From the NCBI GenBank assembly GCA_965649765.1, contig OZ287752.1, positions 62,682,001-62,746,000 of the forward strand: DNA of 64,000 nt. Reading direction: 5' to 3'. Below the pieces are notes generated by a model, which worked only from the letters and a program-made list of their open reading frames with translations, made no database searches and was not told the DNA's origin. Below are positions 1-64,000 of this stretch, piece after piece. Positions within the stretch are counted from its first letter, which is position 1; each line of letters opens with the position of its first letter. The position numbers and the translations under genes were made by a program. Origin of the DNA: Bispira polyomma (lineage: Eukaryota).

Positions 1-2197
1 ATACATTGCGTGCGTTTTTAATGAGATCTCTACTTTTTGCTTTTACCTGCAATTCCAGCTCATATTTATCCGTATTTGCTTGAGTACTACCTTTGGTACA
101 TAGAGGTATACTTTGTCGTTGTCGCTTTTGAATAGCTTGTGTGGTTGCCCTTGTGGCAGTATTTTGTTTGTCAATTTCAGTTATGTCACTTGCCAGAATG
201 TCAATAGGGACGGCCTTGTCCCCAAGGGGTGAAAATCTATTAGTGGTGGGAAGCACCCATTGTGAAGGGGGGTGTGATTTTGAAGCCATTGTTGGAGGAT
301 TTTGTTTAACTTTACCCTCCCCGCTGGCCAAACACCTTTTACCTGGGTTCTGGCAAGTGACATTTCTGTGATGCAATGAGGTCACCTTTTTGCGTTTAAA
401 CATGGGGGCCCTAGCCCGAATGTTTGTGCCATTATTGGCAGCTTTTGTGCCTGACTTTTTGACATTAAAGTCATCTGTACCTGAAATATTATTCACATTT
501 ACACATTGAATTCTACACACTTGTGCACTATTTACATCATTGTTTCAATCACTGACCACATTTCTGGGAAAACCAGAGCTTTTTAACACCTCTGCATACG
601 ACTTGTTTTTAAATCTAGCCCAATCGGACTGCCAAGACGTGCTGGCCTGGTGACCTTTAGTACTATTATACACAACCCTACTATGGAACTTTTTACTATG
701 GACAAGATCTTTTGCTTTTTCCACCGCTTTAGAGGATATGAGAATTGGCACTGCTTTATAGCAGTGCATTATTCATTTTTTGCTGGGTTTTTCCTACAAT
801 CCTTAGCAGGATGAGGGTAGAAACGCCCAGTCTTATGACACTCACTACAAACATGACTGTAAGTCACACCCCTAGTCTCGTGTTCCCCTTTATGGGGGCA
901 AGAACCTTTTTGGAAGTAGCGACAGGGAATAGTTTTGTCATGATTTTTCTTGGGGTTGCTGCTAGAATTTTGATTTTGGTTAATGACTTTTTGGGCATGT
1001 GCTCTTCGAATCCTATCCAGTTTATAAGAATCGCCCCATGAAACCTTTCCCTCCTCCATTTTACACAAAAGAACCGCATGGCTGCCCTTAGCAGCTGGCC
1101 AAGAAAAATCATGAGCGTCTTCCATAAGATCTGAGAGGTAGTCTAGCATGTGATTTTTGGTTTCAACATTACTTTCTTCCCGTGCAAGGCTGCGACTTAG
1201 ACGTACCTGCTTCGTTTAACAACACGAGCTCCTTCAACCGTGAGTCCACCGCCGTCTGTAGAGACTTTGATGTCCTGAGCATTTGCAGTGTGGGTACTAG
1301 TAACTCGTCAAGCGGGGCTGCCTGTGAAGTCTGCGTCAGCACTGGATCCACCACCGGGTTCACCACATAATCCACCACAGGATTGGCCAGACTCTGGGTT
1401 TCCCTCGAGGGCTGGGCTCTATGCTCGTTGTGATTAACCTTCTGCTCTACTTGTGTTATGCGCCCACTCAAGGCTCTCAGTTCATTAAGAATTTGCATAT
1501 TAATGTGGGCAGAGGTTACACCATCACTTTGAACAGAGTTCTGGAAATCTAAGTCAGTTTCTTCCTCATCTTCCATAATGTTATTACCAGTACAGTTCTC
1601 GTTTATTGGTCGGGTGTGGCTGATTCCACATTTAGTACAATCATACTCTTTCCTCGGGGCCATAGCCTCTAGATAAATACAAGGACTCGATCCCTTGATA
1701 CTTGCTACTATACGTGTTTAAACTAATTTATATGTCGAAACCAAGAATGATAAGACAACTTTTGATTTGATACTTTCCTTTAGAGGGAGCTCTACGAGCA
1801 GTATTATAGCAAGACTCAAGAGTGTGAGTTAACACGTAAAAACAGCCACAATCAGTCTGCGGATCCTTCCATAGTATACAACACTTGTTAGTAAGTTCAG
1901 CCGTAAGTCCTTTGCTGACACCACATATAATGTACGAGAATCATGTAAACTTTTAAAATCTAAAAAAAAATAAAGTAAAATATCCAAGATGGCGTTGTTG
2001 CCTATTTGACTTCAATGTAGAAAGTGCTGAAATTAGTGAAGAGGCGGGAAGAGAGGGGTCAGTTAGTACAAACTGACGAATTAGAAGAGGGGTACATAGG
2101 TCATGACCCCAGATGGTGAGTTAAGGAAAATACAGGAAGCACTGAACTACCTAGCCCCTGCGTGTCTATCCCGCAAAACTGAGCTACCTGTGTTATA
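1..2197 (-). mobile_element. Decayed tyrosine-recombinase (DIRS/Ngaro-like) retrotransposon, 5' part (5' end, gag, start of pol); runs off the left edge of the window
   Basis: gag-like ORFs 1169-1663 and 769-1149 resemble the gag of the intact element at 40458-41771 (SW..W, C-terminal CCCH+CCHC fingers). The 5' terminal hairpin motif at ~2132-2191 is shared with 7566-7610. Confidence 0.8.
769..1663 (-). pseudogene. gag-like ORF1 of YR retroelement, split by an internal deletion/frameshift near 1190
   Basis: N-terminal CTKCGISHTRPINENC knuckle and coiled coil, then GTSKSQ abruptly joined in another frame to AREESNVETKNHMLDYLSDLMEDAHDFSW. C-terminal CRYFQKGSCPHKGEH...CSECHK...H...C. Confidence 0.8.
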
Positions 2198-4049
2198 TTT
2201 TGCAATATTATTAAAACCTTGTCCTTACTTGGCAGCCAAGATCAATGCTGATTATCTGTACGGTAAATAGCATGGGAGAATGCAAATATTTTTTCCCCAA
2301 AGGATGGGTCCTAATAATGCTGTTATTGGCACTTTTTCAGAATTGTCACAAACGCGGAGGTTGATATAGACATTATAATTCAAAGCGTCTACAATTGGCA
2401 TTGAAAACTTTCAAGAGCAGAAATTAAGTGTTGCTAAAGCCTCTAGAATATATAATAGCCCAGAAGATATCATTAATAGTAATTAATACTGTCTCATTAT
2501 TGTGTACTATAATACTGTTATTGTCAGCTTTTTGACCTTGCCTTTTTGCGAAAACATATCAGGTTTTATGACATTGCTTGACATGCTTCTGTCTGTCCTT
2601 TTATTTCATACACTTTTAAATTACTCTTCTTAAATTATTTTGTGTGAACTGAAAATTTTTCTTATAAAGGTTAAGAGGCACTTTTTATGTTATTAGTGGC
2701 CTCCCTCCACTAAAAACAATCAAAACAGGTGCCGACTATTTTGTGAAGGAAAATAAGTTACTCCAGATAAATAATGTTCATTTGTTTTATGATTTATGGT
2801 TATTTTTACATATTTTATTGATGATACATATTTGAAAAACAGGGAATATTTTGGTAATGGTGAAATAATGGATTACTTGCATAGAACTGGAGTTTTTTGG
2901 GGTTTTCAACTGTTAGTGTGAAAACTGGTGCCACTAGGATAGATAATGTTTGGCAAAACAAAACTAAATTTGGTACAAAGATTAAAGTAACATTACAGAT
3001 TAATCATATGTATAAAATGAGTAGTTCAAAACTAAAAACAATGCTGTTTGATGTCATGTCTGTAATGCAGTACTAACTGATACAATGTAATTATGGAGCT
3101 GCCAACACAACGCTCAGTGCAATTATTTGTGGCATTATGGTACAGGGAGAGTCTGCAGTAAGAGTGCATAAGTAATTATAGGATGGGCAGTTTAATAGAC
3201 AATGGAGCTTCTATGTCCTAATGACTCTGTGTTTCACCCATACCAACAAGACCTTCTTAGCATTTAAATAGAGATTCTGGTTGCTGTGAATGTACACTTG
3301 AACGGCTCACCAGAGTCCCATAAATAAGGTCTGGCTGATAAGCAAAGAGAACAAAGGCCAAAATAGTAATCATTTCGTTGTTTCTCCCCCTAAACATGGC
3401 TTAAATCAACACCCCAAACAAGAGGTTATCATTAAGAATTTGGGTAGCAGCTAAATAGCAGAATCTAGGTACTGTCGGGGCATCAAGCAAGATAAGTAAT
3501 GTAGCTTCTGAATATATCAATACAAAGGTTATAATATTCAATATGAAGTTATACAAAATGCATTACTAATTTTAAACACTACTTTTAGAAAATGATATCT
3601 TTTATTAACACGCCCTTTAGGAGAGGTTATTGTTTTCGGTCTGTGTGCGCATGTGTGTGTGCCTGTGTGTGTACAAACCATTATTACACAAAATCTACCG
3701 TATAAAATGCGTTAATATTTACAGATATGTTTCAAACTGCAGACCTCTACATTTGTGCCAAATTTTATACAAATCAGTTGTGAACTGCAGCTTTAAGACG
3801 AGATTTCCTTTTTTTTATATACAAAACTACCACTGAAGATCTGTTTGCTTCTGTGCCATACATAAGAAAAGAACACAGCGTTTGGCAAACGGAAGCTACA
3901 CAACACTGAGATCGGAGATCATTTGCATAATAATAAACCCCGAAAACAGCGCTCGGGGATGTATGACCCAATTTGCATACAGCGAAAACAACGTTCAGCA
4001 AACCGAAGCTACACCGACTCCAAGAACACGTCATTAACACACGATTTCT

Positions 4050-5187
4050 TATTATGACGTCACAATCTAGCACGAATGGTAGTGTACATCTCTGATGTAA
4101 TATATGGAGTATATCAGGCAGAAACGGCCCATTATATTGCATGTAAGGTGTACTTTACTTTAAAATATGATGTTAGGGCTATTTGGTTGAATATATACCC
4201 ATTTATATTTATTTGGCTGAAATGACAGCATGTTTAGATCACGTGTCCATATTTGAATGGCCAATCAGTCTGTGTGTGTGGGTATAAAAGACAGAAATGG
4301 CGATAAGTAAATATTTCTAAAAATTAAATAGTACAACATAATAACCCTATCAGGGAGTTGTCCTGACATATCGTGTTCAATCAGGACAATCGCGGTCACT
4401 CGTGCAAAATAACTAACATTAGAAAACCTCTACGATTTGATGATCTGTAGACTTTAATCGCGGTCTATCCGGGTCAATTCTAAGCTGCTAACAAGTTATC
4501 CTAACCTTATAACGACCTATCTTTCTGATCGGCATCTAAAGCGGAAGAAAATAATTGCCATTTTGAAAAAAATTAATTGCCCATTCCGTCCCGATTAGTC
4601 GGAAGCATTACGAGTTATCGTCTACTTCTCCTGAGTTATCCTGTCAAATGTTAAGGATAGATCTTTAGAAATGCCCTGATTGTAATCATAACTCGGGAAA
4701 GTCATAAAGATAACTCCGGAGAAGCGGTCGATAAATCACAAAGAAGCCCTAACCGTAAAGATAACTGAGGAGAAGCGGCCGATAAATCTTAAATAAGCCC
4801 TGACTGTAAAGATTACTCGGGAAGATTAACGATAGGTCGGGCAGAACAAAAGATTACTCAGGAGTGGAAGCAATCACTCGTGGGGCAAGTGGGGGGCGGG
4901 ATCGGACTGTACCTGACCCGATCTATCTGGCTTTGCTCCTGACCTATCGTAACACTCAAAACCATTACGATTATAGTAGTTGGATGCAAAATTTCCTGCC
5001 TTTTTCTCAAAATCGGGACAAAATACTAACGATTGCTCCCGACCGCATTATCGGGGTCACCTCCCGATAGGTCTTGAATGTGTGACAGCAGCTTTACATG
5101 CAATAACATGGGCCGTTTCTGGCTGATATACTCCATATATTACATTGGAATGTACACTACCATTAGTGCTAGTTTGCGACATCATAT
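4050..5187. repeat. ~95-bp inverted repeat pair (4050-4146 / 5094-5187)
   Basis: aatggtagtgtacat...atatatggagtatatcaggcagaaacggcccattatattgcatgtaa is matched in reverse complement by ttacatgcaataacatgggccgtttctggctgatatactccatatat...gtacactaccatt. Confidence 0.85.
4340..5093 (+). mobile_element. Non-autonomous Harbinger derivative (MITE-like), left TIR lost
   Basis: 4340-4905 matches the left subterminal region of the element at 12270-13050. 4910-5093 matches 17590-17771 including the TIR GTGTGACAGCAGCT followed by TTA. Confidence 0.85.
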
Positions 5188-5232
5188 TGGGTTTACTATA
5201 GTATACTAGCCAGAAGCAGTTCATTTTATTGC

Positions 5233-5365
5233 AAGGTGTATTTTAGTTCAAAATAATAACTTGTAAGGATTTTTTTGGCTACATTACTCTCCTAAAATTT
5301 AATAGACATAGTGTGTATCTTCAACACAATAACCCTGACTTCATATTTAAAAGTAAAGTACACCT
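5233..5365. mobile_element. Small TIR element (AGGTGTA(C/T)TTTA...TAAAGTACACCT); another left end at 4146
   Basis: aaggtgtattttagttcaaaata at 5233, its reverse complement tatttaaaagtaaagtacacctta at 5344-5367, and a third copy at 4145-4183. Confidence 0.5.
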
Positions 5366-6879
5366 TACGCCATATATTAACCCCAATCGCCAATTTACAA
5401 GTCCACGATTTAAATTTTGAGGTTTTGCAGTCTCTGATTGCTATTTCTTGTTATTCATAATTAAGTTCCTGAAGAACACAAGAGCAGTAATATGATTCTA
5501 TAGTGTCAATACGTGGATAGGCATAAATGTTTAGTAAAACCTACTAATAGTGGTCACCATAGCAAATGAATTATACTCTTGGATTTTACAGAATTTTCGT
5601 CTGCTGATTTTGCTTCACCCCTATGTTTGCTGTTATAACTAAGATCTATACACGGGATGGCTGAAGATCCTGTGCGGTCTATTGTTCTATTCCTTCTGCA
5701 CTAATTTGGTAAAAAAAAATACCAACAATTCCTTAACTGCTGTCTTTTTTATCTATTGTCCAACCCCAAAAATCTGCTAGGTATCAGTTATATATGAGCA
5801 TTTATGTCTCTAACCTTGGTATTTTGCAACTCTTAAAACTCACAAGTTTAATATTATAAATATTGCATAAGGGCATGCAGGTGGCTGTGGGTTGCCATTT
5901 GCAGATTTGATGCTCTTAATCCTTTGTTATCGGCTGTTGTGTTTTTATTATTTATTCTTAAAGTTTTCCACACTAACACTATTAATTAGTACAAGAAGAT
6001 TAAAATACCTTTTATAATAAAAAAAATGCCAACAATCGTAATATAGCACAGATAATACTTGAATGCCTCTGACTAAGCATTACTTTGAACACACACAAAC
6101 AAAAAAATGAACATTGTCTGAATTTGATAGTCCCCCTCCAGGGACCATAACCCTTTGCAAAGTCTACTTAGTGCAGACATTAAAATGTGTCACTACATAT
6201 CATGGGAGTGACCTTATAGTTCTTTATGTATTCAAACTGAACTAACCTGTAGTGTTGATTTTGGAATTAATTGCAGATTTTCATAGACTACTAAAAGTCC
6301 ACCGTGTCTGTTATTTGTGGTAGAGTTAAACACTAGCACTTCAGCCTGTTTATTGGTGAAGTTATATTTTTGGCTTTTGTTTATGAGACACGCCTGCCTC
6401 AATAAAGTGACTTATGCCATTGTAAAAGCACACTTAATACGAGTAATGGACTCCTTGGGTTGCCTTAAATGGCAAAGGCCAGCTATCATTTAGATAGGTT
6501 AAGCTAGCCATATATAAATATAGATCATGGGAAAGACAGTCTTAGAGCAAGATGCTTCAAGCATAAAATAAACACTCTCTAATCATATAATCAGCAATGT
6601 GGCTTAGGAAGTATGTGATGGGATATTGCAAAGTGGTACAGAGTCAAAACAAGCAGCTAGGTGTTTTTTGCATCAACTTGCATTAGACAAAATTCAATTT
6701 GTGCTTTTGGTAAAGTAATAATGCTGCCTTTCTTTCTATATCCTTGCCTGCATATGTCCCAAAGCTAATATTTACATTTTGTCAGAACATGCTGAGCAAA
6801 TGAGACAGAATTTTGTTGTCCATTAGTAGACTCTTCAATGCAAATAGTATGATATCCAGTTATACCCACAAAATTTAAA

Positions 6880-9190
6880 AAAAAATAACTTTACTGTTAG
6901 TTATTTGCCCATTTTAAAATATTATATTTTCAAGTTTATTTAATGTTACTTCTGAGTAATGCTTTTTAAGTCATAGAGTGTTTTTAGACAATTTTGACAC
7001 ATTTCAAGTCAATTTTTCTGTTAGAGCAAATCAATGAAACAGCGCCATATTTACACAATGATTAACATACTGTACATGATCTTATCTGTGAAATTTTGTT
7101 TCATTACAAGGTTGTCCTCATATCGAAAAAAGGTGTCAAAATTGACACCAAACAATAAATTCCATAACTTTCACCACATGAACTGAATACAATAACATAT
7201 CATCTTACGATTATTAAAAGAGTATTTCGCTAAATGATTTAACTGCTGATGAAAAAACTTTTTCTGTATGTTGTGGGGCCCAAAACAGACCTTAGAGACA
7301 GTCTTCATTTTTCTTTAAATAACGACTTGAGCAATAGGATGTAATATAGCTTTAAAAAAGTGTAATTTTATTATTAGTGAAATTGCCCATTTTAAAAGAT
7401 TATATTTTCAAGTTTATGTAAACTTATGTTTCAGTAATGCTTGGAAATATTTCTATTTTAATCAAATATAGTCAAATCATTGAATATTTTGGACAATTTT
7501 GTCACATTTCCAATAATTTTTTCCATTGTAGCGAATCGATGAACCAGCACCATATTTAGACAATGTTCTAAGTAGACCCAACGGGGGTAGGAGGTTCAGT
7601 GCCGACCTGAAATATTTTTCTTAAAGCTATTCTGGTTAAAGTGACCTTAATTACTGATTGGATGGCAGTTGCCCTACATCCCCCCCTTAATTCCCGCCAA
7701 AACCCCAATAACCTCACTTTAAAATTAGAATTTGAAAGGGCAGAATGCTGTTAAAACTTTCAATTCCCCACCCTCATCCCCAACTTCACCTGGTTGTACT
7801 CTTTCTGCTCTGTCCGTGGGACCAATGCAGCAAGTAAGGTTCTGTCAGGCTCTCTTAACACTCATGGCGCGGGGGAGGGGGGGGGGGGTGCTGGACTTGG
7901 AGGTCAGGTCTTTGACCAGCAAGCAACATAGCTCTGCTGCGGGATTTCATCCTCCCCGTACAGTGAGATCCTCTCAGAGCTCTTCCCGCTTGTCTCTATC
8001 ATAATTACTGGATCACACTAGGCTCAAAATAGAAGCACACTTGTTCTGGAATTTAGTACAACCAGGAGTCGTCTGCATCCCATATAACTATTTGTGTGTT
8101 AAATCTAATGTTGTCATATATTGTATTTTAAAATGAAGTTTTAAACATTACAAGTTAGTGTATATGTTGTTAATCAGTGTTATGCCAGTTTCAGTTTGAG
8201 CGGAGGGTGTCAATGATAAGGGCTAAATGTGGTGGAGCAATCAAGCAAACAAAGCACACTCAAGCACGTCAAGCAAGCCTGCAGCATTAAATTATATTAT
8301 TCACATCTGCAACTACACATATGTATTCCAGTACAGAGCGCTATATGCAGCACGTAAGGTTCTGAGTAAGTTTGAGATGGTGCCTTGGACTCTGAAAAGA
8401 CTTTGTGATAATTTGCACCTTTTATTTTTATATAGTTTTTACTGTTTTAGCTAGATGGTGTGTCTGTTCATATTTTTTAAACATTTACTTTGTTATTGTC
8501 TTATCATGGTTATTGTCTCATATATCATATTTAACAAGCTTCAACTCTATCATTTTCTAATTTACTTAAGGTCAACTTATAGTCAAAACTCTTTGGAAAA
8601 CTTAAATAGTTAAATGTAAGGCCAGTCTTAAAAATTATGTAAATTCTTAAGGTTACCTTAAATTTAGTAAAAGTAATATCAAAATTTTAACTTTACGTTC
8701 ACCTAAAACTTAGTCGATTTCAAGTCACACCTAATGTGCACTTAGACTAAGATTACCTTTATCTCACTAAGTTGTTCTTAATTTATATAAAAAGTAACAA
8801 TTTTACCAGTTCATATATATGTGTAGAAGTAGATTAAAATATTATCCCAACTGCTTGTCTTACTCGAGGTCAAAAATCTAACTCAAAGTCAGGTCGCTGA
8901 TTTACACACTGTACATGATTTGATCTGTAAAATTTTGTTTCATAACAAGGTTGTCCTCATATCGAAAATTGACACCAAACAATAAATTTCATAACTTTGA
9001 CCATTTAAACTGAAAACAATAATAGAACATCTTGCGAATACTGAAATGGTATTTTATAAAACTACTGATGAAAAAGACTTTTCTTTATTTTGTGGGGCCC
9101 TAAACAAACCTTAGAGCCAGTACTCCGTTACTTCTGTTAACTTGAGAAATAGGATGTTATATAGCTGTAAAAAAAGTAAATTTAGGTAAT
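6880..9190. repeat. ~500-bp tandem duplication; second copy interrupted by the 7566-8899 insertion
   Basis: 6905-7060 matches 7382-7565, and 7061-7370 matches 8900-9185 (e.g. acaaggttgtcctcatatcgaaaa, gtggggccc, aataggatgt). Confidence 0.9.
7566..8899 (+). mobile_element. Non-coding derivative of the YR retroelement family (non-autonomous copy or solo terminal unit), no TSD
   Basis: Boundaries are defined by the paralogous empty site caatg|att at ~7056-7063. It starts with tagaccc...ggggtaggaggttcagtgc, homologous to the 5' end of the 1-2197 element, has ATTGG and TTCCCGCC motifs, and carries a palindrome array at 8560-8780. Confidence 0.7.
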
Positions 9191-12100
9191 CATTATCCTA
9201 ACTGCACCAGCCAGAAATTTTGTTGTATCGTTTTCCTGCCAATTAAGTATAAATGGTTGTTATTTTGAGGTCTATTTCACATTTGCAAATTTGCAAGCTC
9301 AAAGAATTTATCTTGCAATATTCTCTGCTTCTCAATTCATTTATAGACCTCTGAAGTTGATCTCTCAACAAAACAACAGTTTCAACCTTACGGCCAAATA
9401 ACTAAGATGACTTAAGCTTAAATTATGGTTCAAATCTACACAAAATGTTTTTTGGGTAGCAAATATGAACTTTACTACTGTTATAAATGTAACTGAATAC
9501 ATTCTATTGAACGGCGGCAATTAACTACTTGAATATGAGCACAAGTTTTATTTCAACTCATATCCTGTATGTATGTTCCCTTTCTTTAGTCAAGGCTTTT
9601 TGATTCTAAATTGAAAAAGCTGTGTAATTCTAGCAGTAGTTGTAACCAGAGTGTGATACAGGTGTATTTACTTTAAGGTATGCAAATGTATGAATTATAA
9701 TTCAATTCTTTCGTTTTATTTACAGTAAAACTACCAAGTCAAAGGAGCATCCACGTCATTGTCTGATTTTTACTACCATCACATCACACAATTGCTCAAT
9801 TATGTGATAGATTTCCAACATAACAACAAGTGTATTTTGCCATTTTGTTGTTATTAATACTATCCTAACATATAAATTATACAGACGGATCCTTCCTAAA
9901 ACAGTAAAATATGTTTTCATAAAAAAATACTTTATATTTAAATTATATTTCAAATGAGTCATAATCTCAAAAACATTATATTCTAATTTCGTATATTCAT
10001 ATGATTACAATAGCAGCATCATATCCAAAAAATTCCTTATTATCTATGGATAAAACCATCAGGAAATAAAAGCTTCCAGAAACAGTGTAAAAAATGAAAC
10101 CATAGATGAAGTCACTCAGATTTTATGTGTCAAACTCGATGGAGGTATGAATACCCAGTAGGTTGCCAGGAAGCAACATTTGGTACCAATTTCCGCCACA
10201 ATAGAGGACATAGATAAAAGTTTTGCCTTGGTATTTGACTTCATTAATCTTCTCGTCAAATACTCAGAAAAAGATGATATACTGCACAAACAGCTTCATT
10301 TGGACTTCACTGATAAATAGTCAATCTAAAGGGGCAAAATTCTATCTGTCATTCCTAGACAAGATGACGTCATCAAACTACATTCTCCTCAATATAATTG
10401 GTGGCGACCCTTATCCATCGTGGGTTATTCATCTATGGACATTTATTGACATAGACAATGTTCAAACTGGTAACTGTCAGAAATTCATGAGGTGCAGAAC
10501 TCTTGTCTATAGCTACAACTTTTGGATATCATATCTCCTATTTGATTTGAGATGTTCAGTTTAAGATGGCTTTTTACATAAGAGGCACTTTTCATTCCAA
10601 TACTACCCTCATTCAAATTACAGCAAATTTGATCATGGATTTCTACAGTCAACCATCGCGGTTTAAATAAGCTGATAACTTGCTTTAGTGATACCATGTA
10701 TCATCTCAAGCACAACATCACAATCAATAAACCATTAATCAAAATACATAGCCAAGTGGTCATCATCATTAAGTAGGTAATGGTGTGTACACATCATGCC
10801 CAAACATGTTAACCCCTAATGACTATTATAGTGTTAGCAGGAGTCAAACTAGGAACCTTCTGGATTACCAAACAACATCACTAGCCAGGAGTAGAACTAT
10901 GGAACCAACTCCCTAATGACCAAACCAACTTACAACTCCTAGGAGTACAATAACTCCCTATTGACAAAACCAACTCTTATGGAGTACAATAATATATTAC
11001 TACATACTTTTACATAGCAAGTCATGTTTTAATTCTTAAATGAAATCCTATAGCCAAGTTTACCAATATTTAAACATAATGTTTAAACATATTAATATGA
11101 GTGTGTATTAGTCTGTTTTTTTTTGTTGTTTTTTTTTGTTTTTGTTTTTTTTTGGGAGGGGGCTAAAGTCAGTTGACATTTTTAGAAATGTATTTCTTAT
11201 TCAAATTCTATAAATGTTTTTTTTTAGAAAAAATACACTACTATTTATAATATTAACAGTACCTTGATAGTTGAGTTAAAATTGCTTTTGTGTTCCCTTT
11301 TCTGACGAAATATACAAATCTCTCACAATATCTCAAATTATGGACTTACTATCTCGAAAAATAAACTCACTTATTTCAATTTATCAGCTTACTATCTCTA
11401 TAAATGGAGTTAAGTATCTCAATTTATTGACTTACTAAGTTAACAAATAAAAATAAATTAAACTTATTCTCCAATGCTTACGTATCCATAAAAGTATGCA
11501 ACTTATGTAATTCTATTTATAGAGATGCCATTTCAGTATCACCACAGTCTCAATAATACCTTCAAAGTACGCTTAATGTCATATTTCAGTAAAGACAAAA
11601 ATAGGGCATCAAATTAAACTGCAATTAACCACAACTGGTTCATTTCAGAAAAGAGTCCTGCCTTTTCATCAAATTTTCTGTCAAGCTTCGAGGTGACCGC
11701 AAAAATAAATATTTAGAAAGAATATTAAATGAAAATGTAGATTTAAATAGTAAGTTGATAAATAGAGATAGGTCAATTTATCGAGATAAGTCAATTAATC
11801 GTGATAATAAGTCGATAAATCAAAATAGCTTAGTCGATATTGAATATGTGTTATTGTTGAATAATAACACAATCATTTTATAGGTACGTACGAATGTTAA
11901 TAAAAAATCATACACTGATTTTTAAAGTTTCGAAAGCACCACTTCATTTTCTCCGATAGTCATTCAGCAGAATGCATATTTAAATTATGCATGGCAGCAT
12001 TATATTGTCATCAAAACTATTCTACAACTTGGTGTTGCATTTTATTACTACTTATTGCAATTTAAATAATGCATGGGATCATTAAATTATAACTAAAACT

Positions 12101-13050
12101 GTTCTATCACTTGGTGTTACAGAACATTACTACTCTGAATATTTAAAGTTTGTTGTAATGTTTTTGTAACCAGGACAGCCTTAATTCCATTGAATGAGCT
12201 TATTATAGTAAACTTTCCCATCATACACAGAGAAGTCATTTTGACAGTTATGCAGTAGGTTTCCCCTTAAATGGCTGTCTCACTATCTGGATAATAGCTC
12301 CCGACTGTCCCGATTGTACAATCAGGAGCCAATCATGAGGACAATCAATAACTAACATGTTAGAAAAATGATTTGATGATCGGGGTCAATTGTAAGCTGC
12401 TAAGGAGTTATCTTAACCTTATAATAACCTATCTTTCCAATCGGCATCGAAATCAGGAGAAAAAATTAGCCATTTGAATCATCCAATCCCTCCCGATAAA
12501 TTGTAAAGAACCCCCGACTGTAAAAATAAGTTGTTACCAAGTTCCTGACTGTAAATATAACCCGGAAGAAGTGGCGGATAAGTCATTAGAAAGCCCCGAC
12601 TGTAAAGATAGGCATCAATCGTAAGCTGTTAAAGAGTTATCTTAACCGTATAATTACCTATCTTTCCGATCGGCATCTAAATTGGGAGTAAAATTTGCCA
12701 TTTTGAAAAACTTTAATTGTCCAATCCCTCCTGATAGGTCGGGAGCACCCTCCAGATTGGTCAGGAGCATTACAAGTTATAGTCTACTTCTCTCGAGTTA
12801 TCCTGTCAAATGTTAAGGATAGGTCTTTAGAAATGCCCCGAGTGTAAAGATAACGCGGGCATGTCATAAGGATAAGTCGTTACCAAGTTCCTGATTGTAA
12901 AGATAACTCGGGAGAAGTGGCCGATAAGTCGTTAGGTAGCCCCGACTGTAAAGATAACTCGGGAGGAATAATGATAGGTCAGGCGGGACAGAAGATAACT
13001 CGGGAGTGAAAGCTATGACTCGGGAAACAATGGGGGGTGGGAGCAGACAG

Positions 13051-13092
13051 TATAAAAGGAAGACAGCATACTCATTTTTATCAGAATCATTC
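13051..13092 (+). promoter_or_regulatory. TATA box + Inr-like for the Harbinger DNA-binding gene
   Basis: TATAAAAG at 13051 with TCAGA/TCATT ~30-36 nt downstream, right after the subterminal array. Confidence 0.5.
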
Positions 13093-13119
13093 CAGCTTTC
13101 AGAGAGTCTACTTGCAATT

Positions 13120-14700
13120 TTTATGTTATATGATTACAACAGATTTTTTTTCTTATAAAGAATAAGTGAAATTAGACTAAAAATAAAAGAAAAAGGAGAA
13201 TTACAAAGAAAAGGGAGGTACAGCCAAGACAAGAGGAGGAGATGGAGTTTGAAGAGAGGGATACAGATGATGAGGAGATTATACCAGAAACACAGCAGTC
13301 ATCTAAAGTCCCACAATTTTTACAACATTAGAACCGGCCCACTCGGAATGTAGTGGAAATGAAGTAAACCCAGGAGACCCAGGATACTCAGGATACCCAG
13401 CATAGTAGGGATACCCCGGACAGTGAGGTGGCAGCCTTCAGTAGGAAAAAGAAGAAGGGGAAAATGAAGAACCGATGAGCAGGAGGAGGCTGTGCTGGAC
13501 TTCCACTGTATAAAGACACTCAGAGGAGGACCATGCTGTGGGAGTCATATGGCTCAACCAAGGGATTGGATTACATAGAAGTCATAAAATGGTTCACATC
13601 CCAGAGGACTATCTTTGGAAAGCTGGGTGTGCCCAAGTCTGGGCAAGCGGCCCCAGAATTGACCGAGTGACAGATGTAGGTGAAGACCAACTTTGCGTTC
13701 CTCAAGCCACATATTAGACACCAGCTCAACAAGTCTGCTGGATTTAAGCCTATCGCGTCAGCCTCTCAGGGGGCTGCCCCTCGTGATTCACCTGTTGCAT
13801 TGTCCCACTCCGATACAGACCAGGGTGAGATGGAGTCGTCCAACTTTGCCTCACAAAAGTCTTCAGCCTTTCTCTACCCCTATCCAGGAGAGACAGGAAA
13901 GGCAGATCGGGATTGAGTTGGCAGATTCCATTGGAAAGATGCAAGAGACTATTTCAGGGATCCTGATGGAGGCAAAGAAACCCAAAGATGAGGGAGCTAG
14001 AGCAGCCTTTATAAACTGGTTGAGCAAAAAGACGGAGAAAATGACAGAACACTCCTTCCTGCAGTTCAAAAGGGAGTCCTTCAACCTAGTCACAACACTC
14101 CAGGAAAGGGCAGCAGGTCCATCAGCTCAAACAGCAGCTTTTCAGCCACAGCAACAGCCTTTCCCCCAATACCAGATGGGACCTCCAGCTTTTATACCTC
14201 AACCACCACAGCAGGGACGCTCCATCTATCAACAACAACAGCAACAACCAAGACCACAGCCTCCGCCACAGCAACAACTTGGCCCACTTGTGATTACAAC
14301 ACAAACAACACAAGTATTACTATCCTTGGCCAGCACCAGTGGTATTTAGCAGGGCCACCAAGCGATATCCGGAGGCAGCTTGACTAGTGGAGCCTACTAT
14401 AACCCACCATCAGTAGGTCCACTGTCAGTAGGTCCAATGTCAATGGACAACAGTGACATCATGAATACCTCGGAAGCTTCATTTGCCAGAAGTTTTGATT
14501 TAAACACACCAGCTACCAGAACATTAGGACTCCTTCAGGCTTCAAGGTTGTTGCTGACATACAGCTACCAACAGACCACAGGACCACAACCACCACCGAT
14601 TCAACATCATCAATCACCACCGCTTCAACATCATCAACCACCACCTCCCCCACCACCACCAACGACTAGTCACTCCTCTCCTCCTCCGTCGGTCATGTGA
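13120..14700 (+). pseudogene. Harbinger accessory Myb/SANT/MADF-like DNA-binding protein, frameshifted
   Basis: Acidic N-terminus, then fragments LWESYG...WFTSQRTIFGKLGVPKSGQAAPELTE..VKTNFAFLKPHIRHQ, then a Q/P-rich tail; multiple stops and frameshifts. Confidence 0.75.
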
Positions 14701-14899
14701 CCACCAACCGGCCCTTGTCAGGGCCACCCAAATGTTTCAAGAACATTATCTAAAGATGTTTGTTAAATGAAAAAAAACCTCACTACAAGAAGCATACTGG
14801 CCCCACAAATAACTTATCTCACTCACACACAAAACAAAATACACTTCTCCCCACACACAAGAATGAAAATAATTTCTAAAATATCAAACACACAAAAGC

Positions 14900-15075
14900 C
14901 CCTCTAAATAAAATCCCCTTTATCTCATGACGCCCTTACAAATAAAATCCCCTTTATCATATGAAGCCATTCCAAATATAATTCTCATTATCATATGAAG
15001 CCCTTCCAAATATTTTCCCCTTTATAATAGGAAGCCTGTCCAAATATAATCCCCTTTAAATTTGAAAACCCATTT
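14900..15075. repeat. ~31-bp degenerate minisatellite, ~6 copies, between the Harbinger genes
   Basis: Repeats of aaataaaatcccctttatcatatgaagcccttcc. Confidence 0.8.
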
Positions 15076-15249
15076 AAGTAGAAGTTTTTTTAAGACAATG
15101 TCCCGTTAAAGGAGTTCAACTTGAAGCAGTTTACAAAGTTAAAGAGCTGAAAAATTTATTTTTATGCTGTCCAAATTAAAAAGGAAATAATTTGACAGAC
15201 TTCTATACAAAGGGGTTTCACCATTATTTATTTGCTTCAAAGCGGAGAG

Positions 15250-16245
15250 TTGTATTGTATTGTATTGTACATTTCGAACGTGCCTTATTGATACTAGGCA
15301 TCTTCTAAGGTGCAACATCAGAATCAATCAGCCAATAGAAAAAATGAAATACATAGCCAGGTCGTAAGGATGAATGCGTCAGTGTCCAGGAAGAGGACTA
15401 CGGCGGATGGGCGAGCCTGAAGAGATAAGTTTTAAGCTTTCTCCTAAAACCAGAAAGTGTTTCAAGCAGTCTAAGTTCAACTGGAAGGCTGTTCCATAAC
15501 ATAGGGGTGGCGACCGAGAAGGCTCTAGATCCAACTCTCTTGGTGGGTTTTTTAGTGGAAACAGAGAGTCTTTTTCCCCTTTTAAGGCTGCTGAAGGAGA
15601 GTTTAGTAGCGAGGTAGTGAGGCTGTTGAGAGACAACAGCTTTAAAAATGGTGATGTGCATTTTAAACAGGATTCAATAGTGAATAGGAAGCCAGTGAAG
15701 TTTCTTGAGGTATAGAGTGACATCAGTACGGATTCCCAAACGAAAGATGACTCTACATAGATAGTTTTGAATGGACTGCAACTTGTTTATGTGGGACTTA
15801 TTGGCTCCATACAGAAGAGAATTACAGTAGTCAAGGCGGCTACTAACAAGGGCGTTAGCCACAGTGATGGCAGTATCCAGTGACAGATAATTTCTGATTC
15901 TTTTGAGGTTCCGAATGCGATAGTAAAAGGAGCAGCAGATGCTGTTAATGTGAGGAAGAAATAAAAAAGCAGGGTCGATAGTGACACCTAGGTTTTTGAC
16001 CTGGTCTGAAGGTTGAATCTCATTGCCCAGCAGTGTGATTGGGAAAAGTAACCTATAATATTCACTGTGTTTCTTATTTCCAATTAGGATGAATTCAGTT
16101 TTGTCAGGGTTTAGTTTCAGTTTGGAGTAGTTCATCCATACCTAGACTGAGGAGAGACAGTCAGCAAGTAAATCCAGGTTGTATCTGGCATTCTGAGTGT
16201 TAAGAGAGAGAGAGATTTGAGTGTCATCAGTATACATGTGAGAGT
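15250..16245 (-). mobile_element. 5'-truncated L2/CR1-group LINE inserted in the Harbinger element
   Basis: Y(T)DDTQ, KLKLNPDKTEFILIG, VKNLGV, SRLDYCNSLLYG, LHWLPI, RAFSVATPMLWNSLP, FRRKLKTYLF; (TACAA)n 3' tail at 15250-15270. Confidence 0.92.
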
Positions 16246-16517
16246 TCTACTTAAAACGGTTTAAGATTGGATTTTACAAGTTTTACTAGGATTTGAACAG
16301 TTATGAATTTATTCATAGGGTATGTAAAAGGAGGGGGTGATAATGTTTTGTTCTTTGTCTTTGTATGGTGGATTTTTTGTGTGGGGCCAATGTGTATTTT
16401 GTCATGGGCGGTATGGGTTTGATTTTTTTGCAACAAAAGCTCAGAACAAGTTCTTGGATGTTTTGGGTGGCCCTGAAAAGGGTTTTTTCTGCCTTAGGTT
16501 CAGGCTCTAGGGAGGCT

Positions 16518-17285
16518 TCAAACACTGTCGTTCTGCCATGGCACTGCCCCCTCGTTCATGAAGTAATCCATCAGGGCGTCTCTCTGTTCCTTGGCTACTC
16601 GGCTAGGATTTCTGATGTTATATGGATTGCCTTGATTTCCAATCAGTGCAACCTGTGTGCTAGGGGGGTCATCTGCTGGATCAGGGTGGTCTCCTCCCTG
16701 GTTTGATAATTTCACTTCTGAGCATGCTGTGGAGGACTACACAGGCTGGGGTTAAGGTGACCACCACAAGTGGTTTCTTGCTGCATCGTCCTGGAATTTG
16801 TCGATGCTTGCCTAGCAAACATCGGGAACAAACGTGGTAATGGTTGGCCTCCCCACCCGGAATGCGTACTGAAGTGAGGTGTATGACTCCCTAGTCACCA
16901 AATGTCTAAAATTTATTGCAATCTTTAGTCCAGGTGACAGTGCCTTGTGGTACTAGGTGTTTCTTGCAATCCTGGGGGCCACCCTCCTCTCCAGTTCTTT
17001 GAAAAATTCCGGGGTCATCCTCAAGAAGTTCCTATACGACTGTGTATCTTGTGCCTCCATCTGTGGCAGAAGTGCCGAGTAGTGACCGTACTCCTCCTTA
17101 TCCCTGAGTAATGGGTTCACCCAAAACCTCCTTGGTGTTCTGGCTTTCCTAATCCCAACATTATTAGCCTGATTCTGATTCTGTGCCAGCATAAGATTTT
17201 GTCTTCTTCTTTGACCTTGAAAATGTCCAAGTGCAAGTAGTTGTATTTGCATAAATGTTAAATAAAGCTTGTAGAATTTGGCCAA
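16518..17285 (-). pseudogene. Harbinger transposase with the catalytic core deleted
   Basis: RRFWVNP...YRNFLRMTPEFF, ALSPGLKIA...SYTSLQYAFRVG joined near 16795 to the C-terminal ACVVLH...RDALMDYFMNEGAVPWQ. The DDE region is absent. Confidence 0.88.
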
Positions 17286-17336
17286 TATCTATAATCCTTT
17301 TGGGTATCAAGTTGCTCAGTTGACTTCTCAATAAAA

Positions 17337-17372
17337 ACTGACTGGATTTTGTGTGCTCTCCCCTATATATAG
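17337..17372 (-). promoter_or_regulatory. TATA box + Inr for the Harbinger transposase
   Basis: Minus strand reads CTATATATAGGGG with TCAGTT ~30 nt downstream. Confidence 0.55.
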
Positions 17373-19262
17373 GGTTTTGGAGGCGAATCACGAGGTTCTG
17401 TACATCTCCCGATTGCAAAATTGCAAGATCTATGTCTTCGAGGTAGCGAGTAATCGGAATTGAGGCACCGACCTATCGGGAGCGAGGTACCAACCTATCA
17501 GGGATGACAACGACCTCTCTTTATGATCGTAGCATGTTGTCCCGACTTATCTTTGTCAATAGGGAGGATTTTTTTGGCAAAATTCCCGATCTGTCCCGAT
17601 CTATCAGGCTTTGCTTCCAACCTATCTTTACAATCGGGAATCATTACAATTATAGTCGTGGGACGTAAAATTTCCCGCCTTTTTTTCCAAAATCGAGGCA
17701 AAATGCTAAAGATTGCTTGCGACCGCATTATCGGGGTCTCTTCCCGATCTCAGGATAGTGTGACAGCGGCTTTAGGGCAAAATCACGCTCATAGAAAGAA
17801 TTTGATTTAAAATTGCCTTTACGTATACAGTTCTTCAATTTTAAGACATTTGAATATTTCTTTAGGAAAGGGAACACAGAAGCAATTGTAACTATCAAGG
17901 TACTGTTAATATTATAAAAGAAAAATATTTTCTGAAAAAAACAACAGTTCTTCTTAAATAGAATGGCTCTAGCAATCCCCAGATGGGTTTCTTTCCACCT
18001 CAGATTGCTCGTGCACATATGGGCCAGGTCTACTGATGAAATGAACAGTCTGGAGTAAAAAAAACAACAAAAAAACAAGCCAGTTGCAAAATGTCACATC
18101 AATGTTTTCACCTAATGATATCTCATTTCTCTTAAATCCATTCCAATGATGGAGTAATCTAACTTTGGGTGGCTTTCCTAATAAAACTCTACAATCCCTG
18201 CAATGAAAATAAAATCCTAGTGGAAATACTATAAAATGTCAAATGACTTTAGCCAAAAAACCAACAAACTAATACACACTCATATTAGTTTTAATACCCT
18301 TTTTATTCATTTTAGAAAAAGTGTTGCACAGCAAATTAAATTCTACATATCGTGAAACCACGAATATACACCACACTAAGACTACACATTTAAGTAAATT
18401 AACGCCACAATTTTGTGGTGTTAAAGTGACCTTTTGTGAGCACATTAATAACTTGACTTTTTGTTACCTATCCAGCATCCATCATATTTACATTTGGCAA
18501 ACTTGACTTGATTTAAGAATTAAAACATGATATAAACAGCATTATGGTTATTAGGGGATAACATGCTTGACCAAGATATTGGATTAGGAATAGCGATTAA
18601 TTGATTTTGCTTAAGAAGATACCGGACATCACTAAGGGCAGGTTAATGCTCCATAAAAGTAATTTCTCCATAAAAGAAATTGCCTTTTTCTGTCAAGAAT
18701 ATTTGCTAGAAAATTTACGTAACCCAAGACGGTACACCCTGAGCATTGAGGCTGAATGGCAAATTCATTGCAATTTATGCAATGTTAATACTTGATTTCA
18801 AGTTCAGAAGACTCTAGGGGTACACAAAAAATATCGGCTCAGAGGTTTGTGGGAGGGGTGCGCGTACAACTAAAATAGCCTGCGGCCTACATCTTCTGGT
18901 TATTACCTGTTGGGCTTGACGGTTGTTATAATGTTAGTAATGTCAAGTGCACCCAGAAGGCTGAGTATGTGAAAGCTAATCATGTAAAATATAATGATGT
19001 CAAGATCAACTTATATTAACGTTGTACATAACTTTTAAATTCTGTGTATTACTAAGGTTACCATAATGATATATTTCTTTCAATTACTTAATCTGGCTAC
19101 ATGTTAAGGTGTACCCTAATCTTAAGGTTAAATTAATTTGAAAATTAATGTGATCTCAATGTCAGGGTACTTAACTGATAAAGTTAAGATTAACTTATAG
19201 TCAGTTTACGAAGGTGTACCCATCTATGAAGTGTACTTAACTTGTGTACTTGAATACTGATT

Positions 19263-21495
19263 ACAAAATCTTGACCAAGGCATTATCCAATAGATTACAA
19301 AAGCAATTACCAAAACTGGTGAATAATCAACAAGTAGGGTATATCAAAGGGAGATAAATAGGCCAAAATGTAAGAATTATAGAGGATATTATAGCACATA
19401 CTAACATAAATAATGTACCATGATATATAGTATTAGTGGATTTTGAAAAAACCCAGTATAAATTGGTTGTTTCTATTTGAAAGTTTAAAATCCTTCAATT
19501 TTGGAGAATATTTTGTAAAATGGGTGAAAATTTTGTATACAGATATTCAGTCATGTGTTTGTAATAACGGTTATTTTTTAGAATATTTTACTCTGAGCAG
19601 AGGCATAAGACAGGGATGTCCCATAACTGCATTACTTGTTATTCTTGTAGCTGAAATTATCACAAATAATATTCGTAAGAACAAACTGATTTCTGGAATT
19701 ATGATTAATAATGAAGAGTATAAAATATGACAATTGGCAGATGACACAACCCTCTTCATAAATAACTTTCAGGCAATACAAAATCTGGTTTTAACTTTAA
19801 CACATTTTGAAAAGTGTTCAGGTCTGAAAATAAACAAAACAAAGACACAAGTCATACCCCTTAACAAAAATAAATCTAAATTCTTGTATATTTAAACATT
19901 AGAAATCTGCACCACAAAATTTAAAACTCTGGGTATGTGGTTTTCTCAAGATTTGATAGGCATGGTCAAGTTAAATTTTGACAATAGACTTCATGGCATG
20001 GAAAAGATTTTGAATATTTAGGAATCCAGAAAACTGTCATTGAAAGGAAAGACCATGATTGTCAAAACTCTAGTATTACCTCAAATTAGTCACTTGTTGG
20101 CTGTGTGTTATTGTCCGGGGCATATATTGGAAAGAATTGACAAGATGTTTTTTAACTTTCTGTGGGCAAAGAAGACAGCAAAAATCAAGAACAAAACAAT
20201 AATATCAAATTACTCATCAGGGGGGGCTTAGAATGCCTGATATCTTCAGTATTCACACTAATGCAAAATTATGTTGAATTAAAAGATAAACTGATGAGAA
20301 CAATAAGGGCAGATAGAAAAAATTGATGTGGTATATGTTATATATAGGAAGCCATCTAATTAAGAATAAAATTCCAAAGTCATGGTGTGGTAAATGTTTT
20401 CCAGCTTTCACAAACAAGTACTAGAATGCTGGTGAACTATAAAATGTAGGCCTCCTAAAGGCATAGAAGAAATATGTAATGAATTTGTTTTTGATAACAT
20501 GTACATATGTTCAAACAACAATCGTCTAAATTTCAGATATTTTAAATTAAAAAAGATAACACAAAAAACATAAGGATAAAAGATCTAACAAATATCAGGG
20601 GGAAGGTACTCTCTATGCAAGAGTTAAAAGAATCACTTGGTTAAAACATAAGCAAAATTTTACAAAGAATATTACATTGCAATTACAATTTTTTCAAATG
20701 AAAAATAAAAATAGCCCCACATGTATTTATTGTAATGATGTTGACACACTGGAACTCCGCCTGTTTTATTGTATATATTGTGAACAGTTTTGGACAGAGT
20801 TAGAAAATTGGTTGGCATTAAACCTTGGATCATCGTTAAACTTAAATGTCTGTGAATTTTTTTTTTCTTTAATTTGGATATTTAACGTCCACTCTAGTAC
20901 CTGTTTAGGTTATATTGGGATGGGTAGTTGGCACAGCTGGAGGAAACACTGCATACAGTTGATCAAGGTTCTGCACTAAAACCAACGGCCCACAGTAAGG
21001 AACTACCACCTTTCCCACAGGCATTGACCAGATTCGAACTCACGCCCCCCAGAGGTGAGAGACCAGTGATTGTAAAGCGCAATGCTTGCTAACCACTAGG
21101 CCACCGTGGCCCCTAAATATCTGTGAAGTATTATTTGGTATAAAAGCAACAGATAAAAGGGGAAAAAAAATCATAAATCTTTTCATAACATATAGTAAAT
21201 GGTATATCAACCAATGCAGAACAAAAAATAAAAGTATTTGTATTTGTAAAATTTTATGCAAACAAAAAGTATTTATATTGTATAATATTAGACTATTTGA
21301 TCATTAATAAGGAGAGTAATAAACAAGATTGATACTTTTGGACTTCAGATACTGCCAGGAAAATATATTATAATATAATTGCCATGAAATTATTTATGTA
21401 ATGTAAATTGCCATATTTGTTTGTACTACATGTATCTGTATTGTGTTATTATTGTACTGTGTGTGTCTTTTTTTGTGAAATAAAAAAAAATTTAA
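19263..21495 (+). mobile_element. Decayed L1/Tx1-like LINE (RT and C-terminal zinc-binding region, A-rich tail)
   Basis: QVGYIKGR, DFEK, RGIRQGCP, QLADDTTLF, LKINKTKT, SLKGKTMIVKTLVLP, CIYCNDVDTLE..FYC; many stops. Confidence 0.9.
20857..21113 (-). mobile_element. tRNA-derived SINE with 14-bp TSD, inserted in the LINE
   Basis: GGGGCCACGGTGGCCTAGTGG A-box, GAGTTCGAATC B-box, ...GGACGTTAAA and A-rich tail; TSD taaatgtctgtgaa (20843-20856) / taaatatctgtgaa (21114-21127). Confidence 0.92.
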
Positions 21496-21779
21496 AAACA
21501 ATTAATACTCTCAATGAATGTGTGCTTAATATGGGTATTTGTGACCTGGGTGTGTTAAGGACTGTGGTTACTACTTTACATCTCTATACTCAATAAGTAT
21601 AAGAGAGGAGTTGGTGTTTTGTTTATACAAGATCCAAGCCCTCTCATCCTTCAAAAGTATCACCTGTAAAATATATTTAATGGATTTTTTTCAATTTGAG
21701 AGAGTCCATTGATAGAGTCTCACTTCTATATAATATTTTAATCTGAAGTTTTCGGGTTGTCTTAATATTTTCAACGTCT

Positions 21780-24090
21780 TATCAGCAGATGCACATTTTG
21801 TTGATTTTTACGCCATGTATGTGTTTGTATATATATATATATATATATAAATCATTTTTAACCCACCTTCCAAATAGTTCATACAAACTGGCTTTCTTTT
21901 GATCTTGTCAGGCTTTTTAGTTCGTAAAAAATTGAAAAATGTATCATTTAATTGATTTTAAAAGTTTTGTGGGGTTAGTAGAGAAGTAAAGAGATAGATA
22001 TATGTTGACAATAACATAGTTTTTATGACAGTATTTTTTCCCAGTAATCTATTTTGCCACTTTGAATATCTTTCTTTACGTTATTTAAAGCTTTAGTGTA
22101 ATTTATTTCTGGCGTGGCATTCAACTTCACTGAAAAGTCAAAACCCAATAATGTAAATTTTGGATTTCCCCCAATCTACTGTTTCTGAAACATTTAATTT
22201 TTCCTTAGAATGTTTTTTATGCCTATCCATATCACTTTCGTTTTTTCTTTGTTCATTTTTAATCCTGAGAAATTGCCAAAATCTCAATAGTATTTAGAGC
22301 TGACTGTAGAGAGTGCTGACTACCAGCTAAAATAAGTATGGTGTCATCCACAAACTGGGTTAACTTAAATTCTTTAGCATTTATTAATAATCCTACTATA
22401 TTTGGGTTAATTTTAATTAACACGTAAAGTATTACAGCCCCAATCAAAAATAAATATCGGGAAAGGAGATCCCCCTGTCTACATCCACTTTTGATTGATA
22501 TGCCATCAGATAGATGACCACATTGAACAATATGGGCCTTTATGTTGGTACTGAACATTTGAATCCATTTTATTTTCACTAAAACCGAAAAAGAGTAAAG
22601 GCTTGTGAAGGAAATTCCACGAAATAGAGTCAAAGGCCTTTTCAAAATCTATAAGCATTAATCAGCCTGATTTATTTTTTTATTTCTGAGATGTGCATAA
22701 TATCATAAATTAGTCTTTTATTTTCACTCACTTGTCTGCCTGTTTGTGTTTTAGGGATAATTTTATTGATTGTACTCTATAGCCTGTCTGCAATAACCCC
22801 AGATGCAAGTTTATAGATCTTACATAAAAGTGAGATTGGACTCCAGTTTTTAAGTAAGCTTCTATCTTTACCATCTTTTCGTATACATGTTATTTTTTTT
22901 TTCCGCAATGTAGTTGATAACATACATTTTTTAAAACAACTGTTCAAAGCATGAGTCATATAAAGTTTTAACTTTACCCAAATTACTTTTAAAAATTCTA
23001 AACTATTACCATCCCTGGAGTTTTGTTATTCTTTGTTCTTTTTTAGAGTCATTCCTAATTCAATAATTCTTGGTGGCTTACCTAAGTCATTGTTATTAAC
23101 TTTAGTTACTTTAGCCTCTTGTAATATCTTTGTGAAATCCACAGGCTCTAGATCACTATCTCTACTTTTAAAAAGATTTGTATAGTATTTCATTATTTGA
23201 ATCATAATCTGTTTTTGATCGGTAATAAACTGTCCTTCACAATTGTGTACTTTCCATATTATTTTCTTTACAAAATATTTTTATTCAAGATTGCAGAAAA
23301 AGCTTGTCAGTTGTTCACCTTTTATCAACCATTGAGTTCTGGATCTTATTATTTTACTTTTAATTCTACCTGCCCTGACAGCTTCAAGTTCAGTTTTTTG
23401 TCAGATAATAGTGCAATGTTATTATTCTGCAAGTTACTACAAGATTCCAGATGCTCAATATCTTTAAAGAGCTTTTTCCTTCAAATTATTTTATTTTTTT
23501 TCAAAAAGGATGACAATTTGATTGTTTGCTCCCTGATTTGAAGAAAAAGTACTTCTAAGAAAAGATCATCATCAATAGTAAACGCAACGTCATCGAATTC
23601 TTTTTGAGATACTTTCTGTTATATATTGGTAAAGGATATTTTATGACTTCTTCCTTTATTATATTTTTAATAAGATCAACAAAATCTTGACTTTTCAGTA
23701 AGCTATTATTGAGTTTCCAAACACCTTCACCCACAGTGAATTTATTAAGTTCTATATCGAGAGATATTATTGAGTGATCTAATCTGTATCCTGCTTTAAT
23801 ATCAAGTCTGACATATTTCAGTGAGTTTCGTCTTCTCCATGTGTATCTGCGAGTGCCTGGATTTAAATGTCTCTATAGATATCCAAAAGCTCTAACTCAT
23901 TGGACATGTTCAAAACTGAGAGTCTTGCTTTGGGGTTGTTTACATGATTGTAGTTTCAGGTATCAACTTATAAATTTAATACCACATTCAAATCGCCACA
24001 TACAATGTCATAATCTGTCTTCTGTTTCTGTAATGCAAGCTTAATTTCGGTAATAAAGTCAGGTGTGTCAATATTTGGTGCATACACCTT
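21780..24090 (-). mobile_element. Decayed L1/Tx1-like LINE ORF2 (APE endonuclease + RT)
   Basis: VYAPNIDTPDF, YTWRR, DHSII, WKLNNSL, KNWSPISLL, DFEKAFD, SGCRQGD, TQFVDDT fragments in several frames. Confidence 0.88.
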
Positions 24091-24495
24091 TTTTTTTAAG
24101 CCCAATGAGTATCTTGCAGACGGGCGATGTCGGCTATGGTTCTTTTGCTCTTCTTTTTGCTAAATTTTGTAGACATTGACAACACTGTAATATTATGTCC
24201 TAACCTTGTGTTTATTACTAATGGCAGCATTCTCTACTGATATTAAATACAAAGAATGTTTAGTCAAATCCTCAATTAATTGTATTTTGAACAAAAAAAA
24301 CAAAAAAGAAAACAAGAAAAAACAAGTTGAATATACAAAAACAAAGAGTAAAGATATTAATATTACGATGTCCAATGGTAAGTAGGTCATTATGAATAAC
24401 CAAAGATTGTTTGTGCTTGATCACTATCCTATGTAAAAAATATTTTACTAAATCTCACTTGAGTTTCCTTAGCATTATATTAAACAACAGATTTG

Positions 24496-24500
<5 letters not shown>

Positions 24501-24583
<83 letters not shown>
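24501..24583. repeat. (TA)n microsatellite, ~41 units
   Basis: Uninterrupted TA run. Confidence 0.98.
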
Positions 24584-24585
<2 letters not shown>

Positions 24586-25024
24586 TGTTTAATGAAGTAC
24601 AAAATTTTAATTGATAACATTCATACAATATGACAAGTAGTGAATAGTACACAAATAAAATACAAACAAAAAATAACAATTTAGCCTTCTCTCTAAGATT
24701 TAGATTCAAGTCTAGTTAACTTAATATGTAACTTTGTTTCTAGTGTGAGACAAGAGATTCTGTAATTTTTAAGTATGCCCTATCATATTCTATCAAAATA
24801 TTTTAAATACTTTTACTATTTTGAGTGAAACCTGATTGACTTTAAAGTTATGTATTATTAATTTATATTTACATCAAACCTTTGATTTATGAAAAAACTG
24901 TGTACAGTAATATCTAAAACAATTTAATATTTCAGTCATTTTGGGGTATTCTTCTTTACACGTTGGTGCATATGTATATATATATAACAGCACAAGGACA
25001 CTAATTAGTAAGTTTATAATAGTT

Positions 25025-25336
25025 TATAATTTTTCAATGTTCAGTACCTCAGTTGCAGCTTTCTTGATCAGGTCGAAACGAGACTTTCCTAGGTTGACCC
25101 CACCATGTAAATGTGTTACTATTGGGACGTTCCCTCAAAATGATACCACTAGACCATTCACAATCACCACAATATCCTTTCACATACTGGCCTTCACTAT
25201 TTGTGTAGTTATATGCATAGAGAATGTGATCACTCCTGGAACCAAGGTTGTTCTGCTGTACTGCCCTCAGAGATGGGATTGCTTCGTTTTTTGTATGTAT
25301 TAGATACATATGGCCATGAAAAGCACTTCCTTGCAT
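25025..25336 (-). pseudogene. IMPACT/YigZ (UPF0029)-like domain remnant, probably the C-terminus of LINE ORF1
   Basis: GSAFHGH...SDHILYAY...GYCGDCEWSSG, then frameshifted VTHLHGGVNLGKSRFDLIKKAATE, resembling the IMPACT motifs S-x-F, H..YAY, DDGE and GG..LG..RF. Confidence 0.65.
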
Positions 25337-25769
25337 CTTTTGGACATTATTAATTTAATAATTAGTAATTTTGGTCATACTCATTTAGCTATGGAAGTGT
25401 GTGTGTACGTCACTATGTCACTAAATTTTTAATCACCAATGAAAATACCTTAACTGGGCCTCTCCATATGCTGTCAATACTAAAAAAATGACATTACACT
25501 CCATTAGCATGTTTGGTTTCCAAAGTGGTAAAGAACTCTGTCCTAATCCCCTAATAAATGTTGTTTGAGGTGAGATTAAGCCCCGGTTTTGCTATGGTGG
25601 TATGGATAGGCTGTTAGAGACCTTTTGATTTCTAAAAATTAATCTTTGAAATTTGACAAATTATTTTGTCATAGTTTACACCAACTTCCCAATAAACATA
25701 TAGATGGACTTTAAAATAGCCTGAAACCTTAACTATATCCCACCCTAATTTTAGCTTCCTTATCAAACG

Positions 25770-26218
25770 TTCTACAGTCGGCCGTGAAAGTTGAAAGTTT
25801 TAAACATATTTAAAATTTTTGCTCCACCAAAGTGGTGAAAGGTGGTAAAATGCTTCTTCCCAGTTTGGGTAGTACCAAATTCTACTGTAAGTCTTCCGTC
25901 CCTGTAGTTTTGTGTTTTCCGCCCGTTTTCAACGATTTCTGCCTTTTTCCATCTATTTCTGTTTCACTACTGTAACTCTTCTCCAAGTTTCTACCTGTTT
26001 CCGCCTATTTCTGAGTTTTTCCGTTTCACTTCTATACGTCTATGATAGTAGTATTGTCTTCTCCCGTCTTTTTCCATCTGTAAATTTGATCTGGACAAGT
26101 TTCAGAGGGTGTATTTTGCATAGATAGAACAGTCGCTTTAATAGGCAGAAAGGCAAATTATGGTAACTACTGCCACCTTTTAGTACAGCCTACCAAAGCG
26201 TCTTGTGTGACTAGGGCT
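25770..26218. mobile_element. Probable Harbinger-type MITE fragment (one TIR)
   Basis: Ends in GTGTGACTAGGGCT|TTA, similar to the Harbinger TIR, and is absent from the paralogous copy near 30000. Left boundary uncertain. Confidence 0.45.
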
Positions 26219-27109
26219 TTAGCAAATTAACTTCACAGAGTTCATAAAACAAGAAGTAAAAACCCATCAGCCACAAATTATCTCCATTCAGCTTTCAGTA
26301 AAATTCTTCAGGATTTTTTGTTAGGATCCAAAAAAAATAAATAAGGCAATGTTTGCATGTTATAGAATTCTAGCTCATAATTGAAGGCTTAGTCTTGAAT
26401 AGGAACAAGAAGAATTTAAGGCTGTTATTTATTTAAAGAGTTTTTACACCTAAAATGGAAAACTGAATGCTATCACATAGAATATGAATATCATTTCCCT
26501 ACAATGTTTCTGCTATATCCACTAAGGGGCTTATGTTTTTAGATTGATCAAGTCCTTTATTTGTCAAGAGGATTACACAAAAACAACTAAACCAATTGAT
26601 ATCAAATTTAGTGGAGTGACCGAGCATGACCCCAGGAAAAGTATATTAAATTTTAGAGCAGATTTGGATAAAAGGGATCCAGTAATTTATTTTGCACCTT
26701 TGTCACTATGATATATTTGCAGAATTTATGTGCTCTACTGGATGACCTTTAAATTTTTTGCTAAAATAATGTAATCAGGGTCAGAACGATTTGTTTTATT
26801 GGAAGGTTTGCTACGACTATCCTGGTTGGGGTCAAATCCTTTTGAAAGAATTCAAATTTGGATAGGATTTAAATCCAAATCCATTTGTAATTAAAATTTC
26901 TTTGAACGGATACAATCAATACCGGATACAATATATAATGTAATAGACATACACAGAGGAATAATTATCTAGTACATACTATACTTTTAAATCTTTTATT
27001 TAAGTAAGTACTCAACTCATTTTACTGTACAATTTCATTAAACTTTTTTCATATTAAGCACAGCCAAATGTATAATTATTTGTACATCCACTAAACAATA
27101 TCAATACAA

Positions 27110-28440
27110 TGCGAGTATGTGGGATCATATATAGGTGTATAGGTGCAATTGAGGTCATTCCTTGCCCCTCCCCCAACAGTGGGTCAGTCCATTCCAAGCT
27201 TATTCATTGGTTTCTGCTCTTTTCACAAGTTTTTATAGAAAGCCATAATTATTTAAGTTATTGAAGCAGAAGCACTTAATTTTCGGAGCTTCAATACCTA
27301 TGACGGTGGCCATCTTAGATATTTTAGTGAGTTAAGTTAGATACTTTATCCATATTGTCCATAGTGCCATACTGCATGGATCTTACACCAAACCAAACTA
27401 AAATAGACCAATATCATACATGCGACGAGATGCCAAAGCAGACCTTCTCTGTAAAAATGGCCCAGGGCCGAGATGAAAGAGCAGTCTGATGACGATGATC
27501 TTTTTCGGAAGAGGGTGCATCCGTGTCCACTACACAGGCCACAGACAAACAGGAGGTAGAGTATGATGAGAGTAGCAATAGTGATATAGACTTGAGGCAA
27601 TTATGCAGAACTTTTCAGAGTTTAGTCGGCAGAGATGCTGAGTCTTTATCTTTACATGTTGCTGCATATATAAAAGAAGAAATTTCTTTTAATGCCATAC
27701 TAGAGCCATTTGTAGATAAACCTATATCACTTCACGTTTCATCTTCAATGACTCGGGAGAAAGCCAACTTTGAAACATGGTGGACCTCAGTTGGCCAGGG
27801 AGTATGACAGTAAATAATGAAGTTCATAAAAACGTGTACTGTGGGATGACCTTCATGTTGAACCACCCATCCGTCGATGATATAGTTGCTAGGTTGAAAA
27901 CTTTAGGTCCAGGAGCACGGTTATATATGGTGGACACAAGTAGAGCATTTCGTCATGTCCCAGTAGACCCGGGTAATATAAATTTTTTAGGTATCAAGCA
28001 TTGTGATAACTATTTCATAGACAAGCATGTCTCTTTCGGATTTTAGCATGGAAGTTCAATATTCCAGAGAATGTCTGATGTAATACGGTATATAATGCAC
28101 ACCAAGAACAATGTCCTCTTCACCTAAAATAATATTTGTGTGGTCTACCTTCTAATGTATATAATTCATACAACTGCTCCTTAGATTTATTTTAAGAATT
28201 AAGTCTTACTATCAGTCAGAAAAAGTTGGTAGCACCAGCTACAGTAATAACTTATCTAGGTATTCTTATTGACATGAAAACCAAAACCATTTCAATTAGT
28301 ATGGTGGCCTCTTGGGGTCAAAAAACTTTTTGCACAAAGACAGTATCAATCCCTTCTGGGCTCTCTACTGTATATAACCAAATGTATTCGCCCGACGTAA
28401 TTAAATTTAAGGTTAACTAGCAATGGTTGTTACAACTTAC
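27110..28440 (+). mobile_element. Heavily deleted YR retroelement remnant (5' UTR + RT fragment)
   Basis: VDLSWP..VN...PSVDDIV...DTSRAFRHVPVDP...FGF*HGSSIFQRMSD aligns with pol of the 37677-40439 ORF. GCCATCTTAGATATTTTA matches the 5' UTR of the 1-2197 element. Confidence 0.85.
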
Positions 28441-31400
28441 ACAGTTACTGAATGTAAATGCCTTATTGGTAATAGGATAATTAGGGAATAGATTACCTTA
28501 TACTGAGTCATGCACAAATTAGATTTAAGAGTTCGAAGTTTACTAAGTAAAGCATGATCAGATTTAATAATTCCAAAACAGTACGTCCTAAAATAAATAT
28601 GTTTCAATCATCTCTTGATATTTAATAACCCACTGACATATTGTATTTCGTCATTATATTCCCTTCATAATTACATTCTTATGTCAACCAGTTGACATAA
28701 AGGTATTTGGACATTATTTGGGACAGAACTATACAAAGCTTTCATTTCTGAGATTCTAACTAATTCTAAGAACTAATTTCTGAGAACTGCTATAACTAGT
28801 AATTTTGTTACACATTCGCAGTACAACAACATATTATTAGTTGTTACCTGTGCTACAGCCACAGGTTTTAGCAATACGTCTTGGGCAAATGAAATTTTCC
28901 AGTAAACAAATTTAAAGGAAAAGATTGATACTTTTTATAAATTAAACTTTGATTACTGTTGTAATACTAAACCTCTTTGATACGGTTTTGTAACAATTCC
29001 AAAAAAGTAAAAAGTGGCAGATGGTCATTTGTTACTATAGGTTTAATTAGTTTCATCTTCACTGACCCCAATGTTTACAAGGACAGATGCTAACTTACAT
29101 TTGTGCAGTGTATTTTCCCTTCCAGATACATTTACTTCACCATTGCCTATCACCATGTTTCTATATGGGAGCAATTACAAGAAGCTGGACCATGAGGTAA
29201 TCAGTCCAGTCCATTCTGGATTTTTGTTTTACTTTAACAAATAATTATTACAAAGACATTGCCAGTTTCATATAATATATCATTAGTTAAATTCATTTTA
29301 TTTTTTTATTGTTTGCTAAGGCATTGACTATATATAAAATATTTATAAAAATATTCAGGAAAAACTAAAACTGCGAAGTTCATTGAAAAATAAATAACAT
29401 ATCTATTATAGACCAGTTTATTGGTCATTGAAAACCAGAAGTCAGTTGATGCAGCAAGCAACAAAACTAATTAAGCATGTTACTTTTCCACTCAAAGCAT
29501 TACCAGTCCAAAAAATATTTTCATTAATAACATTCCTAGTTTTAGAATCACTGCATACATATCTCCAAGGAATGTTTACAGGACAGGTACATGTGAAAAA
29601 GCACACCCCCAAGCTATGGAGCGGAGTCCAATTAAAGCTTTCACACCTCTTTAAAATGGGAAGTCAGCACCCTTATGTCAGCTTCAATGTTACTTGTGGG
29701 GTGATGTAAAGCATCACATAGATAGAATAGGGGAGGCGACAAGATTTACAAATATATCCTCCAGACAATGTAATTCTAACCATTCTATAAACCTAATACT
29801 CATTTAATTTAATAATGGAATTTTGTTTGTATTTCTAAATTGTTAGTTACCAATAAAATATACCTACACACTGGGCCTCTTATCAATATACTTTCAACAC
29901 AAAAAATCGGTTATAATCAGTGTACATCAGCAGAGCTGGTTTCCATAGTGATATAGACCTGTGTCTTAATCCCCACATAAATGTTGTTTGAGATGACTTA
30001 GAGTAAATGTCAGAGTTGTTAAAACTTCCAGCAAAAAACCCTCTGCTAAACTTCAATTATCTCAGTTCAGCTTTGTAGAATTAGTCAAGAATTTTTGTCA
30101 GGAAAGCACAGCAAAATTTTAAATAGCGTAATGTCTGCATGTTATTGAATTCCAAACCCATAATTGAAGGCTTAGTCTTGAGTAGCAACAAGAAGAATTT
30201 AAAGCTCTTATTTATTTAAAAAGAGTTTTTATATATAACATGGAAAACTTATGAATGCTATCACATATTTGTTTCCCTACAATGTTTATGCTATGACAGT
30301 GTCACCACACTTTGTGACATCCGCCATTGAGGCTATGCTTTCACATTTGGCCGTTAGTTTGTTTGTCAATTTGATTACACAATAACAACTGATTCAAAAA
30401 TTTAAATCTAATTTAGTCGAGTGCCAGGGCATGAGCTCAGAAAGACTCCTTCACATTTAGTAACAGCTTATTTTCATGTGTTGTCACTAAGATATTCTTG
30501 GAGAAGTTTAAATTATCAGTTACATAGGAAGGTGTGTGTCTTTTTTTCAATTTCACAAAAAAAAAAATATTTTTACATAAATTTAAATAAATATCTTAAC
30601 AATTAACTATTTTGACAGTCAGCTATTACTAATATGCTTATACATCAGATATTAGAGCCAATTGAGAGATATTAAAATTATGGAAGGAAAATATGCAACT
30701 GCAAAGTGGGTTTTTTTCTGAGGATTAGTTAGCTTACTTAATGTTGACACAAAATTGCACTTTGTAACAAGTAATGCATCTGCCATGTGTTTAATTATAA
30801 TTATTAAATAGTGTATACATGTAATCTAATTATCCTTGATAGCTGCTTTATAAGAATTGTTTTTAAAGTCAGGTATAGTTTAAAATTTATGATGACGCTG
30901 ACAAAAATATAACCATTACGTCTTTTGACATATTGTAGCTTTTCATGTGAATTTCCACCTTTTTGATTATAGCTATCTTTATTTAGAGTCACTAGATTCA
31001 CTTCACTTATTATAATCGTGTTTTTGGATACCCTGTCTGTTGTTGCTGTCTTGTTAAAGCTAAAAAATGTTGGCACTCATTTTTCACTGTTTTTGCTGAA
31101 TGTGTTAATTTTATTTTAATCCTGTGCTCTTTAAATTTTCTTGATTGACCCGAAACCCACAAGCTCTAACTATCTCAGTGATCAGTGAAGCACTCACTCC
31201 CAGCTTCAAACGTATGCATATCTTGTGTTGTACCTTTCACACCTCCGTACCACACTTCTTTTATATAACAATACAGTACTACATAACATAGCTGCCCAGC
31301 CGACAAGGGCTTATAATTAACTTCAATTTGTTACATATTTCTCACTTGTATGACAGATACATTTCTATATTAGAAAATGTTTACTATATATTAAACATAA

Positions 31401-32429
31401 CTCTTTTTATGGAGATTCATCAGTGTGTATTAACACATGTGTTGCTTAGAAACAATTTAAGAGAAATCTTATTGTGCAGTTTATTATATGATGAGGCCCA
31501 AATTTAGCGAAATTAACAGTGAATACTTCTCCAGTTAGAAGGTCATTATCAGCCTATACATTTATAGTCTAGCTCTTATATAGGTAAAATTATCAATACA
31601 CTCTTTATCAGTAAAGTGTTACTTTGGGTGTGATTATGGTGTTATCAGTGAATCAACCTTTGAAGTCACTCATCACACTGAAAGACCTGAAATTTAACCC
31701 CCCCAAAAAGAGAACCACCTAAAAATATATCTTTACATCCAGCCATTGTCACCTTAAATTATGTATTTACTTTATATACATTATATCTCCCCAACTGTGA
31801 TATGTTCGACTTGCTTATATATATTGTGATAAAAGTACCTTGTGTTAATGTCAACCTACTATATTATGTGGTGTATATGTTTTTAAAATAAGCAAAAACG
31901 TTTCATTTTATGCTGTAATTAAGTCATATGATAAAGCTTTGTCATCCAAGCACCCAACATTCCAAGTAATCGTCTAAGTTAAAAGTTCGGTTGTAAAAGC
32001 TGTATATCTGCTTGAGTGGTCTGTGTAAATAACAGCAACATACAATCTTTGCTGAAGTGTATACCATAAAGAGCTAAAAACTTGCCCATCTTTAACTATT
32101 GTCCAGACTGAAATAGTTAAGGTAAACAATTGCCCATAAATAATTGAAATGCGGCTACTGTTTTTCAGGTACATTTTAAATGAAATTATATTAAGTGGGG
32201 GAAAAAATAAATTGTTCGAGGTGTAGAATTTGTTTGCTGGATATTACATTATTTACTGTAATACATGTAAACATGGTCCAACACTTCTACTTCTGAAGTA
32301 GTAACAAATCAAAGTGTACCTGTATATTCTTATCTTCTGGCACATGAAATTGGCATTAGGATACAGATAACTCTGAAGCATTACCAACTGTAATTCGAAT
32401 TAGTGTAGGTAAATTGTGGGTAAATAAGT

Positions 32430-33509
32430 ATGGAGGATATTATTTTGGTAACAGGTGCCTCTGGATATATAGCAAGTCATATTGTGAACCAGCTGCTTCA
32501 ACAAAATACAAAGGTTAGAGGCACAGTGCGTAGCCTATCTAACGAACAGAAAGTGCTGCCAATTCAACAGCTAGCCGGTGGCAAAGAAGAGCTGTTGGAA
32601 TTAGTTGAGGCTGATCTGATGGACCAAAGTTCCTGGGTCAAAGCGGTGGAAGGTTGCAAGTATGTCATACATGTGGCCAGTCCCTTTCCCGCAAGTAATC
32701 CTAAGAATGAGGATGATGTCATCAAACCGGCGGTAGAGGGCACGCTGAATGTTTTGAGAGCATGTGTGGAGGCTGGGTCTGTTGAACGAGTAGTTCTTAC
32801 CAGTTCGGATGCAGCAGTGTCTGCCAGTCAGCCGATTACTCCACACAGCATATTTTCAGAAAAGGATTGGACAGAAATAGCAGAAACTAGTAGCGCATAT
32901 GTGAAGAGCAAGACCATGGCTGAAAAAGCTGCTTGGGACTTTATGAAGAATGCTGATGGTGAGGGAAACCTTCCAAAGTTTGAACTGGCAGTAACAAACC
33001 CCGGTTTAGTTATGGGCCCTGTCCTTTGTGGAGCAGTTACAACGAGTATGGAGATTGCTAAGCAAATAATGCAACGGGAAATGCCAATGCTTCCAAAGAT
33101 CAACTTCCCAGTCGTTGATGTGAGAGATGTTTCTGCCGCTCATATTGCTGCCCTGAGTGTACCCGAGGCTGCTGGTCACAGACATTTACTGACCCACAAG
33201 AATATGTGGCTACAAGACATCGCCAAAGTGATTGATGGAGAATTCGGAAAACAGGGATACAATGTTCCCACTACAGAGGCACCGTATCCACTTTTGTGGA
33301 TTCTTGGAAGGTTTGATCCAATGGTAAAAATGTTGCTTCCGGATGTGGGAAGGGTTGTGATACATGACAACACACGGATGACTAAGGTCTTGGGTATCAG
33401 ACCTAAAGATGTAAAGGAGACATTGATTGATATGTGCTATTCTATGGTGGAAAATGGTCAAATTAAGAAGACTTTGAAATACCATCGGCCAAGCAGTAAT
33501 AATGTATAA
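32430..33509 (+). CDS. Extended SDR, NAD(P)-dependent epimerase/dehydratase family (aldehyde reductase / DFR-CCR / GRE2-like), copy 1
   Basis: TGASGYIA Rossmann motif, VRGTVRS, HVASP, TSS catalytic Ser, YVKSK (YxxxK), NPGLVMGP, VDVRDV; 359-aa uninterrupted ORF. Confidence 0.95.
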   Translation: MEDIILVTGASGYIASHIVNQLLQQNTKVRGTVRSLSNEQKVLPIQQLAGGKEELLELVEADLMDQSSWVKAVEGCKYVIHVASPFPASNPKNEDDVIKPAVEGTLNVLRACVEAGSVERVVLTSSDAAVSASQPITPHSIFSEKDWTEIAETSSAYVKSKTMAEKAAWDFMKNADGEGNLPKFELAVTNPGLVMGPVLCGAVTTSMEIAKQIMQREMPMLPKINFPVVDVRDVSAAHIAALSVPEAAGHRHLLTHKNMWLQDIAKVIDGEFGKQGYNVPTTEAPYPLLWILGRFDPMVKMLLPDVGRVVIHDNTRMTKVLGIRPKDVKETLIDMCYSMVENGQIKKTLKYHRPSSNNV

Positions 33510-34539
33510 TATGATTTCAACAATGGCTACTTCACATTAAGTTTAACCAACCACATTCCGATGTATATATATTGTAATATATTAAATAGAGAAAAAAGAT
33601 GCTGTCCTACTTGTCAAGATGATTTATAATGTATGTTAATTGCTATATGTTATGCTCTGATATTAAACAACACTATTAGAACTGTACTCATTTCAATCAA
33701 CACACATTTCGTTGATTGACTGGCTATTTATTTAGACTGAAGTGTTACAAATGTAAATAACTTGTACAGTTGTATTTGTATTCTAATGTATACATGTATA
33801 AGATATGTTTGTATAAATATCACAAATGAAGTAATTTTTCATTAGTGTGTATTTGCTTGCTTGTCAAGATTTGTCAAGCATTGTGAAATAACAAACAGTA
33901 GTTGATGAGACAATGTTAAAAAATAAAAATTGATTACAAAACGTTAGTTTAATATTGTCTTAAAAATTGAGATGTGACATGTAAAATATCATTCAAACTT
34001 TTCAAAACATTGTATAGAAATTATTAATTTTACAAAATTTTACTAGGCAAATATGTGAGCTACTAGTTTTGCATACAATAATTGCCATTCTTTTTTATAT
34101 ATGCTTTGACATAAATGGTATTCAGTGTAATAAGAGGACTTTGTAAAGGTCTACAAAAAGGAGGTAAAATATATTTGTACAGCAGTACATATATTTTGGG
34201 AGTGCAGATTCCCCCCCCCCCCCCTATTTTGGCTAAATACTAATATCATTATCACAGTAGGGTAGTGTATCTTTTGTATGTTTAACCTTTTAAAACTAAA
34301 TTGTCAGGTGTTTATTAGCAAATGTCAGTACATGTAATCATTCCAACTGGTGCTTTATGGTTATTGTAAGAAACACCATCTTCGAGTAGTTTCTATCATA
34401 TAAAACATATGGTTAGAGAATGACATCGTCTCTCCATATTAAGTATCCTTTTGAAGCCTTGTGTAAGATAAGTATAACATATTAAAATTACTCATAATTA
34501 GTTGTGTTTTTTTCATTTATTATGTAGTTTATGTTATCA

Positions 34540-35900
34540 GGCCAAATTATTGGGTAGGCGATATGAAAGAGCTAAAAGAAAGTCCCAGTTTTCAACTGAT
34601 TATGATCGGTTCAGAAAACAAACTAAATATGTTAACTTCCTGCTCAAAACTGCAAAAACAGAATTCTTTTCCGCAATACTGGAATCACAGGAAGACAAGA
34701 AGAAGCTGTTCTGATTAACAAAACAAATTCTAAACTGGTGTCCTGATCAAGTGTTGCCAGATGTACCTCATAACAAAGATTTGGCTTCCTCATGCAACTG
34801 CTTCTTTGTGGTTAAATTATCAAAATAAGAGAGGGTATCTCACTCAAGTCTCCACAAAAAGCGATGGGTCAATTCTTGCCGGATGTGGAGGAAAAGAGCT
34901 ATTTTTTTCAAAACTGGATAAATTTGGTCCGGCAGACACTGCTGAAGTGTGCAGCATCATTATGAAATCTGCTACATGTGATCTGGATGCCTTTCCCACA
35001 ACCCTCTTAAAAGAATGTATTGATGAACTGGTTTATCCTATCACTGACATTGTCAATCTGTCATTGTATGGTGCAGCTGTGTTTTCTGCAACAAAGAGGG
35101 CCATTGGCACTTCTCTGATAAAAAAATATCCCTTTGGACCCTGACAGCCTCAAAAATTACAGACCTGTGTGGAATCTTAAATTGATTTCCAAGATAGTAG
35201 AGAAAATGGTTGCCAAGGGATTATTAGCCCACTTAAACCTCAACCGTCTCTATTCCAGTTTCCAGTCTGTTTATCATGCATATCAACTGAATCAGCTCTT
35301 CCTCGAGTTCACAATGACATATCAGCTGCTTGTCACAAAAAAACATATGGTGGTTCCAGTTCTCCCAGATTTGAGTGTTGCGTTTGATACTATAGATCGC
35401 AGTATCTCACTTACTCACTCAGCTGGCCATTTTGGAATTACTGAAAATGCCCTTCAATGGGATTACTGAAAATGCCCTTCAATGGTTTTGCTCCTACCTT
35501 TCTCAGAGATCGCAAATTGTCAAAGTTGATCAGTTCTTTTCCCTACCAATTAAGCTCACATTTTGAAAGTTATTATACCGCAGCATGGCAATAACTATCA
35601 CTTTTATGATAAGGGGACTCAGCTCTACCTCAGTTTTAGACCAGGATTTGAACTCGACAAAATTTGTCATGAGTTTGAAGAATGTGTCCTTAGTAGTAAA
35701 CAATGGATGCTTGATGATGATAAGATATTGCTTCTGGGATCCTCTTATTTCCTCAAAAAGCTCCTACCCATATCATTGCACATTGGTAGCACTGTTGTAC
35801 ATAGTTCATCTAGTGCTGAAAATTTGTGTGTTTTGTTTTGTTTGATGCAGAAAAAAACATGTACATGTTTGTCCATCATTACTGTCCTTGTCCAATGATT
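34540..35900 (+). mobile_element. Decayed L2/CR1-group LINE RT fragment, present only in duplication unit 1
   Basis: KSATCDLDAFPTTLLKEC, DPDSLKNYRPVWNL, DLSVAFDTID, TQLYLSF; ~25-bp tandem duplication at 35436-35485. Confidence 0.88.
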
Positions 35901-36693
35901 TCATGCAATTAAACCTACTGTCACGTTAGAGATTTCCCTGCGGTTGTCACAGGTGCTAAAGGAATGTTGATAATACACATATACAGCTTCTAAGAGTATG
36001 CAGATTGTACTTAATTATTAGCTCTAAAAAACAACAACACCTTTACACTTGACTGACCTTACTGGCTAAGCCACCTCACACAAACATCTAATTCCTGGGG
36101 ACCAAGTATTTTTTTAAAATAATTATTGAGATCATATCTCCATATATTAACTTATTATCTAAATTTATCGAAATATAATATCGACCAGATAATATCTCAA
36201 TACATTGACTAAGTTTTTCAATATATGGAACAAAACATTTCAATATATTGAATTAGTATATCAACATATTCTGACCAATCTTTGTGAAGTTCTAGGACAT
36301 GGGCCAAGGAAAAATGTAATAATTTTAGGTGGAAAGCCTACCTCCACCTAGGCATGCCACAGAGCCCTAAAAATACATTCTTGTAGCAATGCAAAAACTA
36401 CTACCCCTATTTGGATCTCAATTTTTGACTACAGCATGGGCCAATGAATAAATCTTTATAAGTAATCTATAGGAACATAGCAGTTCTCCTGTTTGCAAAG
36501 TGAGGTAAAGATATAGAGATAAGAAGCAGATTAGGTGACCTTGTAGTAATTAAAGGTGAAGTAAATGAAATTAATAGATAGTAGTTTGAGGTTTATTTTA
36601 TATACACATTAGTAAGGTATATACAGGGTAGGTTAAAAATTTTCAAGTTTTTTTAAAATTTAAAGAGAGAATTTTAAAATATCCCAAGCCAAA

Positions 36694-37659
36694 CTAAAGG
36701 GAAGAAGGGATAGAGGAAGCAAATGCAAGGGGAATAGTTGCAGCAGCCTGAGGAGTTTTCTGAAGATAAACCCAGACTGCTGAAGATCTCCATAACCCGT
36801 GAGACATAATGTTTTGGAGAGAAACGTTATTGTTAAAAGCATAGGTAGCTCCTGACCTTCTAAATGTGTGGAAACTATGACCTTTGTGTGGTATACCTAT
36901 ATGTTGTAAAACTAAAGTTAAAGAATATCTGACATGAGTGTCTACAATGGGAACATGAGGAAAACTTGCAGTAACAAAAAGTGGAGACTCCAGAGGCAAA
37001 GACCTTGAATCTAGCAGTTTATGAAGTGCCCTGACTGGGCACAAATGTATATTCTCCAGTTGGGGTAATTGAATTACATGATGTTCTGATCTATTTTGTA
37101 GGTTCTTAGCCCATTTAAGTATTAAATGGGCTCCAGGATGGCCAAACACAACATCCTTTCTAAGGAAATGACGAGTGGGGTCAAATTTATTTCTGGAATG
37201 TGGAGCAATGTTTGAGATTCTAAGGAATCCAAAGTATGACACCAGAAATATTGCCCTATATAATGGGGGATCCCCCAGAATGTCACATGCTTTAGATATC
37301 TGTTGTAAATGTGTAATATCAAAAATACCCCTAGGTTGAGGTCTAAAAGTAGAAGAATGTGACAAACTCCTAATGAACATGGAAACTGAGGCATTTTCGA
37401 AAATATTTTGGTCCCAATATAGTTTGTTAGCTGTGAACTTTAGAGCTGATAAATGGTTGGTTAAAACATTAGGGGAAGACCCGTTTTGCACCAAGTACTC
37501 CAAAAATGCTATAACAGAATTTGTTAAAATGTCCTCTATGCCAACAAATATAAGAAAAGCAATGAAAGTTCTAAACTGTTGGTTGTATGTAGCAGTAGTC
37601 TTTGGACGTAATGCTGAAGAGACCCGTTTCCATGCAGAATTCATAAGGTGTTGATTCAC
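36694..37659 (-). CDS. Tyrosine recombinase/integrase
   Basis: FGFLRISN (R), KWAKN (K), LCPV, HTFRRSGA (HxxR), HGLWRS, VWVY (Y): full catalytic set. The called start is GTG, so the true start is uncertain. Confidence 0.95.
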   Translation of the reverse strand: MNQHLMNSAWKRVSSALRPKTTATYNQQFRTFIAFLIFVGIEDILTNSVIAFLEYLVQNGSSPNVLTNHLSALKFTANKLYWDQNIFENASVSMFIRSLSHSSTFRPQPRGIFDITHLQQISKACDILGDPPLYRAIFLVSYFGFLRISNIAPHSRNKFDPTRHFLRKDVVFGHPGAHLILKWAKNLQNRSEHHVIQLPQLENIHLCPVRALHKLLDSRSLPLESPLFVTASFPHVPIVDTHVRYSLTLVLQHIGIPHKGHSFHTFRRSGATYAFNNNVSLQNIMSHGLWRSSAVWVYLQKTPQAAATIPLAFASSIPSSL

Positions 37660-37676
37660 GGTGTTGGTTCCTACAA

Positions 37677-40439
37677 TTAAACATGTAAATTTAAGTTAAA
37701 ATACTGAATAGGAATACTATGCCATTTATATCCTGTTTCTAACCTGTGGAGCTGGTGACCAGTTGGTGGGTGGTCTGAGTATAACCTTGATAAAATGTCT
37801 GCTATAGTATTGTCCCTCCCCCTAACATGCTGAATAATTAAAGTAATGTCATAAGCTGCAGTAAGCAGCCACATATTCCTTAAACATAAAGCTAAAAATT
37901 GGTCCTTAGTCTTATCAGACCTAACTACCAGTACCACAGCCATGTTGTCACAGTTAATAATTATTCTCTTATGTTTCCACTGTATCCCCCACACACGCAA
38001 GGCAATTAATATATTAAGCATTTCAATATGGACTATGGACAGATGCTGGTTATAGATGTTATAAAATGGAGAAGCAAAAACTTGGTCAGTATAAACCCCC
38101 CCTAAACCAGTTAAGCATGCATCAATGAATACTTCATTCTGGTGAGGAGGAATTATTGGATCGATATAAGTTATGCCATTATACAAGGGAAGAAAACGTA
38201 TAAACCAAAGCAAATCTGCTTTTATCTCATTAGTAATATGAAATCGTTTTGCATGAGCATTCTTCCTGAAAGCCATTAATAATCGATTTATAAAAATCCT
38301 AGCCGGTTTAACACACTTATGAACATAGAGAAGCCTGCCTAAGACAGATTGGAAATTTCTTCTAGACATCCACTTCTTATTAAAAGCTTGTTGGCAACAT
38401 TCGTAAGTTTGTTCCAATTTTTCCTTGGAAATACTAATAATTCCCTCCTCTATGTCAATATCTATCCCCAGGCAAGTTATATTTCTACTAGGACCTGAGA
38501 TCTTGTCCGGATTTAGGGGAAGACCCAAGGAAGTTACTAAGTCATAAAGTTCGTTAAAAGCGCCTTCTGCCTCATGAGCAGGTGATATTCCGATGTAGTC
38601 ATCAATGTAGCAAAATATAGTATGTTTACGTTTGCTCATGGTGTAAGCTATGACGTCAGAGCATCTCTGAAAAGATCCGGATCCGTGTATCCATCCGAAG
38701 GCCATAGCCGGATCAATATACTTATATCCATCAAAACAGATACCTAGCTTCATGGCATCGACCGGATCTATTCTTAAATTTCTAAATGCCCTCGAAATAT
38801 CCAACTTGAATATCCTAGGATTATCAGTATCCCTGATTTTTGCTACAATGTCATCTATGGTAGGGAACTTTAAAGCGAATTCGACTCCATCGAAACGTTG
38901 TTTATCTACATTACTGTTAACCGAATTGCCTTCCGGATAAGAGAGGTTAAGGATCACTCTGTGTTTATTTTTGTCTTTAGGACGAGTGAGTAAGGGGGAA
39001 CAGTGAAACAACTCGCTATCTACTTCCTTAACTGGACCTAACATGGCACCATTGACTTGTTCCTTACTGATATATTGACTAACTGCCTCTGCATGTTGCA
39101 GGGCAGAACTATGATTAGAAACTTCCTTAACTGTTAGATTTTCAGAACGCTCGAGAGAAAGTGGAAACCCAAAAGTTAAATATTGGAGTAATAACTTATC
39201 CGGATAATCAAGCAAGACCTTCTCCCAAGCCTGGATTTGTAATCCAGAAGCTATTGGAATCCTGGCGCCCTTATAATTGGCACAACCAGAATCCTTGATT
39301 GTGTGAGCTATGTCCACCATCTGTTGCACTGTAGTAATTTTAATTGGAGCCCTATCTGGGCCACAGAATTCAAATTCTGTATGACTTAAAGCAATAAAAC
39401 CCTTATCCTTATCTGGAAAGTTGAAATCCTTAATTACCTTATTCTGACTACCTATCTCTGAACCATGATCCTTAAGTTCGTACACTGTGATATTTGCTTG
39501 TCCTCCATCCAGTGACTTGTTCTTGCGATGAAGTTTTGTCTTCCCTTCATGCATGTCCAAGTTTGTACAATTATGAAATGGCTGTGTGACTATATCATCA
39601 GCTTCAATCAACTTATCGATTAAGTTAGTTATATATGTAGTATAATTAACATTATGCCGTTGTTGACATTCAATATCTTTCTTATAATGATAGCAGGTAT
39701 TCCTAGCCACCATGTGATCAGTATCCGTAGGAATGTATACATTATGAACATCCATAATGTCCTCACGACTTTCCATGATGGTTACCTGTGTACAGAATTT
39801 TCCTAAAATATGAATAGGACCTATTGGAGTGCCAAGACATTTTACTAATGCACTCCCTTTTGTGTGACCCCCATCCCTCCAGGTATAAAAACCATTAATT
39901 TCTGAGTGAACAGAGTTCAAGAAAACCACGGGGAACAATGGTCCCCCAATATCGGTGCAAAATAGCCAATTTGTTTTCGAAATCTCCACATATGCTTGTG
40001 TGGAATCTAACACATTGTAACCACTGCTTTCCATGCCGTGTGGACATTTAACACTAAAATTAGAAATATTTCTTACAGTATTTGTGGTACCCAAATGGAA
40101 CTTGTCTTCACCTGTTATATTTGCCAATTTTTTATTTTTATTGGTTGTATCCCCAGAATCATTATAAGGACTGTCTACATGTGTACGATTTTCATATATA
40201 ATCTTTTTTTCCTCATGATGTTCCATTTGGTTGCCCTCAAACTGTGTAGTAATGCCAGTATCATTGATATCAATTATATTATGCATGCATTGTTTATCCT
40301 TATGACTAATTTCCAAGTAGTTGGGCAAAATGCCCTGATCAGTATAGTTTACAATGTCATTATCTTTGAAATTTATTGACTTAGATACATTAGTTTCTAC
40401 AGTTCTGTCCCTACAACTCACTACTAATGTTTCTTTCAC
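37677..40439 (-). CDS. pol: reverse transcriptase + RNase H (DIRS-type) with a long N-terminal extension
   Basis: SPLLTRPK, RVILNLS, LDISRAF, FGWIHGS, YIDD, CLGI; RNase H FIDAC / HIEM / NCDN / NTIADILSR. Confidence 0.95.
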   Translation of the reverse strand: MKETLVVSCRDRTVETNVSKSINFKDNDIVNYTDQGILPNYLEISHKDKQCMHNIIDINDTGITTQFEGNQMEHHEEKKIIYENRTHVDSPYNDSGDTTNKNKKLANITGEDKFHLGTTNTVRNISNFSVKCPHGMESSGYNVLDSTQAYVEISKTNWLFCTDIGGPLFPVVFLNSVHSEINGFYTWRDGGHTKGSALVKCLGTPIGPIHILGKFCTQVTIMESREDIMDVHNVYIPTDTDHMVARNTCYHYKKDIECQQRHNVNYTTYITNLIDKLIEADDIVTQPFHNCTNLDMHEGKTKLHRKNKSLDGGQANITVYELKDHGSEIGSQNKVIKDFNFPDKDKGFIALSHTEFEFCGPDRAPIKITTVQQMVDIAHTIKDSGCANYKGARIPIASGLQIQAWEKVLLDYPDKLLLQYLTFGFPLSLERSENLTVKEVSNHSSALQHAEAVSQYISKEQVNGAMLGPVKEVDSELFHCSPLLTRPKDKNKHRVILNLSYPEGNSVNSNVDKQRFDGVEFALKFPTIDDIVAKIRDTDNPRIFKLDISRAFRNLRIDPVDAMKLGICFDGYKYIDPAMAFGWIHGSGSFQRCSDVIAYTMSKRKHTIFCYIDDYIGISPAHEAEGAFNELYDLVTSLGLPLNPDKISGPSRNITCLGIDIDIEEGIISISKEKLEQTYECCQQAFNKKWMSRRNFQSVLGRLLYVHKCVKPARIFINRLLMAFRKNAHAKRFHITNEIKADLLWFIRFLPLYNGITYIDPIIPPHQNEVFIDACLTGLGGVYTDQVFASPFYNIYNQHLSIVHIEMLNILIALRVWGIQWKHKRIIINCDNMAVVLVVRSDKTKDQFLALCLRNMWLLTAAYDITLIIQHVRGRDNTIADILSRLYSDHPPTGHQLHRLETGYKWHSIPIQYFNLNLHV

Positions 40440-40457
40440 TGGTAGTCGGTCAAGGTC

Positions 40458-41771
40458 CTAACTATGCTTATTTTCCAACTGTTTTGTGGAATTAGCCTTG
40501 TAGCACTTAAACTCAGGATGAGGCAAATCTTTATTCAAAACGGTAGCACAATGCCAGCAGGCATGCTTGTAATTTCCATGATCATTCTTCTGGGAACATT
40601 TCCCTGAATTAAACAACTTGCAAATCGTGGATCTCCCCGTATACGCTCCAGCCGAACCTGTGCTGTGAGATGAATTAGCCATCACTGTCTGGGACGCGCT
40701 AATTCGGTTGAGCGACCACTGAGTAGTGTTATTCCAGGTCAGCCGACCTTCCTCGACCTCCTGCATGCTTGTCGCCCAAGCCGTGCGAACGACCTCCCAG
40801 GGGAGCGACGAAGCATCCTTCAGCGAGAGTACTACTTGCTGGATCATATCACGTAACAGCTGGTTGTCACTTATCTGTAGAGCATTACACAACTGCCCTG
40901 CAGCCCAATGTGGAAGGGAAAGCTCGTCAAACGTTGGACGCTTACGTGAAGACCCCCCACTCCAACCTTCATTAGCCCATTTCATGCGCGGATCTGTGGC
41001 CGCTATGTCAGTATTATTATAACGTCCCGACTTCTGTCGCGAATGAACCTTACCTTGGTTAAAGATAGCTTGTGCCCTGACTTCATACTCAGCCAGCCGC
41101 TGATTCACTAAGGCTTGCACCTCGGGCATCGACCTCAAAACGTCCGTCCTAGGAACAATTCCATCACGTGTGTATTCAGCTGAGGTTGAAGCTGTAGTAG
41201 TGGGCCCGACCAAACGTCCATAACTGCTGGTGGGCTGAACATAAGCTCGTGGAAGCGCTGTGCTGGATACGGACGCTGGCTGCACGACTGAAGCAGGCGA
41301 ACCGGTTATATTTCCATAACCACTGGTAGGATGTATCACTGGTGAGGGTACGTAAGCCGGTTGAAGCGCTGTAGTGGACACGGCAGTTGTCTGTACAGGT
41401 GTAACCCCCCTAGCTTCTATCTGGTCCAACCGACGGGCTATGGCAGCGTTAGATTGCTCCATTCGATTCAACATTGTCAATATTGCTACGTTCTCACTGG
41501 TAGGATTAACCGAAGTAACGGATTGCATCGCTTGTGGCATTGGATTTTGTAAATCTACCGAGCCCGCCATCGGGAAGGTGGAACCTCCCGCTTGAGGCGA
41601 ATTTTGATGAGAGCAGAGAGCTTGCTCGGACGGTACCCGTAGGTCTTCTATAATACTTTCATTCATGTCAGTGATATGAGCTACATTACCCTTTGTACCC
41701 TTCACAGTAGACTTCTTCTGTTGTTTCGACTTGGGTGCTGCCTTCATCGGTGTTTTCTTAGCTCGTCCCAT
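40458..41771 (-). CDS. gag-like ORF1 with C-terminal zinc fingers
   Basis: Basic N-terminus, coiled coil, KSGRY, W-rich core, CKLFNSGKCSQKNDH (CCCH) and CWHC...H...C. Confidence 0.85.
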   Translation of the reverse strand: MGRAKKTPMKAAPKSKQQKKSTVKGTKGNVAHITDMNESIIEDLRVPSEQALCSHQNSPQAGGSTFPMAGSVDLQNPMPQAMQSVTSVNPTSENVAILTMLNRMEQSNAAIARRLDQIEARGVTPVQTTAVSTTALQPAYVPSPVIHPTSGYGNITGSPASVVQPASVSSTALPRAYVQPTSSYGRLVGPTTTASTSAEYTRDGIVPRTDVLRSMPEVQALVNQRLAEYEVRAQAIFNQGKVHSRQKSGRYNNTDIAATDPRMKWANEGWSGGSSRKRPTFDELSLPHWAAGQLCNALQISDNQLLRDMIQQVVLSLKDASSLPWEVVRTAWATSMQEVEEGRLTWNNTTQWSLNRISASQTVMANSSHSTGSAGAYTGRSTICKLFNSGKCSQKNDHGNYKHACWHCATVLNKDLPHPEFKCYKANSTKQLENKHS

Positions 41772-44288
41772 GTGTGCACGGTATATAATTCACAGTTAAA
41801 ACAATATGTATATAATAAAACCCACTCCAATGTAAAAAACTAAAATACTAAAAGGCTATAAAGTTCAGACACTTTGGCATTAAGTGTCGCCAAAAATATT
41901 TCTAATGTTGTCTCTTGTAAAACGAAATTCAATATGGTAGGATGACCATGTGAGAGGTAAAATTTGGGGTTCAAATGTCTCCCATTGGTTAATCGAAAGA
42001 GAGGCCATTGAACCGTACTCGAATGGACCCCTAGGGGTTAAGGTAAAGGTATATATTTGCTAAGGGAACTGAATAAGCATACCCCTTTAGGGTCGTGCTG
42101 TGTAGAATCTCCATCCCCTTCAGATCCATCTTGTTACCTTATTTATAAAATGCATGAATACCTCTCTCCTCGTTTATTTTGTAATCTTCTTGCTGTTTAA
42201 TTTTAACAACTTTGACCATATCTGGGAGAAAAAGTTGCTTGTGTAATTAGATTATTTGCATTAAGTATCTACATGTACATCTTTTTAAAGCTAAACAAGT
42301 CTAAAACAAATTGAAATGGATGTTTATAAACAAATACATCATTTTTCGTGTACTTTTATCCTAAGACAGGACAGATGTAATCATTACATGTGGGTTGTGT
42401 GATGTGCAAACTGAGTGGCCCAATCCTCCGTCATAAGTTTTCTTTTAATTACAAGGTAAATGACTTTCATCAGGGTTCACAGCTTGTAAACGAGTTACAA
42501 ATCAAACAAAGGATGGGGTAGCACTCACATCCACTATTTAAATGTTATTATTAAGCATACTTATTACTCTATTTATTGTATTCAAAGTTACTAGGCCTTA
42601 AATTTCAGCATTGAATGCTGTGCTTTTTCTTCTGCCCCTTCAGGGTGATTGCTAAATATTTGAAAATAAGTATATATAAAATCGACTCAAATATTAAACT
42701 CGAAGATACTGCATTGAAACTTTCTACCTAAATTGTCAACTTGCTAATGTAAAGTATTCAATCTGATCAAACCATTTGGCTACATTTTGACTACGCTGAG
42801 TGAAGAGACTATACATTTTTTGTCTAACTATAATAATAACAATTGAAGTATATATATAGAGCCAAATTAATGAGAACATTCTCTAAAGTGCTGATATCCA
42901 TTGAGGGAAGGTTGTTACAAAAAACCATCCACCAGGAAAGGGTGACTATGGAGGGGGTAGGACAGTCTGAAATAGTAATCTCAAGCATCAGACTGGATTG
43001 TACTTTGAAATGAATCTCAAGCACCACACTGGATTGCAGTTTAACATGTATCTCAAGCACCACACTGGACTTTCTTGTAAGATCATTTTTCAGAGACAAA
43101 GCAACAAAAAAGCTGATGATAGATGACTGGTGTAAAAATATGTCTAAACTTTTCTAACAGTAAATGTTTCCCATGCGTTTAACAGAACATATTTTTATGG
43201 AGATTCTTCAATGGGTATAACCACATGTTGTTCAGAAACAATTTACGAGAAATCTTGTTGTACAGTTTCTTACATAATCAGGCCTGAACTGAAAGGTAAA
43301 TACGCCTCTATTAAGAAGGTAATTATCAGCCCAATACATTTATCGTCTAGCGCTTATGTAGTTAATATTGTCAATGAACTTCTTATCAGTAAAGTGTGAG
43401 CGTGGGTGTATATTAGTTAAATGTTGTTCAATACAATAAAAATGTTGGTAATGAAGGAATCATGCTTTGAAATCATTTACACACTAAGACCTGCAACTTA
43501 ACAATAAAAATGATAAACATCTAAAAGTATCTCTCTAAAAGTACCCAAGCTATTGTCACCCTTAAATTATGTATTTACTTTTAATTGTATGAAATATATC
43601 CCGCCAACTGTGATATGTTAGACTTTGTTATATATATTGTGATCAAATAACTTGTGTTAATACATCACTATATCATGGGGTGCACATATTATGTATAATA
43701 GTAAAAATGTTTTATTTTATGATCTAACTAAATCATAATACAAGGCTAGTAAATCAAGCACCCCAAATTCCTAGTCATCGTCCAAGTCAAAAGGTTGGTT
43801 GTAAAAGCTATTTATCTGCTTGAGTGGTCTGTGTAAAGATCATTATTATACAATATCTGCTGGAGTGCATACCATAAAGAAATTAAAACTTGCCAATCTT
43901 TAAAAATTGTCAAACTCTATTTGTTTTATAAAACAGTTAAGGTAAACAATTGTGTATAAATGGTGGAAATACGACTACTGATTTGAGGTACATTTCAAAT
44001 GAAATCATATTTAGTGAGGACAAAATAAAGGGTGTAAGGTGTAGAATTTGTTTGCTGAATATTACATTCTTTACTGTAGCATACATATTTTCTAAACAGT
44101 ACACATAGATTAACATTTCTACTTCTAAAGTAGTGACACACCTAAGTGTACCTGTATATTCTGCACCTTCTGGCACATGCAACGTTATATTGGCATGTGG
44201 ATACAGATAAGCCTTACCAACTTTGTAATTTGAATTAGTGACATAAAAAAAATCAGCTGTTATTCATTCACTTTGTATGTAAATAAAT

Positions 44289-45368
44289 ATGGAGGATATC
44301 ATTTTGGTAACCGGTGCTTCTGGATATATAGCAAGTCATATTGTGAACCAGCTGCTTCAACAAAATGCAAAAGTTAGAGGCACAGTGCGTAGCTTGTCTA
44401 ACGAACAGAAAGTGCTGCCAATTCGGCAACTAACTGGTGGCAGAGATGATATGTTGGAATTAGTTGAGGCTGATCTGATGAACCAAAGTTCCTGGGTCAA
44501 GGCGGTGGAAGGTTGCAACTATGTGATACATGTGGCCAGTCCCTTTCCAGCAAGTAATCCTAAGAATGCAGAAGAGGTCATCACACCAGCTGTTGAGGGA
44601 ACATTAAATGTTTTGCGAGCATGTGTGGAGGCTGGGTGTGTTGAACGAGTAATTCTTACCAGTTCGCAAATAGCGGTGTCAGCGACTCAGAAAATTTCTC
44701 CCCATAGGATTTTTTCAGAAAAGGATTGGACAGATATAGCAGAAACTAGTAATGTATACGTGAAGAGTAAGACCATGGCTGAAAAAGCTGCTTGGGACTT
44801 TATGAAGAAGGCTGATGGCAAGGGAAACCTTCCAAAGTTTGAACTGGCAGTAACAAACCCTGGTTTAGTTATGGGCCCTGTCCTTTGTGGAGCAGTTACC
44901 ACGAGTATGGAGATTGCTAAGCAAATAATGCAACGGGAAATGCCAATGGTTCCAAAGATCAACTTTCCAGTCATTGATGTGAGAGATGTTGCTGCTGCCC
45001 ATATTGCTGCTATGAGGATACCCAAGGCCGCTGGTCATAGACATTTACTAACCCATGAGAATATGTGGCTACAAGACATGGCCAAGGTGATTGATGGAGA
45101 ATTCGGAAAACAGGGATACAATGTTCCTACCACAGGGGCACCGTATCCACTTTTGTGGATTTTTGGAAGGTTTGACCCAACAGTGAAGATGTTACTTCCG
45201 GATGTGGGAAAGGTGGTGATGCACGACAACACACGCATGACTAATGTCTTGGGTATCAAACCTAAAGACGCAAAGGAGACATTAATTGATATGTGCTATT
45301 CTATGGTGGAAAATGGTCAAATAAAGAAGACATCTAAATACCAGCCACCAAGCAGTATTAATTTATAA
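44289..45368 (+). CDS. Extended SDR oxidoreductase, copy 2
   Basis: Same motifs as copy 1; about 48 differences in 359 aa (manual count). Confidence 0.95.
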   Translation: MEDIILVTGASGYIASHIVNQLLQQNAKVRGTVRSLSNEQKVLPIRQLTGGRDDMLELVEADLMNQSSWVKAVEGCNYVIHVASPFPASNPKNAEEVITPAVEGTLNVLRACVEAGCVERVILTSSQIAVSATQKISPHRIFSEKDWTDIAETSNVYVKSKTMAEKAAWDFMKKADGKGNLPKFELAVTNPGLVMGPVLCGAVTTSMEIAKQIMQREMPMVPKINFPVIDVRDVAAAHIAAMRIPKAAGHRHLLTHENMWLQDMAKVIDGEFGKQGYNVPTTGAPYPLLWIFGRFDPTVKMLLPDVGKVVMHDNTRMTNVLGIKPKDAKETLIDMCYSMVENGQIKKTSKYQPPSSINL

Positions 45369-48300
45369 GATGGTTTCAACATTGGCTACTTCAGACTGAG
45401 TTTAATGGACCACATCCCAATGTATATGTATTGTAATATATTAAAGGGGAAAAAGGTGCTGTCCCACTTGTCAAGATGGTTTATAATGTATGTTGATTGC
45501 TGTATATTATCCCCTCATATTGAATAAAACTTTTAGGTCTGTACTCATTTCAATCAATACACATTTCGGTGATTGAGTGGCTTATTTATAAGACGTTCAT
45601 TCAGACTTAAGTGTTGCATATGTAGAAAACATGCATAAGATATGTGTGTATATATGCTACACAGTAAGTGCAAAAGTAATGTTTCAATAGTGTGTATTAG
45701 TTTACTTGGCTAAGATTTGTCAGGCATTGTGTAATATCATTCCTGATAAACACTAGTTTATGAGACAATGTTTAAAAAATTATAATTGGTTACAAAATGT
45801 AAGTTTAATATTGTCTTAAAAATTGATGTAAGAGAAGTAAAATACCAGCCTTCTGTCACTTCTGAGAGCATTGTAAAGAAAAACAATTAATAAAGGCCTG
45901 CACAAAGAATGTAACAAATACTGGAGCTGCAAAGAATATGAGTCTAACCATCACCGTCACTTCCACCACACTATCATTTTAGCTAAATACCTTGAGATAT
46001 ATTATCAAACCATAACACAGTGGACTGACAATTGTATCTTTTGTTCTTATGTTAAACCTTTTTCAAACAAATCTCATGATAGGCGATCATTCCAACTAGT
46101 GTTTATTTTATTTTATTACTCATGTATTTTACAATTTAAGGCAACAGTAAATGCAATTAATTTTATGACACCAAATCAATACTAGTAGACTGGTTGTTGT
46201 TTTTCTTTATCTGGTGCAGCCTGATATTGTTTTCATTCTAAAAAGGGCGCCACCATTTTAGAAAAAATATGTAAGGCCTGCATGAATTGGTTGTAAGCAA
46301 TTGACCGGGCCAAACTGATGGGTGCCAGATTTATTAGAGTATATAGTTACTATATCAACGTTACTGTGTTTCACATTTTACGTCTATGTCTGTTTTAAAA
46401 GACATCTCTTGTTTATTCTATAAAAACACTGGGCACGCCAGAAGGGAGAGTGCTAACTTGGGTTTGTTTCATCAACACATACCCCATCATTTCCGTCCTT
46501 GTCCAATCTTTTCACCCAATTAAACCCAGTGTCACATTAGTGACTTCCTTGCTGCTGTCACAGGTGCTAAAGGAATGTTGAGAATACACATATACAGCTT
46601 CTAAGCGCATGCAGCTTGTACTTAATTATTAGCTCTATAAAAACCATAACACCTGTCATGAACATTTCAGGTATATGCTAAGGTTTGGTTACTAAGAATT
46701 TTGTGTACAAAATGATTTATGTTTACAATACTAGCGTTTTCAATTAGGACCAAGTATATTTTTTATTATAATTATTGAGATGATGTCTCCATATATTGAC
46801 TTATTACCTCAATATTTATCGAGATATAATATTGATCAGATAATGTCTTAAGATGTGGACTAAGTGTCTTAATATATGGAAACACATATCTCAATATATT
46901 AAATTACTATATCTCCACATATCGCAATAATATGCAACTATATTGATTTAGTATATCAACAGATTCTGACCAATCTTTGTGTCTAGGACATGGGCCAAGG
47001 AAGAAACTATTATATTAGGTGGAAAGCCTACCTTCACCGAGGCTCACCACAGGGTCCCCAAAAAACATCCCTCCAACATTTGCACGAAACTACTGCACCG
47101 ATTTTGATCTAACTTTTGTTGAAGGCTGTAGCATGGGCCAATTTAAAAATCATTTTGAAGACATTAGAAAATCATTTACCTATTAACATTGAAATCCTCA
47201 TCTCATTCAGATACATGTATTTTTCTTATTTATATGAATTTCACTTTCTTAATTAAGAGAGTAAACTTATGAAAATTTAGCTGCAGCAGATACCTCCAAT
47301 GACATTAAGGTAAGGTCAAAGTAGGAGCTTCAAGGTCAAATTTTAGACCAAACAAGAACACTCAGTATACTTCCTGTAACAAACACTTGATGTACAGCCA
47401 AAGATGAATCCATCAAATTTTGGAATAAATCCTAAAAGTGATGAGCCAATAATATTTCAATCTTTGGTCCAATGGGGCATTGGGAGAGGTATGTACACCA
47501 TTAAAATGTAATTCACAACATTTAAGAGTCAATATTTTGAAATTTTTTCTTGCTATGCTGGAATAAAAAATTAATCTATTGAGACACTACATGTTCAGGA
47601 AAGAGGCCAACGTCATAAACACACAAGTTATTTAATGTTATAGTCTTTCCTGAGTGGTTTGTATGTTTACTTTAAGATATATCTAAAATCATGTCATCTA
47701 TTCTATTTGATAACATTGCTGTTGTCAAACATACACAGTCACAAAAACAAGCATGGTCTTTTAAAAAAAAGACACGTGCACAGTTGTGAAATACACAAAC
47801 ATTGTTATGGCCACATTATATTCAGACACTAGGCTTCGCCTGATACCAATAAATCAGACCCCTCTCATTTTGGCCAGGTTGATTGCCTTCAAATCAGTCC
47901 ATGAAGGCATTACCAATTTTTTGAGGTGGCAGCATCCTTTTTTAGAATGAAAACAATATCAGACTGTCTACAATGCATGAATAGTTCTTACTTAGAGCTA
48001 AACAAGTCCAATACAACAATAAAGGGATGGTTCTAAACAAATACATCATGATTCTTGTACTATTATCCTAAGACAGGACAGAAGTAATCATTACCAGCGG
48101 GTTGTGTGATGTGGAAACTAAGTGGCCCAATCCTCAGTCGTATGTTTTCTTTTAATTGTAAATATCTGTTTAAATGTGTAGGTTTATAGTCTGATATCAC
48201 CCCTAGTGAGGTATCATCCTACTTTACAGTTTACACTCCTAAGTCTGGATCTTCCACTTGTCAACCAATTGTTCAGTCTCAATCAACTCAAATATGACAC

Positions 48301-51300
48301 TGCAAAGATACTGCATTGAAACTTTCAAGTATAAAGGATTCAATCTGATCGACCGACATGGCTACATTTTAACTATGCTGAATAAAGAGACTATCATTTT
48401 TTTTTCTAAATTCAGTTTCACATCACTTTCGATAGTTTAGGCCATATCACGATAGCCAGATTTAACTGTGCACAGAATTAGTGCTGAAGCACTGTGAAGC
48501 ACCGGCCCAAGATAACCAGTACCTAAACTTTTTACATTGGTGATAAGCCAGTCAAATTATAAAATGAATGCTTCCAAATATTCATAAAATATACTAAGGA
48601 ACTTATATTAAATTAACTACAATAAAAATAATGAAAGCATTTATGGAGCACCAAATTGATGAGAACATCCTCTAAGGCGTTGTTTTAAAAAAGGGAAGGT
48701 CCATGGGCAAGCAAAAGATTGTTACCAAAAAACATCCACCGGGGAAGGGTGACTAAGGAGAGGGATAAGCTACAGACTGTGATCTGACAGTTCCTTCCAA
48801 CGGGAGCCGAGGCAGCATAAACAGCATCTGCCAACTAGTTCTGTATGAAATTCATAGTAAATGTCCTAATTTTTAGGACTGTCAATGTATAGCAGTCGTC
48901 TGTATCTCTCAGTAATGTCACCAGAAAAACTTGTCTCTCCACATCTGACTTCTTACCTAAACAAAACTTGCAGGTTCATAATCATTTAAAGTTGTAGCAC
49001 CTGCTGAATGGAAAAGGCTTTGTGCCAGTCTTCATACTAAAACAAGAAATGTGGACTTCCAAAAAAAAGATCAAAACACATCTATATCAACTCGCTTTTT
49101 CACCTTAATATTTATCTGCCGGTTACGACTAAACTCTAATCTCTTTCCTCCTATAATTGACTAAGACGTGCACCACAGAGGATGCCTGGTCATCAATTGT
49201 GATGCTATAGCAGTAAAACATTGACATAATTAATTGGCCATGCATGTAGAACTTGCTGTACGGTTGTAGAATAATTGGATTAAGCCAGTCGGTCTGGTAA
49301 AACTTTGGTGAACGTTACACAATAATCATTCTGTTGATGCTAAATTAGTGTTAGACAGGTGTTGGTAAGGATATGTAAACGTGAACTAATATGAAGGTAT
49401 GAAAGACTAAATTAATCTAATTAGTACAGTTACAACAAATATTAAACAAATTTTTAATCAACTATGTCTTGTTACAAAATTCCTGTCAGGAAATCTAATT
49501 AGTGCATTTGGTCTCAAAGGGTCTATAATGACGTCTCAAATATTTTAATTCGAAATAATCTGATAATAATCCCTCTGTCAAACGGATACTAGCTTGGATA
49601 TTATTAAGACCAGGTGACATTGTTATCCCATTCATTGTTCTTTGGACATTCATTATGCCTTACAAGTCAGGAATTGACCATATTCCCTGACTACAATGAC
49701 TCTTACAAGTAGGGTAAACCCCAATTGATACAATTTACAACACTTTTTTACCTATATTTTGTAATTGTAGCTGGTAATTAATTTGACCAAAACACATCAT
49801 ATTTTCCATCCACTTGAATAACAATCAGTTTGTTGAGGATTAACACATTACGTGTTCTATAGACCTCAATAAGAAATACAGGAAAGATAAAAGTCTTTTT
49901 AAAATGGTTTAATGAAAATAAACAATAAATAATACGTTGATTTGCAATTGTTTGTTTCTATTGTATTCCAAATTATGGTTATAAAATAATGCTTAAGTTG
50001 AGGAAATTTTTGTGTATTATTTGACACTTTTAAAATACCTGTGTCGTAATGAGATTTACTACAATTGGAACAAATGCATAGCTGGGAAGTATAGAGAGGG
50101 AGAGAATTTTTTTATTCTAGTGCCACCTGCACTCTAATATTTTATATACATTTTAACAAATCATAACCATGGCAACCAACTCAGCATACATGGGCTTTTG
50201 AGGCACTATTTTGCGCAGAGTACATGAGATATCAAAAATATAAATATACTATATACAGAAGTTGTAGTATAGATGTGACATATAGTTAACATACATATAA
50301 AACTAGAAGTGGACAGCCATCCGTGTAAATGAGACTTAGGTATTACAAAGCACACATGTATATAGAAAACATACAGGGAAGTGAGAGTGATGAAATATCA
50401 GCCCCTTCTTAAAGTCTTAAAGTGTAGTAAATGACTTCCATGAATTACTTTACAACCCCCCCCCCCCCCCCGGCTCCTCCTCCTTCCTGTGCTATAAGGA
50501 ATGTGTACGAGACCCCTGGGGCTTATCTAGCCCAGGGTTATGTCATCTTGTTAGCACATATGGTATAACTCAAGTGTCCTTTAGGGCTGGACTAATGGAT
50601 TAGCTTGTCCACAGGCTGCAACAGCCCACTATTCAAACAGACAGAAAAAGTCCCACCACTTAAACTTACACTGGGATCAGGACAATCTTAAGTGTATGAG
50701 TTACACATGAACTAATGCTGTAATTATTATAACTTGACTGATTTAAACCACATGGTAAAGTATTAGTCCAATAGTTAGTCCAAACAAAGAGATTCCTTGG
50801 CAAAGGAGACAGGATTTAAAAATCCCACTAGGATTCTGCCTTTCATTTCATCTGAACACATCCTTATGTAAACTGGGTCACTGATTTAACGTTAATGGTA
50901 TCATACTTATGGAATCTATACTGCCTGATATTCCCAATGGGTATATATTTACATAGCCGTGATATTCTTTGTTTTTCAAGTTTAAGTTAAAGGTGTTTGT
51001 GAAGATAAATATACATATACATATGTCCAGAGAGAGAGAGAGAGGGGGGAGAGAGAGATAGTATTCTACATGCATCAAAACTAATGCAAAGAAATAACTC
51101 ATTAAGCTTTAGCAATTCTGCTTCAATTCACTTAATGTACCCAGTCAATCCTGCATGATTGCAGTAGCTCTGAGTTTGAAGCAAAGTATCCCTTGGATGT
51201 ATATATACACAAGAGTGAAGGAATGCTGAAGTAGTTATGTAAATATGGCTCAGGGGTCCAACTGTGTGTACTATCCATCAACTTGATCATGATTTCACCA

Positions 51301-51589
51301 GGATCCTAAAAAGTCAGATTAAGGTGCTGATACATCTGAGGACATCATCACATATGGCCAAAACAGTAAATAATCTACATTTCTAAGTACATGAAGTGTG
51401 TGCACTAAATTTATATATAATTGTAATAAATGTACACAGTCTACAGGCCACCACAGATAAGGGAAACAAAGTCAGATGAAGCAATGACAAAGGAAAGGCG
51501 TATGATACTTTAGGCACTTTATTCTATCATTAACATCTAACATTTACTACTAAAAGTTTGAGGGTTAAAATATTCACTACTATTTACAG

Positions 51590-54500
51590 TTTTAGGTGAC
51601 CAAGAAGTTAAGGCCACCCTAACACATAATTAAGCTAAACATTGCTAAAAAATTAACAAGTGACTTTGAGGTCACTTTACAAGACGATAAATCTTTAACA
51701 CTTTCAATTAAAAGAAGTGACTTAAGTTCACCAAAATGGAAATAACTTTAAGGTTAACATTAATTAAGATAAAGCCATGCTTTTAAGGTTAACTTCAATT
51801 AAGATAAGTAGAATGACTTAATGTCATCTACCCATAATACAATACTACTAGTGAAGTAAGAGAATGAAGGTCATCTTACATTTAGTTCAAGTTACTTTAA
51901 AGTTTACTAGTTACTAGGCAGTTTTAGTTAGGGCAACCTAAGGGCTACCTTTCAAAAGAAAACTGCCATTTATATTTAAGAAATTACTTGTAGTATGTAC
52001 CATATGTTACAAATGAATATACACATAATTTATTAAAATGCCCAAACGCAATGCTATTATTAAATTATATTATGTTTTGTAGTGAATGGGCTACCGAGGC
52101 AGAGGCATTAGGGGTGGACGAACGCCAGCACCCATGGACCATGATAGCTTGTACATGGCCCTTAAAGCTGCTACTGGACAAAGGTGGGAATTTCTGAGGG
52201 CAGGCAACTGCACTACAATGATATTGATAATATTTCTGCAGATTCTTTGCCCAACGTAGGACAATGTGAACTCCAGGAGGGCCTCCTTAGGAAATCTGTA
52301 CATGTTAGGTGTTTTTCAGCATTGAATTGCTGGAGGGCACCAAATTCGACAAACGAAAAAACCCAAAAAAGGCTGTCAAAAAATAGAGCCAAAAACACAT
52401 ATTCATGTGGAAGTACCTTAGCTTGCTAAATTATTGCAGTAAGCATAGGCAGAGTGATAATCCCTTTTAAACTGGGAGAGTAAGGAGTTGACATAGATAG
52501 TGTTCTGAAAAATAACTTGATCTGAGGATGAGAAAAAATGTGGATTGGCATTGACTACAACTGAAAGTAGTGCTTTAGAGCTGAAACATAGTTCTGAATT
52601 GAGGGAGGTTTTAGCCTCTGCTGAGCCAGGTACTCCACAAACTGCAAAATAACCTGCAATTTTACAATATCTGATATACCTAAAAATGTGGCAAACGCCA
52701 AAAACAGTCTCACAATTCGAATAAGCAAGCCATGTTCTGGAGGTTAAGGCATTTTCAAGTCTACCAGAAGCCGACTTCAGCAGGAAGGTTTGCACATTAA
52801 GATCATAAATCTTTATTCATAGCAAATTTGTCACTACTCACATCCCAGCATTTTTTGTCTTTTACTTCATTATGCACCCTTGCATTAGAATAACCCCAGC
52901 TATGTGGACTACTTTATGTTGTATGTGGCAGTTTCTAACCAAATGGAGAGTGCTAACATAGCGAAGTTTTTGTCATGAAATCTGCTCGAGTTTAAACCTG
53001 ACACCACAGCCCCATTGTCGCACCATAATTTTATGGTGTTATTTTTAAAACATTTTCCCTAGACCCTCAGGGCCACCAGAATATTTCACATTTCTAAATG
53101 TACTATTGTCATTTAAGGCGGCTTATCTGCCAGGAGTAAGGCAGTATATACGTTATCCGACCACACTGCCCCAATCCCCTTCAATGAGGCATCCACAAAT
53201 AAGTCATACTTAGGTTCATTTTTAAGATGCATCTCCACTACACCATTGAAATAAGTTAGGCACTGGCTAAAGTGAGATTGATGCTCTTACTGGGATACGT
53301 TTTCCTGAGGAGTCTTAATATCCGATTTAAAAACAACTGAGCTGTTGACACACATCTTGATATTTATAGTAATTTTCCTAAAATGGACTGCAGGTCTCTA
53401 CGGGTACAACAACTTTTGTTTTTCCATTGGATACAGATCCAAATAATTTTTAAAGTTCCTAATTTTGCATTGACCAGAATTCCCATGCATATTACCTCCT
53501 CCGCTGAAGGAAACACTTTTTTAGGGTTTATGAGCAAACCTAAATACTCAATCAAGGAGTATAGTTGGTTAAAGGAATTTTTTGCTTTATCCAAAGTCTC
53601 AACGGTGACCAAGTCGCCGATGTAATTCCAGATCCGGAGGTGCTTGGTTTCCATGACTTGACAGAGACTGTCCGTTACCCGTTAACAAATGGCTGTACTA
53701 TGCTTATAGCCCATCATTACAGCTAAATCCACGTATGTTTTATTTCCCAATCTCAGGCCAGTATATTTATAATCAGTAGGATCTATACGGGCAAAGATCA
53801 TGATAACAACTTAAAAAAATGGGCGGTGTTAGCTCACAATAAAGTGGGATGTTGGGCTCCCCTAATTACCTGGGGGCGCCTGTCCCTGTCCCCTCTGAGT
53901 TAAATATGACAGCCTGGAGAACTGTGTTAAGAGGGAACAGGGATTCAAGGATGTGTGAATACTTGGAATTTGGTTTCCCTTTGGATTTAAAAGCAGAGCC
54001 ATTTCAGTTTAATGAAAATATAAAAAATCATGATAGTACACTCCAACATCCTAAAAGTGTCGACAATACAGGAACATTTTTCTGATCTACATTTTTACAA
54101 TACTTTTTATTCCAAAACACCCTACTATATACTGGAAGTCAGCTGTGGGAGTCCTTTACATTTTCCTTCGACTTTGCATTTCCCTTACAATGAATTTCTC
54201 TATGATTTTGCACCTTTTTGCCCTGATTATAACAATTGGCACAAGCGTGCTTCAATACCATTCTACCAAAAACATGGTCCTCACTTTGACTACAGGTACC
54301 ACGATTATAGGCATTACACATTACCATATCAAATTTTGATTTTTGCTTTTGAGAGGCACTAGAGCCTAGAGAACTTTCATTGTGAGAAGTGTCCTTAAGG
54401 GTACACTGGGTTAATCTTGATCTCAAATCATGGATTTGACTTACATTTCGCCATTCTTTTTTCCCCTTTTCCATTTCCAAAAGTACTGGCAATGATCACT

Positions 54501-55770
54501 TTTTACCATGTACCATGAAGTTTCTGGGCCATCTCGCATCAATTGCATACCATATTTAAGCATGTTGTCCCTAATTTTTGCATCTTTTTCCTTATATATA
54601 CAACCTAGATAACCCTGAAACCTCATCAGTGGTGTTAACTCTTCATACGATGGCTGTTTCTTACCAGAAATGTTATAGCAAAGCTCATGAGGCCAATTTA
54701 TGAGGTGCTTAATTTATGTTATGATGTTCTTTGCAAGTCAGATTTGAGCTTCTTACCGTTTTCAGGTGATCGATAAAGATGAGCTTGATGCTTGTGCAGT
54801 CTTTTGTCGACCTGGGCCTGTATTTCCTCACTTGTCTTGAGAAATCTCTGGTTGGGCAGGATCACGTCGTTCAGCTCGTCATAGTCGGTCTGGTACTCTG
54901 TATCATACTGAGGCTGCTTTCGCCGCCTACCACTCCGACTGTGTGTTTGGCATGTACCCCCGACTGTACTGAGGAACTATGTGAGGGCTTATCTTTTCTA
55001 ACACTACTCATTGAGTAACTTATGTCCCTGTCTCTCTTCACCTCACTCATCTCAGTTTCAAGCTTGTCTAGCTTGCTGAGAATTATGTCCAATTTTGATT
55101 GTTCAATAACGCCTAAAGGTGCCAGCACTTCTCTCGTCCCACTGGGGGCTGTCTCGGATCCTCTTGCAAGCATATCTCAAGACTTGGTATGCTGGAGCAT
55201 ATCTAACTGACAGTTCCGCCCCATGAGTTTCTGGTGAATAATTCCACATTTTTTACACAATCCAGTCTTTCCCGGCATATTTTTAACACTGCAATAGTCT
55301 TAATAGGGTTTTATTTTTTGTGCAAATTTGTAACAGATGCTGCACCTTATGCTTGTAGAAAGGTATGTAAATATATGTGATTAAAACTTTTTTCAATTAA
55401 AATGTGATTTGACTAAAATTTTTGATTGACTGCAATTCACTGAAAACATGCCAAGCGTGGAAATTAATAGAAGGCTATTGAAGCCGAAACAAGCATACTA
55501 TGCAACATCAGACGATACTTTAACAGGACTTCTCCTAGCATGTAATTTTGACACATACTAACTGCTTACATAGGTTTAAATACTCGACGTCATGCTTCAC
55601 TTGCTACAGGAATACCACATTTCTGTAATGGGGAGAAAGGGGGAAAAGACTTAATTTTAAGGTAGTGAGGTAGATACTTCGACTGACCCAAAGTGCTGCG
55701 CAGCTTTATCACTTGTTTTGCGGTCCTTCATGTCTGTAGAACCCACATTACTCCTTACATTACTTCATAT
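51590..55770 (-). mobile_element. Decayed YR retrotransposon (gag, RT/RNaseH, truncated YR) with an internal inversion
   Basis: gag start MPGKTGLCKKCGIIHQ...C at 55278; zinc fingers at 54139-54330; RT RIDP...WNYIGD...LQSILGKLL; RNase H VDAS, CDN; YR VVQLP...LCPVAAL. Ends approximate. Confidence 0.88.
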
Positions 55771-57499
55771 GAGTGGAATAAGCTGCCTGCTTAGATTAGA
55801 TCCCAAATATATATTCATCACTTCAGGAGCAAACTCAAGACACATCGGTTCTGACTAGCTTACGGATGTTCGAACCCCCCTTTCTACCTTAACCAATCTT
55901 CTCTATAAGGAGGCCATTCTGGGCATGGCCCATTTCTGCCCTTCGACTAACCATATACCATATCAGTTTGGCACTATAAAAATAATGGTAAACATTATAT
56001 GTATGCAATATCTTGTAAATATATAAACTACAACTAAAGTGTTAATTTTAGGAGAAATTGGTGCTGACGTAAACGAAAAATCTATGAAACATTAGTTATT
56101 TACATTAGTAATATTGAATATCAAGTGATTATTTTTACTAGAAATATTTTAGCAATTTCAATTGGTCGCAACCTTTTAAATGAGACGTGGATTGGTTATG
56201 ATAATTATCAGGTAACTATCTACAAAAACATAGCCCACAGTCAGAAGAATTATGTCAGGGTAAAATTTCACTCGTTCACCTTTCTAATCAGTGAGATATT
56301 CATATTTCAATTAGGGATAAATGAATCAGAGTTGCTAGTTATAAAAGTAACATATATATCTGAGTTATGTTTTACTTAAGTAAATAGATTATAAAAATAC
56401 ATACATCACCATTAAAGTACTTCAAGCATAAATCTTACATGTAGCTACTGATTTGTCATGCAAAACAAAACAAAAAAACAATATGACAATCTAGATACAT
56501 TTAAATTTACATCCTCTAAATGTTGTTGCCAGAGAGGTGTTAATAAGTAGTATTGACATCAACAGTATTTTTTCATAATCTCATGCCTAATTATGTTTGG
56601 TCTGGTGTCAAATTACAAAGCCAGCCTAAATGATTATGATTTTAATTAATATTTACCTGGAAAATGTCTCAGGTTTTTTTTAAATTATTTAAAAATCAAA
56701 ACAGGTTATATTACTTTTTGAAAAAAAAATAGAAAGAGAGTTATAAACATGAATAAGGAAATAAAATATTCATGAAAAAAGATTAATTTCAGATAATCAA
56801 GATATAATGGGGGGTGTTCCACTATCAAGTACAATTGGCAAAATGGGCCCGCTTTTGAGATCGGGGTGGCCGGGGGGAAAAATCAATCAATTGAATATTT
56901 TTGGGGGAAAAATGAAAGTGTGGGGTGACCTTCCCGATTGAAGTGATAACATCCCGTTTTGACGATACACTGACCACGATCAACTTTAAAGTCTGTACTA
57001 AAACTGCCCTGCCTCCCCGACCCTGGTTAGGATCGAAATTCTTGGTGATAGGATCTGACGTATTGCCTTAGGATAGACCGTAGGATCTGACAGATCTATA
57101 CCTCCGTTTCTCATGATCCTACTTCTAATAATCAAGTTCGGGACTGCTATGGCAAAATAACTGACAAAATGGTTTTATATTCTTCTATACCACCCTGTTC
57201 GCTCATTATGTAGATGTGTATCTTACTCAGTATATATTAATCAGTGGGTTCAAAAATTTATTTAAATTACTCCTCTTACGCATACAACAGGTTTTACAAA
57301 GTGCATATACATCTTATTAAAGGTGAGAACCCATCTTTGTTCAGAGATACTAGTATTGGTATCACCTGCACAATGAAACCTTTTAAAACATTAGGAACAT
57401 GGTTTTTCACAGATAGGAATGAAGCATCTTGTTTTAAACTATATAAGTTTAGACTACCACTCAAACATTTCCTCTCTGCCAATTAAATACAGTTACAGT

Positions 57500-57846
57500 G
57501 AACCGGGTTAATCATCTGAACCAACCTGATAAGTTATAGATAACCGGGACACTGCTCTAAACCAATCTGATAGGTTATAGATAACCGAGATACTCCTCTA
57601 AACCAATCCGATAGGTTATAGATAACCAAGATAATCCTCTAAACCAATCTGATAGGTTTAGCCAAGCAAAATGTTATTTTAAACCAATCAGACAGGTTTA
57701 GACAAGCAATATCCTCCTCTGAACCAATCAGATTTACAAGAAAAATACACCACTAAACAAATCAGGTTGTAGACGACCAAGATAGTCCCTTTAGACAGAT
57801 TATACACCCTTTAGACAGGTTATACACCCTTTAGACAGGTTATACA
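57500..57846. repeat. ~40-bp minisatellite (~7 degenerate copies) followed by a 20-bp x3 repeat
   Basis: aaaccaatctgataggttatagataaccgagatactcctct units; ccctttagacaggttataca x3 at 57788-57846. Confidence 0.85.
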
Positions 57847-59127
57847 TGCATATTCTAAACCATTTAAATAGGTTGTAAAACTTTCAGATGGACACTAATG
57901 TTTAGTGTTAAGGTGTAAAAATAAAAAAAATAACCATAATTCAGTGGCATTAGTTCTGTAAAATATTTCTATTGATGGATATTAACTTTAAACAGTATCA
58001 TTTTAGATTATAACATATATATAAAATGCATATAGCATATGTATGAATAACAGACGCCTTTGTACAGGAACTTGTGAAGGAAAAAACATATTGTACATAA
58101 TTATATCATTATATATTTTAAACAAAAATCAAAATGCTAATCATGAACCCTTGAGGTATGACAATGCACCTGAAATCCCTGTAAAACCTATTTACTTCAA
58201 AGAAAATTTTAGAAAAAAGCAGCCAATGGGTTAAAGTATCTCTTTAAAGAAGACCAAATTTATAGGTTGTGAGGATAGTATTACTGGTTTATCAATGCAA
58301 GGGAAAAGAAATCGCCCTACCTTAAAGGACATTAGTAGCAACTATCCTCCATATTGGCCTTAATCCCATCATCTTCTTTTTTTCCATTCAAAAGTTGAAC
58401 TAAAACTCCAGTTTTTGGACACTGTGAAAAAAATAGTGGTAAATGTGTTTTCATAATCCATTGCGAAGCCAGTTGTCTTTATTGCTTATTTTGTTCAAAT
58501 CTACATTCTTGAAATTTGGAATTTATAGAGAAATAAAGTAGCAATTCTGCAGAAATTGAAACAAATTTGCCAATTTCGAACCAGCCCTCAAATGTCACGT
58601 GTTTAGGCCCTGTACACTTTGAGAGGAAAATCTACACACGAGTTAGTGGCAATAAAGGCCCATTTAAACCTTGTTTGATCGTCCCCTTTTACTGCTAAGC
58701 TTCTTAAAGGTACAGTAGCCATATTTCAATTTATTATCCAATTTATTATGGATGCTTTTAGATAAGAATGAATCACTTTCGGCAGCTCTGTAACCCCAAA
58801 GCAAAATTTATTCATTCAGGTTTTACCATCTGTTTCCTTCAAAATAGTTATTTTTTCGTCTTAAAGATAATTAATTAATGTGGCATATATGAATGTGAAT
58901 TGATTGCTTCCTATTCCCATTTGAGGCATTACAATCATTATTTTCAGAGTGTTATTGTGAAATAAAAACTACTCAACTGTAAACAACAACAAATAAGATA
59001 AATATAACATTGATTTTTTGTGCATATACAAACAACTAAAATGACTTTTTAAAATGATCATTTTAAGTTTTTAAGACCACTGTAAATTTCACTCATTCCT
59101 TAAACACTTTATCAGTATAGTGTGGGC

Positions 59128-60535
59128 TTTTTTATTTATTTTTTATTTTTTATTTATTCATACACAAGGTATAATATTACAAATACAGAATACATAAATG
59201 TTTTCACAACAATGAACAAGGAACAATGTTATTAAACAATATATACAGTTTGGCAATTACATTTAATATTATACAAATCTTCATGATGTACACAAACATT
59301 CTAACATATAACTAATCTCAGTATAATTAAATTTAGTATGATTTTTGTCTTTAATACTAATGAGATCTGTAATATTTCCACATATAATTTCATCCTCTAT
59401 GTTAATCGGAGAGTGAACATGCTTGTCACTTACATTTTTAAATTCTTGAGGTGCTTTAAGAGCACATATATAGTTACAATTGAGTTCCTTGGAAATAACA
59501 TTAATATTTTTTCCCACATTGGAATGACTTCCATAAACAGCCAGTCTACCAGCAAGTTCTAAACAATTGTTATCATTGGTCAATACTGTATGTATAAATT
59601 TGTTGAATCTTTTACACAACTGCACATCAATTGGGACATCATTGCATACTAAGTGTATATATCTCCTATGGGTTCGGTTTGACAGGTTAAATAGTCTTTT
59701 TATTGCTTTTCTCCATGCTGTATAAAATTTTAAAATTTTTCTAGATTCAAAATCAAATAGTACACAGCCATAGAGAGGCATACAATAACTTTTAAACAAT
59801 TTGTATTTCACTGACACAGATGCATTTTGAAATGTATTAGGTATACTATTTAAAGCAATATTAAATGTATTTATAGCTTCATCTATCGTTTTTACTTTGC
59901 ATTTAAAACAATTATGTGCACAGACTGTGAAACAAATTTAATATATATAACCTTATGACATAAGCCTGCAATCATTTTACCTTTTGAAGCTGGAAAGTGC
60001 AAAAGTTGATATTTTTTGCATTAAACAACACATTATATTTATGCCTGAAAACATCACATATTTTAAGCATTTTTTTCATTGAAGATAGTGTAGGAGATGG
60101 CAATACAGTATCATCAGCATACCCTAATCCACCCATTTGATAGAATGCCCCTTGTTTTACACCATTTGATATTTCAACAAATTTTGAAACATAATGGTCC
60201 CATTTGATTCTAAGTGATTGATGTGTGTACATATAAGCCAGTAGGCGACATATAAGCCAGTGACTGTTTTCTTTTAAAACCAAACTGTAAATCACTTGGT
60301 TTTAAAATATTTCTACTGCTGGATAAAATTAACAATTCAAGAACCTTACCTATGATACTACTAAGGGCAAAACCTCTGTAATTTTCAATCATTTAATGAT
60401 TTATTTCTAATTTGGGGGATCGGTATAACTGTTGATGCAAGTAGGTCACCAGGTGAAAAACAATGCTTTAACATAGAGTTGTACAGTAAACTCAGATATA
60501 CATATAATTTATGACAACCATGAATGACAAACATG
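59128..60535 (-). mobile_element. Decayed LINE (CR1/L2-group) RT and C-terminus with A-rich tail
   Basis: NYRGFALSSIIGKVLE, SDLQFGF, SNGVKQG, GYADDTVL, KLFKSYCMPLYGC...WRKAIKRLF; T-rich run at 59128-59157. Confidence 0.88.
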
Positions 60536-61519
60536 AATGTAAGGAGGCTAAGGTGGAAAAGTCTTACTAAATAGGTAGGTTTTGAGCTTTTTCCTAAACA
60601 GGCAAGTGAGGAAGCAGTGTGAATATTATGAAAACAAGATTAAAGGTTATCAAGGTTATTAAGAACAGGTTAAAGCAAATTCTGGTTTACCTAAAATCTA
60701 CGTTAAGATACACAAACCTGTCATTAACCTGTGCTAGTCACGCTTTCAGACATGTTCGGGTGTTATTTTCTACATATTTCTGCCTTACATTATTAAGCTA
60801 AGAGTCGCTTGAAAATGTTAGAATATGCCACTTGTCACAACTGTCACGCAAATATCAACGCATGTCAAAATTTTAAACAGTGTCAAACCCCTGTAAAGTC
60901 AATACAAAACTTACCCAAAATGTTTTTTTAACGACATCCACTGTGATGGCTGGTGGGATCAGGGCGGCAATTTAAAAAAAAAAGGATAGTTCTAAATATC
61001 AGCATTGGTCGTCAGTAGTAGGGAAAAGTCTGTTCACATGTTTCCCAAGAATGTTACAAACCAGTAACCATTATCAGACCTTCTGCACACCAGATCAATT
61101 CCCTATCGACTAGGCCACCAATTTTTTCATGCAGATTATACAATGTCAATACAGATTGTGATACCAGTTAATATCGGTATACTATAAATTAATTATTAAC
61201 TACATTATTTAGGGAGCATTTGATTCTCCAGTGTTGTCAAGATTTTAACCCAATACACCTGAAGCATATATCAAATATTGCGGATCTCTATTTTACATAT
61301 TTTGGCGCTTTGGGGCGAGCCTAGGTTCTTTGCCTAATTGATCCAATTGATATCAAATTATAGATAAAAATAAAAGATGTAATTCACTTGTAAGGACAAC
61401 AATTGCAGGATGTTTCCTCTAGGATTACAAGTGTTTTAATAGCTTTACCAACTGATTACATTAGAAAAACATTGTCAGATGAATCAGTCGGCCATGAACA
61501 TACATACAAAAACCGCTTA

Positions 61520-62045
61520 ACTTAAGCTCCAGTCCATCCAAAACTACCTATGTAGGGTCATTTTTCGCCTGGGTTGTCGCACAGACGTCACTCCTTACCT
61601 CAAAAAATTACACTGGCTGCCCAATAACTCTCACATTTTGTTCAAGATTCACGTTACTACTTTTAAGACTGTAGTCACTCAACAGCCCCCCTACCTTGCC
61701 TCCCTTCTTTCCTTCACTAACCGCAAGAGAGGCAACAGACTCTCCGTCACTTCGGTCAGACCAATCAGAAAGGCGGGTTTCAGAGAGTTCTCCAATGCAG
61801 CTCCAGGGTTATGGAACAGTCTCCCAGTCGACCTCAGATCAGTTGACACACTTATCGGTTTTAGGAAAAAGCTTAAAACCTATCTTTTTAATCTTGCCTA
61901 CCCACTTTAGCTTCCCTCGTGGACGCTCCCACTTCCTTCCATACGACTTTACAATGTCCATGGACTTAATGATTGGACTAATGATTCTGCTGTTGCGCTT
62001 TAGTAGATGCCTAGCATCAATAAAGCACATTAAAAATGTATAATA
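61520..62045 (+). mobile_element. 3' fragment of the same L2-like family as 15250-16245
   Basis: KLQSIQNYLCRVIFRLG.RTDVT.YLKKLHWLP ... FRKKLKTYLF and a matching 3' UTR (gatgcctag.atcaataa.gcac). Confidence 0.9.
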
Positions 62046-62169
62046 AAAAGATTAATAACTTTGTATAACTTATTTTATGCAAATTTCATAATATGAAGGG
62101 CTTTGTCATGGTCGTCAACAAAAAGATTAGCCTTCAGTCAAGGAGACAGGAGGGCCATGTTGAAAAGGT

Positions 62170-62765
62170 TTCGTTGGAAAAAATGAGACTTTCAGATGTT
62201 TTCTAAAAGATGAAATGCTCTTTGCTGTCCTTTAGTGGGGTGTGAGATTATTCCAGAGAGAGTAAGCCATATATGTTGCTGATTTGCCGAAATGGCTACT
62301 GTATAGTATAGCTGGACTTTGCATATTTTGGAACCTGGAGTAAATTATGATCGGGGTACTCATACGAACGAGTCACTCTGGATGAATTGTGTGGATGTAA
62401 ATTTTATTCCAGGTAAACTGGTTGGCCAAAGTTTATTGTTTTGTGGGCCAGAAGGTGCATTTTAAACAATGATTCTGCACCTAACAGTTTACCAGTGGAG
62501 CTACTGCAAGTGTGGTTTAATGTGTGCAAACCCAAGCAGCAAATACATTAACTGTTTATAGTATTGTATTATGGATTTTTAATGCACCTTATTGATGCGA
62601 GGTATCTTCTAAACCACAACAGAATCAGTTAACCAGTAGAAGTCCAAAAACATAGCCAAGGTCATAAAGGAAGGATGTAGGGGTATACAAGGAGAGACCA
62701 ACGTGGGAGGGAGGGGAGGGGTAGGCGAGTTAGAAGAGATGGGGTTTTAAGCTGAAAGTGTTTCA
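62170..62765 (-). mobile_element. Decayed L2-like 3' fragments
   Basis: HLQ.LHW, LKTPSL and 3' UTR cttattgat..ggtatctt similar to 15280-15310. Confidence 0.6.
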
Positions 62766-64000
62766 AGTGATCTAAGCTCCACAGAGATACTACTCCATAA
62801 CATAAGGTCAACAATAGAGCAACCTCTATATCCAGCCATCTTGGTCGGTTTAACAGAGGAAACAAAAGGTAATATTAGGCGAATAATGTCCTGCATGCAT
62901 AAAATAAAACAACACTATGATTTTGTAGGCATTAACATTTCAGCAGCACAACACAAATTCAGTTTTAGTCCAAGTGGTTAGTAATGATTCATGGATGTTA
63001 ATATCATTAGGATCACCAAGCCCGGCTAAGTACAATGCATGTGCTAAAAGTTGGCCCAGTATTATGGACATGATAATCGATAATCTACCAGCGAGGTCAT
63101 GCTAAACGAGTGATAATGATAAAAAGGTGAGGGATACCTGCGGTCTTTTGGGTTTGTGTCCCTCACCACATTTATGTAAATAAATAATGTATATATAAGT
63201 CACTTGTGTGATGTAATAAAATTTTAAAGATCTTGTATGCTTGGTTTAATATACAAATTTTGGTCAATTTTGAATAAACTGGCCATTTCAATCAACATCT
63301 TGTGTTTTCATCTTAGTTTATAAATATTCCTGAATTTGAGCTGATATAAAATATAATATGACACACAAACTAAAATCAAGAATCCTATATTTAAAGCATA
63401 CTCAGATATATGAACTCAATAAATTAGTGTATGGGTTATTTTAAGTATTTACTAGTACTTAAAACAGATAATTTTGGTGACTGACAATCGTATTTTTGAA
63501 AAAAAAATTCGTAATTTGATGTTTACGTTTGACAAGGTCATATACCAGACACAAAGATTTTGTTATTAATGAGCATAACCTAGGGATGTCATCATTCCTT
63601 TTCTAATTCAGCTTTCATAGATTAACTTAAATATGGCGTCACTTTCTCAGTGTTTTTTTTTCTTTGTGGACACCAAAATTATACCTACATCACCTCAAAA
63701 TCCATGTAATTTATTTGGAGTTTTAATTGGACTTGGTATGGTTCGATAGGACTCTAAAATGTGATGACAATAGTAAGGCATGTTTGTAATAAAGCTGTCC
63801 AAGATATCTTGACAATCAACTCTATTCTATCCCTGCTTTAGATCTAGTGATGCATTTCCGCCTTGCATGATAGGCATTAGAAACTCTGATGATATTATTT
63901 TCAATCAAACTACTAATTCAGATTAGGAAAAAAATATATTATTGCAAATTTTTTTCCAAAATTAAATGTAACTCTATTTAAAAGTCTCTGTGAATTTTTT

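Follow-up and report, generated by a model that had tools for sequence, protein, structure and literature searches.

A coding-intact Ngaro-type retrotransposon copy with a precise 3' truncation, from a young family in the genome of Bispira polyomma

The window analysed here is a stretch of 64,000 nucleotides from contig OZ287752.1 of Bispira polyomma. It carries a retrotransposon copy in which a gag-like protein, a reverse transcriptase with RNase H (RT-RNase H) and a tyrosine recombinase (YR) are encoded between a repeat A1 and a repeat B (Table 1). All three reading frames are open and do not overlap when counted from ATG to stop, as the initial annotation of the window had described. The host region of the element is an old tandem duplication (31372-42957 versus 43159-48764, 70-86% identity), in which two intronless ORFs of 361 aa for an NAD-dependent epimerase/dehydratase lie on the plus strand at 32424-33509 and 44283-45368. 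The window holds further retrotransposon sequences: a second Ngaro-type family, represented by its 5' part, with an RT about 38% identical (1-2177, minus), pieces of gag, RT/RNase H and YR from a third, broken YR retrotransposon (about 52145-54477, minus), and a separate RT fragment (27777-28394, plus).

Table 1. Features of the shortened retrotransposon copy, its host flanks and the paralogous unoccupied site (positions within the window).
Feature	Position	Strand	Description
Whole element copy	36481-42104	minus	5624 bp; A1-gag-pol-YR-B
Repeat A1	41893-42104	minus	212 bp; first bases TACACAGC; second copy (A2) in full copies
gag-like ORF	40458-41789	minus	443 aa between stops; 437 aa from the ATG at 41771
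pol ORF	37677-40457	minus	926 aa; N-terminal 370 aa, RT (YIDD at 617), RNase H
Tyrosine recombinase ORF	36694-37695	minus	333 aa; first ATG at 37644, 316 aa from ATG
Repeat B	36481-36686	minus	206 bp; last bases GGAGAACTG; single in this copy
Host flank	36455-36480		common to no other copy; aligns with the paralogous unit
Host flank	42105-42148		its TATAAATAAG common to the paralogue
Unoccupied paralogous site	47021-47234	plus	insertion point at about 47191/47192

The gag-like ORF has a C-terminus rich in Cys and His and matched no Pfam or PHROG profile. Comparison of pol with Pfam gave a weak RVT_3 match; for its RT-RNase H part, 242 homologues were found, with PF00078 in most of the 120 listed. 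YR matched the PHROG integrase profiles (PHROG 1, E 4.7e-10), Pfam phage-integrase matches stayed under the cut-off, and there were no matches among PDB sequences. By the YR consensus, we take FLRISN, HTFRR, HGLW and VWVY as candidate catalytic motifs. The motifs LSYP and CDN-AVV have a Ngaro-like look. The initial annotation had seen no methyltransferase, and this holds: after the last RNase H motif 35 aa remain, which leaves no space for such a domain, and the median after this motif is also 35 aa among the 103 homologues holding it. PF05869 was absent from the three proteins of the window copy and from the 120 listed homologues, and a profile search of the genome for it, meant to find DIRS or PAT references, gave no match with 1 candidate scored, from which its absence does not follow. 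The longer 3' tail of full-length genomic copies, described below, contains no reading frame above 76 aa except the end of YR.

Between subfamilies, the dN/dS values of gag, RT-RNase H and YR lay within 0.09-0.32 (gag 0.14-0.32, YR 0.09-0.27). The N-terminal 370 aa of pol, at 0.58-0.86, are weakly constrained. Thirteen codon changes are private to the window copy, 11 non-synonymous and 2 synonymous at a ratio of sites of 3.4 to 1; thus, the window copy gives no purifying signal, and the end branches of full copies are expected to resemble its 11:2 ratio.

The TAG that ends gag (40458-40460) is in frame with pol and is kept in 37 of the 38 copies covering the site, including an approximately 82% identical subfamily. 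It is followed on its 3' side by a stem-loop (z -2.28, 5/200 shuffles), and the stop may be read through or may mark a splice acceptor. Directly before the YR ATG lies an acceptor-like TTGTAG/G (about 37670-37681, minus), whose seven bases are kept in 39/39 rows of the alignment; the pyrimidine run upstream differs in a few rows, and YR may be translated from a spliced message. A -1 frameshift from pol into YR was considered and rejected: the A AAT TTA heptamer before the pol stop is altered in most other copies, and downstream RNA folding is no better than in shuffles (z -0.41). One short copy (L006) has a 2-bp deletion that joins pol and YR in a single frame of 1253 aa.

The extent of the element became clear from copies elsewhere in the genome (1.035 Gb in 75 contigs, with 21 of 2917 candidates scored), which are 94-99% identical and start and stop at window positions 42104 and 36481. 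The boundaries proposed initially, 36455 and 42148, are 26 and 44 bp outside the element in host DNA, and the true distance from the YR stop to the element end is 213 bp, not about 240 bp. TTTATAA had been reported at both ends; it is present at 36455-36461 and 42142-42148, but in host DNA outside the element. Because the proposed boundaries sit in host DNA, neither TTTATAA nor the palindromic circle junction derived from these ends belongs to the element; this junction had been assembled from host flanks, and no other copy has those bases. Within 50 bp, TTATAA was present in only 3 of 40 distinct flanks on the 5' side and in only 3 of 46 distinct flanks on the 3' side, and TTTATAA was rejected as a terminus or target. 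Likewise, the TATAA said to border the element at 1-2197 is outside it: that element ends at about 2175-2178 in most copies, with a few alignments ending at 2170-2185.

A flanking deletion had also been suggested. There is none at the insertion point, because the two flanks, when joined, match the unoccupied paralogous site at 68% identity across the joint. The extra sequence of the paralogue, about 0.75 kb, starts some 43 bp from the joint and contains a high-copy repeat of about 230 bp. Short-read contigs (35788-36510 and 42079-42899) matched both host junctions with no differences, B1 and B2 of full copies not being distinguishable in them. No empty-site joint was found among the 15 joints listed out of 72 from three public runs (at most two samples, one study); the source of these runs is possibly that of the assembly itself, and no RNA run was among those listed.

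The genomic copies revealed that the complete element has the layout A1-gag-RT/RNase H-YR-B1-A2-spacer-B2, with a spacer of 652-663 bp and a length of 6.69-6.71 kb. Among 19 other near-full copies fetched, 16 run from B1 into A2, the spacer and B2, and 3 end at B. The internal junction, in which GGAGAACTG is followed directly by TACACAGC, is gapless in all 16 full copies. A1 and A2 differ in these copies by 0-1 mismatches, with an 8-bp gap in one copy, and B1 and B2 by 0-3. Thus, past B, other copies have a second 5' terminal region, the very observation that the initial annotation had named beforehand as speaking against its reading of an element with no terminal repeats. The window copy lacks this A2-spacer-B2 tail of about 1.07 kb. 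It is indeed without a long direct or inverted repeat: in a self-comparison of 36181-42400, the best matches were a 25-bp palindrome and a 47-bp repeat of 74% identity, both at E 0.009.

The short form is not confined to the window. In a census of YR ends (30 of 40 matches fetched), 24 of 30 had the A2-spacer-B2 tail and 6 were short; all six short ends terminate at the last base of B, at five independent sites, as two share flanks. Thirty spacer loci were examined out of 44 matches: 24 of them lie behind an internal region, 2 are solo A-spacer-B copies with exact ends (L030, L048), 2 are truncated at the 5' end, and the remaining 2 come from a single place (L049/L050/L130) at which the tail is doubled, with 100% identity over 1289 bp. 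This doubled tail could be an assembly error. Permuted insertions were not encountered: a preceding B was absent from all 30 5' ends examined out of 41 matches, and no spacer locus among the 30 had the form A-spacer-B-A-ORFs-B. The spacer (for example, L003:634-1288) is non-coding, and about 390 bases beside A2 have kept 82-83% identity in the older subfamily, which points to a possible cis element; an Rfam search with the full copy L003 gave a single chance-level match (E 0.47). The second family, compared in three copies (L145, L146, L147), has A1 (211 bp), B1 (523 bp), A2, a spacer of about 945 bp and B2 in L146, and L145 is its A-ORFs-B short form. Its copy in the window continues to the left of the window, and a unit of about 208 bp is tandemly repeated in its tail.

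Insertion took place without a target-site duplication: among 34 insertions, none had 3, 5 or 6 bp, one had 4 bp and five had 2 bp. For L005, a 99.3% identical empty site is the exact join of its flanks. Just before A1, we observed a target bias R-K-A-N-W-T, with W at -2 in 40/40 5' flanks (uncorrected p 1e-4 to 3e-3 at 5 of 20 positions tested), while no comparable bias was found after B, where the lowest p was 0.015.

The initial annotation had left two readings of the missing repeats: a repeat-less lineage that regenerates its ends in another way, or a 3'-truncated copy. In a tree of 39 internal regions, from which L124 was omitted as a duplicate site and the inserted stretches of L133 and L138 were skipped, the short copies occupy 9 of 39 rows and require 8 state changes, against a shuffled mean of 8.3; as few changes arose in 252 of 500 shuffles. 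The sister of the window copy is a full-length element (L121; support 100/97, path 0.0052). L134 and L135, both short, pair as sisters with unstarred support (93/85) and long end branches, an old pair. The short forms are more frequent in the older subfamily (4/7 against 5/31, Fisher p 0.04), this older group consisting of only 7 rows. End branches overall are longer in short than in full copies (median 0.0074 against 0.0033, p 0.025), whereas no such trend exists inside the main family (5 short against 26 full, p 0.21), and very young short copies occur, with end branches of 0.0015 in L015 and 0.0029 in the window copy. The short copies therefore form no clade; their origin is scattered, and they are not a lineage. 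The reading as a 3'-truncated copy was correct in substance, the loss being exact at the last base of B rather than ragged.

The family is Ngaro-type. Published definitions of Ngaro name split direct repeats placed 3' of YR, a missing methyltransferase and ORFs that overlap little (PMC4157794, PMC3266345, PMC9210276, PMC3783388), overlaps usually being absent (PMC3266345). They belong to the order DIRS and are reported from zebrafish, sea urchin and fungi, with high abundance in Nematostella and Lottia (PMC4157794). The family described here shares the arrangement A1-[gag, RT/RH, YR]-B1-A2-B2, with the genes in this order on one strand, little ORF overlap, the internal repeats downstream of YR and no methyltransferase; the spacer parts A2 from B2. 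The window copy itself, with A1 and one B, is a deleted member that lacks the complete split repeats. The repeats resemble in size those given for Xenopus DIRS-53_XT (A 236 and B 152 bp; PMC9210276), and solo remnants and partial repeat loss are also on record for Ngaro. In contrast, the conserved non-coding spacer between A2 and B2 and the single frame shared by gag and pol across one TAG set the family apart, and it has no SGNH hydrolase ORF, unlike amphibian Ngaros.

PAT-like elements (PAT, TOC, kangaroo) also have split direct repeats and a YR in place of a DDE integrase, but encode a methyltransferase after RNase H (PMC4157794, PMC7192593); here, none was found. A PAT lineage of C. briggsae has lost its methyltransferase (PMC4157794), and structure alone is therefore no proof of Ngaro; the Ngaro assignment is a structural one. 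DIRS1-like elements share gag, RT/RH, YR and the missing target duplication, but the family has neither inverted terminal repeats nor an internal complementary region, a methyltransferase or a matching trinucleotide at both ends: full copies have direct repeats only, and the window copy has no inverted ones. VIPER/SIRE elements of trypanosomes have split direct repeats as well. In VIPER, YR precedes RT. SIRE corresponds to the A2-B2 region, with a short unique stretch in between (PMC6681497), resembling the solo A-spacer-B copies found here, and VIPER is confined to kinetoplastids (PMC9210276).

The window copy is almost certainly a derivative of this split-repeat family. We favour, with a probability of roughly 0.6, that the tail was lost after insertion by homologous recombination between B1 and B2, by analogy with the formation of solo LTRs. 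The copy would have integrated as a full A1-ORFs-B1-A2-spacer-B2 element, whose two 206-bp B repeats, 1.07 kb apart, would then have recombined and deleted A2-spacer-B. The three products expected from recombination between repeats are all present, namely A-ORFs-B, solo A-spacer-B and a doubled tail; the last, read as the reciprocal product of an unequal exchange, supports loss after insertion. The excess of short forms in the older subfamily and their longer end branches overall also speak for it. The same pair of full and short forms recurs in the second family, and for Cafeteria Ngaros solo AB repeats have been ascribed to recombination (PMC8547959). Against this route stand the missing age trend in the main family, the small size of the older group and the sister pair L134/L135. 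The sequence cannot date the loss, because B1 and B2 are near-identical at insertion, and no individual with a full element at the same locus was seen in the three public runs (at most two samples).

Under the published DIRS-type model, the internal B1-A2 joint would template end repair after reverse transcription, and YR would insert the product without a target duplication. In the DIRS-1 replication model, the internal joint is essential (PMC7192593). Since the window copy has no such joint, it would be unable to rebuild its ends and would be a dead end, which could still act as a protein donor in trans.

The loss could also have preceded integration, if reverse transcriptase jumped from B2 to B1 and YR inserted the monomeric A-ORFs-B, which we regard as possible but unlikely. 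Deletion between direct repeats by reverse transcriptase is known from retroviruses. A template switch would likewise give exact ends, a scatter over the tree and both solo and doubled forms, and the very young short copies agree with it. It does not predict the excess of short forms among older copies, a weak point, and the 0/30 permuted 5' ends hint that integration needs context past the bare junction. Even then, the short copy is a dead-end derivative of the split-repeat family.

A bolder version, which seems to us doubtful, is that the short units arose ahead of integration and entered the genome as monomers, and that the insertion pattern reveals the mode of Ngaro integration. This idea arises because full elements are expected to form a circle with two identical B-A joints, yet no permuted insertion was found and the target preference is one-sided. 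If true, the recombinase would use the newly made joint only, or would act on a substrate that is not a symmetric double-stranded circle, as hinted by DIRS-1 work on linear single-stranded cDNA (PMC7192593). The literature consulted describes neither A-ORFs-B copies nor a lack of permuted forms explicitly; other Ngaro papers may do so.

Resolution by YR of a two-joint circle into A-ORFs-B and A-spacer-B circles, each integrating, would account for both products with their exact ends. Equally used joints would make about half of the full insertions permuted, against none at either the 5' ends or the spacer loci, and we judge this very improbable. It is slightly less probable still that the animal has the full-length element at this place and that the assembly merged B1 onto B2: the short-read contigs, which confirm the host junctions, read alike for B1 and B2, but the assembly is chromosome-scale, resolves 24 of 30 such tails, and contains short forms in two families. 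Finally, an autonomous repeat-less lineage, its ends regenerated through a YR-excised circle transcribed across the junction, can practically be set aside: the open ORFs, the recurrence of the short form and the pair L134/L135 speak for it, but the short copies are unclustered, the window copy has a full-length sister, the junction proposed for it consists of host DNA, and the private codon changes give no purifying signal.

The window copy is thus a coding-intact member of a young Ngaro-type family with a precise 3' truncation, an instance of the ordinary decay of a known transposon class. It also calls for caution, as a lone coding-intact Ngaro copy can seem repeat-less, which is the case for about a fifth of the sampled 3' ends. 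At the level of the family, the conserved spacer and the in-frame gag stop are of interest as well. The family offers some 30 young copies whose ends are exact and includes all three recombination products; permuted insertions were not seen, and the target bias lies on one side. It is thereby a usable natural data set for the little-tested model of Ngaro replication.

Follow-up and report, generated by a model that had tools for sequence, protein, structure and literature searches.

Here we describe a splice donor in the gag gene and a splice acceptor in front of the YR gene of a Ngaro-like retrotransposon of Bispira polyomma. As judged from the DNA sequence, both sites are real: they are conserved at the nucleotide level across four distant clades, and their phases match. 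Because the donor in gag and the matching acceptor before YR have been kept across distant copies, YR is likely expressed by splicing, as a protein that begins with the N-terminal half of Gag. The four clades compared (A to D) show a YR identity of only 30-50% between each other, the DNA comparisons being confined to a single genome and to families that share ancestry. The window, i.e. the whole stretch of DNA analysed, comprises 64,000 nucleotides, and its features are collected in Table 1.

In the expression scheme that we propose, a fraction of the full-length RNA would be spliced, with removal of the C-terminal half of gag and the whole of pol, to give Gag(1-239)-YR. Arithmetic yields 564 aa for this product, in agreement with the approximate size given in the first-pass annotation. 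The unspliced RNA would be translated into Gag and would also be the copying template, whereas Gag-Pol would be made by recoding, namely by -1 frameshifting in clades B and D and by stop readthrough in clade C and probably in clade A. It is conceivable that the common N-terminal helices of Gag carry YR into the particle of the element.

Table 1. Features of the window (a slash within a sequence marks the cut).
Feature	Position	Strand	Basis or remark
YR retrotransposon copy, Ngaro-like (A1-gag-pol-YR-B1)	36481..42104	-	repeats, depth edges; A2...B2 tail of sister copies missing
Split direct repeat A1, 212 nt	41893..42104	-	
gag ORF, 437 aa, with N-terminal helices, a linker, a helical C-domain and a Cys/His motif at the C-terminus	40458..41771	-	
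Conserved phase-1 donor AAG/GTAAGG, cut 41054/41053, after gag codon 239	41048..41056	-	
Predicted intron, 3383 nt (C-terminal half of gag and entire pol)	37671..41053	-	inference and arithmetic
gag stop TAG-G in the pol frame, then conserved C/A-rich motif ending in phase-1 YAG/G (40439/40438); either a weak acceptor for pol or a readthrough element	40439..40460	-	
pol ORF, 926 codons: open but poorly conserved N-terminal part, RT, RNase H	37677..40457	-	
Previously proposed pol acceptor TTCCAG/AT, cut 39413/39412	39412..39425	-	present here, unconserved
Conserved phase-1 acceptor TTGTAG/G, cut 37671/37670, directly 3' of the pol stop	37670..37681	-	
YR coding exon, comprising a SAM-like N-domain and a catalytic domain	36694..37670	-	
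Split direct repeat B1, about 206 nt	36481..36686	-	
Homologous donor CAG/GTACGT, cut 1207/1206, decayed clade B copy	1201..1209	-	
A-rich slippery-type site and hairpin at gag end, clade B copy	747..782	-	
Homologous donor ACG/GTAAGA, cut 54757/54756, decayed clade C copy	54751..54759	-	
Short deletion by which the clade C copy lost its YR acceptor	52790..52805	-	

Identity of the element

Many copies of this element are present in the B. polyomma genome, the copy in the window belonging to clade A. The gag, RT/RNase H and YR ORFs all lie on one strand. The label gag derives from position and motifs. Pfam matches to RVT_3, Phage_int_SAM and Phage_integrase are weak and below the cut-off, and catalytic-type motifs of YR are legible in the alignment. 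Split direct repeats in the order A1-B1-A2-B2, with the internal pair 3' of YR, were found complete or partial in L031, L032, L036, L039, L048, L055, L075 and L123; this pattern was not seen in L130, and the window copy ends after B1. There is no Pfam match to a methyltransferase, and pol terminates about 35 aa past RNase H, leaving no space for one. Downstream of YR no SGNH hydrolase ORF was seen, the longest ORFs there having 61-69 aa (L032).

The element is a Ngaro-like YR retrotransposon, a class assigned by gene order, repeats and the missing methyltransferase. The same gene order (gag, RT/RH, YR), the A1-B1-A2-B2 repeats and the lack of a methyltransferase define the Ngaro-like members of the DIRS order in the excerpts of PMC4157794, PMC9210276 and PMC3266345 used here. 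Split direct repeats and a Gag Cys/His motif are also common to PAT-like elements, but these carry a methyltransferase (PMC4157794, in part), and a PAT-like identity was ruled out as no such domain follows RNase H in our element. A DIRS1-like identity (inverted terminal repeats along with an internal complementary region) was likewise ruled out, the element's own repeats being direct. A search of metagenome and viral contigs for related loci returned none.

Splice sites in gag and before YR

The phase-1 donors that the first-pass annotation had noticed in three diverged gags could all be confirmed, each of them splitting a gag Gly codon shortly 5' of the KS motif. The donor of the window copy shares the top consensus score among the 284 GT sites of the element. 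Among 100 loci examined, 11 without a KS motif were left out; of the remaining 89 loci, 85 have G/GTA at most 33 nt upstream of the motif, 82 of these in phase 1, the other 3 being copies that carry a frameshift. Furthermore, the donor is under synonymous constraint, as had been suggested for checking. Of the 24 conserved four-fold columns in clade A, only that of the donor Gly shows one codon throughout (GGT, 10/10 families), and in clade B invariant GGT and ACG at the donor account for two of the four single-codon columns among 40. Elsewhere, GGT makes up 98 of 378 Gly codons. The donor is also the one donor-like site that all sequences of clades A, B and D retain at a homologous position, and the pol gene of clade A holds no conserved phase-1 donor. 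A structure model of Gag, of low confidence (mean pLDDT 45), has a long helix that stops at residue 240, which corresponds to the donor position; a fold search with this model gave no hits other than helical bundles of a generic kind (best Z 6.9). At gag codon 298 of clade B, a second phase-1 donor-like site is present in 6/6 sequences.

The proposed YR acceptor, TTTAATTGTAG/GA at 37671/37670, was also found as described, with its AG 5-6 nt past the pol stop and in phase 1 of the YR frame. Only 17 of the 345 AG sites of the element fit TTNYAG, and this acceptor, like the donor, goes beyond what chance would give. Of the anchored loci, 70 of 74 (80 examined) have TTNYAG at the homologous YR codon and 72 have AG, so that the suggested check on AG conservation between the pol stop and YR was passed; TTNYAG is likewise present in 20/20 loci of clade D, a clade fetched afterwards. 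The 35 distinct acceptor sites have T at -6 without exception and T at -5 in all but one. The residue preceding the junction is not fixed (V, S, T, P, A, L or I). At the junction itself, G or D is present in 20 of the 21 YR proteins in the database that come from other assemblies and extend this far, and similarity between YR sequences begins within the first codons past the junction. The decayed copy near 52800, in which the acceptor could previously not be located, indeed lacks it, the site lying within some 19 nt that are missing here in comparison with the relatives of this copy. A branch point was not established.

The statement that YR has only a GTG start proved wrong, since an in-frame ATG at 37644 forms codon 9 after the acceptor. 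Four other clade A families likewise have an ATG at codon 9, and in some families an ATG overlaps the pol stop (ATGA or TAATG type). In these families YR could thus be translated from unspliced RNA, either through termination-reinitiation after pol or by use of an internal start, with the conserved motifs serving another role of the RNA such as U1 binding or packaging; in Arabidopsis EVD, the binding of U1 to the donor of a retroelement serves a second role according to the part of PMC5580714 considered. However, we regard this explanation as improbable. It leaves unexplained the invariant in-phase TTNYAG, the families without an ATG before codon 30, and clade D, in which a T-rich non-coding spacer separates the pol stop from the acceptor. 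The YR frame has a stop within 12 codons upstream in 39/41 clade A loci, the first ATG of clade B YR does not come before codon 31, and 8/20 clade D loci lack an ATG in the stretch from the upstream stop to codon 30. Alternatively, the YR acceptor could be real and joined to a different upstream exon, be it from another donor or a trans-spliced leader. Although further donor-like sites such as that at codon 298 exist, none is common to the clades, the donor at the KS motif is always phase-matched to the YR acceptor, and a leader without an ATG would cost clades B and D the conserved first 30 codons of YR. We therefore give this possibility very little credence and favour the fusion to Gag.

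Spliced retrocopies were absent from the family of the window copy (0 versus 33 unspliced matches) and from one clade D family (0/56), and further pattern searches yielded none. No Gag-YR fusion was found in the protein collection by searches that are weak and address bacterial-style gene calls. Among the four longer YR proteins present there is no Gag-YR: in P0121 and P0123 pol runs on into YR, and the remaining two have an RT domain; a profile of Gag exon 1 had no match in this collection. The sequencing runs X1-X3 cover the flanks evenly, as DNA would, and are uninformative on splicing; none of the 12 joints reported for the window copy, nor any of 15 out of 94 for L048, connects the donor to the acceptor.

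Relation to other retroelements

LTR retroelements with spliced subgenomic RNAs similarly derive several proteins of a compact element from one partly spliced primary RNA, and a GT donor and a YAG acceptor conserved in compatible phase are what we find here. In retroviral and gypsy env and foamy virus pol splices, the downstream gene is expressed from a leader. The splicing of the Arabidopsis Ty1/Copia element EVD yields a short Gag-only RNA (PMC5580714, in part). The arrangement proposed here differs in that half of Gag would be joined to the integrating enzyme and pol skipped entirely.

The YR gene, the third ORF, has no early start codon in many families studied here, and the excerpts of PMC4157794, PMC9210276 and PMC3266345 used here describe ORFs and their overlaps but are silent on how YR is translated. 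We tentatively consider, at somewhat below even chances, that the Gag(N)-YR splice is an ancient and general route of YR expression in Ngaro-like elements, perhaps in all elements of the order DIRS, laid over an interchangeable pol recoding switch. If so, a single RNA would follow a programme like that of retroviruses, yielding Gag when unspliced, Gag-Pol by recoding and Gag-recombinase after splicing, and the YR ORFs annotated in such elements would be second exons. From a conserved splice one would expect the recombinase to work in a form fused to Gag, which would change both the annotation of these elements and the study of their integration step. Such a splice also offers an exact and cheap test, namely one RT-PCR junction.

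Expression of pol

The first-pass annotation had one donor serve alternative acceptors. While the YR part of this proposal is supported by the sequence constraint on the donor and the conserved AG, the RT part is not. For pol, recoding is more likely than a splice to 39413, two clades carrying a signal for -1 frameshifting and two an in-frame stop. Clades B and D have the slippery heptamer A AAA AAC, a short spacer, a hairpin and a -1 overlap of gag and pol, resembling retroviral -1 frameshifting. The hairpin was found in 27/40 loci, 25 of these with the slippery run, and its stem pairs change on both sides between families. The gag end of clade C reads TGA CAG CCA in 10/12 readable loci, an in-frame stop followed by CAR YYA as in the type I readthrough motif of PMC13517186 (in part). 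These signals suggest that recoding is a habit of the family.

The acceptor TTCCAG/AT at 39413/39412 does exist, is in phase 1 of pol and has a good local fit (TTTCCAG), and the product would have 817 aa. Its supposed conservation was not borne out: YAG is present in 4/8 families and tracks random Pro codon use. Moreover, the approximately 340-444 codons that this splice would skip contain no stop in 11/11 copies, which were chosen for an open pol frame (chance at most 1e-12 each), and evolve with a dN/dS of 0.55-0.64 between families. Together with the recoding signals at the gag end, this makes a splice to 39413 very improbable.

In clade A, pol might also be spliced from the gag donor to YAG/G at 40439/40438, giving a Gag(N)-Pol of 1159 aa; this would extend the YR splice and be compatible with it. 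YAG/G occurs at +17 to +19 after the gag stop in 11/11 family representatives, one of which (L065) looks like a deletion product, and third codon positions are fixed while second positions vary. In addition, no conserved RNA structure lies downstream of the clade A stop, and its UAG-GAC with CNA repeats is outside the three readthrough types in the part of PMC13517186 considered, apart from UAGGUA in one family. Nevertheless, we consider this splice rather unlikely. In contrast to the YR acceptors, its site lacks a T-rich tract and carries A at -5, the other clades carry the recoding signals described above, and the clade A stop is an invariant TAG-G in the pol frame, whereas the gag tail varies. 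The TAG/G of this stop was rejected as an acceptor for the gag donor, as in the family of the window copy the joint would be in phase 0 and run into a stop within two codons.

Ngaro-like element and comparison set

The retrotransposon in the window is Ngaro-like by the definitions in the accessible parts of PMC4157794, PMC9210276 and PMC3266345, a placement by description. Its ORFs give weak RNase H-like and integrase matches in Pfam, and the element leaves no room for a methyltransferase.

Features of the element copy in the window
Feature	Position	Strand	Remark
Ngaro-like element	42104-36481	minus	three long ORFs
gag ORF	41771-40458	minus	
pol ORF	40457-37677	minus	gag frame, beyond a single TAG
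YR ORF	37695-36694	minus	

The host genome (1.04 Gb, 75 contigs) yielded 126 scored matches to the tyrosine recombinase (YR), with identities from 100% to 66%, as well as 23 copies that are nearly full-length and at least 94% identical. Split direct repeats in the order A1-B1-A2-B2 are visible in sister copies. The window copy stops after B1 (36481-36686), with A2, a roughly 650-nt spacer and B2 all missing, which is the form expected from recombination between B1 and B2. In the related locus L048 (1727-8640), contigs of runs X1-X3 join across the entire element and mark its ends; these joins could reflect either empty sites or a junction between its two termini.

For comparison, 100 stretches were hand-picked for diversity from the match lists, all of them from this one genome: 40 for clade A, 20 for clade B (family of the copy at 1207), 20 for clade C (around the family of the copy at 54757; L092 was dropped as it gave no match) and 20 for clade D, added later as a fourth clade. 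Between clades, YR sequences are about 30-50% identical.

Gag splice donor and YR acceptor

All donor and acceptor sites quoted in the first-pass annotation are present with the coordinates and phases given there (window copy: donor cut 41054/41053, YR acceptor cut 37671/37670). Donors were tallied in 100 loci, i.e. 99 fetched loci and the window copy, and the KS motif was readable in 89. G|GTA lies at most 33 nt upstream of this motif in 85 of these, in phase 1 in 82 of the 85, the remaining three being frameshifted copies; the donor is lost in four loci, all single copies. The donor 9-mers are clade-specific (AAG|GTAAG, CAG|GTACGT, GTG|GTAAGA, GAG|GTAAA), so that the encoded residues vary (QGK, SGT, SGK, GGK) and G|GTA stays constant. 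The suggested synonymous constraint at the donor is borne out: GGT is fixed there in clades A and B, against a background of 98 GGT among 378 Gly codons. The donor GGT is the single-codon column among 24 conserved four-fold columns of clade A (10 families), where the adjacent Gly of KSG is spelled by all four codons; in clade B, four of 40 such columns have a single codon, the donor GGT and ACG being two of them. When the gag and pol alignments were scanned, the KS-motif donor was the only donor-like site shared, at a homologous position, by all sequences of clades A, B and D. A further phase-1 donor-like site lies at codon 298 in clade B, and no conserved phase-1 donor-like site was detected in clade A pol. 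In a low-confidence Gag model, a predicted long helix stops at residue 240 and is followed by a disordered linker.

The acceptor position was counted backward from the conserved YR N-terminal motif, which left 6 of the 80 clade A-C loci unanchored. AG ends at the first base of one fixed codon in 72 of the 74 anchored loci, and TTNYAG is present in 70 of the 74 and in all 20 clade D loci; the expected conservation of AG ahead of YR thus holds across the family. Among 35 distinct acceptor sites, T occupies -6 in 35 and -5 in 34, and TTNYAG fits merely 17 of the 345 AG sites of the element. Protein constraint does not account for this conservation, since the residue ahead of the junction is variable, 39 of 41 clade A loci have a YR-frame stop no more than 12 codons upstream, and in clade D the pol stop and the acceptor are set apart by a T-rich spacer. 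In the copy around 52800, about 19 nt are missing exactly over the acceptor, which agrees with the earlier failure to find it there.

The statement that YR has only a GTG start was wrong, since an in-frame ATG lies at 37644 in the family of the window copy. In some families an ATG occurs at codon 9 or overlaps the pol stop, so that reinitiation could work there. In clade B the first YR ATG comes no earlier than codon 31; in clade D, 8 of 20 loci lack one anywhere between the upstream stop and codon 30. Among 120 listed database YR proteins from other assemblies, known from proteins alone, 21 reach the junction with the anchor motif; the junction residue is G or D in 20 of them and mostly follows IS, the outcome expected from a phase-1 TTTCAG|G or |A.

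Predicted Gag-YR product

These comparisons show a conserved, phase-matched donor and acceptor, and they support a Gag-YR splice well enough that we consider it likely. By arithmetic, a coding exon 1 of 718 nt and an intron of 3383 nt would give a predicted product of 564 aa. Partial splicing would yield Gag(1-239)-YR; unspliced RNA would provide Gag and Gag-Pol and also serve as template. The Gag N-terminal helices, which are conserved between clades, might, speculatively, recruit YR to the particle.

Four pattern searches returned no spliced retrocopy, against 33 unspliced matches for the family of the window copy and 56 for a clade D family; the two matches from one search were point variants at -3. 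The protein collection searched yielded no Gag-YR protein. Goodwin and Poulter (2004) may describe spliceosomal introns for certain YR elements; if such introns are reported there, the novelty of the Gag-YR splice is lower. Titles and abstract openings among the full-text search results yielded no report of spliced YR expression, nor did the accessible parts of PMC7192593, PMC9210276, PMC8547959, PMC3783388, PMC3266345, PMC6681497, PMC4157794, PMC9341512, PMC10294476, PMC1965478, PMC9940879 and bioRxiv 10.64898/2026.05.21.726589; the splicing mentioned in the accessible part of PMC7192593 concerns the marker intron. The nearest documented analogue, as far as its accessible part goes, is PMC5580714.

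The gag/pol junction and neighbouring sequences

A second acceptor at 39413/39412, proposed to give Gag-RT, did not hold up: YAG is present in four of eight families, and this splice as first proposed is unlikely. The 341-444 codons that such a splice would remove contain no stop in any of the 11 copies chosen for open pol, against 21-77 stops in the other frames; dN/dS over this region is 0.55-0.64 between families but 0.75-1.2 within families. The region is probably translated. In the window (39430-40457) it forms a pol N-terminal extension of 340-440 codons, open and fast-diverging, with a few conserved islands (TNW, GFY, Y..Y.T.IID).

The end of gag carries recoding-type signals. In clades B and D, gag and pol overlap in the -1 frame and a hairpin follows A AAA AAC/T; it was matched in 27 of 40 loci, 25 of these with the slippery run, and its stem pairs have changed on both sides from family to family. 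Of 12 readable clade C loci, 10 carry TGA CAG CCA in frame, with a conserved peptide after it; CAR YYA is described in the available part of PMC13517186 as the type I readthrough motif. In clade A, an invariant in-frame TAG-G is followed by C/A-rich triplets (CNA) and, at +19, by YAG|G (40439/40438), and no conserved RNA structure was found after the gag stop. We read this signal, with some confidence, as putative readthrough; that the YAG|G is instead a weak pol acceptor is the less likely reading. The junction type varies among related clades (L031-L132): -1 slippery site plus hairpin in B and D, TGA in C and TAG-G in A. The literature searches turned up no description of recoding for elements of the DIRS order. 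In a young copy (L035:6690-6710), a small deletion places pol and YR in one 1253-codon frame, and similar run-ons occur among database proteins (P0121, P0123).

Long ORFs inside or beside YR elements (L042:4074-6308, L077:3896-6613, L034:892-2154, L063:866-1846, L102:798-3200) resemble, by eye, other retroelements (LINE-like, Penelope-like). On either side of the window element lies a single-ORF gene for an NAD-dependent epimerase/dehydratase, and the two genes are similar (32424-33509, checked in Pfam, and 44283-45368), and a 36-nt unit in three tandem copies lies upstream of it (42977-43084). ORF fragments are present at 13684-14349, 15674-16141 and 59281-59937, one Gln/Pro-rich and two resembling the ends of LINE-type RT genes.
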